Assembly (NCBI GenBank): GCA_963743825.1
Contig: CAVURC010000019.1
Location: 37,858 to 101,857 of the forward strand
Source: Ilumatobacteraceae bacterium
GTDB taxonomy: Bacteria; Actinomycetota; Acidimicrobiia; Acidimicrobiales; Ilumatobacteraceae
Length of the DNA stretch: 64,000 nucleotides
Direction of reading: 5' to 3'
Shown piece after piece: positions 1 through 64,000 of this stretch. The notes beneath the pieces were generated by a model. The model made no database searches. It worked only from the letters and a program-made list of their open reading frames with translations, and was not told the DNA's origin. The translations under genes and the position numbers were made by a program. Each line of letters starts with the position of its first letter. Positions within the stretch are counted from its first letter, which is position 1.

Positions 1-246
1 CCGTCCGGCGCGATGGCGAGCCAGAGGTTCCCGCCGAACCTGATCGAACGGCACTCGATCGACGGTGCTGGGCTGACGCCGGCCACCAAGCTGCGCCCGC
101 CTGGCTTGTTGGAACTCGAGAACCTGTTGGCAGAGCATCTCGAGACGCGCGTGAGCGTGCAGATGTCGGCCAAGAAGGGTCGCGTGAGCATCGAGTTCGC
201 CGACCTGGAGGACCTCGAGCGCATCTACCGCGTCATCGTCGGCTGA
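1..246 (+). CDS. parB: ParB chromosome partitioning protein, C-terminal fragment (5' partial, frame open to window start)
   Basis: 77-aa tail ...LLELENLLAEHLETRVSVQMSAKKGRVSIEFADLEDLERIYRVI resembles the ParB C-terminal dimerisation region. It sits next to the cwlM/trxAB/sigM block as in mycobacteria. Confidence 0.55.
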   Translation, partial: PSGAMASQRFPPNLIERHSIDGAGLTPATKLRPPGLLELENLLAEHLETRVSVQMSAKKGRVSIEFADLEDLERIYRVIVG

Positions 247-475
247 GCAGACCTCGATGACGACATGAGGATGGTCATCCTCAGGTCGCGCGTGAGATCG
301 CGATCGACCGCACAGGTGAACGCGAAGCGTCACGGCCATGCTCCGTTCACCGGCCGTTCACCCACTCTCGGTGGTGATCTGCTCAACGTCTGGTCGAGAC
401 AAACCCACAAGCTGTGCGCAACACTGTGGATAAACACCACGTCTGTGCACGAGGCACCGTGTCGACGGCGGAACG

Positions 476-1372
476 TCAGCGGGTGTCGGGTGATTCGGGA
501 CGGCGGTCGGTCATCGGCGACGAGGCCCACGCGACAATGGCCATCACCAGCGCATTGGCAATGGCATCGGTGGCATCGACGACCTCGCGGACCGGCCCGA
601 GCGAACACAGCACGGCCGGCATCCGGGTTTCACGCAGGACCGCCAGGCGCATGCCGCGCAACTCCGGCGCGACGGTGAGGACGTCCTGCAGGCGTTCCGC
701 AGCTTGTGAGGCCAACGTGCGACCTCCGACTGATTCGAACGTGGGTACGCCAAAGTAGGAGATGATCGATCGTTTGTCCGATCTGGCCTCGAATCCGATG
801 TACAGCGTGGCACCGAACCGATTTGCTGCCGCTGCGTGGGCACCTGCCTCGTACTCGTCGGTCGAGATGACCGTGGCGCCGGCATCCCGAAGGGCACGAG
901 TCAGCGATCGGCTGATCGAGCTGAGCCCACCGAACTGACCCACGACGATGCGCAGCGTGCCCAGCGATGCGTGCGCGGTCATCGATTCGTTCTCACGCAC
1001 GACCGCAACCCCGGGCCCGGTGCCACTCTGGCGGCTGACGAGTTCGAGCATGCGCACGGTGTGGACGCCGCACACGCCGTCGACCACGAGACCGGAATTG
1101 CGTTGGAAATCCTCGAGCGCCCGCACCGTGGCGGGCCCCATGATGCCATCGGGGCGTCCGCAGTCGAACCCGAGGTGATTCAGCGCGGTCTGGAGCGTCG
1201 CGACGTCGTCACCGCGCAGTTGCGGCGCCCCGAGCAGGAGCAGGCGGTCGCCGAGGGTGAATCCGGCCTCCACCAACGTCAGCCAGGTCGGTTCGTCGCA
1301 TGTTCCACTCACGTGCAGGCCACGTTGGCGCTGGAATGTCGAGGTGGCGTCGCGCGTCGACGTGCCGAACAC
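476..1372 (-). CDS. N-acetylmuramoyl-L-alanine amidase (amidase_3 domain) with N-terminal peptidoglycan-binding domain; CwlM-like
   Basis: N-terminal PG_binding_1-like motif (LQTALNHLGFDCGRPDGIMGPATVRALEDFQ). C-terminal amidase_3 signature (ATLYIGFEARSD ... LAVLRETRMPAVLCSLG). Lies next to trxA/trxB as cwlM does in Mycobacterium. Confidence 0.75.
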   Translation of the reverse strand: MFGTSTRDATSTFQRQRGLHVSGTCDEPTWLTLVEAGFTLGDRLLLLGAPQLRGDDVATLQTALNHLGFDCGRPDGIMGPATVRALEDFQRNSGLVVDGVCGVHTVRMLELVSRQSGTGPGVAVVRENESMTAHASLGTLRIVVGQFGGLSSISRSLTRALRDAGATVISTDEYEAGAHAAAANRFGATLYIGFEARSDKRSIISYFGVPTFESVGGRTLASQAAERLQDVLTVAPELRGMRLAVLRETRMPAVLCSLGPVREVVDATDAIANALVMAIVAWASSPMTDRRPESPDTR

Positions 1373-1476
1373 GCCCGACTCGTCGCCGGTGGCGGGGAAC
1401 CCGGCGGCGCCAAGGCGCCGTTGGAGGTCGCGAACTGCTTCTCCACGCTGACCCTCGGTCAGCGGGAGCAGGTTCT

Positions 1477-1815
1477 TCAGGGTGAGGTCGTGAGGAATTC
1501 GTCGAGCTCCTGGAGCAGGGCGCCCTTGCTCTTGGCGCCGACGAGGCGTTTGGCCACCTCACCACCAGAGAACACGAGCAGCGTCGGAATGCTCATCACG
1601 TTGTACCGCATGGCGAGGTCGGGGTTGTCATCGACATTGAGCTTGGCAACGGTGAGCTGCTCGGATCGCTCGCCGGCGATCTCCTCGAGGATCGGGGCGA
1701 TCTGCTTGCACGGCCCGCACCACTCGGCCCAGAAGTCGACGATGACAGGCTTGTCGGAGCCGATGATGGTCTCGTCGAAGGTATTGGACGACAGATTCAC
1801 GATGCCGTTGGCCAT
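1477..1815 (-). CDS. trxA: thioredoxin
   Basis: WCGPCK active site. Start taken at MANGIV (ATG 1815) with a GAAAGGA RBS; the longer ORF to 1860 is an N-terminal over-extension. Confidence 0.9.
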   Translation of the reverse strand: MANGIVNLSSNTFDETIIGSDKPVIVDFWAEWCGPCKQIAPILEEIAGERSEQLTVAKLNVDDNPDLAMRYNVMSIPTLLVFSGGEVAKRLVGAKSKGALLQELDEFLTTSP

Positions 1816-1924
1816 TGGGGGTCCTTTCTCAGCACTGCCTGGTGGCAAGACTAGATGCACCTCGGGTCAACCGGTCGGTGACACAGAACATTCCCGCCCG
1901 CGGCGCCGCAGTTGGTGCCCCGCC

Positions 1925-2878
1925 TCAGTGGTGGACGTTGGCCTCGAGCCAGCGCTCGGCATCGATGGCCGCCATGCATCCCGATCCGGCCGCCGTGATC
2001 GCCTGGCGGTACACGTCGTCCTGCACGTCGCCGCACGCGAACACGCCGTCGACATCGGTGTACGACGAATCGTGCTTCGTCACCAGGTAGCCCGTTGTCG
2101 GGTCCAAGTCGAGCTGATCGATGAACAGGTCGGTGTTCGGACGGTGTCCGATTGCCACGAACAACCCGGTCACGGGCAGCGTCGAGACCGAGCCGTCGAC
2201 GGTGTTGGTGACCTCCACACCGCTCACGCTCGTCTCACCGAAGATCTCGGTGACCCGGGAGTTCCAGAGGAACTCGATCTTCGGGTTGGCGAGTGCGCGA
2301 TCCTGCATGATCTTCGAGGCACGCAACTCGTCGCGGCGATGGATGATGGTGACCTTGTCGGCGAATTTCGTGAGGAACGTCGCCTCTTCGATGGCCGAAT
2401 CGCCGCCGCCGACGACCGCAATCTCGTGCCCTCGGAAGAAGAAGCCGTCACAGGTGGCGCACGTCGACAATCCATGGCCGATGAGTCGCTGTTCGGCCTC
2501 GAGGCCGAGCATCAGTGACTGGGCGCCCGTGCTGACGATGACGGCGTTGGCCAAGTACTCGTCGTCGCGGATCCAGATCCGGAAGGGTCGCTGGGAGAAG
2601 TCGACCTTCGTCACCTTCTCGGTGATGATCTCGGTACCGAACCTCGTGGCCTGCGCGCGCATGTTGGCCATCAGGTCGGGGCCCATGATGCCGTCGGGGA
2701 AGCCCGGGAAGTTCTCGACCTCGGTCGTCAGCATGAGCTGGCCGCCGGGTTGATCGCTGGTACTCGACGGTTCACCCTCGATGAGCAGGGGCGACAGGTT
2801 GGCTCGGGCGGTGTAGATCGCTGCGGTCAGGCCGGCAGGGCCCGATCCGATGATGATGACGTCACGGACGTCGGCCAT
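1925..2878 (-). CDS. trxB: thioredoxin-disulfide reductase
   Basis: IIIGSGPAGLTAAIY FAD motif, CATCDG redox-active site, and NAD(P)H motif GGGDSA. Confidence 0.9.
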   Translation of the reverse strand: MADVRDVIIIGSGPAGLTAAIYTARANLSPLLIEGEPSSTSDQPGGQLMLTTEVENFPGFPDGIMGPDLMANMRAQATRFGTEIITEKVTKVDFSQRPFRIWIRDDEYLANAVIVSTGAQSLMLGLEAEQRLIGHGLSTCATCDGFFFRGHEIAVVGGGDSAIEEATFLTKFADKVTIIHRRDELRASKIMQDRALANPKIEFLWNSRVTEIFGETSVSGVEVTNTVDGSVSTLPVTGLFVAIGHRPNTDLFIDQLDLDPTTGYLVTKHDSSYTDVDGVFACGDVQDDVYRQAITAAGSGCMAAIDAERWLEANVHH

Positions 2879-2938
2879 GGGGACTCCTCGAGTGCGTTGG
2901 GGGTTGGGAAGCGCGCAGTGGACGGACTGGCCGAGCGC

Positions 2939-3262
2939 TCAACTCGCGGCGGTGTTGCGCTTCTTGAACAGCCACACGCCGGCGATCGAGAAGACACCTC
3001 CGACAATGAAGTAACTCAGGTAGACGGCGCGTTCCCAGGTGGTGGCCAGTTCGAGCAGCGACTGCAATCCGCGCATCGCCATCACGAGCGCAATGGTGAG
3101 CGCGAACGCCCCGACGATCAGGGCGATCAGGCCGAAGACCACGCCGCGCGCCGCATAGACGAGGTTCTGCGTCGTCTTCGACCGCACCGTGTCGATGAAG
3201 CTGACGACGATGTCGGTGGTCTCGGTGGCCCAGTTCGGATCGGTGAGCGGATTTGCGGGCAT
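2939..3262 (-). CDS. small hypothetical membrane protein (2 TM helices)
   Basis: 107-aa ORF with two hydrophobic helices, sitting between trxB and the anti-sigma gene. Confidence 0.5.
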   Translation of the reverse strand: MPANPLTDPNWATETTDIVVSFIDTVRSKTTQNLVYAARGVVFGLIALIVGAFALTIALVMAMRGLQSLLELATTWERAVYLSYFIVGGVFSIAGVWLFKKRNTAAS

Positions 3263-3283
3263 GGCGGCGAGGTTAGCCGCCGC

Positions 3284-4120
3284 TCACGGAAGGCGCGCGC
3301 GGGCGACTTCGCGGCAGTCCGCCGCTTCGTACGCAATGGCCAGTTCACGGCTCTCGTCGACGCCGACGACCACGCTGGTGGTTCCGTATCGCGCCGGGCC
3401 GACGACGTAGTCGGCACCGAGGCACAACGGCCACTGTGCGGCGAGAATCGTCGCCTGCGAATCGGTGAGTCGGTCGTCGATCGATTCGCTGGTTGCGGCC
3501 GGCACCTCGGGGTCCTGCGGCGCACCGACGGCGTCGGAGGCGAAGATCCCGAGTTCCTCGGGCGTGTCGAGTTGCTCGAGTTCGGTCTCGGTCGGTGGCG
3601 CGGCATCGTTGATGCCGGTGTCGAGTTCGGCGCCGTCGGCGGCGGCGATCGCGGGACCCGGTGCTGACGGCGCCACCTCGTCGGCGACGATCGCGGTTTC
3701 GGCTTCGGTCGATTCGGCGAGCGCTGCGACCTCGGGTGCGCTGGTCACCTCGCTGGCCGATTGCGTCGCCGAGTCGTCGTCGGTGCCGGACGAGACGGTC
3801 TGCAAGACGATGCCACCGGCGAGCACGAGCACGAGGGCCGCTGCGGCACCCAGGAGCCGGCGATTCGTGTTCGGGCGTCGGCGCTCGGCGAGTGGGATGG
3901 GTGGTGCGGGCACTCGGTCCCACGCGTCGAGGGCATTCGCCAGCAGCGATTCGCGCACCGAGATCGACGACGGCTCGACGTCAGCGAGCAGCACGCGGAC
4001 GTAACGCAGCCGGTCGACTTCCACGAGCAGTGCCGGGTCGGCCTCGACACGGGCGCGCTCGTCGGCGGTCACGTCACCATCGAGGTACGCGCTCGCAAGC
4101 AGAGTCAGGTCGTCGTTCAT
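3284..4120 (-). CDS. anti-sigma factor (membrane-anchored, non-ZAS)
   Basis: N-terminal anti-sigma domain (LLASAYLDGDVTADERARVEADPALL), one TM segment and an Ala/Asp-rich extracytoplasmic tail. Its start overlaps the sigma stop (ATGA). Confidence 0.7.
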   Translation of the reverse strand: MNDDLTLLASAYLDGDVTADERARVEADPALLVEVDRLRYVRVLLADVEPSSISVRESLLANALDAWDRVPAPPIPLAERRRPNTNRRLLGAAAALVLVLAGGIVLQTVSSGTDDDSATQSASEVTSAPEVAALAESTEAETAIVADEVAPSAPGPAIAAADGAELDTGINDAAPPTETELEQLDTPEELGIFASDAVGAPQDPEVPAATSESIDDRLTDSQATILAAQWPLCLGADYVVGPARYGTTSVVVGVDESRELAIAYEAADCREVARARLP

Positions 4121-4752
4121 GTGCGCTCTGTTGGACGTTCGTCGGAGGGCGGTTGGTTCCCGGGCTCTGATGAAATCGGCAGGTCGAGGTCGAGGCGGAG
4201 TCGTGCGGCGAGGGTGGCTCGGCCCCGCGAGATACGTGATTTCACGGTCCCCACCGGAATGTCGAGCACCTCGGCGATCTCGGAATAATCGAGGTGTGCG
4301 ACGTCGCGGAGCACCACCGCGGTACGGAGGTCGTCGGGAAGTTCGGCGAGGGCTTCGTCGAGGATCAGGCGATCGCCGACACCGTCGACGTCGTGAGTGG
4401 CACGGTCGTCGGCGCGTTCGATCGCGCCGTCGTCACCGTCGTCGAGCCTCGGTCGCCGGTCGCGTTTTCGAAGTTCGTCGAGCGAGGCGTTCGTGGCGAT
4501 GCGGTACGCCCAGGTACCGAACGACGATCGGCCATCGAAGCGTGGAAGGTTGCGGACGATCTTGATGAGCGCCTCTTGGCAGGCATCGTCGGCGTCACGG
4601 CTGCCTCCGGCGATGCGACGACAGACCGCGTGGATCCGGTCGTAGTGCGCCCGCAGCAGTTGGTCGAGCGCGTTCCTGTCACCGCCCTGCGCGGCGGCAA
4701 CCAGTGCCTTGTCGTCGAGATGTGTGGAGATGCTCGGAGCGTAACGAACCGC
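4117..4752 (-). CDS. ECF RNA polymerase sigma factor (SigM-like); start codon unresolved
   Basis: Sigma-70 region 2 (DDKALVAAAQGGDRNALDQLL...FGTWAYRIATNASLDE) and region 4 (DDLRTAVVLRDVAHLDYSEIAEVLDIPVGTVKSRISRGR). No ATG/GTG/TTG between the upstream in-frame TGA (4753-4755) and region 2. Confidence 0.8.
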   Translation of the reverse strand, partial: AVRYAPSISTHLDDKALVAAAQGGDRNALDQLLRAHYDRIHAVCRRIAGGSRDADDACQEALIKIVRNLPRFDGRSSFGTWAYRIATNASLDELRKRDRRPRLDDGDDGAIERADDRATHDVDGVGDRLILDEALAELPDDLRTAVVLRDVAHLDYSEIAEVLDIPVGTVKSRISRGRATLAARLRLDLDLPISSEPGNQPPSDERPTERT

Positions 4753-6534
4753 TCAGTTCACGATGGCGATCTCACCGAGGCGTCCGCGATAGGGATTGGC
4801 GGTGGTGCAGGTGGCATCAGGGCCGAGTTCCTTGAGCATGATGAACATGTGGCGCGCCGGGGCGGGCGGGACGGCCGACGTGACCGTGCCCGTCTCGTCG
4901 GCAAACTGAGTGGCACCGAGTTCCGGCCCCCAGTCGCCGATGTTCGCCGGGATGGTCTCGGCGTCCGACGCGAAGAACGTCACCTGATAGGGCGCCGTCT
5001 GGAGATCGACCTGGAGCGCCTTCTGCATGGGAGCGTCGAAGGTGACCACCAGCCCCACGCCTCCCTTGCCGCCGAGGTACTTCGAGGAGTAGCACACGGT
5101 CCCCCACGACGTTGCCGGGTTGCCATCTGCAGTGGCGAACACGGCGTCACCGTCGTTCTCGCTGCCGTCACCGTCGGGGTCGTAGGCAGTGATGGTCGCG
5201 ATGGCGGTGCCGACGACCGCGGGTGGGGTGCTGCCGGCCGGTGCGGCAACGCTGCCCGCAGGGACCGCAGGCGTCGAGGCGACCGATTCGCCGCCACCGA
5301 ACTCCAAGTTGGCCCACAGCAGTGCACCGACACCGATGGCGGCGACGAGCAGCACCGCGACCACGGTGAAGGCCGGCTTCCACTCCTGGGTGAGTCCACG
5401 CGCCGGTTTGCCCCGAAGGTCGGCACCGCCCGGAGGGGTGAGTTCGTCATGGGCGCCGAGGGCGGCGAACGGGGTCGCGGTCGTCGTGGTCACCATCGGC
5501 GTGGTGCCGGTGTGGCCGACCTCGCCGGGGATCGCGCCGACGGTCGGCGCACCGGTCGGGGGGGTACTGGTTGCACGAACCCGATCGGATGCCCGGCCGA
5601 CCACGTCGGAGGGAGCGCGACGCAGGCGGCGCCCGCCGAACGGCGCCACGGGCGAGCGCTCGTAGGGGGTCGGATCGATCGCAGGCGGCCCCTCCTTCGC
5701 GGCGTCGCGCAGCGTGCTGACCAGCTCGGCCCCCGATGCCGGGCGTTGTGCGGGGTTGCGGGCGAGCAACTGGTGGATGACGATCACGAGCTTGGTGGGC
5801 AGCGTGGCGCGCAGACGCGTGAGGTCGGTGGGGTCGCGCTGCAGCCGGGCGAGTGCCGTGTCGGCGTCGGTCTCACCGAGGAACGGCACCCGGCCGGCCA
5901 GGCACTCGTACAGCACGAGTCCGAGCGAGTAGAGGTCGGCACGGCCGTCGAGCTTCTTGCCGCGCACCTGCTCGGGTGACAGGTACTTGGCGGTGCCCAT
6001 CATGATGTTGTCGCTGGTCAGGTCGGCTTCGGCCGACTGCAGACCCTTGGCGATGCCGAAGTCGGTCAGGAGCACCCGCCCGTCGGAGGTCATCATGATG
6101 TTGCCGGGCTTGACGTCGCGGTGCACGAAACCCGCAGCGTGGGCGTGGTCGAGCGCCGCGGCCACACAGGTGCCGATGTGACAGGTGAGTTCCGGACTCA
6201 GCCGCTTCTGGGTGTCGAGGACCTGGCGCAGGCTCTTGCCCTCCACCAGTTGCATCACGACTGCCTGGCGGCCGTCCTGCTCGAACACGTCGTGCACGGC
6301 GACGATGTTGGGATGGTTGAGGCTCGCCGCCGCGATGGCTTCACGTCGGAATCGTTCGGCCACCACGGGGTCGGTGGCCAACGAGGGCTTCAGCCATTTC
6401 ACGGCGACCTTGCGGTCGAGCGTGAGGTCGACCGCGAGCCACACTTCGGCCATGCCGCCCTGGGCGAGCATGCGTTGGAGTTCGTAGCGGTGCGCGATGA
6501 CCGTCGAGGTGGGTGGCGGAGCCGCAGCGGACAT
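4753..6534 (-). CDS. Ser/Thr protein kinase, membrane-anchored with extracytoplasmic C-terminal domain
   Basis: Hanks kinase motifs: VAVK, HRDVKPGN, DFG, SPE. One TM segment follows a Pro/Thr-rich linker, then an ~200-aa C-terminal domain. Confidence 0.85.
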   Translation of the reverse strand: MSAAAPPPTSTVIAHRYELQRMLAQGGMAEVWLAVDLTLDRKVAVKWLKPSLATDPVVAERFRREAIAAASLNHPNIVAVHDVFEQDGRQAVVMQLVEGKSLRQVLDTQKRLSPELTCHIGTCVAAALDHAHAAGFVHRDVKPGNIMMTSDGRVLLTDFGIAKGLQSAEADLTSDNIMMGTAKYLSPEQVRGKKLDGRADLYSLGLVLYECLAGRVPFLGETDADTALARLQRDPTDLTRLRATLPTKLVIVIHQLLARNPAQRPASGAELVSTLRDAAKEGPPAIDPTPYERSPVAPFGGRRLRRAPSDVVGRASDRVRATSTPPTGAPTVGAIPGEVGHTGTTPMVTTTTATPFAALGAHDELTPPGGADLRGKPARGLTQEWKPAFTVVAVLLVAAIGVGALLWANLEFGGGESVASTPAVPAGSVAAPAGSTPPAVVGTAIATITAYDPDGDGSENDGDAVFATADGNPATSWGTVCYSSKYLGGKGGVGLVVTFDAPMQKALQVDLQTAPYQVTFFASDAETIPANIGDWGPELGATQFADETGTVTSAVPPAPARHMFIMLKELGPDATCTTANPYRGRLGEIAIVN

Positions 6535-6601
6535 GACTGGGAGCGAACGCTAGCGGTGGCGGTGGCGGCGGTGGGGTCAATCCGACGCCTCGGCCGAGAC
6601 G

Positions 6602-7475
6602 TCAGGCGGGCGTGACCTGGAAGGCGACACCGATCGTTCCGCGGCCACCGTGGGTACCGATGACCGGGCCGATCTCGCCGACGACGATCTCTGCGGGATA
6701 GTGCTCTGCGAGCAACTCGACGAACAGGTCGACATCACTGCAGTCGGCGTGCATCACGGCGAGGTTCTCGATGTTGCCGTCGTAGCTCGTGACCTTGTCG
6801 ACCAGATACGACAGCGCCTTCGATCGGGTCCGTTGCTTGCCGGCCTGTTCGACGACTCCGCCGGTGACCTCGATGATCGGCTTGATCGACAGCGCAGTCG
6901 CCAGCATCGCCTTGGCGTTGCCGATGCGGCCACCCTTCTTGAGGTTGTCGAGTGTGTCGAGGGCCCCGAAGACGCGGGTGCGGTCGACCAGGTCGTGGGC
7001 GAGACGTTCGATGTCGTCGATGCCGTCGCCGTCGGTGGGCGGCGCGTGCGCAGGCGATGGCGATGGTGCCGAGGCCCATCGTGATCGTTCGGCTGTCGAC
7101 GACGCGCACGTCGAGGTCGATCGATTCGTCGGCGGCAATCGTTCGAGCGGCGAGCTGCGCAGATTGCATCGTGGCCGACAGCGCCGACGACAACGAGACG
7201 ACGAGCACGCTGCGCGCACCGTTGGCCGCAGCGTCACGGTAGACCAGTTCGTACTGGCCGGGGGCCGGCGCAGCGGTTTCGGGCAGTGTCGGAGAGTTGA
7301 CACATCGTGACCAGAACTCGGCGGTGGAGAGTTCCTCGCGGTCGACGAATTCCTCGTCGCCGAAACGGATCGTCAGCGGCACGATGACGATGCCGAGGTC
7401 GTCGGCGATCGATGCGGGGAGGTCACACGAGCTGTCGGTGACGATGACGACATCGTTGGAGTGCTGGGGGCTCAT
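6602..7475 (-). pseudogene. DegV family fatty-acid-binding protein, frameshifted near 7040-7050
   Basis: N-terminal DegV portion is in frame 7475 (MSPQHSNDVVIVTDSSCDLP...GLGTIAIACARAA). The C-terminal portion (DGDGIDDIERLAHDL...LKKGGRIGNAK...) is in frame 7303. Confidence 0.65.
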
Positions 7476-7481
7476 GGGGCG

Positions 7482-9672
7482 TCAGATTCTACTGCGCGCG
7501 CCGTTGGATGGCGGTCGCGTCCGTCGTCGTCGACCACGCGCTCGTCGCTTGGAACGCCAGTGCGAGAACCACCAGGTGAGCAGCACGAGGATGAACCCCC
7601 CGGTCAGGAGCTGGCCGAGCCCGGTGAAGCCCGTGACCCGCGAGGTCAGCGTGACCGGCTCGTCGATCGTGTCGCCTGCCGGCGTGGTGACCGTGAGGGT
7701 GATCGACGACGTGCCATTCGCGCGGGCCTCGACCGGAACGACGATCGTGGTTTCGTCGTTGGGGCGCAGGGTCACCTCCTGGTCGCCGTCGGGGAACTCG
7801 ACTTTCGACGACTCGAGGCGCATCGTCACGTTCAGCGGCTCGTTGCTGGAGTTGCCGAGCTGAATCTCGATCGTGCCGTTGCGGCCGGTCAGGGTGAACG
7901 TGAACGGCTCGGGCAGTTCGACGGCGTTCTCCAGCGCGTCGGCCTGAGCGACGAGTGCAGTCGTCGCCGCCTCGACGTCGGCATCGCTGTAGGCCGTCGA
8001 GATCAGTGCGTCGAGTTCGTTCGCCCACTCGGTCGGCCGGGGGTCGTCCGGCGGCAGCATCGACGCGACGCCGATCATTCGAGTTGCGGTCGCGTCGATC
8101 AACGCAACACGTTGGGAGAGTGACGGCCCGGCGACGTCGGGGAGTTCGACCGTCGACCGGCGCGCCGCCGTCGAGTTGTGTGTCGGTCACCCCGATGAGC
8201 GACGACGCAGCGGTGAAGCGCAGCGACGGCGTGGTCGCGACGAGGTCCTCCAGTCCGGCCAGGAGACGGGCGTCAGGTGTGGCGAGGTCGGGTGTCGTGA
8301 GGATCAAGCTGCGTTGGGCGGGTGGGCCGATGCGTTCCGTGTCGGCCTCGGCGCGGTCGATGAGGATCGTCGCTGCGGTCTGCACCGACCATTCGGTGGC
8401 CGTCGAGGTGGCCAGGATGTCGTCGGCGCCGGCCGGTGTGAGCTGCAGCGAGAGGGCGTCGACGATCAGGATCGGCAGTGTCCCACCGTCGGGGAGTTCG
8501 GCGTCGACGAAGAGATCGGTGTCGGGAAGCTGCGAACTCACCGTGTCGCGGTACAACTCGGCCGGCATCACCACGAAGCGGACGCCGAGATCGCGCAACT
8601 GCTGGGCACCTCCGGCGCTGAGCGCGTCGGTGGTGATCCACACGGTGCGCACGGCAGCCGCGGTGGGAACTGCCGCGGTCAGCAGTTCCTCACCGGCGTT
8701 GACCAGTCGGGTGTAGGTCTCGGCGCGTCCGGCCGCGACGGCCGACGAGACGTCGAGCGGCACGACCGGGAGCGCGACGAGTTCGTCACCTTCGAGCGCG
8801 GCGGCGAGGCGCTCGGCCCCCGCTGGTGTCGCCGCCACCTCTGCCACGAGCGTCGGCGGGACCTCGAGGGTGACTGGTGCGTCGAGCGTCGCCGCGAGGT
8901 CGACGGCTTCGTCGAGGGCTGTCTGGGCGGCTGCGCGTTCGGCCGAGGTTGCTCGTGGTGACGGTGAGGGGGTCACTGCGACGACGGACAGATCGATGGG
9001 TGGCGCCGGCGTCTCGGTCGGTCCCGGCAGTCGCTGCACGATGGTGCCGGCGGTGGCGATGATGTTGTCGTCGCGTGGATCACCGGTCTTGAGCTGCACG
9101 CGCAGGGGGTAGAGGCCTGGACGTTCGAACTTGAGCCGCTGCTCGACGCTGTCGACGACGTCGGTCTGGATCTCGAGTGTGAACTCGACGGATCCGTCGT
9201 CGCCGACTGTCGCACGTTCGCGGAGGTCGGTGATGGCGACGCCGTCGATGGCGCCGGTGAACGCGGTGGGGTCGACATCGCTGCCCACGAGCTCGTCGAC
9301 GTCGGCGCTGTTCGTGAGGGGCAGATAGTTCGTCACCTCGATCGTGAGCGGGATCGGCTCGGGAGCGTCGGGGGGCGTGCTGGTGTCGGCGGTGGTGTCG
9401 ACCGGTGCCTCGACCACCTCGTCGACCACTGCGGGCTGCACGGCGAGTTCGAGTGCATCGTCTGCGACGCCGACGAGCCGGTATCGAAGCTGGATGACTC
9501 CATCGGGTTCGAACGCGAAGCTCTGGCCGACGAGTTCGAGGCGTGGGGTCGTCGGCGTCACCTGAGTGGTTCGTCCGGTCGAGGCGTCGACGTTGCCGGA
9601 CAGCGTGAGCGCGGCGAGCACCACGACCGCTGATCCGAGCCCACGACACGACGATGCAGAGATCGGTCTCAT
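7482..9672 (-). pseudogene. large secreted/membrane-anchored protein (Rv3909-like), frameshifted near 8100-8160
   Basis: Starts MRPISASS with a signal peptide (ATGA overlap with the GNAT stop). The real C-terminus (TM anchor LLTGGFILVLLTWW plus basic tail) is in the other frame (ORF 7482..8102); the main frame degenerates into an Arg-rich tail. Confidence 0.6.
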
Positions 9673-10401
9673 CGCAGCGATCGTTCGAGGATCGTCAGGC
9701 GCTCCGGTCGTTCGATGAAGCCGAGCGATCGATAGAGGGCGAGCGCGGCGGTGTTGTCGGTTGCGGTGTTGACGAGCACCCGCTCGACGTTGCGCCGTCG
9801 CATCCAGTCGAGCGCATCGGCGACGAGGAGGCGGGCCAGCCCACGCCGTCGTGCGGAGGGCATCGACCGCGAGGCGCTGTACATAGCCCCACGTCGATGC
9901 TCGACCGCTGATCGAGAACGCCACCATCTGCCCGTCGTGGTGGACGCACCGGGCGCGGTATCGCGGCGTGGCGGTGACGATGTCGTGCAGTGCGGCAGCG
10001 TTGTTCGCCCACGGCGCCGGGAAGGCGTGTCGGTCGACGATCGCCGCGTCGTCGAGTTGCGACGGACGAAGCCGACGAAGCCGTGCGGCCGGCTGGTCGT
10101 GGTTGCGAGCCGTCGCGTCCGTCGCGTCCGCCGTGACGGTCAGATCGTCGAGTTCGAGGAGGCTGAGCGTGTCGATGACCTCGAAGCCGGCAGCGAGGAA
10201 CGCCGGGGCGGAGGACGGGAACAGGGCACCGGTGCGCAGCGTGGCGGCACCCTGCGCACGTGCGTCGGCGACCCACGACTCGACATGGTTCCGGTCGGGC
10301 ACCATGTGATGATCGAGCAGCACGAGATGCGCGACGTCGGCGTTGTCGGGCCATCGACCGAGACGAGCCCGGACGGGATGTTCGGCCGCCGTCGTGTTCA
10401 C
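9669..10401 (-). pseudogene. GNAT family N-acetyltransferase, frameshifted near 9868
   Basis: N-terminus in frame 10401 (...STWGYVQRLAVD). GNAT motif A and C-terminus (PSARRRGLARLLVADALDWMRRRNVERVLVNT...) in frame 9884. Confidence 0.6.
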
Positions 10402-10480
10402 GGCACTGAAGGTACTCGCACGAGTGAATGCGGCGACCGCACGGCGCCGGACGCGTCCGCGCCCGTCGTAGCCTGACGAC

Positions 10481-11944
10481 GTGGTCCCCGAACGATTGAC
10501 GCCGGTGTTGCGCGAGTTGGAACCTCTCGCGGAGAGGTTCCGGGCCGCCGGTCACCGCCTCTATCTCGTCGGTGGGACCGTGCGTGATCTGTTCGTGGCC
10601 GGCGATCGAGCCGATTTCGATCTGGATCTCACCACCGATGCGCGACCGCCGGAGATCAAGCGGTGCCTCGAAGGGTGGGCCGACGCGATCTGGAACCAGG
10701 GGGAGAAGTTCGGCACCATCGGCGCCCAACGCGTCGACCCTGCGACCGGTCGGGAGCGGATCTACGAGATCACGACGTTTCGAGCCGAGGCATACACCGA
10801 CGACTCCCGCAAGCCGCACGTGGTGTTCGCGGACGACATCGAGGCCGATCTCTCCCGGCGTGACTTCACCGTCAATGCCATGGCGTTGGAGCTGACCGGC
10901 GACGGTGATCTTCCGGCGTTGATCGATCCGTTCGGAGGTGTCGCCGATCTCGGGACGCGAACGTTGCGGACGCCGCTCGGCCCGGACGTGAGCTTCAGCG
11001 ACGACCCGCTGCGGATGCTGCGAGCGGCACGTTTCATCGCCGGCTACCAGCTCGAGCCGACCGACGATCTCGTGCAGGCGGTTCGCGACATGGCATCGCG
11101 CCTCGAGATCGTGTCGGCCGAACGAATCCGTGACGAACTCGACAAGCTGATGACGGTCGACCACCCGGCCGCCGGACTCTGGTTCCTCGTCGACACGGGT
11201 CTCGCCGATCAGTTCCTGCCCGAGTTGCCGGCCATGCGCCTCGAACACGACCCGATCCACCGTCACAAGGACGTGTTGTCGCACTCGATCGCCGTGGTCG
11301 AGAACGTGCGTCCGCCGCACGAGCATCCGGGGATCGTCGCCGGTGACGAGCCGACGTTCGACTTCCGTCGCACGAGGCTCGCGGCCCTGTTCCACGACGT
11401 CGGCAAGCCGCGCACGCGTGGCTATCTGGAGGGCAAGGGCACGACGTTCCATCATCACGATGCGGTCGGCGCCCGGATGACCCGCAAACGGATGAATGCG
11501 CTGCGCTACTCCAACGACGATGTCGCCGCGGTGACCGAACTCGTCGCCCTCCACCTGCGATTCCACACCTATTCGATGGGTTGGACCGACTCGGCGGTGC
11601 GGCGCTACGTGCGCGACGCCGGGCCGCTGTTGCGCGAACTCAACGTGCTCACGCGTTGCGACTGCACGACCCGCAACGCGAAGAAGGCGGCGCGTCTGTC
11701 GAAGCGGATGGACGAACTGGAGGAGCGCATCGCCGAACTGGAGGCCGCCGAGGAACTCGCGGCGCTGCGGCCTGAACTCGACGGCACGGCGGTGATGGAA
11801 CAGCTGGGCCTCACGCCGGGTCGCGAGGTGGGCGAGGCGATGCGCTTCCTGATGGAGGTCCGTCTCGACGAGGGCCTGCTCGGCGACGATGCGATCCGGA
11901 CGCGCCTCGACGAGTGGTGGGCGGCGCGCAGCATCCCCAGCTGA
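10481..11944 (+). CDS. cca: CCA tRNA nucleotidyltransferase (PolyA polymerase / HD domain family)
   Basis: PolA_pol head domain (GHRLYLVGGTVRDL, RDFTVNAMAL) and HD motif (LFHDVGKP). Positional equivalent of Rv3907c pcnA. Confidence 0.85.
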   Translation: MVPERLTPVLRELEPLAERFRAAGHRLYLVGGTVRDLFVAGDRADFDLDLTTDARPPEIKRCLEGWADAIWNQGEKFGTIGAQRVDPATGRERIYEITTFRAEAYTDDSRKPHVVFADDIEADLSRRDFTVNAMALELTGDGDLPALIDPFGGVADLGTRTLRTPLGPDVSFSDDPLRMLRAARFIAGYQLEPTDDLVQAVRDMASRLEIVSAERIRDELDKLMTVDHPAAGLWFLVDTGLADQFLPELPAMRLEHDPIHRHKDVLSHSIAVVENVRPPHEHPGIVAGDEPTFDFRRTRLAALFHDVGKPRTRGYLEGKGTTFHHHDAVGARMTRKRMNALRYSNDDVAAVTELVALHLRFHTYSMGWTDSAVRRYVRDAGPLLRELNVLTRCDCTTRNAKKAARLSKRMDELEERIAELEAAEELAALRPELDGTAVMEQLGLTPGREVGEAMRFLMEVRLDEGLLGDDAIRTRLDEWWAARSIPS

Positions 11945-11972
11945 CCTGGGCTCGTCGTCGTACCGTTGGGCG

Positions 11973-14276
11973 GTGGAATCGAAGGCTGACGGGACGTTTC
12001 GAGGATGGTGGTTGATCGTCCCGATCGTCGCGGTGTCGGTGACCCTGGTGGTCCTGGTGGTGCTGGCACTCGTGAGGGACGGCACCGATCCGCGCCCGAG
12101 CACCGTCGCAGCAGTCGCGGGAATCGGCCTGCTCGCCATCATCGCGGTGACTGCCACGGCTGTCGAGTCGCGTCGGATCGGGCACCGGTTCCGTCGCACG
12201 ATCGACGAACTCGAGCGCACGCAGGGCGAGATGCGCCGACTGCTCGACGATCTTCCCGATGCGGTCATGGGGCTCGACGAGCGTGGGGTCATCGAATCGG
12301 CCAATCGCCGCGCTGCGCTGCTCACCGGTCGGACGGTCGACGAGTTGGTCGGTCGCACGTTCCTCGAGATGATCGGCGATTCCGACCGTGACGTCGTCAC
12401 CGAGCGTTGGCACTTCGACGACCCGATGCCCGAGCCGCTCGACGGGACCGGCCCGATCGGCAATCACGTGCTGTTCGAACTGGTCGACGCGGACGGCGAG
12501 GCGCACCTCGTCGAAGCGTCGCTGCACCGCCCGTCGGTCGACGATGCTCGCACCACCGGGGGGCTCGTGGTGTTGTTGCGCGATGTCACCGATCGGGCCC
12601 GCAGTACCGTTGCCCTGGAACAGGCGCGCCGGCGTTTCCAACAGGCATTCCATTCGGCGCCGACCGGCATGGCGCTCGTCCGGCTCGATGACAACAGGAT
12701 CATCGACGCCAACCAGTCGCTGGCCGACATGCTCGATCGACCACTCGATTCGCTGATCGGAATGGGGATCCGCCAGATCACCCATCCCGACGATCTCCGT
12801 GCTGCTGCGACGCAACGTGCCCGGCTGGAGCTCGGCATCGCCGACACGTATCTCCTGGAGCAGCGGTATCTGCGCAGCGACGGCGAGTTCGTGTGGGCCC
12901 GCACGCGTGTGTCGGTCACCGAGGACGAGGGCGTGGCGCTCGCGATCACCCACATCGAAGACGTCACCGACCAGCGAATGGCCGCCGAGCGACTCACGCA
13001 TGCAGCGACGCACGACGACCTGACCGAACTCCCCAACCGAGCAGCACTCGTGGACCGGCTCGACGAGTTGCTCGCCGGAGCGATGCCGGGCCAGGTGTCG
13101 GTGCTCTTCATCGACCTCGACAACTTCAAGGTCGTCAACGACAGTCTCGGCCATGCTGTCGGCGACGAACTCCTCCGCGAGGTGGCCCGCCGGTTGCGCC
13201 ATGTGATGCGCGACACGGATCGACTCGCTCGCTTCGGTGGCGACGAGTTCGTCGTGTTCGTCGACGGTGGCGTCGACCCCGCGAAGGTCGCCGAGCGGTT
13301 GCGCCGCGAGGTGCAGCGGCCGGTGGTGATCGACGGTCACGAGTTGGTGACGACCGCCAGCATCGGGTTCGTCGTGAACAGCGCGCTCGGGCTCACCGCC
13401 GATGACCTGTTGCGTGATGCCGACGCGGCGATGTACCGGGCCAAGGCCGGTGGTCGCGACCGGGTCGAGGCGTTCACGGAGGAGACGCGGCGTGCGTCGA
13501 TTGCTGCCTTGCAGACGTCGAGCGAACTCCGACGCGGGCTCGAGCGGGGCGAAGTGGTGCCGTACTTCCAGCCGATCGTCGATCTCGACGGCGGCCAGGT
13601 CGTCGGCTTCGAGGTGTTGGCGCGGTGGTTGCATCCCGACCGCGGTCTGCTCGTGCCGGGCCAATTCCTCCCGATGGCCGAAGAGTCCGGTTTGATGGTC
13701 GACCTCGGTGCTCGAATCCTGCGGGACTCGTTGGCGCAACTCGCCCACTGGCGAGCCGTCGGCCTGCGGTTCGCCGACTGCTCGCTGTCCGTCAACGTCG
13801 CGACACAGCAGCTGATCGATTCCAGCTTCCTCGATCTGGTGCACGACGCGCTCGGCGAGACCGGGATCGACGCCGATTCGCTGTGGTTGGAGATCACCGA
13901 GACGGCCCTGATGGCTGACACCAACGCGGCAGGCAACGCCCTGCGCGACCTTCGCGGGCTCGGGCTGCACCTGTCGGTCGACGACTTCGGCACCGGGTAC
14001 TCGTCGCTCACCTACCTCAAGCGATTCCCGGTCGAGGCCATCAAGGTCGACCGGTCGTTCGTGACCGGGCTCGGCCTGGAGGCCGACGACACCTCGATCG
14101 TCGAAGCCGTCGTCCGTCTCGGACACTCGCTCGGGTTGAGCGTGGTCGCAGAGGGTGTCGAGACTCCGTTGCAGCTCAGCCGGTTACGCGAACTGGGCTG
14201 CGACAAGGGCCAGGGCTACCTGTTCGGTCGTCCTCGCCCGGCCGGCATCACCGCCGCCGAACGTGCCGACGCCTGA
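11973..14276 (+). CDS. membrane-anchored PAS-PAS-GGDEF-EAL c-di-GMP signalling protein
   Basis: N-terminal TM helix, two PAS-like regions, GGDEF (RFGGDEFVV) and EAL (EVLARW ... DDFGTGYSSL). Start set at GTG 11973, after the pcnA stop; the ORF-track start 11889 would overlap pcnA. Confidence 0.8.
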   Translation: MESKADGTFRGWWLIVPIVAVSVTLVVLVVLALVRDGTDPRPSTVAAVAGIGLLAIIAVTATAVESRRIGHRFRRTIDELERTQGEMRRLLDDLPDAVMGLDERGVIESANRRAALLTGRTVDELVGRTFLEMIGDSDRDVVTERWHFDDPMPEPLDGTGPIGNHVLFELVDADGEAHLVEASLHRPSVDDARTTGGLVVLLRDVTDRARSTVALEQARRRFQQAFHSAPTGMALVRLDDNRIIDANQSLADMLDRPLDSLIGMGIRQITHPDDLRAAATQRARLELGIADTYLLEQRYLRSDGEFVWARTRVSVTEDEGVALAITHIEDVTDQRMAAERLTHAATHDDLTELPNRAALVDRLDELLAGAMPGQVSVLFIDLDNFKVVNDSLGHAVGDELLREVARRLRHVMRDTDRLARFGGDEFVVFVDGGVDPAKVAERLRREVQRPVVIDGHELVTTASIGFVVNSALGLTADDLLRDADAAMYRAKAGGRDRVEAFTEETRRASIAALQTSSELRRGLERGEVVPYFQPIVDLDGGQVVGFEVLARWLHPDRGLLVPGQFLPMAEESGLMVDLGARILRDSLAQLAHWRAVGLRFADCSLSVNVATQQLIDSSFLDLVHDALGETGIDADSLWLEITETALMADTNAAGNALRDLRGLGLHLSVDDFGTGYSSLTYLKRFPVEAIKVDRSFVTGLGLEADDTSIVEAVVRLGHSLGLSVVAEGVETPLQLSRLRELGCDKGQGYLFGRPRPAGITAAERADA

Positions 14277-14280
14277 TCTG

Positions 14281-14850
14281 TCAGGAGCCTTCCTTGCGGG
14301 CGCGGAGCACGAGAGTGGTCGGTGATGGCTGCGTCGCCGACGCACCGAGTTCGATGACGTGATCGACACGGAAGTTCGAGCGGTTGAGCGCGGTGAACCA
14401 CGAGCCGATCGTCCGCTCGTCCGCGCCGTAGGGATGGCCGGCGTCGACGCTGGCGAACGGGTGCGGCATCGAGAGCACGAACGGCATGCTCGGCTTGAGG
14501 ATGCGGTGGACCTGGCGCAACAGGCGGCCGAGGTCGTCGACATCGCCGATCGTGTGCGCAGCGAGGACGACCTCGCAGGAGGTCGATGCGATGTCGCCGA
14601 GGTCGGCGAGGTCGGTCTCGAGGCACTGGACGGGCACCTCGGCTGACGCCGCACGCCTGCGGGTCTCGGCGATCCGTGCGGCGTCGGTGTCGACGGCGAT
14701 CGCCTTCGCACCTGCCCGGGCGAACCCGATCGAGTTGTACCAGGGTGAGATGCCGAGCTCGACGGCGCGGCGTCCGTCGCTGACATCGCCGCAGAGACGT
14801 AACTCGTCGTCGTCTGGCGCACCGGGTCCGAAGTTGATGTTGGCGACCAC
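14281..14850 (-). CDS. class I SAM-dependent methyltransferase
   Basis: Rossmann motif RAVELGISPWYNSIGFARAGAKAIAVDTD and acidic loop CLETDLADL. The upstream part of the 502-aa ORF is an antisense over-extension. Start at GTG 14850 is tentative. Confidence 0.65.
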   Translation of the reverse strand: MVANINFGPGAPDDDELRLCGDVSDGRRAVELGISPWYNSIGFARAGAKAIAVDTDAARIAETRRRAASAEVPVQCLETDLADLGDIASTSCEVVLAAHTIGDVDDLGRLLRQVHRILKPSMPFVLSMPHPFASVDAGHPYGADERTIGSWFTALNRSNFRVDHVIELGASATQPSPTTLVLRARKEGS

Positions 14851-14931
14851 GCACCCAGTGTGCCCGACCTGGCCGACGATCACGGGGATCACACCGTGCA
14901 CGGCGATGTCGAGCGGATAGTGTCCGAGGCC

Positions 14932-15327
14932 ATGGCGTTCACCGTCGGTGCACTCCGCGGGTCCGATGGTTCGCGTGGCCTGATCGACCATCGGTTGGCG
15001 CGCCGCATGCTCATCGCCCAGGTGAAGAAGGGGCGGGTTCCGCTCGATCAGGTGTGCGATGCGCATCCGGAGCTGATCCGTGCCGCTCGCAACGTGGGCA
15101 CGCAGACCACGATGCGTTGTCCGATCTGTGAAGAAGCCGATCTCAAGCTCGTCACCTACGTGTTCGGTCCCCGCCTGTCGGCTCAGGGACGTTGTGTGTC
15201 GACCGCCAAGGAGATGCGCCAACTCAACGACCGTCGCGACGAACTCAGTGCCTATGTCGTCGAGGCGTGCGTCGAGTGTCGCTGGAACCATCTGCTGCGG
15301 ATCATTCCCGTCGGCGGCCGGCCGTAG
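14932..15327 (+). CDS. DUF5318-like conserved actinobacterial protein (4-Cys)
   Basis: GLIDHRLARRMLIAQVKKGRVPLDQVCDAHPELIRAA...CPICEE...CVECRWNHLL pattern. Start at MAFTV (ATG 14932). Confidence 0.6.
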   Translation: MAFTVGALRGSDGSRGLIDHRLARRMLIAQVKKGRVPLDQVCDAHPELIRAARNVGTQTTMRCPICEEADLKLVTYVFGPRLSAQGRCVSTAKEMRQLNDRRDELSAYVVEACVECRWNHLLRIIPVGGRP

Positions 15328-15372
15328 ATCACGTGGGTTGCTTCGTTCAGCGGTTGCTCGTTCGATCCGTCG

Positions 15373-15987
15373 GTGCGCATCGGTGCGATCGTCCTGCTCG
15401 GCGTCGGTTGTTCCGGCGAGGCCGCCACGGTCGACGACTCGACCGAGGCAACGGTCGCATCGAGCCCGGTGTCCGTGGGCGAGGTCGAGGAAGACGTCGA
15501 GGGAGGGGTCGAGGTCGAGGTCGAGCAGGATGGTCCATCCGGTCAGCAGCCCGAGGGGTTCTCGACGATGATGGCGCAGATCACCGAGGCCGACGGCGAG
15601 ATCTGCGAGGTCTGCGTGTGGCTGGCCGACACGTCCGACGAACGGGCGCGCGGGCTCATGGGTGTGACCGACCTCGGCGATGCCGTCGGGATGGTGTTCC
15701 GGTTCGAGGAGCCGATCGACGGATCCTTCTACATGTTCCAGACGCCGACGCCGCTGTCGATTGCGTGGTTCGGTCCCGATGGCACGCACGTCGGCTCGGC
15801 CGACATGGCGCCGTGCCTCGACACCCCGGCGGGCGACTGCCCGCTGTACTCGCCGGGAGCCGAGTACGACCTCGCACTCGAGGTGTTCGAGGGTGGACTC
15901 GCCGATCTCGGTGTCGGCCCCGGGTCACAGCTCGAACTCATCGACGGCACCGAGGCCGATGGCTGTCCGCTCGCCGCCCCCGAGTAA
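15373..15987 (+). CDS. DUF192 family lipoprotein
   Basis: Lipobox LLGVGCSG. DUF192 core (EVCVWLADTSDERARGLMGV...MVFRFEE...FYMFQTP). Confidence 0.7.
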   Translation: MRIGAIVLLGVGCSGEAATVDDSTEATVASSPVSVGEVEEDVEGGVEVEVEQDGPSGQQPEGFSTMMAQITEADGEICEVCVWLADTSDERARGLMGVTDLGDAVGMVFRFEEPIDGSFYMFQTPTPLSIAWFGPDGTHVGSADMAPCLDTPAGDCPLYSPGAEYDLALEVFEGGLADLGVGPGSQLELIDGTEADGCPLAAPE

Positions 15988-15991
15988 CCGA

Positions 15992-16040
15992 GCTGCGATG
16001 AGTTTCGCGAGCACCCCCTGCACCTGGATCTCATCGCAGC
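15992..16040 (+). terminator. 11-bp perfect inverted repeat (GCTGCGATGAG...CTCATCGCAGC, 27-nt loop) directly after DUF192 stop
   Basis: Exact complementarity read from the sequence. Sits between DUF192 and the rpsF promoter region. Confidence 0.4.
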
Positions 16041-16236
16041 CGCACGGCGGACCGCTGCGATGTCGCCAACCCCGTGACACCCCCTCGCCATGATGATCGC
16101 CATGAGACACCGTCACGCGACCTGCATCGGCCCCGGTAGGGTTGCGTACGTCCATATTGGCCCTGCCCCATTCCGGGGCTCCCGCCACGGCGCTGTCATC
16201 AGGCAGTCGTGGGGGATCCGAAGGGAGGAAACACGC

Positions 16237-16569
16237 ATGAAGCGTGCATACGAATTGATGATCATCATCGACGGCGACGTCGATGACCCCAAGGCCCAGG
16301 CCTGGATGAAGACGGTGACCGACGGCGTTGTCGCCGTCGGTGGCGAGCTTCACGGCAAGATCGATTGGTGGGGAAAGCGTCAGTTCGCCTACCCGATCAA
16401 CAAGAAGCCGTCCGGCTATTACATGGTCGCCGAGCTGGTGGCACCCGCCGGCTCGCTCGACGAACTCGAGCGCACGCTCCGTCTCGCGGACGATGTTGTC
16501 CGTCACAAGCTCATCCGACTGCCCGAGGCCGAGGCCGAGCGCCGCGGCATGGCAGTCGTTGCCGCCTGA
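16237..16569 (+). CDS. rpsF: 30S ribosomal protein S6
   Basis: MKRAYELMIIIDGDVDD... with GAAGGGAGG RBS 7 nt upstream of ATG 16237. Confidence 0.9.
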   Translation: MKRAYELMIIIDGDVDDPKAQAWMKTVTDGVVAVGGELHGKIDWWGKRQFAYPINKKPSGYYMVAELVAPAGSLDELERTLRLADDVVRHKLIRLPEAEAERRGMAVVAA

Positions 16570-16598
16570 GCGGCAGCAGCCACACGAAGGGGAATCAC

Positions 16599-17045
16599 AT
16601 GGCATCGGAAAACAGCGTCACCCTGGTCGGCAACGTCACCAAGGATCCTGAACTCCGCTACACCACCGGTGGCCGCGGCGTCGCCAGCTTCGGGCTGGCC
16701 GTCAACCGTCGCTACCAGGTCAACGGCGAGTGGCAGGAGCAGGTGTCGTTCTTCAACATCGTCGCCTGGGGCGACCTCGGCGAGAACGCAGCGGCCAGCA
16801 TCAACAAGGGCAACCGCGTCATCGTCACCGGTCGACTCGAGCAACGCTCGTACGAGACCAAAGAGGGCGAGAAGCGCAACGTCACCGAAGTGATCGCCGA
16901 CGAACTCGGCCCGAGCCTGCGCTGGGCGCAGGTGCAGATCGAGCGCATCAGCCGCGACGATGCCGCAGCCCGCACCGGCGGTGGCGGTGGCGGTGGCGCC
17001 GGTCGAGCACCCGATCCCGTGTACGGCGACGAAGAGCCGTTCTGA
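16599..17045 (+). CDS. ssb: single-stranded DNA-binding protein
   Basis: OB-fold (VTLVGNVTKDPELRYTTGG...FFNIVAWGDLGENAA), Gly-rich linker and acidic tail DEEPF. Confidence 0.9.
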   Translation: MASENSVTLVGNVTKDPELRYTTGGRGVASFGLAVNRRYQVNGEWQEQVSFFNIVAWGDLGENAAASINKGNRVIVTGRLEQRSYETKEGEKRNVTEVIADELGPSLRWAQVQIERISRDDAAARTGGGGGGGAGRAPDPVYGDEEPF

Positions 17046-17084
17046 CCCCCCATTGATCTGAATCACCACTCGTAAGGAATCACC

Positions 17085-17534
17085 ATGGCAAGCAAGAAGA
17101 ACAAGGCGCGCAGCGCCCGTGACCTCAACCCCCGGAAGTTCAAGAAGAAGACCAGCGTCCTGGTCATCGACAAGGTCGAGTTCATCGACTACAAGGACGT
17201 CGATCTCCTGAGCCGCTTCATGAGCGACCGCGCCAAGATCAAGAACCGGCGTGTTGCCGGCAACACGCTGCAGCAGCAGCGTGAGATCGCCAACGCCGTG
17301 AAGGTCGCCCGTGAAATGGCGTTGCTTCCGTACGCCAAGCGTGTCGCGTCGACCCGCACCGGTGGCCGAGGTCGTGACGGTGGCCGCGAAGGCGGTCGTG
17401 ACGGTGGCCGCGATCGCGAAACGAGCTTGAGCGACAGTGTCAACGACACCGCCAACGACACCATCGTCGACGACGAGTTGATCGACGATCTCGACATCTC
17501 GATCGACGCCGCTGCCGAGACCGAGGAGGCCTGA
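17085..17534 (+). CDS. rpsR: 30S ribosomal protein S18 with ~65-aa Gly/Arg-rich plus acidic C-terminal extension
   Basis: Canonical S18 core ending ...[11 protein letters not shown], then [18 protein letters not shown] and an acidic tail. The extension contains a 24-nt tandem DNA repeat (gtcgtgacggtggccgcga x2 at 17371-17413). Confidence 0.8.
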
Positions 17535-17536
17535 TC

Positions 17537-17983
17537 ATGAAGGTCATTCTTCGTTCCGATCTCGATGGTCTCGGCAAGCGTGGCGACATCGTCGAGGTGG
17601 CCGACGGCCATGCGCGCAACTTCTTGTTCCCGAAGGGCCACGCGATCGTGGCCTCCGACGGTGCGGTCGAGCAGGCCGGCCAGATGCGCCAGGCCCGCGA
17701 TCAGCGCGACTCCAGCGCCCGTGAAGCTGCGACCACCATTGCCAGCACGCTCGTGCCCAAGGTGATCACGGTGTCGGCCAAGGCCGGCCCCGAAGGCAAG
17801 CTCTTCGGTTCGATCACGTCGGCTGACGTGGTTGCCGCCGTCCACGAGCAGACCGACATCGAGCTCGATCGTCGTCAGATCGAAGTCGACGTGATCAAGA
17901 CTGTCGGTCAGCACACGGTGACGGCGTCGCTGCACAACGACGTGTCGTTCCCGATCACCATCGACGTCGTCGCAGCCAACTGA
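17537..17983 (+). CDS. rplI: 50S ribosomal protein L9
   Basis: [34 protein letters not shown]. Confidence 0.9.
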
Positions 17984-17995
17984 CCGACGTCGCAC

Positions 17996-18016
17996 GGCCT
18001 GGCACACGCCAGGTCC
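17996..18016 (+). terminator. hairpin CCTGGC-ACAC-GCCAGG after rplI
   Basis: 6-bp GC stem 13 nt after the rplI stop. Confidence 0.35.
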
Positions 18017-18057
18017 GATGTCGACAAGTGTGGTGTGAGACCCTTGGTTCAACGCGC

Positions 18058-18158
18058 TTGCCCACAGGTTGTGCACAGACTGTCGGTCCACAGGATTCGA
18101 GAGTTGTCCACAGGCGTTCAACAGGCAAGACCCAGGGTTGTTCCTCTTCCATCGCACA
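18058..18158 (+). promoter_or_regulatory. cluster of 5-6 DnaA-box-like 9-mers upstream of dnaB
   Basis: TTGCCCACA (18058), TTGTGCACA (18069), CGGTCCACA (18084), TTGTCCACA (18104, perfect), GTTCAACAG (18115), ATCGCACA (18151), all on the same strand 30-130 nt upstream of dnaB ATG (18186). Confidence 0.5.
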
Positions 18159-18185
18159 GGAAACCCCTGAGAGAGTGGGATCCCC

Positions 18186-19571
18186 ATGTCGATCGATCGA
18201 GAACTCGGAACCAACCGCACTGAGCGCAGTGGTAGTGCCACAAGCCGTGGCGGGCGCGTGCCTCCCCACAACCTGCAGGCCGAGGAGTCGGTGCTCGGCG
18301 CACTGCTGTTGTCGCGTGACGCCATCGGCGTCGTCGGCGAGGCCGGGCTCAACGTCCGTGACTTCTACAGCCCTGCGCACCAGCAGATCTTCGACTCGGT
18401 CCGCTCGCTGTATTCGTCGTCGGGCCCCGTCGACGTGGTCACGGTTGCCGACGAGCTGCGCCGCCACGGACTGCTCGACGAGATCGGTGGCATCGCGCGG
18501 CTGAACGACCTGCAGAACGCCACGCCGTCGGTGTCGGGTGCCGAACACTATGCCCGCATCGTGATGGACACGGCGCTGCTGCGACGCCTGATCCAGACGG
18601 CCGGCGAGATCACCGACCTCGCCTTCAGTGAGCCCGACGACGTCACCAAGGCCGTCGACCTCGCCGAGTCGAAGATGTTCGAAGTGGCCGAGGATCGTGT
18701 GGTCGATTCGACCCGCCAGATCCAGGAACTCCTCAACGAGACGATGGATCAACTCGAGGAGAACTACGAGCGCGGCGACACCATCACCGGTGCGGCAACC
18801 GGCTACGACGATCTCGACGAACTGCTGTCGGGTCTCCAGCCGAGCACCCTGAACATCGTCGGTGCCCGCCCGGCGATGGGAAAAACCAGTTTCGGGTTGG
18901 GTATGGCGACCCACATTGCGAAGCATTCGGCCAAGCCGGTGCTCGTGTTCTCGCTCGAGATGGGACACTCGGAACTGACGCAGCGCATCCTCGCGAGCGA
19001 GGCGAAGGTCGACTCGACGAAGTTGCGCACCGGCAAGCTCAGCGAAAGCGACTGGTCGAAGATCGGGCTCGCGGTCGGTCGGTTGGAAGTGCCGTTGTTC
19101 CTCGACGACAACCCGCAGGTCACGGTGATGGAGATCCGTGCCAAGGCACGGCGCATCAAGGCCCAGCACGGCGGACTGGCGCTGATCATGATCGATTACC
19201 TGCAGCTGATGAGCGGCAGTGGGCGCTCGGAGAACCGCCAGCTCGAAGTCAGCGAGATCAGTCGAAACCTGAAGGTGCTCGCCCGTGAGCTGGAGGTGCC
19301 GATCGTTGCGCTCAGCCAGCTGAGCCGAAACCTCGAGGCCCGGTCGGACAAACGTCCGATGCTGGCCGACCTGCGCGAGTCGGGCTCGCTCGAACAGGAC
19401 GCCGACGTGGTGATGTTCCTCTACCGCGACGAGGTCTACAACCCCGAGTCGCCCGACAAGGGCTCGGCCGAGGTGATCGTCTCGAAGCATCGATCCGGCC
19501 CGATCGGCACCAAGCGACTGGTCTTCCTCGGCCAGTACACGAGATTCGACAACGCCGCCCGCTCGATGTGA
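18186..19571 (+). CDS. dnaB: replicative DNA helicase DnaB (intein-free)
   Basis: N-terminal DnaB domain (HNLQAEESVLGALLL), Walker A GARPAMGKTSF, and RecA-like C-terminal domain. Confidence 0.9.
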   Translation: MSIDRELGTNRTERSGSATSRGGRVPPHNLQAEESVLGALLLSRDAIGVVGEAGLNVRDFYSPAHQQIFDSVRSLYSSSGPVDVVTVADELRRHGLLDEIGGIARLNDLQNATPSVSGAEHYARIVMDTALLRRLIQTAGEITDLAFSEPDDVTKAVDLAESKMFEVAEDRVVDSTRQIQELLNETMDQLEENYERGDTITGAATGYDDLDELLSGLQPSTLNIVGARPAMGKTSFGLGMATHIAKHSAKPVLVFSLEMGHSELTQRILASEAKVDSTKLRTGKLSESDWSKIGLAVGRLEVPLFLDDNPQVTVMEIRAKARRIKAQHGGLALIMIDYLQLMSGSGRSENRQLEVSEISRNLKVLARELEVPIVALSQLSRNLEARSDKRPMLADLRESGSLEQDADVVMFLYRDEVYNPESPDKGSAEVIVSKHRSGPIGTKRLVFLGQYTRFDNAARSM

Positions 19572-19606
19572 CGTACACGATGTGTCAGACACATCGTGTA
19601 CGTCAC
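19568..19606. terminator. 39-bp perfect palindrome (19-bp arms, 1-nt loop) spanning the stop codons of convergent dnaB and the DSD1-like gene
   Basis: GTGACGTACACGATGTGTC-A-GACACATCGTGTACGTCAC. dnaB TGA at 19569-71; minus-strand TGA at 19603-05. Confidence 0.6.
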
Positions 19607-20618
19607 CAGTGGCGCAGGTCGATGGGCCAACGGTCGCGGATGTTGTCACCGTCCACGATCCAGAAGTTCTCGTGTCGGGCCACGGTCGGGTCGACATGCG
19701 ACGGCCAGATGCGGACGCGGTCGCCGACCTTCCAGTTGCCGAGTTCGCGAGGCAGCAGTGTGATGTGTTCATCGGAGCAGAAGAACACGTCACCCTCGTC
19801 CCACGACGGGTTGCCATGATCCATGCCGAAGGCCTTCAGGCCGGCGTCGGCGATGATCCAACCCTTCGAGCTGATCGACACGACGGTGGCCAGCACGGAC
19901 AACGCCTTCTCGAACGGTGACTCGAGTTCGTCGTACTGGGTGTCCATCAGCATGTAGGAACCTGCCTGGATCTCGGTGCACCACGTGTTGAGATCGAACG
20001 TGCCGGTGCCCCCGCCCGACACGATGTCGCCGCCCACCATCGAGTGCGCCTGCAGCAGGATCGCCATCGCCACTTCGACCTTCTCGCGCTTGGCGGCGCG
20101 GTCGTGGATCATCATGAGATGGCCTTCGTACCCCATCACGCCGCGCACCTCGAGGCCGGCCGAGCGGGCCCGATCAGCGAGGCGCCCGGCATCCTCCACA
20201 TCGCAACCGCACCGTGGCAGGCCGACATCGACATCGACCAGCACCGAGCGGACACCTCCGCGAACTGCGGCGTCGAGCGTCTCGTCGGAATCGATCGCCA
20301 CGGTGATGTTCGCTCGGTCGGCGAGCGCTCCCAGTCGGGCGGCGTCGAGCGTCTCGTTGGCGAGGAGGAGGTCATCGGTGAGGCCGGCGGCCACGAGTCC
20401 CTCGATCTCTCGCGGTGTCGCGGCGCAGAAGCTGTGGTGCCCATCGGCGTCGAGCCGTTTCGCCATCTCGGTCGACTTGAACGCCTTGACGTGTGGGCGA
20501 AGCTGGCGCCGGGGAGCACGGCGTCCATCGCAGCCAGGTTGCGGTCGAACGTGGGAGCGTCGACGAGGAGTGCCGGCGTGGTCAGGTCGTCGATCGTCAC
20601 GGGTGTCGGAGAGGTCAC
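19603..20618 (-). pseudogene. DSD1-family PLP enzyme (alanine-racemase-fold; D-serine deaminase / D-threonine aldolase-like), frameshifted near 20480
   Basis: N-terminus MTSPTPVTIDDLTTPALLVDAPTFDRNLAAMDAVLPGASF in frame 20618. The rest (MAKRLDADGHHSFCAATPREIEGLVAAG...) in frame 20466. A single C missing in gcccac restores APHVKAFKSTEMAKRL. Confidence 0.6.
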
Positions 20619-20659
20619 GACCCCATCTTGGTCGAAGCTCCCGGCACTACCGTGGCCCT

Positions 20660-21904
20660 GTGCTCGACCTCGACTTCGTCCGCTCCAACTTTCCCGCCTT
20701 CTCCCGCCCCATCAACGATGACCAGTCGTTCTTCGAGAACGCCGGTGGCTCCTTCGCCTGTCGTCAGACCATCGAGGCGATGAGCAGCTACTACACCGAT
20801 CTCAAGGTGCAGCCGTACAGCGAGTTCGAGTCGTCGGCACAGGCCGGCGCACTGATGGATCGGTCACGGGGGAGATGGGCGCAGGTGCTCGGGGTGGAGC
20901 CCCGTGAGGTCGTCTTCGGTCCGTCCACCTCGGCCAATACCTATGTACTGGCGCATGCCTTCGCGGACGTGTTGGAGCCGGGCAACGAGGTCATCGTCAC
21001 CAATCAGGACCACGAGGCCAACACGGGCGCCGTTCGTCGAGCCGCCGAGCGTGTCGGCTGCACCATCAAGGAGTGGCGGACCGATCCGGTCACCGGGCTG
21101 CTCGACATCGCCGACTTCGAGGAGTTGTTGAGTGAGCGGACCGGGCTGGTGACGGTACCGCACGCTTCCAACATCGTCGGCAAGGAGAACGACGTCACCC
21201 GCATCACCACGCTGGCCCACGCGGTCGGCGCGAGGGTCATCGTCGATGGTGTCTCCTTTGCCCCGCACAGCCTTCCCGACGTGGCCGCGATCGGCGCCGA
21301 CGTCTACCTCTTCAGCCTGTACAAGACGTACTCGGTCCATCAGGGTCTGATGGTGGTACGCGCCGGGCTGATGGCCGAGTTGCCGAACCAGAGCCACTTC
21401 TTCAACGACAACGTCGCCGACAAGCGCCTCAACCCGGCTGGTCCCGATCACGCCCAGGTGGCGTCGGCTGCTGCGGTGCTCGACTACGTCGAGGCGCTGC
21501 ACCGTCACCATGGCGGCGCCGACACCGACGGACTCCCCGTCGCTGCGGCTGCGGTCTCGGCGCTCTGGCGCGAACACGAGGACTCGCTGACACCGGCGTT
21601 GCTCGACGTGTTGGCCGACCGTGACGATGTTCGCCTGATCGGGCCTGCGACGCTCGATGCGACCACGGGGCACCGGTGTCCCACCGTTGCGTTCAGCCCC
21701 CTCGCCGAGGATCCGCAGGTCGTGGCCCACGAACTCGTCGAGCGGGGCGTGCAGACCAGCTCGGGTCATTACTACGCCGCTCGGATGCTCGATGGTGTCG
21801 GCATCGACCCGGACCGTGGTGTCGTGCGACTTTCGTTCGTGCACTACACCTCGCCTGCTGATCTCGATCGGGCGGTGAACGCGCTGGCTGACGTGCTCGG
21901 CTGA
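20660..21904 (+). CDS. aminotransferase class V (PLP-dependent; cysteine desulfurase / SufS-like fold)
   Basis: VLDLDFVRSNFPAF N-terminus, HEANTG, and PLP-lysine context LFSLYKTY. Start at GTG 20660; the ORF-track start 19976 is an over-extension. Confidence 0.75.
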   Translation: MLDLDFVRSNFPAFSRPINDDQSFFENAGGSFACRQTIEAMSSYYTDLKVQPYSEFESSAQAGALMDRSRGRWAQVLGVEPREVVFGPSTSANTYVLAHAFADVLEPGNEVIVTNQDHEANTGAVRRAAERVGCTIKEWRTDPVTGLLDIADFEELLSERTGLVTVPHASNIVGKENDVTRITTLAHAVGARVIVDGVSFAPHSLPDVAAIGADVYLFSLYKTYSVHQGLMVVRAGLMAELPNQSHFFNDNVADKRLNPAGPDHAQVASAAAVLDYVEALHRHHGGADTDGLPVAAAAVSALWREHEDSLTPALLDVLADRDDVRLIGPATLDATTGHRCPTVAFSPLAEDPQVVAHELVERGVQTSSGHYYAARMLDGVGIDPDRGVVRLSFVHYTSPADLDRAVNALADVLG

Positions 21905-21974
21905 AGCCGGGCTGGCGCGCACCAACGTCGCGTTGGGACCAAAGACCCTGCCGGAGGTGAACGCCGAGGAAGAT

Positions 21975-22012
21975 ATTGGAACAACGTTCCAATTCTGGAA
22001 CGTTGTTCCAAT
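21975..22012 (+). promoter_or_regulatory. double palindromic operator ATTGGAAC-AAC-GTTCCAAT / TGGAAC-GTT-GTTCCAAT overlapping the first start codon of the R2-like operon
   Basis: Two adjacent sites of form TGGAAC-N3-GTTCCA that are reverse complements of each other, separated by TC. The second site contains ATG 22011. Confidence 0.55.
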
Positions 22013-22904
22013 GCAGAAAGCTGGTCCCGACATGGCTGAATTCCTCGCGCAGTACTCGATCCAACGGTGGATGGAGATGTGTCCGCAGGGCTACCTGGAA
22101 GACACCGTCTACGGCCATGAGGCGGACGCTCACGAACCCGAGATGCTGCTTGCCGACGACGACGAGCGCGAGGCAGCGATCCGCACCACGGTGGGCCTGG
22201 TTGTCGGCGAGCGCTGCGCGCTGGCGGCCTCCTCCGGACTGGTCAACGCGGCACCCGACTACCCGAGCAAGCGATTCCTCGCGACGCAGACGCTCGACGA
22301 GGCGCGCCACGTCGAGATCTTCACCCAGCGACTGTTCGATCTCGGCGTGAAGCCGGACGATCTCGAGTCGACGATCAGCCGCTACGCCAACCCGAACCTC
22401 GTGAAGTTCGCCGAGGTGTTGCTCGAGAAGGTGGATGCGGGTGACTTCGTCGCCGGCGTGGTGGGCCAGAACATCGTGCTCGAAGGCATGGCGTTCACCG
22501 TGTTCGAACTGCTCGAGGCGGGCAACCGCGAGTTCAACCCCAAGTTCTCCCAGACCCTGAAGGGGACGATTGCCGACGAACGCCGCCATGTCGGCTTCGG
22601 CGAGAACCGCATCGGTTCGCTCATCGTCCAGTACCCGGAGAAGAAGCCGGAGATCGAACGGATGCAGCAGGAGATGGCGTACTACATGCTCGCCACGTTC
22701 AGTGACTCGTTCAGCAACGCCGATCGCAAGCCGGCGCCCGCACCGACGGCCTCGACGGCGACCGCCGACTTCCACGGCACCAACCTGGCCACCGCGACGC
22801 CCGAGGAGATGGAGGCGGTGCTCGCCAACACCGTCATCGGCGAATTCAAGACCCGTCTCGCTCGGGTCGGACTCGAGTATCAGACCCCCACCGTCCCGGC
22901 ATGA
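22011..22904 (+). CDS. ferritin-like diiron (or Mn/Fe) carboxylate protein, RNR-R2 / R2lox-like, subunit A
   Basis: Paired E...ExxH motifs (VGERCAL...DEARHVEIF; NIVLEGMAF...ADERRHVGFGEN). Start could instead be ATG 22032. Confidence 0.65.
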   Translation: MQKAGPDMAEFLAQYSIQRWMEMCPQGYLEDTVYGHEADAHEPEMLLADDDEREAAIRTTVGLVVGERCALAASSGLVNAAPDYPSKRFLATQTLDEARHVEIFTQRLFDLGVKPDDLESTISRYANPNLVKFAEVLLEKVDAGDFVAGVVGQNIVLEGMAFTVFELLEAGNREFNPKFSQTLKGTIADERRHVGFGENRIGSLIVQYPEKKPEIERMQQEMAYYMLATFSDSFSNADRKPAPAPTASTATADFHGTNLATATPEEMEAVLANTVIGEFKTRLARVGLEYQTPTVPA

Positions 22905-23686
22905 CCGCGGTCGACACCGACGACTTCGATCCGCACGCACTGGACGAGCAGGACTTCCTCGACGAGGTCCACTCGTTCCAGTTCTGGTTCGACTCGATCG
23001 AGGGCTACCTGACGGATCGACCGTACGGGCGGCTCGAGACCACCGTCGAGGAGGTGCTCGACGACGCCCGTCGCGAACGGCTCATCACCTCGCTGTGCAA
23101 CTACTGCGTGGGCGAGACCGCAGCGCTCGAAGGTGCCGCAGGCCTGGTGCAGTTGGCTCCGGATCGCAACTCGAAGATCTTCATGGCCACGCAGGTGGTC
23201 GACGAGGCACGTCATCTCGAGGTCTTCCTGCACCGGCTGCGTGAACTCGGTGTCGCCGATCCCGAGCGGGAGATCGAACGCCGGGCGCAACCGGCGCTCG
23301 TCGACTTCAAGGGCGCCCTGCTGGAGTTGGTCGACCAAGGCGACTGGCAGGCGGCGCTGTTCGCCCAGAACGTGATCCTGGAGACGATGGAATACACCGT
23401 CTTTCGCCTGCATGCAGCAAACGCCGACCCGGTGACCAAGGACGTACTGGCAGGGGTGATCTCCGACGAGCGCCGCCACGCCGGGTTCGGCGAGAACGAC
23501 CTGGGCCGCAGCCTTGCCACTGATCCGTCGGGGCGCGGACACCTTCGCGAGATCCGCACCAGGCTCGATGCGATGGTGCTCGGGGTGTTCGAAGCCGCCC
23601 TCGCCGACATCGGCGCCCCGACCGAAGGCCACGAGCAGCTCGCCGGCGAGTATCTCGAGGCCGTCGAGCGACTCGGGCTGACCTGA
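22901..23686 (+). CDS. ferritin-like diiron carboxylate protein, paralogue of upstream gene (subunit B)
   Basis: Same motif set (VGETAAL...DEARHLEVF; NVILETMEY...SDERRHAGFGEN). ATGA overlap with the upstream stop. Confidence 0.65.
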   Translation: MTAVDTDDFDPHALDEQDFLDEVHSFQFWFDSIEGYLTDRPYGRLETTVEEVLDDARRERLITSLCNYCVGETAALEGAAGLVQLAPDRNSKIFMATQVVDEARHLEVFLHRLRELGVADPEREIERRAQPALVDFKGALLELVDQGDWQAALFAQNVILETMEYTVFRLHAANADPVTKDVLAGVISDERRHAGFGENDLGRSLATDPSGRGHLREIRTRLDAMVLGVFEAALADIGAPTEGHEQLAGEYLEAVERLGLT

Positions 23687-23985
23687 TGACCGACATCGAC
23701 GTCTCCGCTCCCCACATCGGCGCCGACCCCACTCGACAGCGCTTCGAATTGGAGGAGATGGGATTCAAGGAAGTCCCCAAGAAGTGGCGCAAGTTCTACC
23801 GCTACTGGCAGGGCGCCTACGACACGTTGGCGCCGAACGAGGTGATCTGCCCGGTGTGCAAGGTCGTCATCCGTGCCACACGGGAACTCCGCCCCGGCGA
23901 CAAGGTGTATTGCATGCCGTGCATGTCGCGCATGGTCGTGGTGGTCGGCGAGGACGGACGCCTGGAGGCCGAAGTGACCTTCTGA
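23686..23985 (+). CDS. small 4-Cys zinc-ribbon / rubredoxin-like protein
   Basis: CPVC-x19-CMPC. Start overlaps the upstream stop (TGATG). Confidence 0.55.
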   Translation: MTDIDVSAPHIGADPTRQRFELEEMGFKEVPKKWRKFYRYWQGAYDTLAPNEVICPVCKVVIRATRELRPGDKVYCMPCMSRMVVVVGEDGRLEAEVTF

Positions 23986-24024
23986 GGTCACCGGCTGAAT
24001 TCACCTCCTGAGGCACCCTCTGAG

Positions 24025-24570
24025 TTGCGCACCGGTCTGAGCGCCTACGCTTCAACCGTGCCCGAAGCAGCCCCCGTCATCGGTGTCGTCATGGGGTCGT
24101 CGAGTGACTGGCCGACGATGTCGAAGGCCGTCGACGTGCTCGTCTCGTTCGGTGTCGCCCATGAGGCCCGAGTGGTCAGCGCCCATCGGATGCCCGACGA
24201 GATGTTCACCTATGCCGCCGAAGCCCGTGCGCGCGGGATCCGCGTGATCATCGCCGGCGCCGGTGGGGCCGCCCATCTGCCCGGCATGTTGGCAGCGAAG
24301 ACGACGGTGCCGGTCCTCGGCGTTCCCGTGCCATCTCGCCACCTGTCGGGCCAGGACTCGCTCTACTCGATCGTGCAGATGCCCGCCGGTGTGCCGGTGG
24401 CGACGTTCGCGATCGGCGAGGCCGGAGCCACGAACGCGGCGCTGTTCGCCGTGGCGTTGCTCGCCGACACCGATCCACAGCTCCGTGGTGCGCTCGAGGC
24501 GTACCGAACGTCGCGCCGTGACCAGGCCACGTCGTCGGTGCTTCCACCCGAGGATCCGACCGGTGGGTGA
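24025..24570 (+). CDS. purE: 5-(carboxyamino)imidazole ribonucleotide mutase
   Basis: [15 protein letters not shown]...[10 protein letters not shown] motifs. Confidence 0.85.
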
Positions 24571-24579
24571 CGGTTCTCG

Positions 24580-25719
24580 ATGAGTCGCCAGCCGGTGCAC
24601 GCCCCGGCGACGCTCGGGGTTCTCGGTGGAGGTCAGCTGGGGCGCTACACCGTGATGGCGGCAGCGACGATGGGCTATCGCACCATCGTGCTCGATCCTG
24701 ATCCGTCCGCTCCGGCGGGGGCGATGGCTCACGAGCACCTCGTTGCCGCATACGACGATCCGGCGTCGCTGCGACGACTGGCGTTCGACTGCGACGTCGT
24801 GACGACCGAGTTCGAGAACCCTCCCGCAGCGGCGCTCGACGAACTGGCCGCGACGGTCATCGTCGCACCGTCGCCGCATTCGGTGGGCATTGCGCAGGAC
24901 CGGATCGCCGAGAAGGCGTTCCTCATCGACAACGGCTTTCCGGTCGGGGCGTACACCGTGCTGGCCGACGTCGATCAGCCGCCGATCGAGCCATCACTCG
25001 TCGATGGTGGTGCCGTCGTCAAGACGGCCCGTCTCGGCTATGACGGCAAGGGGCAACGTTCGGTCGACGGTGTCGCGCAGACGCTGGCGGCGTGGGCCGA
25101 ACTCGGCGGAGTGCCGTGCGTGGTCGAACGGCGTCTCGACCTGCAGACCGAGTTGAGCGTGATCGTGGCGCGTACCGTCGACGGACGTGTCGAGGCGTGG
25201 CCGGTCGCCGAGAACCGCCACGTCGGCGGCGTTCTCGATCTGACGGTCGTGCCGGCGGCGGTGCCGCGCAAGGTCGCCGATCGTGCGGTTGGGTTGGCGA
25301 TGGCGATCGCCGATGCGCTCGACTATGTCGGAGTCCTCGCGGTCGAACTGTTCGTGGTCGACGGTGAGTTGCTCGTCAACGAACTCGCGCCTCGGCCCCA
25401 CAACAGCGGCCACTGGACGCTCGACGCGTGCGTCACCAGCCAGTTCGAACAACAGGTCAGGGCGGTGTGTGGCCTCGGTCTCGGGAGCACGGCGATGACA
25501 GCTCCGTCGGTCGCGATGGTCAACCTGCTCGGCGATCTGTGGGAGAGCGGCGAGCCCGACTGGACGATCGTGTTCGACGATCCGCACGCCAAGCTGCATC
25601 TCTACGGCAAGAGCCAAGCTCGGCCGGGCCGCAAGATGGGCCACCTCACGGTGACCTCCGATGTCGCGACGGCGGCGGTTGCACGAGCCCTCGAGCTCCG
25701 GTCAGCCGTCGTTCGCTGA
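24580..25719 (+). CDS. purK: N5-carboxyaminoimidazole ribonucleotide synthase
   Basis: ATP-grasp enzyme: LGVLGGGQLGR, ELAPRPHNSGHWT. Confidence 0.85.
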   Translation: MSRQPVHAPATLGVLGGGQLGRYTVMAAATMGYRTIVLDPDPSAPAGAMAHEHLVAAYDDPASLRRLAFDCDVVTTEFENPPAAALDELAATVIVAPSPHSVGIAQDRIAEKAFLIDNGFPVGAYTVLADVDQPPIEPSLVDGGAVVKTARLGYDGKGQRSVDGVAQTLAAWAELGGVPCVVERRLDLQTELSVIVARTVDGRVEAWPVAENRHVGGVLDLTVVPAAVPRKVADRAVGLAMAIADALDYVGVLAVELFVVDGELLVNELAPRPHNSGHWTLDACVTSQFEQQVRAVCGLGLGSTAMTAPSVAMVNLLGDLWESGEPDWTIVFDDPHAKLHLYGKSQARPGRKMGHLTVTSDVATAAVARALELRSAVVR

Positions 25720-25828
25720 CAGATGGTCTCCCCACCCCGGTTTGCGTGACGGTTTGGTTGGCCCGTTCCAATTGTTCTGCAACACAAACGGGAATGGGGG
25801 CGGGCGGGGTGCCGGCCGGGGCGTTGTC

Positions 25829-26872
25829 TCAGTCGACGGGGACGGGTTCCACGTCGAAGGCTTCGATCCGGCCGTCGGCGTGACGGGCGAAGCGGCGCGG
25901 TGTCGGGCCATGGTTCGGGTCGTCGCTGCCCCACGGCCAGCCACCGAACTGCGTGCGACGGTAGTCCTCGAATGCCTGCTGGATCTCGGCCTGCGTGTTC
26001 ATGACGAACGGTCCGTACTGCGCCACCGGCTCGCCGATCGGCCGGCCCTGCAGCACCATGCACTCGACCCCGTCGTCACCGGCGACGAGCTCGAGTGGAC
26101 GCGATGAGTCGAGCACGGCCCCGTGCCCGGCGTCGAGCCGTTCGCCGTCGACGGTGAGCCAGGAGCCGGCGAAGGCATAGAGCAGGCGGTGCGTGTCGGC
26201 ATCGGCGGTGGCCGGCATCGTCCATCGGGCACCGGCGTCGAAACGGAGGTGCCAGATCGCAACGTCGGCCTCCGCCTTCGAAGCCCACGAGTTCGGCGGG
26301 GGAGCCGGTGCAGTGACGTTCGCCAGCGAGCCGGCGATCACCGTGATGTCGACGATGGCCCCATCGTCCGACGGCTCGGCGATGACAGTCGGCGTCTCGT
26401 GGCTCCACAGCATGGTGAAGTACGGATCGACCATCTTGTCGGCGGCGGGAAGATTGAGCCAGATCTGGAACAGCTCCAGCGGGTTCGGACCGTCGTGGTC
26501 GAGAAGCGGGAACATCTCGCAGTGCACGATGCCCTTGCCGGCAGTCATCCACTGCGTGTCACCCCGCCCGAAACGTGCCGTCGCACCGAGCGAGTCGCTG
26601 TGATCGCAGAAGCCGGTGCGGACGTAGGTGACGGTCTCGAAGCCGCGATGCGGGTGCTGCGGAAATCCGGGCACGGTCGAGCCGTGGTACATGTTCCACC
26701 CGTCCACCCCGGCGAAGTCCATCCCGATGTCGCGTCCGACGAGCGGTGCGTCCGGACCGAGCCCCTCGGTGCCTTCGGGGTAGTCGTCGCGGTGATGTGC
26801 GCAGAAGAGGAACGGATCGATCGTCGGCCACTGCGTACCGAGCGGGAACGTCTGCAGAAGTGCATCAGCCAT
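25829..26872 (-). CDS. pirin family protein
   Basis: Cupin metal-binding HPHRGFETVTYV...H...E. Confidence 0.8.
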   Translation of the reverse strand: MADALLQTFPLGTQWPTIDPFLFCAHHRDDYPEGTEGLGPDAPLVGRDIGMDFAGVDGWNMYHGSTVPGFPQHPHRGFETVTYVRTGFCDHSDSLGATARFGRGDTQWMTAGKGIVHCEMFPLLDHDGPNPLELFQIWLNLPAADKMVDPYFTMLWSHETPTVIAEPSDDGAIVDITVIAGSLANVTAPAPPPNSWASKAEADVAIWHLRFDAGARWTMPATADADTHRLLYAFAGSWLTVDGERLDAGHGAVLDSSRPLELVAGDDGVECMVLQGRPIGEPVAQYGPFVMNTQAEIQQAFEDYRRTQFGGWPWGSDDPNHGPTPRRFARHADGRIEAFDVEPVPVD

Positions 26873-26900
26873 GCGTCGAGTCTACGGTCACACGACAAAC

Positions 26901-26914
26901 ATTGCGCCCGCAAT
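26901..26914. promoter_or_regulatory. perfect palindrome ATTGCG-CC-CGCAAT in the pirin/MFS divergent region
   Basis: Exact dyad symmetry, 30 nt upstream of the pirin start. Confidence 0.3.
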
Positions 26915-26923
26915 CAAATCCAT

Positions 26924-26976
26924 CCGAAATGTGCGGGGAGATGTGCACCTGGCGCACATCTCCCCGCATTTTTCGG
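26924..26976 (+). repeat. 53-bp imperfect palindromic repeat element, copy 1
   Basis: CCGAAATGTGCGGGGAGATGTGCACCTGGCGCACATCTCCCCGCATTTTTCGG. About 50 of 53 positions self-complementary. Confidence 0.7.
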
Positions 26977-27026
26977 GTTGGATGCGCGGCTGTTGACGCC
27001 GGCTGGTCGCCTCCCATTAGCGTGCC

Positions 27027-28274
27027 GTGGTGTCCACCGCCCGCGATGTGCTCCGGTATCCCGCCGTGCGGCGGTACCTGCTGTCGACCGCATTGGCCGC
27101 AGTCGGGCTGAACATCCTCGTCACGGTGCTCTTCAAGCAGGCGTTCGACATCACCGGTGACACGCTCGCGATCGGGCTCATCGGCCTCGCTCAGTTCATC
27201 CCTGCGGTGATGCTCGTCCTGGTCAGCGGCTGGGTCGCCGACCGATTCGACCGTCGCCGCGTCACGGCGGTGTTCCTCCTCGCTCGAACACTGTGTGCCG
27301 TCGGCTTCGTGATCTACAGCCAGAGCGACTCGGGCTCGATCTGGCCGTTGTTCGCGATCGCGTTCGTGTTCGGCGCCGCCGACGCGATGCTGGCTCCGTC
27401 GCGTCGCTCGATCGCCCCGTTGCTGGCTCCGACCGAGCTGTTCCCACAGGTGGTCGCGCTCTGGACGGCCACGTTCACGGCGTCGGCGATCGTCGGTCCG
27501 GTGATCGGTGGCTTTCTCTACTCGGTCGGCCCTGCCCAGGCCTATGCGCTTGCCGGTGTCCTCGAGTTCGCCGCCATCATCCCGATCCTGATGATCGTCT
27601 ACGCGCGCGAACCGGGCCGGATCACCGACCGGCCGACCCTCCACACGGCACTGGAGGGTTTGCGGTTCGTCCGTCACACTCCCGTCGTTCTCGGCACGAT
27701 CTCACTCGATCTGTTCGCCGTGCTGTTCGGCGGAGCGATCGCCCTCATCCCGGCCGTCGCGAGTGAGCAACTCGGCGTGGGCGACATCGCGTACGGGTGG
27801 CTGCGCGCGGCACCCGGTATCGGCGCGGCGGTGATGGCGCTGTGGCTCGCCGTGCGCCCGGTCACGCGACGGGTCGGCCCGACACTGCTGATCGTGGTGG
27901 CAGTCTTCGGCCTCGGCACGATGGTGTTCGGGTTGACGACGAACTACGCGGTTGCGTTCGTTGCGTTGATCGTGATCTCGGCCGCCGACATGGTGTCGAT
28001 GTTCATCCGCGGGTCGATCGTCCCGCTCGTCACACCCGACGATCAACTCGGCCGTGTGAGTGCCGTCGAGGGCGTGTTCATCGGTGCGTCGAACGAACTC
28101 GGAGCGTTCGAGAGCGGTGTCGCAGCTCGGATGTTCGGGGTGCCGTGGGCGATTGCCGGCGGAGGCTTGATCACCGTTGGAGTCGCCGCGACCTTCGCGG
28201 TGGTCTTCCCCTCGCTCCGCAGGATCGACACGTTCGATGAACTGCGGCCGGCGTCGACCGCCGCCGTGGTCTGA
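27027..28274 (+). CDS. MFS transporter (12 TM)
   Basis: Multiple TM helices and the MFS motif GWVADRFDRRRV. Confidence 0.8.
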   Translation: MVSTARDVLRYPAVRRYLLSTALAAVGLNILVTVLFKQAFDITGDTLAIGLIGLAQFIPAVMLVLVSGWVADRFDRRRVTAVFLLARTLCAVGFVIYSQSDSGSIWPLFAIAFVFGAADAMLAPSRRSIAPLLAPTELFPQVVALWTATFTASAIVGPVIGGFLYSVGPAQAYALAGVLEFAAIIPILMIVYAREPGRITDRPTLHTALEGLRFVRHTPVVLGTISLDLFAVLFGGAIALIPAVASEQLGVGDIAYGWLRAAPGIGAAVMALWLAVRPVTRRVGPTLLIVVAVFGLGTMVFGLTTNYAVAFVALIVISAADMVSMFIRGSIVPLVTPDDQLGRVSAVEGVFIGASNELGAFESGVAARMFGVPWAIAGGGLITVGVAATFAVVFPSLRRIDTFDELRPASTAAVV

Positions 28275-28276
28275 CC

Positions 28277-28329
28277 CCGAAATGTGCGGGGATATGTGCA
28301 CTGGGTGCACATCTCCCCGCATTTTTCGG
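28277..28329 (+). repeat. 53-bp imperfect palindromic repeat element, copy 2 (same orientation as copy 1)
   Basis: CCGAAATGTGCGGGGATATGTGCACTGGGTGCACATCTCCCCGCATTTTTCGG, 3 nt after the MFS stop. Followed by TTCGG repeated at 11-nt period (28325-28351). Confidence 0.7.
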
Positions 28330-28361
28330 TAGGTGTTCGGTAGGTCTTCGGCGAGGGCGGG

Positions 28362-29039
28362 TCAGGTCGAGCGGGTGTAGAGCAGGTCGACCGGTTGGCG
28401 GCCGGCGTCGAGACCTCGTTGTTCGAAGCGGGTGAGCGGGCGCCAATCCGGTCGCTCGATGACGCCACCGGTCAGGCGAGTCTCCGCGTCACAGACAGCC
28501 TGCATCGACTCGGCGTAGTCGACGATGTCGGTCGCGAGGTGCAGGAAGCCACCTGCGCGCAGACGGTCGACCAGGGCGGCGAGCACGTCCGGTCGAATGA
28601 GGCGGCGGTGATGGTTGCGCCGCTTCGTCCATGGGTCGGGGAAGTACACGCGGATGCCGGCGAGCGATTCCGCCGGTACTCGGTCGAGAAATGGCAGGAC
28701 GTCGCCGTGGACGACTCGGATCTGGTGCAGCCCCTGATGTTCGATGGCGTCGAGCACGGTGACCACCCCGGGTGTGTGTACCTCGACGCCGATCACGTCG
28801 ATGTCGGGCTCGACGGCCGCCAGTGCAATGGTCGACTCGCCGTGGCCGAACCCCACATCGAGCACGACATCGCCGGCGCGTCCGAACACGTCCGACCAAT
28901 CGAGGAGCGGGCCGTCGATCGGCAACCCCCACACCTCGATCCAGGCGTCGAACTCTGCCTGTCGCTTCGGTGACAGCGAGCGCCGCCGAACCTTGAACGA
29001 CGCAGCGGGTCGGCGAATCGAGCGGGCCTCGGTGGTCAT
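28362..29039 (-). CDS. trmB: tRNA (guanine46-N7)-methyltransferase
   Basis: VLDVGFGHGEST, FPDPWTKRRNHHRRL. Confidence 0.85.
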   Translation of the reverse strand: MTTEARSIRRPAASFKVRRRSLSPKRQAEFDAWIEVWGLPIDGPLLDWSDVFGRAGDVVLDVGFGHGESTIALAAVEPDIDVIGVEVHTPGVVTVLDAIEHQGLHQIRVVHGDVLPFLDRVPAESLAGIRVYFPDPWTKRRNHHRRLIRPDVLAALVDRLRAGGFLHLATDIVDYAESMQAVCDAETRLTGGVIERPDWRPLTRFEQRGLDAGRQPVDLLYTRST

Positions 29040-29114
29040 CGATGTCCGTCGGGCTGGGGCATGCCCCGGAAACTATCGGTGCGATCGTGTGGCGGTGGCG
29101 GGCAGACTCCTGCG

Positions 29115-29828
29115 GTGACCCTGGCGGAAGTGGCCGACGATGCAGCCCGACGGCGTGCGATCCGCCGGCAGGCCGCCTCGATCATCGCTGCGGTCGCACC
29201 GTTCGGCGTCGTGTTCGGTGCCGCAGCGGCCACCGCCGGCCTCGATCTCTGGCAGGCGGTCGGGTTCTCGTCGCTGGTGTTCGGTGGCAGCTCGCAGTTC
29301 GCGGCGATCGAGATCCTGGGCGATGACGGCTCGATCGCCTCCGCAGCGATTTCCGGACTGCTCCTCAACGTGCGATCGCTGGCATTCGGCTTGATCATGG
29401 CCCCCGCACTGATCGGTCCGTGGTGGAAACGTGCAGCGATGTCTCAGTTGATGATCGACGAGTCGACGGCGGTCGGGGCCGCACAGGATGGGTTGCGCTG
29501 GCGCCGTTCCGGTTACCTGATCGCGGGCATCGGCGTGTTCGTGGTCTGGAACCTCACGACCATCGTCGGCTTCGTCGTGTTCTCGGACGCAGGCGACCTG
29601 ATCACCGACCTCGGCCTCGACGCGGCCGGGCCGGCGGCCTTTCTCGCCTTGCTGTGGCCGCGCCTGTCATCGGCGCCGCAGCGGCACACCGCGTTCGCCG
29701 GGTCGCTGATCGCGCTCGTGCTCATTCCCGTCGCTCCGCCGGGTGTTCCGATCCTGGCGTCGATGTTCGGTGTCGCCGTGGCGCTCGTGTGGCCGTCGGG
29801 TGATCCCGGCGTGGGCGAGCAGCAATGA
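29115..29828 (+). CDS. azlC: AzlC family branched-chain amino acid permease
   Basis: AzlC-like hydrophobic profile. Start chosen at GTG 29115; the ORF opens at 29061. Confidence 0.7.
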   Translation: MTLAEVADDAARRRAIRRQAASIIAAVAPFGVVFGAAAATAGLDLWQAVGFSSLVFGGSSQFAAIEILGDDGSIASAAISGLLLNVRSLAFGLIMAPALIGPWWKRAAMSQLMIDESTAVGAAQDGLRWRRSGYLIAGIGVFVVWNLTTIVGFVVFSDAGDLITDLGLDAAGPAAFLALLWPRLSSAPQRHTAFAGSLIALVLIPVAPPGVPILASMFGVAVALVWPSGDPGVGEQQ

Positions 29829-30133
29829 ACGCCGCGACGGCGGTGCTGGTGATCATGACGGTCGGCACATTCGCCCTGAAGTCGGCCGGGCCACTCGTGC
29901 TCGGTGACCGTGCACTTCCCGTTGGGTTTCAGCGCGTCGTGGATCTGCTGCCCGCAGCGTTGCTGGCAGCGCTGGCGCTCGTGTCGACGGTCGGTGACGG
30001 CCAGGAGATCGTCCTCGACGCTCGGCTCGTCGGTCTGATCGTGGCCGGCCTCGCGCTGTGGCGACGGGCGCCGTTCGTCGTCGTGATCCTGCTTGCGTCG
30101 GCAGCCACGGCGATCGCCCGCCTCATCGGCTGA
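29825..30133 (+). CDS. azlD: AzlD family branched-chain amino acid transport protein
   Basis: 102-aa 3-TM protein overlapping the azlC stop (ATGA). Confidence 0.7.
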   Translation: MNAATAVLVIMTVGTFALKSAGPLVLGDRALPVGFQRVVDLLPAALLAALALVSTVGDGQEIVLDARLVGLIVAGLALWRRAPFVVVILLASAATAIARLIG

Positions 30134-30161
30134 CTGCGGCACTGGTACTACGCTTTGGTCG

Positions 30162-30833
30162 ATGCCTTCGAACAAGACCATCGACCTCATGCCCGGCGAG
30201 AAGATGATCCTCTACGCGAACCCGCACTGGTGGTACTTCTGGAAGGAGGTCGCTGCCTCCTTCGGTCTGCTCGGCCTTCTCTTGTTGATGGTCGTCTTCG
30301 GCGATGGCGTCATCAACGACACGATCAAGTTCGTCGCCGGGATCGTGTTCGTGGTGATCATCCTGGCCACGATCTATGCGTTCATCGGCTGGAAGACGAC
30401 CCGGTTCGCCATCACCAACCAGCGCGTGGCATACCAGAGCGGCATCATCCAGCGACGAGGCGTGTCGATCCCGCTGAATCGGGTCAACAACGTCAACTTC
30501 ACCCAGTCGTTCATCGCCCGCGCACTCAACAACGGCATCGTGACGATCGAATCCGCCGGTGAGACCGGCGATTCGGTGTTCGAGAACATTCCGGATCCCG
30601 AGAAGGTCCGCACGCTCATCTTCCAGCAGGTCGAAGCCGACGAGCAGGCCGACTCCGATCGCAACGCAGCGTCACTGGCCAAAGCCATGCAGCAGCATGT
30701 TCCGCCGCCGCCGCCCGCTGCCGGGCCGTCCGCTCAGGAACGATTGAAGGCACTCGACGATCTCCGCGCGCAGGGCCTCGTCAACGACGCCGAGTACGAC
30801 GTCAAACGCAAGCAGATTCTCGACGAGCTCTAG
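30162..30833 (+). CDS. membrane protein with bacterial PH domain (bPH_2, YdbT-like) and C-terminal SHOCT domain
   Basis: Two TM helices, bPH_2 core (WKTTRFAITNQRVAYQSGIIQRRGVSIPLNRVNNV), Pro-rich linker, and SHOCT (RLKALDDLRAQGLVNDAEYDVKRKQIL). Confidence 0.65.
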   Translation: MPSNKTIDLMPGEKMILYANPHWWYFWKEVAASFGLLGLLLLMVVFGDGVINDTIKFVAGIVFVVIILATIYAFIGWKTTRFAITNQRVAYQSGIIQRRGVSIPLNRVNNVNFTQSFIARALNNGIVTIESAGETGDSVFENIPDPEKVRTLIFQQVEADEQADSDRNAASLAKAMQQHVPPPPPAAGPSAQERLKALDDLRAQGLVNDAEYDVKRKQILDEL

Positions 30834-30871
30834 TAGGAGACCGTTCGACCACCCAGGAAAGGCAGAAGCCC

Positions 30872-33130
30872 ATGAGTGTCGAGATCATCGTCATCATCGT
30901 GGTGATCGCGCTGCTGGCGATCCTGGTGTGGAAGTCGTTCCACGCCATTGGCGCCGCCGAGGTCGGGCTCGTCGCCAAACGCTTCGCGTTCCGCAAGCTC
31001 GGCGAGGACAACCCCATCGCATTCCGCGGTGAGGCCGGATACCAGGCCACGCTGCTGATGCCTGGGCTGCGTTTCAAGCTCTGGCCGATGTTCTACGTCA
31101 GGAAGTTCCCGTGGGTGCAGGTCCCGGCCGGCGAGATCGGGGTGGTGATCGCACAGGTGGGCGACCCCCTCCCCATCGGCGCGAAGAGCGCGGTGTACAA
31201 GCCCGAGCTCAGGAACTTCTCCGACATCGCCAGCTTCGTGCAGCACGGCGGCCAGAAGGGTGTGCAGCGACCGGTGCTGCCGCCGGGCACACTCGTGCCC
31301 ATCCACCCGGTCGCGTTCCTCGTGCTCACGCCCCAGACGGTGTACGGGCTGCCCGTGTCACCGGACCTCGCCGGCCAGGCCCGAGACGGCGTGCTCACCC
31401 CGGCATCGTTCGGACTGTCACCCGAACAGCTGCACGTGATGGTCATCGCGCCCGACTCCGCCCTCGACCTGGTCGGCGTCGTCACCGCACTCGAGGGCGA
31501 ACCGCTCCCGTCGGGCGACATCGCGAGCCGGCTCGGCGGCTTCGCCGACATCGCTGCGATCGAGGAGTCGAACGCCGGCGGGAGCACCAGCACCACCGAT
31601 GCCGAGCTCATCGACCTCCTGCTCGGCAGCAAGAACACCCTGCACAACAACTACCAGGACTTCCAGGCCTTCCTGGATGCCGGCGGCAGGATCGGACTGC
31701 AGCACGACCCGTTGCTGTACGGCGCCTACCTCCTGAACCCGTTCCTCGTACGCGTCGACCTCGTGCCGATGCTCGTGGTGAACCAGGGCGAGGTCGCCGT
31801 GATCAAGGGCTTCGTCGGTCTCCCCACCGCCGACACGTCGGGCGAGGAGTTCAAGTTCGGCTCGATCGTGCGCCCCGGGCATCGAGGCATCTGGACCGAA
31901 CCACTTCGCACCGGCAAGTACGCGATCAACCCGCGGGTGTACGCCGCCGAGATCGTGCCCACCTTCATCCTGACCCTCAACTGGGCCGAGGCGAGCTCCG
32001 AGGCCCACGACCTCGACGCGCACCTGTCGTCGATCGTGGCCAAGAGCCGCGAGGGCTTCGTCTTCCAGATCGACTTGCAGGTCCAGATCCATGTCCCCGA
32101 CACGCGCGCACCCAAGGTGATCTCGATGGTGGGCACGATGCGCAACCTCGTGAGCGAAGTGCTGCAGAGCGCGGTCGGCAACCACTTCCGCAACACGCTG
32201 CAGGCGCTCGAGGCGGTGCGCTTCATCGAGACCCGCCAGGCAGTGCAGAGCGCGGCGTTCGACGCGATCACCGGCTACCTCGGCCAGTACCAGGTGGAGA
32301 CCAAGGGTGTCTACATCCAAGACGTCGTGTTCCCCGCCGAACTCGTTCGCGTGCTCACCGAGCGCGAGATCGCCAACCAGGAGAAGGCCACGTTCGACGA
32401 GCAGCAGCGAGCGGAGACGGCGCGCATCGAGATGGAGAAGGCCAAGGGCACCGCGAACATGCAGTCGCAGCTCGCCGGCGCGCAGGTCGGCGTACAGATC
32501 AAGACCAACGAGGCAGAGGCGCGAGAGGCCGAGGCGCGGGGCGAGGCGGCCTACGTGCGGCTCACGGGTGACGCAGAGGCCGCACGCACCGAGGCGATCG
32601 GGCTCGCGGAAGCGAAGGCGACGGAGGCGCTCGGACTCGCTCGTGCCGTCGGGTTCGAGGCGCAGACCGAAGCACTGGGTGCGTCCGCGACAGCGTTGGT
32701 GGCGGTGGCCAACGCGGTGGCCGACGGCCACATCACGGTGGTCCCCGAGGTGCTCGTCACGGGTGGGGGCGGATCGCTCGACGGCCTGGCCGCCACGCTC
32801 ATGCGCTCGCTCACCAGTGGTGTCGGCGAGCAGCCCGATGACCGCGGCGACGAGACCGTGACCCTGGTGGGCGCCACCGACCCGCCGCCGTCCGCCGCCG
32901 TTGTCGTCCTCAGCGCCGACGTCTCGGACGCGCCGGACACGCCGGACGCGCCGCGACGGTCTCGCGTAACTGCCGGCCACCTTCACGCTTTGGTGCGACG
33001 CTCACCCCAGTGGCCCATCGCGCCGACCCGTTGGAATCGTTCGGGACGGTCATCGGGGCCGAGCACGTCGGTGGCGAGCCAGAGTCGCTTCAGCCAGCGC
33101 ACCCGGCCCGCAGCTGCGTCGTCGACGTAG
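30872..33130 (+). CDS. SPFH/Band-7 flotillin-like protein (long, coiled-coil C-terminal region); C-terminal ~50 aa doubtful
   Basis: N-terminal TM, SPFH core, and EA-repeat coiled coil. The last ~150 nt overlap the convergent TauD gene and read like antisense translation. Confidence 0.7.
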   Translation: MSVEIIVIIVVIALLAILVWKSFHAIGAAEVGLVAKRFAFRKLGEDNPIAFRGEAGYQATLLMPGLRFKLWPMFYVRKFPWVQVPAGEIGVVIAQVGDPLPIGAKSAVYKPELRNFSDIASFVQHGGQKGVQRPVLPPGTLVPIHPVAFLVLTPQTVYGLPVSPDLAGQARDGVLTPASFGLSPEQLHVMVIAPDSALDLVGVVTALEGEPLPSGDIASRLGGFADIAAIEESNAGGSTSTTDAELIDLLLGSKNTLHNNYQDFQAFLDAGGRIGLQHDPLLYGAYLLNPFLVRVDLVPMLVVNQGEVAVIKGFVGLPTADTSGEEFKFGSIVRPGHRGIWTEPLRTGKYAINPRVYAAEIVPTFILTLNWAEASSEAHDLDAHLSSIVAKSREGFVFQIDLQVQIHVPDTRAPKVISMVGTMRNLVSEVLQSAVGNHFRNTLQALEAVRFIETRQAVQSAAFDAITGYLGQYQVETKGVYIQDVVFPAELVRVLTEREIANQEKATFDEQQRAETARIEMEKAKGTANMQSQLAGAQVGVQIKTNEAEAREAEARGEAAYVRLTGDAEAARTEAIGLAEAKATEALGLARAVGFEAQTEALGASATALVAVANAVADGHITVVPEVLVTGGGGSLDGLAATLMRSLTSGVGEQPDDRGDETVTLVGATDPPPSAAVVVLSADVSDAPDTPDAPRRSRVTAGHLHALVRRSPQWPIAPTRWNRSGRSSGPSTSVASQSRFSQRTRPAAASST

Positions 33131-34044
33131 GCGCGGCGAGCGTGCAGCACGTGATAGTTGTTGACGAACTGCATCTCGCCCGGTCGGAGGGTCATCTCGA
33201 CACGGTTGTCACGGTCGTTGACCAGGCTGTCGTATGCGTCCATCGCCTCGACCTGGATCGGTGTCAGCCGCGGAGCCTCGGCGTGGCGCTGGGACGCTTC
33301 GATGTACGGTCGGATGTACCTCACGAACAGCCGGTCTCCCGTTGGCCCGGTGTGCCGGGTGAACACCGGCACCTCGTAGAAGGGACGGGCGCCATCGCGC
33401 TGTTCGCCACGGAAGTCGTAGGGGAGCGGTTCGTAGAGCACGGCTGCCAGATCCGGCCGGGTACGGACCAACGCGTTGTGTGCACCCAGTGCGTTGGCGA
33501 CCAGGCTCTCGCCGCCGCTGACGCCCGAGTCGAGACACAACAACCCGACGAGGTCGGAACCATCGCTGTGGAAACCGAGTGGGTGACCCCCGATCTCGTA
33601 GCCGCGAGCGGTCGGATCGTCGGGCGACTTGCCCTGGTCCTTCACGTCGCCGAGGAGGTGTCCCTTCGCGTTCTGCGGCCAGGGTTCGCCGAGGTGCATG
33701 CCGATGCCCCAGTACATCCACGACGCGCCCTCGGCACCGAGTCGCTCGACGTCGAGCGCCGCGATGCGGGCGACGCCGCGTCCGTTGACCAGTTCCTCGG
33801 CGAGCTCGTCGAGCAGTGGTGACAGCGTCGGGAGTGGGAAGTCCTCTGCCGTGACGTCGAGGACCTCGTCGGTCACCGAGCGGGCGTGGGCGAGTGCCGC
33901 GTCGAGTTCCGCATGGTGGGCGTCGGTGAGTCGGAGTGTCCACTCCTCGACGTCGCCGATGTCGTCGGCGCGCCAGTTGGCGTGGGTCTCCAACTCGATC
34001 ATGTCGTCCGCTGTCGGGAGGGGGCTGGATTCGATGGTGCTCAT
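32983..34044 (-). CDS. TauD/TfdA family Fe(II)/2-oxoglutarate-dependent dioxygenase
   Basis: HxD...H facial triad (GFHSDGSD; NNYHVLHAR). Start at MSTIESS (ATG 34044), 2 nt after the upstream stop. Confidence 0.8.
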   Translation of the reverse strand: MSTIESSPLPTADDMIELETHANWRADDIGDVEEWTLRLTDAHHAELDAALAHARSVTDEVLDVTAEDFPLPTLSPLLDELAEELVNGRGVARIAALDVERLGAEGASWMYWGIGMHLGEPWPQNAKGHLLGDVKDQGKSPDDPTARGYEIGGHPLGFHSDGSDLVGLLCLDSGVSGGESLVANALGAHNALVRTRPDLAAVLYEPLPYDFRGEQRDGARPFYEVPVFTRHTGPTGDRLFVRYIRPYIEASQRHAEAPRLTPIQVEAMDAYDSLVNDRDNRVEMTLRPGEMQFVNNYHVLHARRAYVDDAAAGRVRWLKRLWLATDVLGPDDRPERFQRVGAMGHWGERRTKA

Positions 34045-34046
34045 GG

Positions 34047-35774
34047 TCACGCTCCTGTCGGTGCGGGTTGGGCGCCTCGGATGAGCCGACCGGGAAGGGC
34101 ATCGGTGGCAACGCCGTCGTGGTAGGTCTCCTGGCCGGCGACGATCGTGTGGCGCCACCCGTCGGCTCGCTGCAGCAGCCGGCGACCGTTGGCGGGCAGG
34201 TCGTGGACGATGGTCGGCTTGTGGAGGCGCAGCCGCTCGAAGTCGACGACGTTGAGGTCGCCTCGGTAGCCGGGAGCGATGACACCGCGATCGAGGAGCC
34301 CGACAGTTCGCGCCGTGTCGCGACAGTGCCGCTGCACGAGGAAGGGCAGCGGGATGCGGTCGTGGTCGCGGTCGCGGCCCCAGTACGCCAGCAGGGTGGT
34401 GGGGAAGCTGCCGTCGCAGATCGTGCCGACGTGGGCGCCACCGTCGCCGAGGCCCGGAACCGTGTGTGGATGCACGAGCATCTCGTGACAGCCATCGAGG
34501 TTGCCGTCGACGTAGTTGAGGAAGGGCAGGTAGATCAGGCCGTGGCCGTCGTCGGCGAGCATCGCGTCGAGGGCGACCTCCTCGGGTTCGAGGCCTCGCT
34601 GCGCAGCGATGGCGGCAATCGACGTGTCGAGCGAGGGTTCGTAGTCGGGTTCGTCGGCCATCTCGAACAGGAGGTCGAAACGCCCGATCAGGTTCCCGCC
34701 GAGTTTGTCGCGTGATCGCTCGGCGGCCCCGGCGAGCAGTCGTTCGCGAAAGCCGGTGTCACGGAGCGCAGCGACTCGCTCGACCAGCGGTCGGTCGGCG
34801 ATCTCGCGGTACACGGGGTTGGTGACGAACGGGTTGAGTGTGCACTCCAGCCCGAGGATGAGTCCGACGGCGCGGGGTGCGACCTGGCCGGTCATCGTCA
34901 GTCCGTCGGCGTTGGCCTGCGTGATCCGGTCGAGGAGCCCGCGGAATGCGTCGGGCACCATCGGGTTGCGGGCGATCGAGATCGACATCGGTCGACCCGA
35001 CATCTCCACCATCCTTCGCAACGTGTCGAACTCGGCGTCGGGGTCGAGGAAGTCGGACACCACCTGGAGCACGCCGGTGCCCGTCGCGCCGACTCCCTGG
35101 GCGATGCCGATCAGTTCGTCGGGTGCGGCGGTCAGGGTGGGGGTGTACGCGCCGGTCGACGTCTTGTGGTTGCGGGTCCGGCTCGTGCTGAACCCGAGCG
35201 CCCCGGCTTCGATGCCCTCGCGGGCCAATTCGGCCATGGCTGCGATGTCGTCGGGCGTGGCGTCTTCGTGGTTGGCGCCACGCTCACCCATCACGTTCAG
35301 CCGCACCGCGCCGTGCGGCACCTGCATGGCGACGTCGATGTCGTGGGGGAGCGATTCGACTGCGTCGAGGAACTCCTTGAAGGAATTCCAGTTCCAGCGG
35401 AGTCCCTCGTGGAGCGCCGCGCCCGGGATGTCCTCGACGCCCTCCATCAACTCGATGAGCTTGTCGTGGTCGGCGTCGTGGACGGGAGCGAACCCGACGC
35501 CACAGTTCCCGGTGACCACAGTGGTCACGCCGTGCCATGACGACGGCTGCAACCGGGTGTCCCACGTGGCCTGTCCGTCGTAGTGGGAATGGATGTCGAC
35601 GATGCCCGGGATCACGAGGGCGCCGTCGGCATCGATCTCGCGAGCGGCGCCGGCGTCGACCGTGCCGACCTCGACGATGATGCCGTCGCGCACGGCGATG
35701 TCGGCAGTCCGGGCATCGACGCCGGTGCCGTCGATGACGGACCCGCCCCGGATGATCAGGTCGTACTCAGCCAT
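34047..35774 (-). CDS. D-aminoacylase-like amidohydrolase (Amidohydro_3 family)
   Basis: Metal-binding DIHSHYD and the N-acyl-D-amino-acid deacylase fold. Start at MAEYDLIIRGG. Confidence 0.8.
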   Translation of the reverse strand: MAEYDLIIRGGSVIDGTGVDARTADIAVRDGIIVEVGTVDAGAAREIDADGALVIPGIVDIHSHYDGQATWDTRLQPSSWHGVTTVVTGNCGVGFAPVHDADHDKLIELMEGVEDIPGAALHEGLRWNWNSFKEFLDAVESLPHDIDVAMQVPHGAVRLNVMGERGANHEDATPDDIAAMAELAREGIEAGALGFSTSRTRNHKTSTGAYTPTLTAAPDELIGIAQGVGATGTGVLQVVSDFLDPDAEFDTLRRMVEMSGRPMSISIARNPMVPDAFRGLLDRITQANADGLTMTGQVAPRAVGLILGLECTLNPFVTNPVYREIADRPLVERVAALRDTGFRERLLAGAAERSRDKLGGNLIGRFDLLFEMADEPDYEPSLDTSIAAIAAQRGLEPEEVALDAMLADDGHGLIYLPFLNYVDGNLDGCHEMLVHPHTVPGLGDGGAHVGTICDGSFPTTLLAYWGRDRDHDRIPLPFLVQRHCRDTARTVGLLDRGVIAPGYRGDLNVVDFERLRLHKPTIVHDLPANGRRLLQRADGWRHTIVAGQETYHDGVATDALPGRLIRGAQPAPTGA

Positions 35775-35840
35775 GGGCAAGTCTCGCGCTCGCCGACCCA
35801 CCAACCCGACCCGGACGCACCCACGCCGAGTTGGCGATGG

Positions 35841-37650
35841 TCAGGTGAGTTCGAGGCCCGCCATGGCGCCGTCGGCGCGCCACTGTTCGAGCACCTTGAT
35901 GAACGCGACCGAGCCGGCGCCGTAGCTGCCGTTCTTCACACTGCTCTGCGCGGGTTTGCCCTCGTTGTTGTAGTACCCCGGCGTGCACGACTCGAGGAAC
36001 TGCTGGTTCATCTGCGACAGGTTCACGATGGTCTCGACCCACGCGGCCTCGGCGTCGGCCTCCGGCCTCGATGACGGTGACGCCACGCTGTTTCGCCTCG
36101 GCGAGGATGTACGCGAGGTGCTTGCTCTGCTCGTTGAGCATGTGTGGGAAGTTCACCGTGAAGCCCGACTGCGTGAGGCTGAAGATGAAGCAGTTCGGGA
36201 AGTCTCGACTGTGCATCCCGTGGAGGGTCGATGCGCCGTCGTGCCACTTCTCGGTGAGTGTCAGCCCGTCACGTCCGTAGAGCTCGTATCCCGCTCGCCG
36301 GGTGTAGTCGGTGCCGACCTCGAAACCGGTGGCATAGATCAGACAGTCGATCTCGAACTCCTGCTCGACCAGGTTGCCGTCGGCGTCGCGCTGGTCGACG
36401 ACGATGCCCGTCGGTGTGATCCGCTTGACACCCCGACCCTCGGTGTCGATGAGGTGCACGTTCGCTCGGTTGAACGTGTCGAGGTACTGGTCGTGGAAAC
36501 ACGGGCGCTTGCAGAACTGGCGGTAGTACGGCTTGAGGGCCTCGGCCGTGGTCGGGTCGTCGACGATCGTTTCCACTCGGGCGCGGATCTGCTCCATCTT
36601 CTCGAAGTCGGCGAGCTCCATGGTGGCCATGAGACCCTCTGGCGTGAGGTCGCCCTCTCCGCTGCGCACCCGGATGAGCAGGTTGCCGATGATGTCGGTC
36701 CAGCCGTCGTCGACCAGATCCTCCGACTCGGGGATTCCCGAGACGAGGTTGTTGAAGTTCTCCATCCGCCGTTCCTGCCAACCCGGCTCCAGACCGGCGG
36801 CCCACTCGGGGTCGGTCGGCCGGTTGTCGCGGACGTCGATCGACGATGGCGTGCGCTGGAAGACGAACAACTCCTGCGCCGATGCCCCGAGGTGGGGGAC
36901 GCACTGCACCGCGGTTGCACCGGTGCCGATGATGCCGACACGCTTGTCGGCCAGGCCGACGAGACCACCGTTCGAGTCGCCGCCCGTGTAGTCGTAGTCC
37001 CACCGACTCGTGTGGAAACTGTGGCCCTCGAACGACTCGATGCCTTCGATGCCGGGCAGCTTCGGGCGATGCAGCGGTCCGCTCGCCATCACGATGTAGC
37101 GAGCGCGCATCGCATCACCGCGGTTCGTCGTCACGATCCAGCGGCTGATGGCGTCGTCCCAGCGCATCTCGGTGACCTCGGTCTGGAAGCAGGCATTTCG
37201 ATAGAGATCGAAGTGGCGGCCGATCGCCTGGCTGTGCGCGAGAATTTCGGCGGCCTGGGAGTACTTCTCCTGCGGCATGTATCCGATCTCTTCGAGCAGC
37301 GGCAGATAGACGTACGACTCGACATCGCACGCGGCACCGGGATAGCGATTCCAATACCAGGTGCCGCCGAAGTCGCCACCCTTCTCGATCACACGGATGC
37401 CATCGATGCCGGCCTCGCGTAGCCGGGCGCCGGCGAGGAGACCGCCGAACCCGCCGCCGATGATCAACACCTCGACCTCGTCGGTCAGCGGTTCGCGTTC
37501 GATCGGCGCGACGTACGGATCGTGGAGGTACCGCTCGAACTCACCGGTGACCTCGATGTACTGGTCGTTTCCCGCGTCACGCAGCCGCTTGTCGCGCTCC
37601 TCGCGGTACTTCTCGCGCAAGGCATCGGGATCGAACGTGGTCGTGCTCAC
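35841..37650 (-). pseudogene. Baeyer-Villiger (type I flavin) monooxygenase, frameshifted near 36060-36080
   Basis: FAD GGGFGG, BVMO fingerprint FxGxxxHxxxW (FEGHSFHTSRW), NADP GTGATA. The conserved C-terminus (EADAEAAWVETIV...TPGYYNNEG...) lies in frame 36086. Start at GTG 37650. Confidence 0.75.
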
Positions 37651-37693
37651 CCCGATGTTGTAGCTGGCGGATCCGGCGCGGCTCGACCCGGAG

Positions 37694-38377
37694 TCAGATG
37701 TCGAGGTGAGTGAACCGTTCGATGTCGCTGCGGTGGCCGGCCACCACCACCAGGTCGTGTTCACCCAGCACGGTCGCGCTCTCGGCGTACGTGAAGGTCT
37801 TGCCCTCTGGCTTGATGCACACGACGGTCACCTTGTAGGTGGCGCGAAGGTCGGTGTCGCCCAGGCGCTTGCCGGCGAGGCGCTCGGGCACCACCATCTC
37901 GACCATCACGAAGTCGTCGTCGAGCGCGAAGTACTCGATGAGCGCGCCGGTCACGAGTCGAGCGACGCGGCTCCCCATCTCGGCTTCGGGGAAGACCACG
38001 TGATGGGCACCGACCCGCTGCAGGATGCGGCCGTGGGAGTCGGTGAGGGCTTTGGCCCAGATGTTGGGAACAGCGAGGTCGACGAGCGCGCCGGTGGTCA
38101 GCACGCTCGCCTCGATGTCGGCGCCGATGGCGACAATGGCGGTCACTGCATCGGCGACACCGAGTTGACGCAGTGTCCGTTCGTTCGTGGTGTCGGCTTG
38201 GGCGACATGGGTGAGCAGGCCGGCGTGCTGTTGTACGCGGGTCTCGTCGGAGTCGAGGCCCAGAACTTCGTGACCCATCTCGACCAGTGTCGATGCGAGC
38301 GACGATCCGAATCGGCCCAACCCGATGACGACGATCTCGCCGCGGTGCTCGACCCGGGGGCGCAGCCCACCCAGCAT
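37694..38377 (-). CDS. trkA: TrkA/KtrA potassium transporter peripheral subunit (RCK_N + RCK_C)
   Basis: GEIVVIGLGRFG Rossmann motif and a TrkA-C domain. Start at MLGGL overlaps the trkH stop by ~18 nt. Confidence 0.8.
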   Translation of the reverse strand: MLGGLRPRVEHRGEIVVIGLGRFGSSLASTLVEMGHEVLGLDSDETRVQQHAGLLTHVAQADTTNERTLRQLGVADAVTAIVAIGADIEASVLTTGALVDLAVPNIWAKALTDSHGRILQRVGAHHVVFPEAEMGSRVARLVTGALIEYFALDDDFVMVEMVVPERLAGKRLGDTDLRATYKVTVVCIKPEGKTFTYAESATVLGEHDLVVVAGHRSDIERFTHLDI

Positions 38378-38393
38378 GGTGTGAAGAATTTTG

Positions 38394-39806
38394 TCAGCCA
38401 ATGATCGGTCGCTCCTCGGGATAACGGTACGCGCGCGGGTGTTCACGCAACGCAAGGGCAGTGACGAACGTGATGGGTCCGACTCGGCCGGCGAGCATCA
38501 CGAGCATCAACACGATCTGCGCCGATTGGCTGAGCGCAGCGGTGATGCCGGTCGACAATCCGGCCGTGCCGAACGCTGAGGTGACCTCGAAGAGTGCTGG
38601 TGCGAAGGTGAGGTCGTCGAATCCCATGATGGCCAACGCCGCAACGATGACGAGGCCGATCGACAGCAGCACCACGGTGAGACCCTGACGGACCGCACTG
38701 GGAGGGATCCGTCGCCGGAATGCATTGACGTCGGGGTTGCCGCGAACCTCTGACCACAACGCGAAGGCAAGCACGGCAAACGTCGTGACCTTGATACCGC
38801 CGGACGTGGACGCGGGGCCGGCGCCGATGAACATCAAGATGGCCGTCACCACCAACGTCGATTCGTGCATGCCGCCGATGTCGACGGTGTTGAACCCGGC
38901 GGTCCTCGGGGTCACGCCCTGGAACCACCCGGCCAGCACCTTGTCGAACAGGTCGAGACCGCCGAGTGTTGCCGGGTTCGCCCACTCGAATGCAGTGACA
39001 CAGACCACCCCGATCACGATCAGGGCGGCGGTGCTGAGCAGTGTGATCCGCGCATGCAGCGACCACGGTGGTCGTCGAGTCGTCCCGGCACTCCGGCGGA
39101 GCTGGCGCCGGCGGCGCAGCTCGACGATGATGGGAAAGCCGAGTCCGCCGATGATGAAGCCTGCCGAGACGGTCGACACGACGACCGGATCGCCGACGAA
39201 CCGGGTGAGGTTGTCGGGATAGAGCGAGAGGCCCGAGTTGTTGAATGCGGCGATCGAATGGAACAGCGCCGAGTACGCCGAACTCAGCGGACCGTCCTCG
39301 TAGCCGCCCTGCCAGAATCGCAGGAACAGGATGAACGCCACGGAACACTCGACGACCAACGTGATCTTCGCGATCGCGAGGAGCAACTGCTTCAGATCCC
39401 CGAGTTCGACGGAACCGATCTCGGCCTGCGTCAGCATCCGTTGACGGAGCCCGACCCGATTCGACACGAGCAGCACGAGCACGGAGCCGATCGTCATGAT
39501 GCCGAACCCGCCGACCTGCATGAGCGTCATGACGACGACTTCACCGAAGAGCGAGAAATCCGTCACGTCGACGCTCGCCAACCCGGTGACCGTTGCCGCC
39601 GAGGTCGCCATGAACAGCGCGTTGTCGACACCGATCGTGCCCGGTCCGTCGGCCGCCATCGGCAGAGCCAGCAAGACGGCACCGGCGGCGATGAGCGTCA
39701 GGAAGGCTGCGACGACGAGTCGGGCCGGATGGTTGATCGCATGGATCAGGCCGCCTGCTGCCACCGCAGGATCATATGACGACGAAGGCCCCATGGCCCG
39801 CGGCAT
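38394..39806 (-). CDS. trkH: TrkH/KtrB potassium uptake membrane subunit
   Basis: Multiple TM helices with repeated selectivity-filter-like motifs (GFNTVD, TSGGIKVTT). Start taken at MPRAMG. Confidence 0.8.
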   Translation of the reverse strand: MPRAMGPSSSYDPAVAAGGLIHAINHPARLVVAAFLTLIAAGAVLLALPMAADGPGTIGVDNALFMATSAATVTGLASVDVTDFSLFGEVVVMTLMQVGGFGIMTIGSVLVLLVSNRVGLRQRMLTQAEIGSVELGDLKQLLLAIAKITLVVECSVAFILFLRFWQGGYEDGPLSSAYSALFHSIAAFNNSGLSLYPDNLTRFVGDPVVVSTVSAGFIIGGLGFPIIVELRRRRQLRRSAGTTRRPPWSLHARITLLSTAALIVIGVVCVTAFEWANPATLGGLDLFDKVLAGWFQGVTPRTAGFNTVDIGGMHESTLVVTAILMFIGAGPASTSGGIKVTTFAVLAFALWSEVRGNPDVNAFRRRIPPSAVRQGLTVVLLSIGLVIVAALAIMGFDDLTFAPALFEVTSAFGTAGLSTGITAALSQSAQIVLMLVMLAGRVGPITFVTALALREHPRAYRYPEERPIIG

Positions 39807-39809
39807 CCT

Positions 39810-40025
39810 GTGGGCATGTTTCTCGGAGAAGATCTCCTCGCCTGGTTGACGTTGGCATTCGGCGGAGCGCTCTTCGTCGGCAACCTGCTCGCCATCGTCA
39901 AGCCGCCGACCAGGCAACTCGACGACACGAATCTCGAACGGGCGCCCGTGATGCGCAGTGTCGTGTTCGCCGCGATCGGCCTCGTCGCTGCGATCTGGGC
40001 GGCTGCGTCGCTCGTCAGTTCCTGA
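39810..40025 (+). CDS. possible small 2-TM membrane protein
   Basis: 71-aa ORF with two hydrophobic helices. Its start is only 3 nt from the trkH start, so it could be an artefact. Confidence 0.25.
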   Translation: MGMFLGEDLLAWLTLAFGGALFVGNLLAIVKPPTRQLDDTNLERAPVMRSVVFAAIGLVAAIWAAASLVSS

Positions 40026-40652
40026 TCAGTCGGCGGCGAACACCGAGATCGTCACCTGATTGCCGGACTCGTCCTCGACGTAGTTGATACCGACCGTCCA
40101 GACGTCGCTGGAGTACACGCGGTTCGCAGTTCCGTCCGCCTTGAACTCCGATGTCGAATCGAATCCGGCGTCTTCGAGCTGCGACCCGTAGTCGTCGAGG
40201 AAGTCCTCGCCGTCGACGGTTCCGCTGACGGTGATTGCATCAGAACCTGTGTCCGAGACCACGAACGCCGAGGCGATCGTCAGGCCATCCGGGGCAGGAA
40301 CGTCGCTCGGCCATTCGTCGGGAAGCTCGGTCGTCGCACCCCCGCTGAAGCTTCCGTCCTCGCCCTCGACGGTCATCGAACCATCGTCGGAGTCGGCGTT
40401 GCCCGTGATGGTCTCGCCGTTCTCGTCGGTGACGACGAAGTTGCCGTCCTCGTCGATGGTCATCGAGCCGTCCTCGGTCTGGATCGCGATGCCACCGTCG
40501 TCGGTGTTGATGTCGACGTCGCCGCCACTCTGTTGTTCGATCAGTTCTTCGACGCCCTGCTCGCCCGAGTCACCGCAGGCGGTCAACACCGTTGCGCCGG
40601 CAACGAGGACGAGGAGACCCCGTGAGACGCTGATCGTGCGTTTGTTCGTCAT
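40026..40652 (-). CDS. acidic secreted lipoprotein, hypothetical
   Basis: Lipobox LTACG. Asp/Glu/Gly-rich mature region. Confidence 0.55.
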   Translation of the reverse strand: MTNKRTISVSRGLLVLVAGATVLTACGDSGEQGVEELIEQQSGGDVDINTDDGGIAIQTEDGSMTIDEDGNFVVTDENGETITGNADSDDGSMTVEGEDGSFSGGATTELPDEWPSDVPAPDGLTIASAFVVSDTGSDAITVSGTVDGEDFLDDYGSQLEDAGFDSTSEFKADGTANRVYSSDVWTVGINYVEDESGNQVTISVFAAD

Positions 40653-40759
40653 GTGCAGAACCTAGATCGGATCAGGTCAGCGGCGGAAGGGTCATGTGGC
40701 ACTTGTCGACGGCGGTGCCAGAAACCCTGTCGGGGGTACGGATCTGGAAGATTGGTGCC

Positions 40760-41353
40760 ATGAGTTCGCCGCTGCGCCTGACCTTCCTGCAGTCGGCGAG
40801 CCGTGCCGATCAGCTCCCCGCGTCCCCGATCGAGGTGGCATTCGTGGGGCGCTCGAACGTCGGCAAGTCGTCGCTCGTCAACGCGCTCGCCAACCGCAAG
40901 CAGCTCGCACGGGTGTCGAACACGCCCGGGCGCACGCAGCTCATCAACCTGTTCGAGGTGGAGAGCGCTCGGCCCGAGCGGGGCACGATGGTCGATCTGC
41001 CTGGTTACGGATTCGCCAAGGCGGCCAAGAGCGTCAAGCGCGACTGGCCGGAGATGATCGAGGGGTACCTGCTCGAACGGAGCAACCTCGCCATGGTGTT
41101 CGTGCTCGTCGACGGCGCGATCGGGCCGACCACACTCGACGTTCAGATGCTCGACTGGCTCCGCTACAACGGCGTTGCCCACACCGTGGTCGCCACGAAG
41201 TTCGACAAGGTGAAGTCGTCGAAGCGGGCGACGCGCAAGAAGGAACTGGCGGCGGGTTGCCAGCTCGATCAGGGCGATGTGGTGTGGGTGAGCGCATCGA
41301 AGGGCGACGGGATCGACGCGCTCCGTTCGCTCGTACGGAACTGGGTCGGCTGA
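40760..41353 (+). CDS. engB: ribosome biogenesis GTP-binding protein YsxC/EngB
   Basis: G1 GRSNVGKSS, G3 DLPGYG, G4 TKFDK. Confidence 0.8.
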   Translation: MSSPLRLTFLQSASRADQLPASPIEVAFVGRSNVGKSSLVNALANRKQLARVSNTPGRTQLINLFEVESARPERGTMVDLPGYGFAKAAKSVKRDWPEMIEGYLLERSNLAMVFVLVDGAIGPTTLDVQMLDWLRYNGVAHTVVATKFDKVKSSKRATRKKELAAGCQLDQGDVVWVSASKGDGIDALRSLVRNWVG

Positions 41354-41371
41354 GTTCGTTAGCGTCGACGC

Positions 41372-42511
41372 ATGCCGTCCGTCGTACTGCCCTGCCGTCT
41401 CGATCACCGGAACCGGCTTGTTCACGCCACCGGAGTCGATCAGCAACGCCGAGCTCGCGGCGTCGCTCACCGAGTCGGCCTTGAAGTGGAACGCCGAGCA
41501 CGCCGAGGAGATCGCCGCCGGCGAACTCGCAGAGCGACCGTTGCCCGACGAGGAGTTCATCCTCAAGGCGTCGGGGATCAGGTCGCGATACGTGATGGAG
41601 AAGTCGGGGGTGCTCGACCCGGCCCGGATGCGGCCGCGCCTCGAGACCCGGTCGGACGACGAGCTGGGCCTTCAGGCCGAGATGTCGATGCCGGCAATTC
41701 TCGAGGCGTTGGCGCAGGCCGGTCGTGAGCCCACCGACGTCGACGCGGTGATCGTCGGCTGCTCCAATCTGCAGCGCGCGTATCCCGCCGTCGCCATCGA
41801 GATCCAAGACGCACTCGGCGCGGCCGGCTGGGGCTACGACATGAACGTGGCGTGCTCCTCGGCGACGTTCTCGATCCAGGCTGCGGTCGATGCCCTCCGC
41901 AATGGGAGCGCGAATTGCGTCGTCGTGGTCAATCCGGAGATCACGTCGGGCCACAACAACTTCGAGTTGCGCGACTTCCACTTCATCTTCGGTGACGCCT
42001 GCACGGCGCTCGTGTTGGAACGAACCGACGATGCAGTGGCGCTCGCGCAGTGGGAGGTGCTCGGCACGAAGCTGGCCACCAAGTTCTCCAACAACATCCG
42101 CAACGACTTCGGCTTCCTCAATTCCTCCGAGGTGGTCGAACGCGACGCACACGAGCTCGTGTTCCGCCAGAACGGTCAGATGGTCTTCCGCGAGGTCTGT
42201 CCGATGGTTGCTGCGCACATCACGACCCATCTCGACGCGCTCGGTCTCGACGCGGCGGATGTTCGGCGCTTCTGGCTGCACCAGGCGAACCTCAAGATGA
42301 ACCAACTCATCGCCAAGGGCGTGCTCGGTCGTCTCCCGACCGACGACGAGGCGCCCGTGATCCTCGACGAGTACGCCAACACGAGCTCGGCCGGTTCGGT
42401 CATCGCCTTCCATCTGCATCGCGGCGACCTCGACAACCGGCGATCTCGGCGTGATCTGCTCGTTCGGCGCCGGCTACTCCGTCGGCAGCGTCATCGTTCG
42501 GCGCCACTGAC
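41372..42511 (+). pseudogene. beta-ketoacyl-ACP synthase III-like (FabH family) with two frameshifts (near 41400 and 42438)
   Basis: MPSVVLP in frame 41372, then ITGTGLFTPPE... in frame 41418. Cys-His-Asn triad (NVACSSATF, WLHQAN, YANTSSAG). True C-terminus GDLGVICSFGAGYSVGSVIVRRH* in a third frame; the extra A in gacaaccgg restores HRGDLDTGDL. Confidence 0.65.
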
Positions 42512-42620
42512 CACCAGCCGCCCCCGCCCCTCTCTTTCGTTTGCGGGAGGTTTCCGTTGGGGCGGGCCAACCGAACCGTCACGCAAACCTGGAGTTCGGG
42601 GGGGTGGGGGAGTTGGGCGG

Positions 42621-43187
42621 TCAGCGGGGAGCGTTCACCCGGATGAAGTCGTCGATCACTGCGTCGGCGTAGCACCGGTCGAACACCTCGCCGGCCATGA
42701 AGCGGGCGAACAGGAAGCTTCCGAAGATCCCCGCCAGGCTTCGCCCGACATCCAGATCGCGGCGGAGTTCACCGTCGGAGATCGCCTTGGCGACAATCGC
42801 TCGGAACACATGCTCGAACTCGGCGAGGAACTGGTTGCGCACCGCCACCACCGCCGGGTCGTGGAGTGATCGTTCCATCATGTTGGCGATCATCGGCGCG
42901 CGTTGTTCGTCGACCAGGTCGCAGATCAGATGCTCGCACAGGATCCCGAGGTCGGTCCGCAGCGAGCCGGTGAGGTCGGCGACTGCGGGTGGCGCCTTGC
43001 CGATCGAGTCGATCGTTGCCCGCAGGAGGTCCTCGCGGGTTCGCCAGTGGTTGTACACCGTCGTGCGGCTGACCTTCGCCGCCGATGCGACGCTCGCGTG
43101 GGTGACTGCGCCGGGTCCGTCCGCCACGAGAAGTTCGCGCGGCGGCAGCGATGACGAGCGCGCGTGTGCGTTCGACTCGAGGGTCAC
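42621..43187 (-). CDS. TetR family transcriptional regulator
   Basis: HTH THASVASAAKVSRTTVYNHW. Divergent from mmpL. Confidence 0.8.
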   Translation of the reverse strand: MTLESNAHARSSSLPPRELLVADGPGAVTHASVASAAKVSRTTVYNHWRTREDLLRATIDSIGKAPPAVADLTGSLRTDLGILCEHLICDLVDEQRAPMIANMMERSLHDPAVVAVRNQFLAEFEHVFRAIVAKAISDGELRRDLDVGRSLAGIFGSFLFARFMAGEVFDRCYADAVIDDFIRVNAPR

Positions 43188-43287
43188 CGGGACGTCGGGC
43201 GTTGCTCATGGTTGTGGAGGGCATCGGCAGTGTGCGGTGGCGACGACGGTGTGTCGTGTGACACGTCACCGAAAGTTTGCTTGTGAT

Positions 43288-43314
43288 TGTCCAATCTACT
43301 GGACAGAATGTCCA
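43288..43314. promoter_or_regulatory. TetR-type operator: TGTCCA-ATCTAC-TGGACA overlapping TGGACA-GAA-TGTCCA
   Basis: Three TGGACA/TGTCCA half-sites in the tetR-mmpL intergenic region, ending 4 nt before mmpL ATG 43318. Confidence 0.55.
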
Positions 43315-43317
43315 ACA

Positions 43318-45741
43318 ATGTCAACGATCTCGATGTCCCCACCGGACGCTCCCTCCGACTCGTCCGAGTCGGGCACCACCGAGTCCCTGTGGGCGCGACT
43401 CGGCCGGTTCAGTTTTCGCCGGCGGCGGTATGTGCTCGGTGCGTGGATCGCCACGTTCGTGGCTGTCTTCGTGCTCGTCGGGTCGATCGGTGCATCGAGC
43501 GACAGCTCCTTCTCGATCCCGGACTCGGAGTCCAAGAGCGGCTTCGACACGCTCGACGAGTACTTCGGCGGTGCGGGCAGTGGCCGCTCGGGCACGATCG
43601 TGTTCCTCGCCGATCGAGGCGTCGACGATCCCGACGTGCAAGCGACGATGACCCAGCTGTTCGACGAGGTCGCCCAGATCGAGGGCGTCACGATCACCAG
43701 TCCGTACTCGCCCGAAGGACAGATACGCGGACAGGTCGCAACGGAGGGTGAACTCGCCGGCCTGGTCGCCTACGCCCAGGTCGATCTCGACCAGAACCTG
43801 TCGGAAACGCAGTCCGGAGAGATCGGCGTGGAGATCGGCAACATGCTGCCGACCGACGTCGACGGACTCCAGATCGAGGTGGGCGGTCAGGCGCTCGGCG
43901 AGTTCGAACCGCCCGAATCCGAACTCATCGGCATTGCCTTCGCGATCGTGGTGTTGATCCTCGCCTTCGGTTCGGTGCTTGCGATGGGCCTCCCGATCGG
44001 CGTCGCCCTCTTCGGCGTGGGCATCGGCGCCGGCATCATCACGCTGCTGTCGAACGTGATCTCAGTCCCTGACTTCGCCGTGACGCTCGGTGCGATGATC
44101 GGCCTCGGCGTCGGAATCGACTACGCGCTGTTCATCGTCACCCGTTACCGAGAAGGCCTCAAGACCGGCCAGTCACCCGAAGAGGCAACGGTGACGGCTC
44201 TCGACACCGCCGGTCGCGCCGTCGTGTTCGCCGGGTTCACCGTGGTCATCTCGCTGCTCGGCATGTACATCATGGGCCTGGCGTTCATCAACGGCCTGGC
44301 AACCGGCGCCGCCATCACCGTGCTGGTCACGATGATCGCGTCGGTCACGTTGCTCCCGGCGTTCCTCGGGTTCGCCCAGCACAAGATCGAAGTCACTCGC
44401 TGGCGCGGCATCCTCGCCGCCGGATTCGTCGCCATCGCACTGCTCGGTGTCGGCCTCGGCATCCAGCCGCTCCTGGTCGGCGCCCCGATCGCCGTGATCA
44501 TCCTGGTCGCCTCACTCGCGTACGCGCCCCTTCGCAAGGAGCTGCCTCCGCGCAAGGAGAAGCCGCTGCGCCAGTCGCTTGCGTATCGGTGGAGCCGGTT
44601 CGTCCAGCATCGTCCGTGGTCGATCGCGATCATCACGACCATCTTCCTGCTGGTGCTGGCGATCCCCGTGCTCAGCCTGCGACTCGGGTTCAGCGACGAG
44701 AGCAACTTCGCCGAGGGGAGCACGACCCGCGAGGCGTTCGAGCTGACCAGCGAGGCGTTCGGGCCCGGCGCCAATGGCCCGCTCATCCTCACCGCCGAGC
44801 TGTCGCAGCCGCAGGACTTCCAGGTCCTGGTCGCCCTCACCGAGACGCTCGAGCAGACCGACGGCGTCGCCGAGGTGCTCGGTCCGGTGCCGAACACCTT
44901 CGGCGATCCCGCATCGGCGAGCGCCGCGATCATCCGGGTGACACCGACGACGGGCCCCCAGGACGCGGCGACCGACGAGCTCGTCAAGTCGTTGCGTTCC
45001 GACGTGGTTCCCTCGGTCACCGACGGCACGGACGTCGTCGTGAACGTGTCGGGAGCGGTTGCCGCCAACATCGACTTCAGCAGCTACCTCGCGCAGCGGC
45101 TCCCCATCTTCTTCATTGCGGTGCTGTCGCTGTCGTTCCTGCTGTTGATGATGGTGTTCCGCTCACTGCTCGTTCCGCTCAAGGCCGTGATCATGAACAT
45201 GCTGTCGATCGGGGCCGCCTACGGCATCGTGGTGATGGTGTTCCAGTGGGGCTGGGGTGCATCGCTGTTCAACACTGCCGGTGGACCGATCGAGCCGTTC
45301 CTTCCGATGATGATGTTCGCCATCGTGTTCGGCCTGTCGATGGACTACGAGGTCTTCCTGCTGTCACGCGTGAAGGAGGAGTACGACCGCACGGGCGACC
45401 CGGTCAACTCCGTGTCCGATGGTCTCGCCGCAACGGCCCGCGTGATCACCGCTGCCGCGGCGATCATGATCGTGGTGTTCGGCAGCTTCGTGCTCGAGGA
45501 CAATCGCATCATCAAGATGTTCGGGCTCGGCCTGTCGTCGGCCGTGTTCCTCGATGCAACCCTCGTGCGCATGCTGCTCGTGCCGGCGACGATGGAACTG
45601 CTCGGCGCCCGCAACTGGTGGCTGCCGCGCTGGCTCGACCGACTGCTCCCGACGCTCAACGTCGAGGGCGGCACACACGCCTCGGCCATCTCGCTCGCCC
45701 ACGACGAAGAGCAGCGAGACAAGGAACTCGTCGACGCCTGA
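43318..45741 (+). CDS. MMPL family RND transporter
   Basis: 12 TM helices with two large extracytoplasmic loops and the conserved GxxIDYALF motif. Confidence 0.85.
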   Translation: MSTISMSPPDAPSDSSESGTTESLWARLGRFSFRRRRYVLGAWIATFVAVFVLVGSIGASSDSSFSIPDSESKSGFDTLDEYFGGAGSGRSGTIVFLADRGVDDPDVQATMTQLFDEVAQIEGVTITSPYSPEGQIRGQVATEGELAGLVAYAQVDLDQNLSETQSGEIGVEIGNMLPTDVDGLQIEVGGQALGEFEPPESELIGIAFAIVVLILAFGSVLAMGLPIGVALFGVGIGAGIITLLSNVISVPDFAVTLGAMIGLGVGIDYALFIVTRYREGLKTGQSPEEATVTALDTAGRAVVFAGFTVVISLLGMYIMGLAFINGLATGAAITVLVTMIASVTLLPAFLGFAQHKIEVTRWRGILAAGFVAIALLGVGLGIQPLLVGAPIAVIILVASLAYAPLRKELPPRKEKPLRQSLAYRWSRFVQHRPWSIAIITTIFLLVLAIPVLSLRLGFSDESNFAEGSTTREAFELTSEAFGPGANGPLILTAELSQPQDFQVLVALTETLEQTDGVAEVLGPVPNTFGDPASASAAIIRVTPTTGPQDAATDELVKSLRSDVVPSVTDGTDVVVNVSGAVAANIDFSSYLAQRLPIFFIAVLSLSFLLLMMVFRSLLVPLKAVIMNMLSIGAAYGIVVMVFQWGWGASLFNTAGGPIEPFLPMMMFAIVFGLSMDYEVFLLSRVKEEYDRTGDPVNSVSDGLAATARVITAAAAIMIVVFGSFVLEDNRIIKMFGLGLSSAVFLDATLVRMLLVPATMELLGARNWWLPRWLDRLLPTLNVEGGTHASAISLAHDEEQRDKELVDA

Positions 45742-45750
45742 CCGGAGGCG

Positions 45751-45783
45751 CATTACAACACGGGTCAGACCCCTGTTGTAATG
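45751..45783. terminator. 33-bp near-perfect AT-rich palindrome between convergent mmpL and phyH-like genes
   Basis: CATTACAACACGGGTC-A-GACCCCTGTTGTAATG, one mismatch. Overlaps the last codons of the PhyH-like gene. Confidence 0.5.
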
Positions 45784-46604
45784 GTGCCGAACGACATCGA
45801 GCCGGTGGCGCCGCGGATCGCTTCGATCGGGTCGCGTACGTCGTCGATGTAGCCCAACGCGTAGGCGCCGGTGCGGTATCCCATCAGTCGCAGCAGGTCG
45901 TCGGGCAGCGTTGCCGCCACGTCGTGGGGCACCGACAGGTACTGGTTCTCCTCCTGTCGCAACCAGCCGACGTCATAGGTGATGTTGAGCCCCATCCGGG
46001 TCTCGTCGGATCGGTTGGCTCCGCCACCGTGGTACACCTTGCCCGTGTAGAGCAGGCACGAACCCGCCGACATCTCCGCCGGCACGGTTTCGTCGACGGT
46101 GTGCTCGAAGCTGTTCGGCAGGTCCTGGCTCCCGGGCATCAGCCGTGTCGCGCCGTTCTCCTCCGTGAAGTCGGTGAGCGCCCAGATGGTGTTGCACTGG
46201 ACGTGGTAATCGCTCGGGAACTCGAAGAAGTCGAACGCCCACTGATCGCGATGGATCGACTGACCGGGCGAGTCGGGCCCGATCGAGATCACCTGGGTGA
46301 GGTGCAACTGGTAGCTCTGTGCACGCTCGAGCAGCCTGGCGGTCGCGTCGAGGATCATCGGGTGCTGGATCAGTTCGTGGCTGGCCGGTGAGCGTGCGAC
46401 GAGCGCGCCCGTACGCCGCGTGTTGCGTCCCGAGAACTCGTCGCTCCCCGGCGGCGTCGCGTCGATGTACGGCCTCATCTCCGAGGTGATCCGATGGATC
46501 AGCTCGACCTCGGCGAGGTCGTCGATGATCAGCGCCCCGTCATGCAGCAGCACGTCGTGGATCTGGTCGGTGGACGCCGTGTTGGGTAGGTGGACGACAC
46601 TCAT
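45765..46604 (-). CDS. phytanoyl-CoA dioxygenase (PhyH) family Fe(II)/2OG oxygenase
   Basis: HRDQ...D and ...H motifs and the PhyH fold. Start at MSVVHL. Confidence 0.7.
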   Translation of the reverse strand: MSVVHLPNTASTDQIHDVLLHDGALIIDDLAEVELIHRITSEMRPYIDATPPGSDEFSGRNTRRTGALVARSPASHELIQHPMILDATARLLERAQSYQLHLTQVISIGPDSPGQSIHRDQWAFDFFEFPSDYHVQCNTIWALTDFTEENGATRLMPGSQDLPNSFEHTVDETVPAEMSAGSCLLYTGKVYHGGGANRSDETRMGLNITYDVGWLRQEENQYLSVPHDVAATLPDDLLRLMGYRTGAYALGYIDDVRDPIEAIRGATGSMSFGTITTGV

Positions 46605-46640
46605 GATGAAACGGTACCGAACCGTCACACCGAGCCAGGG

Positions 46641-47597
46641 ATGCAAGACTCGTCGATCGTGGCAGCCATCATCGAGACCCGGGGCCTCGTGATGCAGTTC
46701 ACGTCGACCCGGGCGCTGGACGCGCTCGACGTCTCGATCCCCAACGGAGTCACCGGGCTGGTCGGCGCGAACGGCGCCGGCAAGACAACGCTGATCTCCC
46801 TCGTGCTCGGCCTCCTGAAACCCACGACCGGTTCGATCTCGGTGCTCGGGCTGGATCCCGAGGCGGATGGGCCAGAACTTCGGGCGATGATCGGGTACGG
46901 ACCGGAACGAAACGTCTTCCCCGACGACCTGCGGGCCTACGACTTCGTGCGCCATCTCGCCGAGGTGAAGGGGCTCCCGCGTGACGAGGCCCGCAGCCGC
47001 GCGAGCGACTCGCTCTATCTCGTGGGTCTCGGTGAGGAGCGATTCCGGGCTCTCGGCACGATGTCGACCGGCCAACGTCAGCGCGTGAAGCTGGCCCAGG
47101 CGATCGCCGCCGACCCGCGACTGATCGTGCTCGACGAACCGACCGACGGCCTCGATCCCGTGCAACGCGACGAGATGCTCAACATCATCGTGCAGGTGAA
47201 CCGTGAGTTCGGGATCGACGTGATGCTGTCGTCGCACGTGCTCGAGGAAGTCGAGCGGGTCTGCGACCACGTCGTCGCGCTGGCCGAGGGTCGCCTCGTG
47301 GCGCAGGGTTCGATGGCCGAACTCGCCGGCGCATCGGGGGGCATCGAACTCGAACTCGTCGAGTTGCTCGACCGGCCGACGTCGATCGACGACGTCGTGG
47401 CCCTGCTGTCGGCGGCAGGAGTCGGCGTCACACGATCCGGATCGTCACTCTCGGTCGTCGGTCTGGCCGATGACGACCTGTTCGACCTCACGGCTCGATG
47501 CGTCGCCCAGGCCGGAGCCCGCCTGCGCCGGCTCGGCCAGCATCGCCGCTCACTCGACGACATCTTCTCCATGGCAGAGCCCGGAGCACCGACGTGA
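46641..47597 (+). CDS. ABC transporter ATP-binding protein (unit 1)
   Basis: Walker A GANGAGKTT, signature MSTGQRQRV, Walker B LIVLDEPT. Confidence 0.8.
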   Translation: MQDSSIVAAIIETRGLVMQFTSTRALDALDVSIPNGVTGLVGANGAGKTTLISLVLGLLKPTTGSISVLGLDPEADGPELRAMIGYGPERNVFPDDLRAYDFVRHLAEVKGLPRDEARSRASDSLYLVGLGEERFRALGTMSTGQRQRVKLAQAIAADPRLIVLDEPTDGLDPVQRDEMLNIIVQVNREFGIDVMLSSHVLEEVERVCDHVVALAEGRLVAQGSMAELAGASGGIELELVELLDRPTSIDDVVALLSAAGVGVTRSGSSLSVVGLADDDLFDLTARCVAQAGARLRRLGQHRRSLDDIFSMAEPGAPT

Positions 47598-48469
47598 GCG
47601 GTCGCGGCGACGCCCAGATCGTCGAGCGGGGTTTCCAGCGGTACGAGGGCCGCCGGTCCGGCGTGCCCGGCGCGATCCGAAGCGTCAGCTGGGAGAGCAT
47701 TCGTGCCACGCTCGGCCTCGGTCGACCGGCGCGCACGAAGATCTTCCCGGTCATCGCCGTGGTCATCGCCTACCTGCCCGCGATCGTGTTCGTCGGGATC
47801 GCCGTCTTGATCCCGGGTGACATCCTCGACCCCGAGGAGGTTGCCGACTACCCGGGCTATTACGGATTCATCATCCTCGCCATCGTGCTCTTCGCCGCGC
47901 TCGTGGCACCCGAGGTGCTCGTGTCGGATCGGCGCAACGGCATGCTCGCGATGTACCTGTCGACTCCGCTCGATCGGCGCACCTACCTCACCGCGAAAGG
48001 GGTTGCCGTCGTCGCGACGCTCAGCCTCGTCACGGTCGGCCCGCCGCTCCTGCTGCTGATCGGCTACACCGTCGAAGGCGTCGGGCCGTCCGGGCCCGAC
48101 GACTGGCTGTTCACCCTGGGACGCATCCTGCTGTCGGGTGCTGCCATCTCGGCCGCGTTGGCGGCAGTGTCGATGGCGGCGTCGAGCCTGACGGACCGTC
48201 GGGCATTCGCCGCGATCGGCATCGTGCTGCTGGTGCTGGCATCGCCGATCCTCGCCGCCGCGCTCGTCGAAGGCGCCGACCTGTCGCCGTCGTGGCGTCT
48301 GATCGACATCTCCACGATGCCGTTCGAGCTGGTCTTCCGGATCTACGACCAGCCCGGCAACTTCCCGGAACTGTCGACCTGGAGCGTGGTTCTCAGCAAT
48401 CTCGTCTGGACACTCGGTGGCGTGGCCGTCGTGTGGTGGCGCTACTCCAAGCTGGTGATCGCCCGATGA
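47594..48469 (+). CDS. ABC-2 type transporter permease (unit 1)
   Basis: Six TM helices. GTGA overlap with the upstream stop. Confidence 0.7.
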   Translation: MSGRGDAQIVERGFQRYEGRRSGVPGAIRSVSWESIRATLGLGRPARTKIFPVIAVVIAYLPAIVFVGIAVLIPGDILDPEEVADYPGYYGFIILAIVLFAALVAPEVLVSDRRNGMLAMYLSTPLDRRTYLTAKGVAVVATLSLVTVGPPLLLLIGYTVEGVGPSGPDDWLFTLGRILLSGAAISAALAAVSMAASSLTDRRAFAAIGIVLLVLASPILAAALVEGADLSPSWRLIDISTMPFELVFRIYDQPGNFPELSTWSVVLSNLVWTLGGVAVVWWRYSKLVIAR

Positions 48470-49464
48470 GTGAGTTGCCTCCACCACCTCGTGCGTTGCC
48501 GGCCCCGACACCGGCAACGGCGGCAGTCATCGCGGGCCAACAGCAGGTTGCCGGAATGATCGCAGTGAACCAGGTGTCCAAGTTCTTCGGATCGGTCGTC
48601 GCAGTGAGCGAGGTGAGCTTCGCTATCGAAGCCGGCGTCACTGCGCTGCTCGGCCCGAACGGTGCGGGTAAGTCAACGCTGTTCCGCATGCTCTGCGGAC
48701 TCACGCCACCCTCGCGGGGATCGGTCCAAGTGCTCGGCTCCGATCCTCGTCGCGACCGCAACGTGCGCGGTCGGGTGTCACTCGTACCGCAGCAGGACGC
48801 TCTGTTCGATCATCTCAGTGCCTCGTCGTTCCTGGAGTTCGCCGCTCGCACCCACGGCGTGAGCGATCCCACGCTCGCGGCCGCCGAGGCGCTCGCCAAG
48901 GTCGAACTCGACGACGTCGGCCCCAAGCCGGTCGGCCAGTTCTCGAAAGGGATGCGACAGCGGGTCAAGGTGGCTGCCGCGCTCGTCAACGATCCCGAAG
49001 TCCTGATCCTCGACGAACCGCTCACCGGTCTCGATCCGGTGCAACGCCGCCACATGATCTCGCTGTTCCACGACCTCGGCGACGATGGCCGCTGCGTGTT
49101 GGTGTCGAGCCACGTCCTCGACGAAGTGGCGAAGCTCGGTTCGCGGGTACTGGTGATCGCCCAGGGTCGGCTCATCGCCACCGGCGACTACCGGGATCTG
49201 CGCGAACTCATGGATGATCGCGCGCATCGCATCCGTATCGCCGCATCCGAACCCCGCCGTTTGGCCACCGCACTCGTCGAGCGGGGCCTCGTGAGCGGGG
49301 TGTCGATCGACGACGACACGGTGATGGTCGACACGCTCGACGTCGATGCGCTGGGGCGTCAACTCGCGGGCCTGAGCGTCGAGCTCGGGGTGCGTCTGAC
49401 GGAGGTCAGCCCGCTGGACGACGACCTCGAATCGGTGTTCCGCTACCTGGTGGAGGGACGATGA
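48466..49464 (+). CDS. ABC transporter ATP-binding protein (unit 2)
   Basis: Walker A GPNGAGKST, signature FSKGMRQRV, Walker B LILDEPL. ATGA overlap. Confidence 0.8.
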   Translation: MSELPPPPRALPAPTPATAAVIAGQQQVAGMIAVNQVSKFFGSVVAVSEVSFAIEAGVTALLGPNGAGKSTLFRMLCGLTPPSRGSVQVLGSDPRRDRNVRGRVSLVPQQDALFDHLSASSFLEFAARTHGVSDPTLAAAEALAKVELDDVGPKPVGQFSKGMRQRVKVAAALVNDPEVLILDEPLTGLDPVQRRHMISLFHDLGDDGRCVLVSSHVLDEVAKLGSRVLVIAQGRLIATGDYRDLRELMDDRAHRIRIAASEPRRLATALVERGLVSGVSIDDDTVMVDTLDVDALGRQLAGLSVELGVRLTEVSPLDDDLESVFRYLVEGR

Positions 49465-50228
49465 CCGACCTCGACAGCGCGGTCTCGCGTCCGGGCCCAT
49501 CGCCCCGAAACGTCGGCGCCGCGACAGCGGTCGGGTTGTCGTATCGCGTCGTGCTGCGGCAGTTGACGAGTCGGGGCCGGATCATCGGGTTGAGTCTCCT
49601 GGCACTGATCGCACCAGTGTCGGCGTGGGCGCTGGGGAGGTCGGACCCCTCGCTCGACGACGCGGTGAACCTCGTGGCGAGCGTCGGGTTCGCCCTGGTG
49701 CTGCCGATCGTCGCCCTCGTCTTCGGCGGCGCCGCTCTGGGCGAACTCCGCGAGGACAAGACCCTGGTGTACCTGTGGTTGCGGCCGATGGACCGCTGGC
49801 CGATCGTCGTCGGTGCTGCCTGCGCAGCAGCGACCATTGCCGCACCCATCACGTTGATCTCGATCGTGCTCGCCGCAGTGCTCACCGGGGCCGGCAACGG
49901 GATCGTCGCCGGCACGCTGCTGGCGACAGTGGTCGGCCTGATCGCCTACGTGAGCGTGTTCACACTGTTCGGTGTGTGGCTCAAACGTTTCATCGTGTGG
50001 GGTCTGGCCTACATCTTGATCTGGGAGGGGTTCATCGCGCAGGCCGGACCCGGCGTCGCTCGGGTCGCCCTGCGCAAGTACACGCGATCGATCGTGGTCG
50101 ATCGCACGGGCGCCGACCTCGACCTCGCGGACTTCTCACTCACGATGGGGGTCGTCGTCCCCCTCGTCGTGGCCGTTGCGGCCCTGGCGATTGCGGCATG
50201 GCGGCTGTCGAACCAGGACATCGACTGA
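49461..50228 (+). CDS. ABC-2 type transporter permease (unit 2)
   Basis: Six TM helices. ATGA overlap. Confidence 0.7.
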   Translation: MTDLDSAVSRPGPSPRNVGAATAVGLSYRVVLRQLTSRGRIIGLSLLALIAPVSAWALGRSDPSLDDAVNLVASVGFALVLPIVALVFGGAALGELREDKTLVYLWLRPMDRWPIVVGAACAAATIAAPITLISIVLAAVLTGAGNGIVAGTLLATVVGLIAYVSVFTLFGVWLKRFIVWGLAYILIWEGFIAQAGPGVARVALRKYTRSIVVDRTGADLDLADFSLTMGVVVPLVVAVAALAIAAWRLSNQDID

Positions 50229-50250
50229 CCGTGGACGATTCCGAGGCATC

Positions 50251-51168
50251 GTGAAGCGGCCGCTTCGTCTCGGCCACCAGCTCTCCGGACGAGTGAAGGG
50301 TTCACCTGTGAACGCTGCTCGACGAGCGGAGGAGCTCGGTTTCGACATCGTGCTCGTGGCCGACCATGTCGGAACCGGGATGGCGCCGCTGCCGACGCTC
50401 GCGGCCATCGCCGCTGCGACGACCACGATCCGTCTCGGCACGATGGTGCTCAACAACGACATGCGCAACCCGGTGCAGCTCGCCTGGGAGGTGGCATCGA
50501 TCGACGCGTTGTCGAACGGGCGCTTCGAACTCGGCCTCGGGGCCGGTCACACACCCCAGGAGTACGTCGCAACAGGCGTCGAGCGCTCGGCTGCCTTCGT
50601 GCGCAAACAGCGACTCGCCGAGAGCGTCGAGATCATTCGTGCCCTCCTCGACGGTGAGACGGTCGACCACGACGGCGAGCACTACCAGGTCGAGCGAGCC
50701 CACATCGATCGATCGACCCAGCAGCATCTCCCCATTCTCGTCGGGGGAAATGGTGAGGCGTTGCTCACCCATGCCGGAGCCCACGCCGACCTCGTCGGCC
50801 TTCAGGGTCTTGGCCGAACGCTCGAGGACGGTCACTCGCACACGGTGGATTGGCGCTCGGCTCACCTCGACGAACAATTGGCGCACGTGCGTGACGGAGC
50901 CGGCGAGCGGTTCGACGAGCTCGAGTTCAACGCCCTGGTGCAGGTGGTCCAGATCACCCACGACCGCGACGCCGCACTCGCGGAGATCTGCGAACGAGTC
51001 GAGGGTCTCACGATGGACGATGCCCATGCCACGCCCTACCTGCTCGTCGGCACCGTCGACGAGATCGTCGAGCACATGCTGACGTGCAACGAGCGGTGGG
51101 GGATCAACTACTTTGCCGTGCGCGAACTCGACGAGTTCGAACCGGTTCTGAAGGCCCTCGATCGCTGA
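50251..51168 (+). CDS. LLM-class (luciferase-like) flavin/F420-dependent oxidoreductase
   Basis: TIM-barrel LLM motifs (GFDIVLVADH, RFELGLGAGH). Confidence 0.75.
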   Translation: MKRPLRLGHQLSGRVKGSPVNAARRAEELGFDIVLVADHVGTGMAPLPTLAAIAAATTTIRLGTMVLNNDMRNPVQLAWEVASIDALSNGRFELGLGAGHTPQEYVATGVERSAAFVRKQRLAESVEIIRALLDGETVDHDGEHYQVERAHIDRSTQQHLPILVGGNGEALLTHAGAHADLVGLQGLGRTLEDGHSHTVDWRSAHLDEQLAHVRDGAGERFDELEFNALVQVVQITHDRDAALAEICERVEGLTMDDAHATPYLLVGTVDEIVEHMLTCNERWGINYFAVRELDEFEPVLKALDR

Positions 51169-51208
51169 AACTCCGCCGTTCATCGCCCGCGTCGTCGTCG
51201 CCGGTCCC

Positions 51209-51568
51209 TCAGTGGGTCGCGATGCAGAACTCGTTGCCCTCGGGATCGGTGAGCGTCGTCCACGAGAAACCGAACTCGTTCTTCTCGTACACGGCGGTGG
51301 CACCGAGACCGATGAGGCGCTCGACCTCGGCCGCACGGTCGACCGCGCCGAGGTCGAGGTGCACCCGGTTCTTCGCCGTCTTGCCCTCGGGCACCTGGAT
51401 GAACATCATCGTCGGGGCGCCACCATCACCCGGGATCATGGCGAAGAACTCGCTCGCTGCCATGTCTCCCTCACGCTCGATCGGTCGATCGAGCGCCGCC
51501 GACCAGAACTCAGCGAGCGCTGCGGCGTCGGAACAATCGAACGTGATGGCTGAAACACTCAGGCTCAT
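51209..51568 (-). CDS. VOC (glyoxalase/bleomycin-resistance) family protein
   Basis: 120-aa betaalphabetabetabeta module. ATG 51568. Confidence 0.65.
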   Translation of the reverse strand: MSLSVSAITFDCSDAAALAEFWSAALDRPIEREGDMAASEFFAMIPGDGGAPTMMFIQVPEGKTAKNRVHLDLGAVDRAAEVERLIGLGATAVYEKNEFGFSWTTLTDPEGNEFCIATH

Positions 51569-51613
51569 GGCACCAGTGTCGCACGCTGGATCACCGTCCC
51601 GATCCACGCGGGC

Positions 51614-52837
51614 TCAGGCGGCGGCGCGGGTCTTGCGGAGGATCGGGTCGACGAGGCCGAGGGTCTTGTCGGCGAACGTCATGACTCGCCCCGCGGCGCC
51701 CGGAGTGGTGTTGTCGACGAGGTTGCCCATCACGGCGAGCGTGATGTTGGCGATGGCGTCGGTGCTGACCGACAGTCGGAGGCCCGGCTTGAGGATCCAG
51801 GGGTGCCCGATGAGGAACGAGAATCGGCGGCCAGTGCGCAGGAACCCGTCGAACCGCTCGCCGACCAACTGGTCGTAGCGCGCCGGTGCGGTTGCCGGAT
51901 CAGCGAGGAAGAGATCAGCCGCGAGCATGCCCGACTCGAGCCCGTAGTCGATGCCTTCGCCGTTCATCGGGTTGACGAGCCCAGCGGCGTCACCGATTGC
52001 CACCCATCCCGGTCCGTGGCGTCGTTGCGTCGACATCGGCAGGCGCCATGCCCGCGGGCGTTCGAGGTTGGGGCCGAGATCCCAGTCGTCGCGCACGAGA
52101 TGGCGGTACGACTCCAGCAGCGTGTTCAGGTTGAGCTTCTTGAAGCCCTTCATGGTCGACAGCGCGCCGACGCCGATGTTGACCGTGCCGTCGCCGGCGG
52201 GGAACATCCAGCCGTAGCCCGGGATCGCCGTACCGTTCTCGTCCTTCAGCGACAGGCACGCTTCGAGGTGGGCATCGGTGTGTCGAGGTGTCGCTGCATA
52301 GGTGCGGATCGCCAGGCCGAACGGCTCATCCGGCACTCGCTCGGCGCCGAGCATCCGAGCAACGGCACCTTGCGCGCCGGCAGCGACGACGGTGAGGTCG
52401 GCCTCGATGGTGCGGCCGGCTGCGACGACTCCGGTGACCCGACCGTTGTCGATGATCGGTGTGGCCTCGGTTTCGTAGACGAGCTCCGCACCGGCGTGCG
52501 CGGCGGCGTCCATCAGTGCTGCATCGAGTCGGCGGCGTGGCCACACGGCACCATGGTTGGGGAAGCGATCCGTGGTGGGCCAGTCGAGTTCGCGCACCTG
52601 CTTGCCCGCGATCATGCGCAGGCCCCGGATGTGGTGGGCGTCGTCGAGTGGGATCTTCAGTTCGTTCAGTGCGCCGACGGCACGGGGGGTGAGTCCGTCA
52701 CCGCACACCTTGTCGCGTCCGTGCGCACCCTTCTCGAACACCACGACCCTGGCGCCTGACCGAGCGGCCCGAATCGCCGTCGCGGCACCTGCGGGTCCGG
52801 CCCCGATCACGGCGATGTCGACTCGTTCGGAATTCAC
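51614..52837 (-). CDS. geranylgeranyl reductase family FAD-dependent oxidoreductase
   Basis: DIAVIGAGPAGA FAD motif, GDAAGLVNPMNGEGI. GTG 52837 with a GGAGG RBS. Confidence 0.8.
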   Translation of the reverse strand: MNSERVDIAVIGAGPAGAATAIRAARSGARVVVFEKGAHGRDKVCGDGLTPRAVGALNELKIPLDDAHHIRGLRMIAGKQVRELDWPTTDRFPNHGAVWPRRRLDAALMDAAAHAGAELVYETEATPIIDNGRVTGVVAAGRTIEADLTVVAAGAQGAVARMLGAERVPDEPFGLAIRTYAATPRHTDAHLEACLSLKDENGTAIPGYGWMFPAGDGTVNIGVGALSTMKGFKKLNLNTLLESYRHLVRDDWDLGPNLERPRAWRLPMSTQRRHGPGWVAIGDAAGLVNPMNGEGIDYGLESGMLAADLFLADPATAPARYDQLVGERFDGFLRTGRRFSFLIGHPWILKPGLRLSVSTDAIANITLAVMGNLVDNTTPGAAGRVMTFADKTLGLVDPILRKTRAAA

Positions 52838-52907
52838 GCCTCCACGCTGCCGGAACTTCGGCAGAAAAGCACGATCGAGCCCCTGTCCGACCCCCGTCAC
52901 CACCACG

Positions 52908-52957
52908 GTTTGCGTTGCAGTTCTGTTGGGATGTCCCAACGAGATCGCGCCGCAAAC
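52908..52957. promoter_or_regulatory. nested 50-bp dyad: GTTTGCG-N10-GTTGGGA-TG-TCCCAAC-N10-CGCAAAC in a divergent promoter
   Basis: Inner 7-2-7 perfect palindrome and outer 7-bp inverted repeats share the same centre (52932/52933). Confidence 0.5.
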
Positions 52958-53062
52958 GTGTTGCTCGGCGTGAGTTCCGGGATGACGAACGACGTACCGA
53001 TCGGTGGCGAACGCCTCGCCAACGGCGCGACAATCGCACGCAGCAACGAGAGGAATCCCACC

Positions 53063-53833
53063 ATGTCCCAGGTCATCACCCCGTACATCTGCGTTCGCGA
53101 TGCGACCGCCGCCATCGACTGGTACCGAGACCACTTCGGAGCCACGGTCACCAACGTCATTCCATGGGAGGGCCGAGTTGGTCACGCCGAGGTCGACGTG
53201 TCGGGAGCGGTCTTCTACCTGAGCGACGAGGCGCCGCAGCTCGGCGTCGTCGCGCCGGATGGTGACGGCTCGCGCACCTCGGTGAGCATCGTCGTCCAGG
53301 TCGCAGCCGTGGACGAGTTCGTCGCCCGCGCTGTCGCAGGCGGCGCTGTGGTACAGCGTGGTATCGAAGAGGCACACGGTTCGCGCAGCGCGTGGATCGT
53401 CGACCCGTTCGGGCATCGCTGGAATGTGGGCACGCCGACGTACACGCCTGAGCAGTTGGCGGATCGCCGTGCGCCGTCCGAGCCCTACTACATGACGCTG
53501 ACGTCCCCCGACGTCGAACGGGGCGCAGCGTTCTACGGAGCGGTGCTGGGCTGGGAGTTCGCCGAGCCCCACAACGGTGGACGCCACGTCACCAACACCG
53601 ACATGCCGATCGGCCTTCGCCCGACCGAGAATCAGTTCGGTGACACCTCCCCGGGACAGATCGAGATGTGGTTCACGGTCCGCGACTTCGACGACGCCGT
53701 CGAGCGGGTGCGTATCGCCGGCGGCACCGTCGTGTCCGTCAGTTCGTACGACTCCGGCCGCGAGGCGGTCTGCGAGGACGACCAGGGCGTGGGGTTCAAG
53801 TTGAGCGAACCGGCGCCGGGCTACGACCGTTGA
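53063..53833 (+). CDS. two-domain VOC family protein (PhnB/glyoxalase-like)
   Basis: Two tandem VOC modules. ATG 53063 with a GAGAGGAA RBS. Confidence 0.7.
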   Translation: MSQVITPYICVRDATAAIDWYRDHFGATVTNVIPWEGRVGHAEVDVSGAVFYLSDEAPQLGVVAPDGDGSRTSVSIVVQVAAVDEFVARAVAGGAVVQRGIEEAHGSRSAWIVDPFGHRWNVGTPTYTPEQLADRRAPSEPYYMTLTSPDVERGAAFYGAVLGWEFAEPHNGGRHVTNTDMPIGLRPTENQFGDTSPGQIEMWFTVRDFDDAVERVRIAGGTVVSVSSYDSGREAVCEDDQGVGFKLSEPAPGYDR

Positions 53834-53870
53834 CCGACCTCGTCGCCCGGCGCGAGTGATCTCGCGACAG

Positions 53871-55073
53871 TCAGATCAGGGCGCCGTACACGAGGGTCTT
53901 CAGCTGGCCGCGGAAGTTGAACGTGCCCGACGGCAGTAGCTGCGTCATGAACACCACGGCGAGCCGCTCCACCGGATCGACCCAGAAGGCGGTCGACGCG
54001 GCGCCGCCCCACATGAACTCGCCCGGCGAGCCGACGACGCCCGACGCCCCGGGGCCTCTCGACACAGCCACGGTGAGGCCGAAGCCGTTGCCGGCGAACC
54101 CGACCTCGCCGTAGCCCATGGGCAGGGCGAGGTCGGTCATCTCCGCGTCGCCCGCCAGGTGGTTGCACGTCATCAGCTCGAGTGTCTTGCGCGACAGCAC
54201 GCGTTCGCCGTCGAGTTCGCCGCCATTGGCCAGCATCGTGCAGAAGCGCACGTAGTCAGCGGTCGATCCGACGAGACCGCCGCCGCCGTTCAGCAGCCGC
54301 GGCGGTCGGAGGTACGTACTGGTTGCCGGGGCGTCGACGAGGACCAGTTCCTTGCGGGCGTTGCGGCCGTAACACGCGGCGAACCGGTCGACCTTCGCCT
54401 CGGGCACGAAGAAGCCGGTGTCGACCATCCCGAGCGGATCGAAGATGCTGGTGCGCAGGTACTCGTCGAAGCGCTGGCCGGACATGATCTCCACCAGCCG
54501 GGCGGCGACGTCCATGCCGTGCGAGTAGAGCCAGTGCGTGCCCGGCTGGAAGCGCAGCGGCCACTCGCCCATGGTGGCCGCCATCGTGGCCAAATCGTGG
54601 TCGGCCAGCCAGCTGCGCTCGCCCAGCAGTAGGTCGCCGTTCTCGTACCCGTACCCGATACCGGACGTGTGCGTGAGGATGTCGCGGACCGTCGGCGGTC
54701 GATGTGCCGGCACGATGTGCATCCCGCCGTTCGGGTCCGGTTCGCGTACGGTCATGTTCTTCCACTCGGGGATCCACCGTTCGACGGGATCGTCGAGTTG
54801 GAAGTGGCCCCGCTCGTAGAGGGTCATCATCGCGACGCCGGTGACGGGCTTGGTCATGGAGTACAGCCGCCAGATGGTGTCGTCACCGACAGGCACCGCG
54901 AGTTCGCGGTCGCGAACACCCCAGCTCCGCCGGTAGCCGAGCACGCCGTCGCGCACGATGGCCACCTCGGCGCCCGCGATCTTGCCCGGCTCGATGTAGC
55001 GGCTCACCATGTGCTCGTCGATGCGCCCCAGTCTCGAGTCATCCAGTCCTGCAGCCATCGCGTCAATGATCAT
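53871..55073 (-). CDS. serine hydrolase, beta-lactamase/transpeptidase-like (class C family)
   Basis: SMTK (S-x-x-K) motif, YSH, HTSG. Confidence 0.8.
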   Translation of the reverse strand: MIIDAMAAGLDDSRLGRIDEHMVSRYIEPGKIAGAEVAIVRDGVLGYRRSWGVRDRELAVPVGDDTIWRLYSMTKPVTGVAMMTLYERGHFQLDDPVERWIPEWKNMTVREPDPNGGMHIVPAHRPPTVRDILTHTSGIGYGYENGDLLLGERSWLADHDLATMAATMGEWPLRFQPGTHWLYSHGMDVAARLVEIMSGQRFDEYLRTSIFDPLGMVDTGFFVPEAKVDRFAACYGRNARKELVLVDAPATSTYLRPPRLLNGGGGLVGSTADYVRFCTMLANGGELDGERVLSRKTLELMTCNHLAGDAEMTDLALPMGYGEVGFAGNGFGLTVAVSRGPGASGVVGSPGEFMWGGAASTAFWVDPVERLAVVFMTQLLPSGTFNFRGQLKTLVYGALI

Positions 55074-55235
55074 GTGATTTCCCCCAGCTCGATGTCGGCG
55101 CCCACCCTGGCACGGCGGCGTGCGGGCGGACGACTCGTCCGGCTCGGGCGATCATCTCGGATCGGCCACATCTGGCGGGATGCGAACGTCTCCGGCGAAG
55201 TGGACTCGGAAGGCGGGTCATCTCCACGCCATGAC

Positions 55236-55769
55236 TCAACCGGGCACGATGACGCCACAAGCGATACGTCCGCCGCTGCCGCCGGTCGGATCAGTGACGA
55301 GGTCGTCCGCAAGCGCATGCACGATGACCGCCGAGCCATTGGCGTCGAACACCGACAGCGGCCCCCCGCTGAGCGTGGCGTGGTCGGTCGTGGCGTTGAC
55401 GGTGCCGTTCCCGGCGATGTTCACGCGGAGGTTCGGCAGGTCCCCGGCGTGAGCGCCGTGCAGGGCACCGAGTGGGTTGTGATGCCCGCCCGCACCCGAG
55501 AAGGCACCGGCGCCGGACGTGCAGCTGCCGACCGCGTGGATGTGGATCCCATGCTGTCCTGCCGTGAGGCCGGCCACCTTGACGTTGACGTGCAGCGACC
55601 CATGGGCGTCTTCGACGAGGCGGACCGTGCCCACCTGGACGCCCCGAGAGTCGGCCAGCCTGGCCGAGGCATGGAGCGCTCCGTCCCTGGCATCGACGGG
55701 TGCGATCGTCGCGGCGACTCCCGCCGCGGTGATCGCCAACGCTGCAGTGAGGATTCTGGTGATCTTCAT
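55236..55769 (-). CDS. sodC: Cu/Zn superoxide dismutase, secreted
   Basis: Signal peptide. Cu/Zn ligands HIHAVGSC...HNP...HAGD...HALADD. AAGGAGA RBS. Confidence 0.85.
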   Translation of the reverse strand: MKITRILTAALAITAAGVAATIAPVDARDGALHASARLADSRGVQVGTVRLVEDAHGSLHVNVKVAGLTAGQHGIHIHAVGSCTSGAGAFSGAGGHHNPLGALHGAHAGDLPNLRVNIAGNGTVNATTDHATLSGGPLSVFDANGSAVIVHALADDLVTDPTGGSGGRIACGVIVPG

Positions 55770-55825
55770 GTGTGTCTCCTTCTGGTTGCCGGTTACCGGT
55801 TGCTGGTTGTGCTGTGAGGTCGTGG

Positions 55826-56479
55826 TCAGCCGAGCCCGACCGACGTGCCGGCGGCGAACAACACCAGCAGTGCTGTCGAAACGAGGACGAGGATCTTGAC
55901 GGGGCGGCGCATCCGCCAGCCGTCGTCGATCGGCGCGGCGACGGCGTTCAGGCTCCGGACGATCACGGTGTAGGTGGCGACCATCAGCACCACCCCGAGG
56001 AGCACTCCTACGGTGAGGCCATTGCCCACGAGGTCGGCGCCAATGATGATCGGAACGGGAATCGCGAGCACTGCGAACACGACGCGGACGGCTCGCGGCC
56101 AGTCGGTGCGAGCGCTCGCCACCGTCGCCCCGAAGACCGTGGGCAACATCATTGCGCCGGCGCCGGCGAAGATCGGCATTGTCAGCACTGCGGCCAGCAC
56201 CCGCGCGGCCGTGCTCCACCGTCGCTGCACACGTGCCCGTCGTGCTGCCCAGGCCACCCCGTGCCCGGCACCAGCGACGGTGAAGGCGAGGACGATGAAG
56301 ATCGTGCCGCCCCAGGAGAATTCCGGATCGTCGCTGATGAGCCGCATCCAGCAACGAGCCACGACGCCGAGCGCCGCGCCGGCGATCGGGGCCACGAGCA
56401 CGATCCACCACGCCGACGCACGTCCCCCGACGGGTCGGGTCCCGGGTTCGATCACCGAGAGGTCGTCGAGTGCAGGCAT
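55826..56479 (-). CDS. hypothetical integral membrane protein
   Basis: 5-6 TM helices. Start uncertain; the ORF opens at 56542. Confidence 0.45.
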   Translation of the reverse strand: MPALDDLSVIEPGTRPVGGRASAWWIVLVAPIAGAALGVVARCWMRLISDDPEFSWGGTIFIVLAFTVAGAGHGVAWAARRARVQRRWSTAARVLAAVLTMPIFAGAGAMMLPTVFGATVASARTDWPRAVRVVFAVLAIPVPIIIGADLVGNGLTVGVLLGVVLMVATYTVIVRSLNAVAAPIDDGWRMRRPVKILVLVSTALLVLFAAGTSVGLG

Positions 56480-56624
56480 GTTCAGACAGACGGTGCAGAG
56501 ACGCCGACGGGTGACGCCCGTGACATGTGGCCCACGTGTCACCCGTGCGCCCGCTTCGTTCGTCTATCCGGGTCTGCTCGCCCGGGGCGCCACGGTCATG
56601 GCGCCGATACGAATCGACTTGGCG

Positions 56625-57770
56625 TCAGTACTCGAGTTGGCCGGCGAGGGATTCGACGGCCTCGATGAACTCCTCGACCATCTCGATGACCACCTGGCCC
56701 GCCGACTTGGGCTGGTTCATCGAGCCGACGATCTGGCCCACGAAGTAGTTGGCGAGCTTCTCGGCGCCGGAACCGTGGGTGTAGGCCGCCCGGTTGATGC
56801 GTGCCTGCGCCTCGTTGGTGAGGATCGGCTGGAGTGGCATGCCGAGCGGATCCGGCGTGTCGGGGCGGTCCCACTCCTCGGTCCATGCCGACTTGAGCAT
56901 TCGGGCGTGCTTGCCGGTCAGCGAGCGTGAGCGGATCGTGTCGGCCGACGTGGCGGCGAGGAACTTCTGCTTCACGACGGGATGCGTCTCGGCCTCGTCG
57001 GTCGTCAACCACACCGAGCCGCACCACACCCCCTGCGCGCCGAGCGCCATCGCCGCCGCCATCTGGCGACCGCGACCGATGCCACCGGCACCGAGCACAG
57101 GGATGTCGACGGCGTCGACGATCTCGGGGATCAGCACCATCGAGCCGATTTCGCCGGTGTGCCCACCGGCCTCGGAGCCCTGGGCGATGATGATGTCGAC
57201 GCCGGCGGCCTGATGGCGTTCCGCGTGCTGCGGCCGACCGGCGAGCGCGCCGATCAAGCGTCCCTCCTCCTTCACCCGGTCGATGAGGAACTGCGGCGGC
57301 GGGCCGAGCGCGTTGGCCACGAATGCCGTCTTGTGGGCGAGCGAGATCTCCAGCTGTGGCCCCGCAGCGGCCGCACTGAACGGGGCGACCCCGTTGTGGC
57401 CGGCGGTCGAACGACCGCTCGATCGTTCCTCGTCGGGTGGGAACTCCGGCACGTCGTAGCGCCGCAGGATGTCGGCGACGAACTCGCGGTGGGTGTCGGG
57501 AATCAGGGCCCTGATGTCGTCGAGCGTGTAGCCGCCGCCTTCGTCGCCGGCGTACTTGGCCGGAACGATCAGGTCGACACCGTACGGCCGGTTGCCGATC
57601 TCGGCCTCGATCCAGGCCAGGTCGATCTCGAGCTGCTCGGGCGAGTGGGCGACGGCGCCGAGGACTCCGAGACCGCCCGCCTTGGAAACGGCGGCGACGA
57701 CGTCACGGCAGTGACTGAAGGCGAAGATCGGGAACTCGATGTCGAGCATCTCGGTGGCGGCGGTTTTCAT
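56625..57770 (-). CDS. nitronate monooxygenase (NMO / 2-nitropropane dioxygenase-like) FMN oxidoreductase
   Basis: MLDIEFPIFAFSH, AGGHTG. ATG 57770 with an AGGAGA RBS. Confidence 0.8.
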   Translation of the reverse strand: MKTAATEMLDIEFPIFAFSHCRDVVAAVSKAGGLGVLGAVAHSPEQLEIDLAWIEAEIGNRPYGVDLIVPAKYAGDEGGGYTLDDIRALIPDTHREFVADILRRYDVPEFPPDEERSSGRSTAGHNGVAPFSAAAAGPQLEISLAHKTAFVANALGPPPQFLIDRVKEEGRLIGALAGRPQHAERHQAAGVDIIIAQGSEAGGHTGEIGSMVLIPEIVDAVDIPVLGAGGIGRGRQMAAAMALGAQGVWCGSVWLTTDEAETHPVVKQKFLAATSADTIRSRSLTGKHARMLKSAWTEEWDRPDTPDPLGMPLQPILTNEAQARINRAAYTHGSGAEKLANYFVGQIVGSMNQPKSAGQVVIEMVEEFIEAVESLAGQLEY

Positions 57771-57930
57771 CTGGTCTCCTGACGGCGAGGTGAACGTCTC
57801 CATTGTGACCGCACCGCTGCCCGGCGGACGAAGCCGCATCGGGCCCGGGCCGCCCCGCCTCGACGGGAACGGGCGTACGCTGGACACCGGTCGTCATACC
57901 GGCGACCGCATCTATCAGGAGCGATAACTC

Positions 57931-59304
57931 ATGTCCGTGACCGACTCGACAACAACGTCAGAGCTCGTCGCCAGGGCGAAAGAGATCACCGAGCGTGAGC
58001 TGGCGGTCTACAAGGAACGAACCAAGGGGTCGCAAGCCGCCACCGAGCGCGCTCGCAAGGTCCTCCCCGCCGGTGTGCCATCGAGCTTCCAGGCGTACGA
58101 CCCGCATCCGATCGTCGTGAAGCACGCGTCGGGATCACACATGGTCGACGTCGACGGCAACACCTACGTCGACTACGACATGGGTTTCGGCGCCCTGTTC
58201 GCCGGTCACATGCACCCTGCGGTCCGCCGGGCCGTCGAGGCCCAGCTCGACGATGGCACGCTGTACGTCACGCCGTGTGAGCTCGATGCCGAGGTGGCCG
58301 AGCTGCTCGGCGAGCGCTACGGCTTGCCGATGTGGCGGCCCACGAACTCGGGCACCGAGGCCACGATGGATGCGATCCGTCTCGCCCGCGGCGTCACCAA
58401 GCGCGAGAAGCTCGTCAAGGTCGAGGGCGGCTACCACGGTCACCACGACGAAGTGATGATCTCCAACAAGCCGGCCATCGCCGACGCCGGCCCTGCCGAC
58501 GCTCCGTGGTCGATCCCCCAGTCGGCCGGCATCACGCAGGGCACGATCGACGACGTCATCGTCATCCCCTTCAACGACGCGCCGGCGCTCGAGCGTGCGC
58601 TCGCCAGCCGCGAGGTCGCCTGCTTCATCGTCGAGCCCGTGATGGAGAACATCGGCATCTGCCTTCCCGAACCGGGCTATCTCGAGGCGGTCCGCGAGAT
58701 CTGCACCAGGTACGGCACGCTGCTGATCTTCGACGAGGTCAAGACCGGCATCACCGCCGGCCTCGGCGGAGCGACCAAGAAGCTCGGCGTCACACCCGAC
58801 CTGATCACGCTCGCCAAGTCGATCGGCGGCGGCTTCCCCGTCGGCGCATTCGGCGGCAAGGCCGAGTACATGAACCTGATCACCACGGGCGAAGTGCTCC
58901 ACCTCGGCACCTACAACGGCAACCCACTCGTGATGGCCGCTGCCAAGGCGACACTCACCGAGGCGTGCACGCCCGAGGCGATCGACCGCGCGATCGCCCT
59001 CAACCATCGCTTGGTCGAAGCGTGTCAGAAGATCATCGATGATGCGGGCCTTCCTGCACACACCGTCGAGTTCGGTGCGAAGGGCTGCATCACGTGGTCG
59101 ATCGACCCGGTGCGCAACTACCGCGACTACAAGGCCACCGACTTCGACCTCGCGTTCGCCCAGTGGATGCACGGCATCAATCGCGGCATCCTGCTCCCGC
59201 CGGGTCTCGACGAGCAGTGGCTGATCTCGGTGATGCACACCGAGGCCGACGCCATGCGCTACGCCGACGTGTTCGCCGAGTTCGCTGCCGAACTCACCGC
59301 CTGA
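57931..59304 (+). CDS. class III PLP-dependent aminotransferase (GSA-aminomutase-like)
   Basis: PLP lysine in LLIFDEVKTG. Class III fold. Confidence 0.8.
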   Translation: MSVTDSTTTSELVARAKEITERELAVYKERTKGSQAATERARKVLPAGVPSSFQAYDPHPIVVKHASGSHMVDVDGNTYVDYDMGFGALFAGHMHPAVRRAVEAQLDDGTLYVTPCELDAEVAELLGERYGLPMWRPTNSGTEATMDAIRLARGVTKREKLVKVEGGYHGHHDEVMISNKPAIADAGPADAPWSIPQSAGITQGTIDDVIVIPFNDAPALERALASREVACFIVEPVMENIGICLPEPGYLEAVREICTRYGTLLIFDEVKTGITAGLGGATKKLGVTPDLITLAKSIGGGFPVGAFGGKAEYMNLITTGEVLHLGTYNGNPLVMAAAKATLTEACTPEAIDRAIALNHRLVEACQKIIDDAGLPAHTVEFGAKGCITWSIDPVRNYRDYKATDFDLAFAQWMHGINRGILLPPGLDEQWLISVMHTEADAMRYADVFAEFAAELTA

Positions 59305-59352
59305 CTCGCCTGACCCTGCGCGGCGCCGTCGCCGACTGAGAGACTGCGCGCC

Positions 59353-60306
59353 GTGGCTCTCTTCTGCACCGACACGTTCCGCGACGCCAACATCGACCGC
59401 CTCGCCGCCGTCGCGCCCGACCTCGAGATCGTGGCGCTTCGGCGTGGCGAGGAGGTCTCGGCTGCCGACATCGAGCGCATCACCATCGCGTTCTTCTCCG
59501 ACGATGCGTGGCCGGAACGGGCGGCACCCTTCATGAAGGTCGCGCTCGAGGCGACCAACCTGCAATGGCTCCACTCGATGTCGGCCGGGGTCGACAGCCC
59601 GATCTTCTCGATGTTCATGGATCGGGGGGCTCGGGTGACCACGTCGTCGGGGGCGAGCGCGGCGCCGATCGCGGGCACGGTGATGCTGTATCTCCTGGCG
59701 CTGAGCCGCGGCTTGCCCCGGTGGATGCGGGCGCAGGCGGCCCACGAGTGGAGCCCGGCCCCGTTCCGTGAGCTCGACGGGCAACGACTCGTGGTCGTCG
59801 GCTACGGGCCGATCGGCCAGGAGGTGGTTCGCCTCGCCGAAGCATTCCGGATGGATCCGGTGATCGTCCGTCGCGCTGCCCACGGTGACGAGCCATGCCA
59901 GGTCCGACCACTCGCCGAGTTGACGGACGCGGTGAGCGACGCCGATGCCGTGGTGGTTGCGCTCCCGCTCACCGACACGACCCGCGGCATCGTGTCGGCC
60001 GACGTGATCGCCGCCATGGCGTCGCACGCGATGTTCGTCAACGTCGGGCGGGGCGAACTCGTCGATCAGGTTGCGTTGACCGACGCGCTGACATCGGGGC
60101 GCCTCGGTGGAGCGGGTCTCGATGTGTTCGCGACCGAGCCCCTCCCCGCTGACGACCCGCTGTGGGATCTGCCCAACGTGATCATCTCGCCCCACAACTC
60201 GGGGGCGAGCAATGGGTCGACGCAACGGGTCGTCGAGATCTTCCTCGACAACCTCGGCCGGTTCGTCAGCGGCGAGCCATTGCGCAACGAGGTGCAACGA
60301 CCCTGA
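59353..60306 (+). CDS. D-isomer-specific 2-hydroxyacid dehydrogenase family protein
   Basis: NAD motif VVVGYGPIGQEV, catalytic MFVNVGRGELVD, PHNSG. Confidence 0.75.
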   Translation: MALFCTDTFRDANIDRLAAVAPDLEIVALRRGEEVSAADIERITIAFFSDDAWPERAAPFMKVALEATNLQWLHSMSAGVDSPIFSMFMDRGARVTTSSGASAAPIAGTVMLYLLALSRGLPRWMRAQAAHEWSPAPFRELDGQRLVVVGYGPIGQEVVRLAEAFRMDPVIVRRAAHGDEPCQVRPLAELTDAVSDADAVVVALPLTDTTRGIVSADVIAAMASHAMFVNVGRGELVDQVALTDALTSGRLGGAGLDVFATEPLPADDPLWDLPNVIISPHNSGASNGSTQRVVEIFLDNLGRFVSGEPLRNEVQRP

Positions 60307-60317
60307 TGTTCGCTGTG

Positions 60318-61163
60318 TCAGGCGGCGATCGGGTCTGCGTGGGCGCGGAGCTTCTCGATGGCTCGCTCCACCCGGCGACGTACGGCCTGTGGTGTCACGC
60401 CGAGCACATCGGCGATGTCGGCGAACGTGACGGCCTCGTGGCCGCGCAGGCCGAACCGTGCGGCCACGGCGTACCGGCTCGTGGGGTCGAGGTGGTCGAG
60501 CAGAGCGTCGATCTGATCGCCCCGGATGTTTCGTTCGGCAACCTCGTCGGGGCCTTCGTCACTGCTGCGCACCATTGCGCCGATGGTGTCGGTGCTGTCG
60601 CCGAGGGGACGGTCCATCGACTCGAGGTGGCTGAGCATGTCGATCATGGCCAGGTCGCCGGTGAGGTGACCGGAGTTCGCAGTCGCGGCGTTGCGCAGCT
60701 CTCGGGTGCGGTGACCAGGGATCCTGATCGTGGTGGCCGACGCTTCGAGGCCCCGTTGGATCGACTGGCGGATCCACCAGGTGGCGTAGGTCGAGAACTT
60801 GTACCCGCGGCGCCAGTCGAACTTCTCGACGGCCTTGTCGAGGCCGATCATGCCGTCTTGGACGAGGTCGTCGCGGTCGAGGTGCATCGGCACGTTGAAC
60901 TTGTTGGCGATGCTCTGCACCAGGCGGACGTTGGCTTCGATGAAGTGATGGCGGGCGTTCTCCCCGTCGATGACCAACTGTTCGTCGCCGGCGTGTGCGC
61001 TGCCGTCGGCGATGCGTCGCGCCGCATTGCGTCCGGCTTCGATCGCCTCGGCGAGGACCCGTTCGTCGCAGGCAGTGAGGAGCGCACGGCGGTCGTGACG
61101 GTGAGGTCGTCGGCCAATGGTGGAGGGGGTGGGCAGGTTCTCGATCGTGCGGTGTGCGGCCAT
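60318..61163 (-). CDS. RNA polymerase sigma-70 family factor (group-2-like, lacks region 1.1)
   Basis: Region 2 (IANKFNVPMHLDRDDLVQDGMIGLDKAVEKFDWRRGYKFSTYATWWIRQSI) and region 4 (FADIADVLGVTPQAVRRRVERAIEKL). Confidence 0.8.
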   Translation of the reverse strand: MAAHRTIENLPTPSTIGRRPHRHDRRALLTACDERVLAEAIEAGRNAARRIADGSAHAGDEQLVIDGENARHHFIEANVRLVQSIANKFNVPMHLDRDDLVQDGMIGLDKAVEKFDWRRGYKFSTYATWWIRQSIQRGLEASATTIRIPGHRTRELRNAATANSGHLTGDLAMIDMLSHLESMDRPLGDSTDTIGAMVRSSDEGPDEVAERNIRGDQIDALLDHLDPTSRYAVAARFGLRGHEAVTFADIADVLGVTPQAVRRRVERAIEKLRAHADPIAA

Positions 61164-61169
61164 GAGGGC

Positions 61170-61210
61170 AGACTAACATACCTTTTCAAAAATGTACATA
61201 TGGAAGGGTA
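61170..61210. promoter_or_regulatory. AT-rich island with ATGTACAT / CATATG palindromes between divergent sigma and wHTH genes
   Basis: TTTTCAAAAATGTACATATGGAAGGG in a ~70% GC background. On the minus strand it carries a TATGTT -10-like hexamer ~11 nt upstream of the sigma ATG. Confidence 0.4.
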
Positions 61211-61224
61211 GTTGGCGGTGACCG

Positions 61225-61593
61225 GTGGGGCCCGTGGCAGTCCGACTCGAAGCACCCGGGCAACACGTGTCTTGCAATACGTATGATCTCCGGGTGACGC
61301 TGACCGAGCCGAAACCCGATTTGCCGTCGTGGACGTTCCTGACGAACCACGCGCATGTGATGGTCGCCCTCAGTCGCGATCCCGATCTCCGCCAACGTGA
61401 TCTCAGCTACGTCGTCGGGATCACCCCGGGCGCCGTGCAGCGAATCCTCGACGATCTCGAGCGGGGCGGCTACCTGCGGCGTCAGAAGGTCGGTCGCCGG
61501 AACCATTACGAGATCAACGACGGCTCCCGGCTGCGACATCCCCTCGAAGGCGAACACACCGTCGGTGAACTCCTCGACATGCTGCACGACTGA
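61225..61593 (+). CDS. winged-helix (MarR/ArsR-like) transcriptional regulator
   Basis: HTH region LSRDPDLRQRDLSYVVGITPGAVQRILDDLERGGYLRR. Confidence 0.55.
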   Translation: MGPVAVRLEAPGQHVSCNTYDLRVTLTEPKPDLPSWTFLTNHAHVMVALSRDPDLRQRDLSYVVGITPGAVQRILDDLERGGYLRRQKVGRRNHYEINDGSRLRHPLEGEHTVGELLDMLHD

Positions 61594-61636
61594 ACTCCAC
61601 GACTACTCTTGCGCGACGTATGACCGTTGAGTCGAG

Positions 61637-62541
61637 GTGTTCCTGATGGGTCCCGCTGGGTGGATTGCAGTGCTCGTCGGCGTCGGGGCCGTGGTCTTCG
61701 TCGTCTGGCTGGTGCTCCTCGAAACGTCGATCCGGGTCGAGCCGGGCACGCTCGCTCTGCTGCTCAAGCGGGGCCAGTCCACGAGCAGGGCACTGGAGCC
61801 GGGCCGCCACTTCATGCAACCGTGGCGCAAGGCGATGGTCGAGCTCTACCCGTCACGGGAGCTGGCGCTCATTGCGGGCGGCCCGGGATCGGGCGATCCT
61901 CGGGTCGATGCGACCGATGTGCCGCTTCGGCTCCATTTCGGTGACAAGACGTTTGCCACGGTGAGCTACACCGTGCGATGTCAGCTCGACACCAGTCGGC
62001 TCCAGTCGGTGCACGACCAGTTCGGGCCGGAGGGGATCTGGTCGGCGCTGCGTGACACGACGCGCCGGAGTCTGATCGCGGAGGCCGGCAACGTGTCGAT
62101 CGACGACGCGTTCGGTGAGCGGTACCGGCATTGGAACAGCGTCTGGGTGCGGCGGTCGGTGAGGCGCTCGGCGAGATCGGGTTCCAGTTGAAGAGTGTTC
62201 AGCCTGCGTGAGATCGACCTCGGTGAGACCGGAGAGATCATCCAGTCGACGTTGCGCGCCGACGCTGAACTCGAACGCGAGCAGGCAATGGTCAAGGTCC
62301 GCCAGGCCCGGCTCGAGAACGACACCGCCATGGGGGAACTGGCTGCGAGCATCGATGGTGACGTGTTGCTGCGTTACCGCCAGCTCGAGTCGTGGCGTGA
62401 CATCTTGGCGCGCTGGGACGGCGACCAGGCGATCCCGTCGGCGTTGTCGGCACCGCTCGCGTCGGCTGCGGCGGGTCCGGAGGTTCAGCTGACGAACAGT
62501 GACGAGCAGAGCCTGAACGAGGAAGCGTCGTCGACGGACGA

Positions 62542-62551
<10 letters not shown>
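61637..62551 (+). pseudogene. SPFH/Band-7 domain protein with two closely spaced frameshifts (near 62125 and 62200)
   Basis: N-terminal TM plus SPFH core in frame 61637. Middle segment ALEQRLGAAVGEALGEIGFQLKSV in a second frame. C-terminal coiled coil (SLREIDLGETGEIIQ...) in frame 62195. Confidence 0.6.

Positions 62552-64000
<1,449 letters not shown>

Follow-up and report, generated by a model that had tools for sequence, protein, structure and literature searches.

A phased, single-orientation array of predicted DnaA boxes between rplI and dnaB in an Ilumatobacteraceae bacterium

The space between rplI and dnaB on a 64-kb stretch of Ilumatobacteraceae DNA (64,000 nucleotides, hereafter the window) contains an array of DnaA-box sites that is genuine and evolutionarily conserved. 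The array is the Acidimicrobiia counterpart of a known mycobacterial DnaA target and thus represents a type of element already described. In mycobacteria, DnaA is documented to bind upstream of dnaB, and what is new here is the compact, strictly phased form that the sites take in Acidimicrobiia. Judged from the sequence and from comparison with related loci, the array likely serves as a DnaA-controlled promoter region for dnaB and possibly also as a sink for DnaA.

RESULTS

The array and its surroundings

The sites were compared with the DnaA-box consensus, which is TTATCCACA, or TTGTCCACA in high-G+C Actinobacteria, and were scored with a matrix built from related loci (the family matrix, described below) and with a matrix of M. 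tuberculosis DnaA boxes (the Mtb matrix). The features of the region are as follows.

17537..17983, + strand: rplI (ribosomal protein L9), with Pfam Ribosomal_L9_N and Ribosomal_L9_C; last gene of rpsF-ssb-rpsR-rplI, 5' of the array
17985..18023, + strand: strong hairpin directly 3' of the rplI stop codon; probable terminator, no T-tract
18058..18066, + strand: box A, TTGCCCACA(gg); 1 mismatch; family matrix 12.4, Mtb matrix 13.3
18069..18077, + strand: box B, TTGTGCACA(ga); 1 mismatch; 11 bp past box A; family matrix 13.2, Mtb matrix 14.5
18084..18092, + strand: box C, CGGTCCACA(gg); 2 mismatches; family matrix 13.6
18104..18112, + strand: box D, TTGTCCACA(gg); perfect; family matrix 18.1, the maximum of the window; anchor of the contiguous proximal array
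18115..18123, + strand: box E, CGTTCAACA(gg); 4 mismatches; 11 bp past box D; family matrix 9.2; strong box in relatives at the same lattice position (-71)
18126..18134, + strand: lattice position E', CAAGACCCA(gg); degenerate; reads ...tCACAGG in relatives (L008, L017, and L014 compared); on the 11-12 bp lattice
18138..18146, + strand: lattice position F, TTGTTCCTC; 4 mismatches; TTATCCACT or TTGTCCACT in L013 and L015
18150..18160, + strand: lattice position G, CATCGCACAgg (9-mer CATCGCACA); 5 mismatches; -36 from the ATG; the most position-conserved box of the family, with invariant C.CAG columns
18167..18181, + strand: gagagagtgggat, purine-rich and putatively Shine-Dalgarno-like, in the dnaB leader; relatives have similar purine-rich sequences
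18186..19571, + strand: dnaB, replicative helicase, 461 aa, with Pfam DnaB and DnaB_C

Every box of the array lies on the dnaB strand (+), and boxes A to D match the consensus with 0 to 2 mismatches. The sites form a pair (18058, 18069), a single site (18084), and a contiguous run (18104, 18115, 18126, 18138, 18150) that opens with the perfect box and continues with progressively weaker sites. The array thus has about 8 lattice positions, 4 good and 4 weak, and the lattice ends 27 nt 5' of the start codon. An initial annotation had described five to six clustered same-strand boxes, one perfect and the others with 1 or 2 mismatches. The dense cluster is real on the strength of its four good boxes (0 of 200 simulations; see below), one box is indeed perfect (18104), and those at 18058, 18069, and 18084 have 1 or 2 mismatches, but the fifth and sixth boxes are poor matches, with 4 mismatches at 18115 and 5 at 18150. 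Boxes E and G share with the consensus only the (C/A)ACAGG end. The spacings that had been given, 11, 15, 20, and 11 nt from 18058 through 18069, 18084, and 18104 to 18115, are correct, but the cluster does not end about 30 nt before dnaB: its final CACAGG extends to 18160, which leaves 25 nt to the ATG. Moreover, the array is longer than had been noticed, and good boxes of relatives fall in register with its positions 18115, 18126, 18138, and 18150. The proximal sites of the window itself, with 4 or 5 mismatches, are very degenerate and may not bind.

Farther upstream, ribosomal protein S18 (17085-17534) is 149 aa long, and its Pfam domain covers residues 30 to 81. Its C-terminal extension of ~60 residues has RGG/GRD repeats first and then a strongly acidic tail.

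Clustering beyond chance

Clusters as dense as this one did not arise in simulated DNA. Across 200 Markov-simulated 64-kb sequences, four same-strand sites with at most 2 mismatches, or three with at most 1, never fell within 60 bp (0 of 200), and the simulated maxima were 3 and 2 sites, respectively. Half of the sites with at most 1 mismatch in the whole 64 kb (4 of 8) fall in 18019-18112. By the family matrix, 4 of the 6 top-scoring sites of the 64 kb belong to the dnaB array, a count biased in favor of the arrays by the training of the matrix on these very arrays. The independent Mtb matrix (Hicks 2020, S10 table; PMC7738170) gave only two clusters in the window at a score of at least 13, the dnaB array and 413-444. 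Only that threshold was informative; at a low threshold with scores summed over sliding windows, the matrix was loose and did not discriminate.

The other cluster is small (401-452) and lies in the intergenic region 247-475, between convergent genes for ParB (C terminus, 1-246) and a cwlM-like PG_binding_1 protein (476-1372, - strand). It consists of a perfect TTATCCACA at 425-433 (-), TTGCGCACA at 413 (-), TCGTGCACA at 444 (-), and AAACCCACA at 401 (+), and the perfect box is kept in four left-side contigs described below (L082-L085). No RNA family was detected when the whole window was searched with Rfam.

Conservation in Acidimicrobiia

DnaB of the window is 91% identical to that of an Ilumatobacter metagenome-assembled genome (MAG), and its next relatives are from Acidimicrobiia. 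We drew dnaB loci from metagenomes and from genomes, with a single genome for each species; 28 non-redundant loci were of Acidimicrobiia type, and a matrix built from the 28 upstream regions converged on gTT(A/G)TCCACAGg. With this family matrix, 7.3 kb of upstream DNA contained 92 dnaB-strand sites and 10 opposite-strand sites, against 144 sites in the remaining 2 x 170 kb of the 28 loci, for an upstream enrichment of about 30-fold. When near-perfect boxes were counted by a plain 9-mer criterion within 350 bp upstream of dnaB, at least two + strand boxes were present at 16 of 27 Acidimicrobiia loci and at 1 of 125 loci of other lineages (Fisher p = 1e-13). Good boxes were absent at four more distant loci (L005, L007, L010, and L018).

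The composition of the boxes is that of DnaA sites. Among the 92 sites, the core T-C-C-A-C-A is invariant, and position 3 holds A at 42 of them and G at 33. The lower-G+C relatives (L009 and L013-L015) carry the canonical universal TTATCCACA at equivalent positions. A box sequence that shifts to TTATCCACA with lower G+C behaves as a DnaA box does, and such behavior would be unexpected for an unrelated operator.

The spacing of the boxes is likewise conserved. Distances between successive sites (n = 96) were concentrated at 11-12 bp (30), 20-24 bp (31), and 32-35 bp (14), which are multiples of about 11.5 bp, and shuffled sequences used as a control yielded almost no sites. In ~17 of the 28 loci, the first base of the final box lies between -33 and -39 relative to the start codon, most commonly at -36, and many of the 28 have a strong box at -71. 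Because the last box keeps its register with the start codon, control of the gene is probably at least one selected function of the array.

Some of the sampled records deserve comment in their own right. The L009 and L015 loci come from MAG records labeled Bifidobacterium and have an Acidimicrobiia-type rplI-dnaB locus with the same box array; their DnaB proteins are 62% and 54% identical, respectively, to that of the window, their G+C content is about 0.53, and the taxonomic labels look wrong. An unrelated metagenomic contig (L156, 2150-2480; DnaB 45% identical, G+C 0.58) has four DnaA boxes in the region 5' of dnaB, with a divergent MatE transporter gene on the other side: TTGTCCACAgg, an inverted TGTATCCACAG, TTATCCACG, and TTATCCACA. 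There may, from this contig, be more than one origin of a link between DnaA and dnaB.

A probable oriC to the left of the window

No dnaA gene was found within the 64-kb window. Contigs of the same or closely related strains that extend about 8.5 kb farther left were reached by exact-sequence look-up of the thioredoxin encoded at 1477-1815, and one of them (L081) is 98.8% identical to the window. Exact look-ups with the cwlM-like and trxB products gave no match, as the public contig belongs to a strain of 98.8% identity. The gene order left of the window is parB (whose C terminus is window 1-246), parA, rsmG, jag, yidC, and rnpA/rpmH, and then, on the other strand, dnaA, dnaN, and recF. The dnaA-dnaN spacer, about 7 kb left of the window start (L084, 18820-19090), has boxes in both orientations, including TTGTCCACC, TTGTCCCCA, and cAATCCACAg. 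After cAATCCACAG (L084 19027), the sequence CTA CTA CTG reads 3'-GAT GAT GAC-5' on the other strand, a candidate for DnaA-trios, and an AT-richer stretch comes next. By these features, the spacer is probably the conventional oriC, about 25 kb left of the dnaB array. The dnaA promoter region of the same contig has TTGTCCACA twice and ATGTCCACA once (1 mismatch), at 17247, 17380, and 17392. Thus, the box motif of the dnaB array is also found at both oriC and the dnaA promoter of the same species, and the predicted site strength of the dnaB array by the family matrix is at least that of oriC.

Across window 1-16000 and the left-side contig L082, the gene order is pcnA - DUF6049 - kinase - ECF sigma - trxB - trxC - cwlM-like - parB - parA - rsmG - jag - yidC - rnpA - rpmH / dnaA, which we take to mirror the region left of the origin on the M. 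tuberculosis map. The rpsF-ssb-rpsR-rplI-dnaB cluster is here fused directly beside that region, which places dnaB only about 25 kb from oriC. In L082, L083, and L085, dnaA and several other genes (parB, trxB, and dnaN) are split into at least two called open reading frames each, likely by frameshift errors of assembly.

DnaA as the candidate binding protein

The species encodes a DnaA with canonical motifs. The intact protein of L084 (459 aa) carries GLGKTHL, IRELEGAL, and GGRDHTTVIHA, such that Walker A, the sensor motif, and the domain IV DNA-binding signature are all canonical; the roles of the residues in these motifs are established from work in E. coli. Moreover, the high-affinity E. 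coli oriC boxes R1 (gTTATCCACAgg) and R4 (gTTATCCACAgt), gTTATCCACAg, have the same G flanks as the boxes of the window, and the repeated CACAGG core is accounted for by G residues that flank the 9-mer. The sequence evidence supports the interpretation of the window sites as DnaA boxes.

The corresponding region in mycobacteria is bound by DnaA. A genome-wide map of DnaA binding is available (Hicks et al., 2020, PLoS Pathog; PMC7738170), in which M. tuberculosis IDAP-seq in vitro gave its most enriched windows at 60175-60200, in Rv0057, which lies between rplI and dnaB. The strongest DnaA peak of M. smegmatis ChIP-seq was dnaB-rplI, at 225-fold compared to 44-fold at oriC (PMC7738170). The DnaA I282T mutant binds the dnaB site more weakly and is the only one to underexpress dnaB (log2 -0.70; PMC7738170). 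We found Mtb-type and Nocardia loci with the N-terminal sequence of M. tuberculosis DnaB, rebuilt from a PDB alignment, followed by exact-protein matches. The Mtb-type locus (L166) has + strand boxes at 2705, 2770, 2781, and 2815 between rplI and dnaB, with an 11-bp pair at 2770/2781 (TGATCCACAggTTCTCCACA). The Nocardia locus (L168) has + strand boxes at 2496, 2631, 2696, 2707, 2739, and 2750, with 11-bp pairs at 2696/2707 and 2739/2750, and an extra - strand box at 2516. A Pseudonocardia match to the DnaB N-terminal domain (L169) was rejected as a helicase paralog of a mobile element, beside Prim-Pol and HTH_36 genes, and not the chromosomal dnaB. The initial annotation had suggested either DnaA-dependent regulation of dnaB or a DnaA-titrating locus, and both the canonical boxes of relatives and DnaA binding at the corresponding mycobacterial site lend support to that suggestion.

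The dnaB promoter

The array appears to occupy the promoter space of dnaB. The predicted RNA fold of 17980-18060 has an energy of -39.1 kcal/mol (z = -3.1) and contains the rplI-proximal hairpin, and L001 has at the equivalent position a 17-bp hairpin and then TGCTTTT, immediately 5' of its first box. Because a terminator-like hairpin follows rplI both in the window and in L001, dnaB probably has a promoter of its own, inside the array. That the dnaB mRNA is leadered is supported by the purine-rich, Shine-Dalgarno-like sequences 5' of the start codons. Scans of the window, L001, and L088 for sigma-70-type promoters found nothing recognizable. A conserved CTAGC between the last two boxes of relatives was considered as a -10 element and dropped, as it is absent in the window and its -35 spacing is unconvincing. 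The rplI-dnaB spacer (17984-18185, 202 bp) contains zero TA dinucleotides, and a -10 element of the TANNNT type is therefore impossible there.

DISCUSSION

How DnaA might act at dnaB is suggested by the layout of the array. We propose that the rplI-dnaB spacer is a helically phased, one-orientation DnaA-box array that fills the promoter and leader space of dnaB. If DnaA binds in Ilumatobacter as the boxes predict, the first sites to be occupied would be the well-matched distal ones at 18058, 18069, and 18084 and, most of all, the perfect match at 18104. As DnaA accumulates, probably in its ATP form, it would spread cooperatively along the lattice of about 11.5 bp through the weak sites from 18115 to 18150. 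Occupancy of the array would then set dnaB transcription by the level of the initiator and couple helicase synthesis to it. The sign of control would most likely be activation, by analogy with mycobacteria, and possibly repression once the promoter-proximal weak sites fill. Control may be biphasic, as the mycobacterial mutant points to activation and DnaA on the sites over the promoter and start region should repress. Finally, an array of about 8 sites at this distance from oriC would also sequester DnaA and would be duplicated soon after initiation.

Whether control of the gene or control of replication is primary is less simple. The array could be mainly a high-capacity DnaA sink or inactivating site near oriC, of the kind of datA, the B. 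subtilis clusters, or D78, with its location at dnaB incidental. We consider this possible but rather unlikely, and it is compatible with regulation of dnaB. A sink would be in keeping with some 8 phased sites at a distance from oriC of only about 25 kb, with a predicted strength of these sites at least equal to that of oriC in the same species, and with the corresponding M. smegmatis peak at 5-fold above oriC. Moreover, oriC-proximal DnaA-box clusters act negatively in B. subtilis (PMC3245932), and negative action is reported at second hand for S. coelicolor (D78, Smulczyk-Krawczyszyn 2006, as cited in PMC3479198). The last box, however, holds its register with the dnaB start across relatives whose DnaB proteins are only about 57% identical, which points to a constraint from transcription or translation, beyond titration. 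Furthermore, dnaB expression is altered in the mycobacterial DnaA mutant, and every box follows the orientation of the gene. We therefore favor control of dnaB by DnaA, with sequestration as a possible additional effect.

That a protein other than DnaA reads the sites is very improbable. Tandem direct repeats with an 11-bp period (spacing peak at 11-12 bp) could form the operator of another direct-repeat binder, most plausibly an OmpR-family regulator such as MtrA, that recognizes CACAGG; the resemblance to DnaA boxes would then be a coincidence. MtrA binds 9-nt direct repeats spaced by 2 nt and in mycobacteria targets oriC and dnaA (PMC6265350), and several of the 92 family sites have a weakly conserved 5' half beside a nearly invariant CACAG. 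The MtrA half-site nGTnACc (Gorla 2018, PMC6265350), however, does not match the TCCACA core, which has one extra base between T and AC, nor does the A/G variation at position 3 fit it. Relatives have full canonical TTATCCACA 9-mers, the same motif recurs at the dnaA promoter and oriC of the species, the G flanks are as in E. coli R1 and R4, and DnaA itself is found on the corresponding mycobacterial site both in vitro and in vivo. Thus, the unrelated CACAGG-binding regulator that the initial annotation had entertained fails, in its MtrA/OmpR-type candidate, on half-site sequence. Least credible of all is a reading of the array as an additional or vestigial origin of replication, or as one half of a bipartite origin. 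Dense same-orientation boxes are of the type that builds DnaA oligomers at origins, and a helicase gene is adjacent, but the sequence after the last box (aaacccctgagagagtgggatcccc) lacks GAT-type trios in every frame as well as any AT-rich stretch that could serve as an unwinding element, and we conclude from this that the array is not an origin. Moreover, the + strand of the window is the leading strand (positive GC skew), the skew does not change sign at 18 kb, and the cumulative skew rises across the window with no minimum there, while a conventional oriC with boxes in two orientations, candidate trios, and an AT-richer stretch probably lies between dnaA and dnaN.

Control of dnaB by DnaA through the array would matter beyond this locus. 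The DnaA site at mycobacterial dnaB is the strongest of the genome, yet it has hardly been studied, and the same predicted link between DnaA and dnaB in Acidimicrobiia, a separate class, suggests that the coupling may be old and strongly selected in Actinomycetota. With about 100 bp, 8 lattice positions, and graded affinities, the array is a clean, compact natural template on which to study how DnaA oligomers bound to duplex DNA control a promoter. It also gives reason to ask whether replication timing, in this phylum that lacks the well-known regulators, is set at the dnaB locus and not by factors next to oriC. We speculate, while considering it rather unlikely, that the phased dnaB array is the main replication-timing device of actinobacteria: a DnaA-ATP-sensing filament platform, retained from Acidimicrobiia to Mycobacterium, that meters helicase synthesis and is the dominant DnaA sink, duplicated minutes after initiation. 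If so, the array would fill the role that datA/Hda/SeqA or YabA/Soj have in other phyla, and the last box would keep its place relative to the start codon because the end of a DnaA oligomer touches RNA polymerase directly.

The mycobacterial rplI-dnaB region (PMC7738170) occupies the same slot in the rpsF-ssb-rpsR-rplI-dnaB cluster, within tens of kilobases of oriC, and has several boxes on the dnaB strand that include 11-bp pairs, as in the window. In the Mtb-type locus, however, the boxes are less numerous and more widely dispersed, at a distance of about 180-300 nt 5' of dnaB and within the annotated Rv0057, whereas the Acidimicrobiia array is compact, follows the lattice of about 11.5 bp, and ends 27 nt from the start codon. 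As the distance from box to start differs, the mechanism need not be identical. Hicks et al. remarked on agreement with Caulobacter, in which DnaA is bound upstream of dnaB (PMC7738170). The C. crescentus DnaA regulon includes dnaB (cited in PMC7738170; review, PMC8203912), and there the initiator likewise controls a replisome gene via upstream boxes. At the Caulobacter targets there are one or a few boxes and no phased multibox array, and the lineage is unrelated; the Caulobacter and actinobacterial links between DnaA and dnaB probably arose independently.

Clusters of boxes outside but near oriC are known from other bacteria. The DnaA-box clusters of B. subtilis (PMC3245932, PMC2533591), the IHF-dependent datA of E. 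coli, and D78 of S. coelicolor resemble the window array in this placement. Clusters of this sort bind with high affinity, and in B. subtilis some also regulate the adjacent gene (PMC3245932, PMC2533591). Paired DnaA sites are preferred genome-wide (PMC11317965). Clusters like datA, D78, and those of B. subtilis are recognized by at least 4 to 5 DnaA boxes outside but near the origin, and the window array has 4 good and 4 weak ones about 25 kb from oriC.

The arrays of E. coli oriC, reportedly made of closely spaced DnaA sites in one orientation (Rozgaja et al., 2011), are built much like the array described here. Their 9-mers are 2-3 bp apart (11-12 bp period), share one orientation, and place a strong anchor beside weak sites, as in the window. 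The E. coli architecture supports cooperative DnaA-ATP oligomers, and the window array may do the same. Whereas the E. coli oriC array adjoins an unwinding element, the window array adjoins the start of a gene.

Follow-up and report, generated by a model that had tools for sequence, protein, structure and literature searches.

The stretch of DNA analyzed here (the window, 64 kb from a member of the Ilumatobacteraceae) contains two copies of a 53-nt palindrome set among genes that Pfam identifies, in order, as purK(+), pirin(-), MFS(+), TrmB-type methyltransferase(-), and AzlC(+) (Table 1). The Ilumatobacteraceae are a family of Actinomycetota that is abundant in soils and waters and for the most part uncultured. 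Copy 1 has the sequence CCGAAATGTGCG-GGGAGATGTGCACCTGGCGCACATCTCCC-CGCATTTTTCGG and is separated by 50 nt from the GTG start codon of the MFS transporter gene. The TGA stop codon of this same gene is followed by 2 nt and then by copy 2.

A preliminary description of this DNA had located both palindromes on the plus strand exactly where we find them, and had given the same distance between copy 1 and the MFS start. It was also correct in stating that the element is not a CRISPR array, an IS element, or a tRNA. The identity of the two copies is 92.5% (49 of 53 nt), slightly lower than the 94% that had been given. A third, more diverged copy, which the preliminary description had overlooked, resides 18 nt past a stop codon and has the opposite orientation. 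The ends and the apical part of copy 3 are as in copies 1 and 2, and its mid-stem is altered on both arms.

Folding as RNA, which the preliminary description had suggested as a check, yields near-perfect hairpins. Minimum free energies of 73-nt windows are -49.4 kcal/mol for copy 1 and -41.2 kcal/mol for copy 2, corresponding to z scores of -9.1 and -6.1, and none of 200 shuffled sequences equaled either value. A 25-nt half-pattern finds five matches in the window, compared with 0.00 expected from shuffles. The similarity of copies 1 and 2 and their palindromy are thereby confirmed to lie far beyond chance, and the three copies in the window rank among the most perfect hairpins of the family described below. 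When the whole window was searched with Rfam 15, nothing reached the gathering score. Below that threshold there was a generic hairpin resemblance to miRNA precursors, with scores far short of gathering.

Table 1. Coordinates of the palindromic copies, the adjoining terminal-motif echoes, and the neighboring genes in the window
Feature	Position	Strand	Remarks
Copy 1	26924..26976	+	F orientation; 53-nt palindrome in the divergent pirin(-)/MFS(+) spacer
Copy 2	28277..28329	+	F orientation; 53-nt element in the convergent MFS(+)/TrmB(-) spacer
Copy 3	63230..63282	-	F on the minus strand; 53-nt element in a tandem-gene spacer
Terminal-motif echo, 11-nt tandem	28330..28351	+	TAGGTGTTCGG TAGGTCTTCGG; within the G/T-rich 3' flank of copy 2
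Terminal-motif echo	63283..63294	+	GGGGTTTCGGGG; adjoins copy 3
MFS transporter gene	27027..28274	+	Pfam MFS_1/MFS_3; GTG start at 27027, TGA stop at 28272-28274; context between copies 1 and 2, outside the element
Pirin gene	25829..26872	-	Pfam; divergent from MFS; context
TrmB-type tRNA (m7G46) methyltransferase gene	28362..29039	-	Pfam; convergent with MFS; context

A repeat family of the Ilumatobacteraceae

A genome collection was scanned with a pattern built from the shared ends, GAAATGTGCG N{23,35} CGCATTTTTC. The scan returned at least 88 loci, about 75 of which, among those listed, are in Ilumatobacteraceae (Acidimicrobiia) metagenome-assembled genomes (MAGs). The pattern search of relatives recommended in the preliminary description thus shows that the element is not unique to two sites but is present in dozens of copies across at least 11 related genomes, all of them Ilumatobacteraceae MAGs. 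The interior is 29 nt long in every Ilumatobacteraceae match listed, giving a family architecture of CCGAAATGTGCG, exactly 29 nt, and then CGCATTTTTCGG. Matches with other interior lengths come from unrelated phyla, form no palindrome, and were set aside as chance occurrences.

When the end criteria were loosened to three mismatches per end within the retrieved loci, 105 unique members were obtained. Totals of 0, 1, 2, and 3 end mismatches are carried by 70, 22, 12, and 6 members, respectively. Members were ascertained through their conserved ends, and this steep drop indicates that end conservation is more than an ascertainment effect. All comparison genomes are MAGs, and the copy numbers given for single genomes are minimum values. 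At least 29 copies are present in 22 loci of a single MAG, and the density in the window is three per 64 kb.

The 12-mer boxes at the two ends are nearly always paired at the fixed distance (84 paired versus 3 single for one box, and 86 versus 1 for the other). A signal of the DNA uptake sequence type (DUS/USS) was rejected on these same counts, since the boxes are not abundant as single words. Literature searches returned no account of Ilumatobacter repeats or of REP/RAYT systems in Actinobacteria. The palindromes constitute a new, previously undescribed REP-like (TRIT-like) repeat family that is lineage-restricted to Ilumatobacteraceae.

Anatomy of the element

Positions 1-12 (CCGAAAtGTGCG) and 42-53 (CGCATTTTTCGG) are 90-100% conserved among the 105 members. 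The two boxes form a basal stem that is interrupted by a T·T mismatch at 7:47 and a G·T pair at 8:46 in 101 of the 105. This asymmetry of the stem gives the element a defined polarity, and the two readings are here named F and R. Invariant A3 ... T5 tracts surround the GC-rich stem, and by eye the F strand presents a stem and then T5.

The 29-nt core between the boxes is fixed in length and hypervariable in sequence, with a mean pairwise identity of 13.3/29 and a 5' half that is somewhat better conserved than the rest. Despite this variability, a hairpin model applied to the whole family finds 77% of cells paired versus 72.5% in shuffles (0/500), and 223 double-sided changes versus 137±12 in shuffles (0/500). 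The covariation score is 0.164 versus 0.094, and every slid register scores lower. Covariation derives mainly from the apical pairs 19-22:32-35, with pairs 15-18 near null. Individual cores are far better folded than their own shuffles in 39% of members and no more structured than shuffles in about 45%. Loops occur as reverse-complement pairs relative to box polarity, with CTCAG in 21 and CTGAG in 8 members, and CTGGG in 7 and CCCAG in 6.

Outside of the boxes, C predominates in the 5' flank and G and T in the 3' flank, and together with the 53-nt part these flanks make up a unit that is usually about 72 nt long. Echoes of the terminal motif are found 6-12 nt away in about 12% of singlets per side, which is roughly 10 times background. 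The tandem echo next to copy 2 belongs to the 3' flank that arrived together with this copy. There is no conserved GTAG-type 5' tetranucleotide, of the kind at which group 2 REP/RAYT systems cleave, and no flank position exceeds 0.34 bits; the conserved positions are those of the basal stem. A prolongation of the hairpin into element-specific flanks was considered and rejected, because own flanks (-9.4 kcal/mol) hardly differ from swapped flanks (-9.0 kcal/mol; z = -1.5) and the effect is one of composition only.

Direct repeats abutting the element are absent in 87 of 105 members, where 84.7 would be expected, and target-site duplications are therefore at the null rate. Alignments with empty sites likewise reveal no target-site duplication. 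The preliminary description had called the element REP/MITE-like. Its REP-like character stands, but a MITE would be expected to have target-site duplications around its terminal inverted repeats, and this part of the proposal was discarded.

Placement among genes

Genes were called with a self-trained codon log-odds caller, which rates 88% of the sequence as coding and agrees with Pfam-supported genes. About 88% of members reside outside of the called genes, and the remainder are mostly overlaps at gene ends. Convergent spacers hold 26 members, tandem spacers 42, and divergent spacers 15, relative to a baseline of 94, 339, and 86 spacers. Convergent spacers are enriched (26/83 versus 18% at baseline; p = 0.004), and divergent, or promoter, spacers hold 18% of members, copy 1 among them, which is the same as baseline. 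Many copies begin 2-40 nt past a stop codon, with a range of +2 to about +100 nt. Most that appear to lie in coding sequence reflect start mis-calls, or cases in which the final codons and stop of a gene lie within the element.

Orientation is unbiased. Within tandem spacers, the F strand runs with the genes in 16 cases and against them in 13. Two weak proxies for replication direction, GC skew (12 versus 18) and gene-strand bias (17 versus 18), also give no bias.

Most sites are singlets, and the close pairs that exist follow a strict arrangement. All 17 are R-then-F, or head-to-head (p ~6e-11), and 13 of the 17 have a spacing of exactly 72 nt from start to start. The 19-nt spacer of such a doublet is not conserved in sequence and is G-rich and then C-rich. 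A doublet looks like two units of about 72 nt abutted head-to-head. At larger distances, pairs of elements often bracket a single ordinary gene whose translation resembles Pth, ribosomal protein L25/Ctc, or an oxidoreductase. Open reading frames between inverted elements at three loci (L048, L058, and L077) were considered as transposases and rejected, because they read as oxidoreductases or a DUF559-like protein.

Gain of copies at the MFS locus

Orthologous loci of relatives were retrieved by using TrmB homologues, which gave a graded series of contigs for comparison. The order AzlC-TrmB-MFS-pirin-...-PurK is kept in five relatives that carry from zero to two copies of the element, and this conservation shows that the MFS gene does not move as a cassette. 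An identical orthologue of copy 1 exists in the 98% relative (L089). The 92% relative (L090) retains copy 1 but with a core that has diverged, and the 87-88% relatives (L091-L093) lack it. In another MAG, L053, a doublet occupies the same pirin/MFS spacer. Copy 2 is missing in L090, L091, L093, and L053, and the TrmB and MFS genes overlap in L090. L089 has copy 2 without its 3' box. Unrelated small hairpins are carried by relatives at the site of copy 2.

Copy 1 arose before the split from the 92% relative, and copy 2 later. The cores of the two copies match at 25 of 29 positions, a level reached by only 0.24% of all pairs. Moreover, the left arm GGGATATGTGCA is common to copy 2 and to copy 1 of L090. 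Copy 2 is a recent gain, and because of this shared arm its most likely source is the ancestral form of copy 1, situated 1.35 kb away. The copy 1 found in the window and in L089 instead has GGGAGATGTGCA, which now pairs perfectly with the right arm. On the simplest reading, copy 2 would have arisen after the L090 split and before the L089 split, and copy 1 would afterwards have gained the T-to-G change that perfects its stem.

The preliminary description had treated the precise flanking of the MFS gene as meaningful and had suggested that it could mediate deletion or duplication of the transporter gene. Neither idea is supported. Since copy 1 predates copy 2, their bracketing of this gene is an incidental by-product of elements being spread through the intergenic spacers of a compact genome. 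Relatives conserve the TrmB-MFS-pirin order, and housekeeping genes are bracketed elsewhere. No deletion or duplication of the MFS gene was found in the relatives examined, and the encoded protein is 96-97% identical in L089 and L090. The L089 gene is full length (97.5% amino-acid identity) with a 1-nt frameshift, which may be a long-read error.

Persistence, turnover, and a copy inside a gene

Among 98 orthologous comparisons, an element is present on both sides in about 72%. Differences between singlet and doublet, and between presence and absence, are also frequent at orthologous sites, where empty, singlet, and doublet states all occur. For example, L080 and L045 form a clean pair of filled and empty sites. 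The orthologue of copy 3 (L055:6020-6072) has the same site, orientation, and 13-nt ends with an unrelated core, and a segment of the spacer near these two elements is 100% conserved. Some sites hold versions that share only the CCGAAA...TTTCGG frame, as at L029:4088 (CCGAAATTCGGA-[29]-TCCGAATTTCGG).

Core identity within a genome is 16.4-17.7/29, above the overall value of 13.3. Near-identical cores are also found at unlinked sites, where they are as alike as those of copies 1 and 2, and this shows real dispersal. The family thus combines long persistence with turnover and genome-specific subfamilies, and only its boxes and lengths are under strong constraint.

One orthologous trio (L058:7679, L029:3023, and L063:1256, from three MAGs) lies in the middle of a gene and in frame. 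The host gene is intact and encodes an FAD-dependent epoxidase-like protein whose residues 3-476 align with MonCI/Lsd18 (E = 1e-21), and the alignment continues through the loop encoded by the element. An in-frame copy inside an intact gene implies that the element inserted into pre-existing sequence. It also implies that the hairpin, at least in its R reading, is not an efficient terminator.

Comparison with known repeats and recombination sites

The REP, REPIN, and BIME elements of Proteobacteria are mobilized by RAYT (Y1 HUH) transposases (PMC3116915, PMC3337134, PMC5581495, PMC3479197). Like REPs and REPINs, the Ilumatobacteraceae elements are short, imperfect, extragenic, multi-copy palindromes that lack target-site duplications. 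Both also form inverted doublets of fixed spacing, persist for long periods, mainly through vertical inheritance, and fall into genome-specific subfamilies, and in both the conserved irregularities of the stem suggest recognition of a folded strand. The two differ in several respects. The Ilumatobacteraceae sequence is unrelated, comes from another host phylum, and has no 5' GTAG-type tetranucleotide. REPIN populations cluster around a master sequence, whereas here only the 12-nt boxes are conserved and the 29-nt core is hypervariable. In addition, some copies of the new family are in promoter spacers and one is gene-internal.

The TRIT elements ('Tuberculosis Rho-independent terminator') of Mycobacterium, described in the RNIE paper, provide a close actinobacterial precedent, with 147 conserved, palindromic, mostly bidirectional copies at gene ends in one genus (PMC3152330). 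Their position is narrow, at about -8 relative to the stop codon (PMC3152330), whereas the Ilumatobacteraceae elements lie at +2 to about +100 and also in divergent spacers. Both families are actinobacterial and lineage-restricted, number some 100 or more palindromic copies with strongly conserved sequence and structure, lie mostly near gene ends, are potentially bidirectional, and have a presumed binding factor. Doublets and a hypervariable core have not been described for TRIT elements.

Other palindromes share fewer features with the family. Rickettsia palindromic elements (RPEs) are about 100-150 bp long, specific to Rickettsia, and often intragenic. Like them, the copies at L058, L029, and L063 are palindromic repeats carried in frame by a gene that stays intact. 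Unlike for RPEs, intragenic copies are exceptional here, amounting to one orthologous trio in about 105 members. As in attC and pdif sites, the palindromes are imperfect, with conserved ends and a variable center, and they may flank single genes. However, their CCGAAA/TTTCGG ends contain no GTTRRRY/RYYYAAC core as in attC, there is no cassette array or integrase, and the flanked genes are syntenic housekeeping genes. Their geometry of 12+29+12 also differs from that of Xer sites (11+6-8+11).

Possible functions of the family

On balance, we favor the view that the family consists of REP-like, lineage-restricted palindromes that are gained and lost in intergenic spacers, and that their basal stem is recognized by a putative hairpin-acting protein. 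Copies join and leave spacers without target-site duplication, and are sometimes found as head-to-head doublets. The mismatched basal stem would be the recognition site for a protein that engages the hairpin in its folded, single-stranded form. We infer this recognition, which would resemble that in RAYT-REP or attC systems, from the conserved mismatch, the strict unit lengths, the fixed geometry of doublets, and the lack of target-site duplications. By analogy with the RAYT/Y1 transposases of REPs, the likeliest candidate for such a protein would be an enzyme that copies the element. When approximate IS608, IS200, and E. coli RAYT seeds were searched with tblastn against about 830 kb of retrieved loci, only noise was returned (E > 0.4). 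A cognate RAYT gene is typically single-copy and flanked by its repeats, and the genes bracketed by elements here are housekeeping genes. The diversity of cores within a genome, which far exceeds that of classical REPIN populations, also speaks against mobility. Because of this diversity, and because about 72% of orthologous comparisons retain the element, the family may be mostly old and vertically inherited, with boxes that some host function, and not mobility, maintains. The lack of replication-strand bias, seen with weak proxies, and the roughly 45% of cores that are no more structured than shuffles also count against the favored view.

On transcripts, the hairpin might have a secondary role, either as a structure at the 3' end or as a terminator that works weakly in both directions. 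Such a secondary function is possible, and it is favored by the A/T tracts, the enrichment in convergent spacers, and the nearness of many copies to stop codons. We think it unlikely, with an appreciable chance nonetheless, that termination is instead the defining role, such that the family is a lineage-specific bidirectional intrinsic terminator comparable to TRIT, its boxes bind a termination factor, and dispersal is secondary. Beyond the invariant A3 ... T5 tracts around a GC-rich stem, the enrichment, and the many copies just past stop codons, this explanation can draw on the location of copy 2 between convergent genes, where relatives carry unrelated small hairpins, and on the TRIT precedent in one actinobacterial genus. 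Its difficulty is that the U5 tail exists on one strand only, yet orientation to the upstream gene is random, and divergent spacers hold copies, including copy 1, at the baseline rate. In three MAGs, one element forms part of the transcribed and translated reading frame of an intact gene. Random orientation, divergent-spacer copies, and the in-frame copy together argue against termination as the defining function. Moreover, generic termination does not explain the invariant mismatch or the fixed 29-nt core, and a consensus terminator scan did not flag the copies. The same random orientation and gene-internal copy weaken two further candidates of the preliminary description, namely a large operator and a strand-specific RNA acting as 5'-UTR element or terminator.

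It is rather improbable that a nucleoid-associated or global regulatory protein binds the boxes as double-stranded DNA, with the boxes phased on one face of the helix and the hairpin incidental. The invariant boxes are spaced in a manner that would suit such a protein, since their centers are separated by 41 bp in a unit and by 31 bp across a doublet junction, or about four and three turns. The terminal-motif echoes lie about one helical turn off, many cores are non-palindromic, and orientation is unbiased, all of which would fit a DNA site. Nevertheless, covariation in the apical stem is real, and the boxes are conserved as differing sequences (T·T/G·T), which a symmetric dimer site would not need. 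Copies are also mostly at the 3' ends of genes and not at promoters, and gains and losses behave as whole-unit insertions. The proposal that the copies are attC- or pdif-like recombination sites that bound a mobile MFS cassette, or that drive deletion or duplication of the gene, is largely refuted and now seems very improbable. It can draw on the presence of two same-orientation copies around exactly one gene, and 53-nt direct repeats could in principle recombine. However, gene order is conserved even in those of the five relatives with one copy or none, the MFS gene is found in every relative examined, and the two copies were acquired at different times. No attC core-site consensus is present, no integrase or Xer-like gene was found among the neighbors checked, and pairs elsewhere bracket housekeeping genes such as those for Pth and L25.

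A more speculative reading can also be entertained. The invariant, mismatched 12-bp basal stem may dock a dedicated Acidimicrobiia protein, either a hairpin-processing enzyme unrelated to RAYT or a domesticated host factor, and the mechanism of maintenance or copying would then be new for bacterial repeats. We regard this as unlikely, though with an appreciable chance. Such a mechanism would be reflected in the combination of a fixed-length, hypervariable core, the use of both loop orientations, the 72-nt doublets, and occasional residence in frame within a gene.

The family points to a putative hairpin-recognizing protein. Because empty, singlet, and doublet states are found at orthologous sites, it also offers a natural system for observing how REP-like elements arise, decay, and persist outside of Proteobacteria. 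For annotation, the elements explain why some nearby genes have unusual C-terminal extensions and one has an in-frame insert, and the MFS transporter is no longer suggested to be a mobile or unstable cassette. The repeats can additionally be used as a marker for binning and strain typing. In this regard, a contig labelled Planctomycetota that carries family members is probably misassigned.

Family members within and at the ends of genes

Three MAGs (loci L058, L029 and L063) carry a 53-nt family member in the middle of an intact gene for a FAD-dependent epoxidase-like protein, where the element is read in frame. The host protein is MonCI/Lsd18-like (E = 1e-21 across residues 3-476), and the peptide encoded by the element, PKNAP..APGAHS.AHFG, is placed in a surface loop. 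In this respect the element behaves much like the Rickettsia palindromic elements. Several other genes end inside an element, which supplies the stop codon after a few element-read codons (L022:185, L065:3461, L077:3945, L083:36 and L080:3938), giving C-termini such as ...LRKMRPRAR* and ...VRKMRTSAS*. The protein at L080:3938 is thereby ~21 residues longer than its orthologue at L045, where the site is empty of any element.

Positions of elements and related features
Feature	Location	Host gene (strand)	Sequence
In-frame family member	L058:7679-7731	6664-7998 (-)	
In-frame family member	L029:3023-3075	2579-4066 (+)	
In-frame family member	L063:1256-1308	800-2050 (+)	
Sister-version element	L029:4088-4140		
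Sister-version element	L056:7502		
Sister-version element	L077:5703		
Sister-version element	L017:2234		
Terminal-motif echo next to copy 2	window 28330-28351		11-nt tandem TAGGTGTTCGG TAGGTCTTCGG
Terminal-motif echo next to copy 3	window 63283-63294		
Perfect 19-bp inverted repeat	window 19568-19606		GTGACGTACACGATGTGTC a GACACATCGTGTACGTCAC

Variation in element architecture

In sister versions of the element the 12+29+12 frame is retained, as is CCGAAA...TTTCGG at the outer edges, while the inner boxes differ; those of the CCGAATTCGGA type, for example, read CCGAAATTCGGA...TCCGAATTTCGG. Because other genomes have the canonical element at the same sites, the family is wider than the search pattern used.

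Across the family, the loops (core positions 25-29) come as reverse-complement pairs relative to box polarity, with CTCAG counted 21 times versus 8 for CTGAG, and CTGGG 7 times versus 6 for CCCAG. The doublet in the pirin/MFS spacer of one MAG (L053) has inverted boxes, yet its two cores are direct repeats. The polarities of box and core are therefore uncoupled, which may have come about through hairpin-templated repair or arm-to-arm recombination.

In flanks across the family, the terminal motif TTCGG/CCGAA is also echoed 6-12 nt beyond the element; for each side separately, ~12% of singlets have such an echo, a rate ~10 times background. Slippage, decayed neighbours and additional protein sites are all possible sources.

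Related loci and a separate hairpin

In the 98% relative (L089), the MFS gene (10744-12043) is full length with 97.5% amino-acid identity and is interrupted by a 1-nt indel, either a long-read homopolymer error or the mark of a young pseudogene. Copy 2 lacks its 3' box in this relative. A typical R-to-F doublet is present in a contig labelled 'uncultured Planctomycetota bacterium' (L033, CALODL010000021.1), with flanks 76-85% identical to two Ilumatobacteraceae loci (L009 and L064); the contig or bin probably carries a wrong taxonomic label or arose by misbinning.

Elsewhere in the window, a perfect inverted repeat whose sequence is unrelated to the 53-nt elements is likely to be an ordinary bidirectional terminator hairpin. 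It fills the exact gap between convergent ORFs (18186-19571, +; 19603-20466, -) and overlaps both stop codons.
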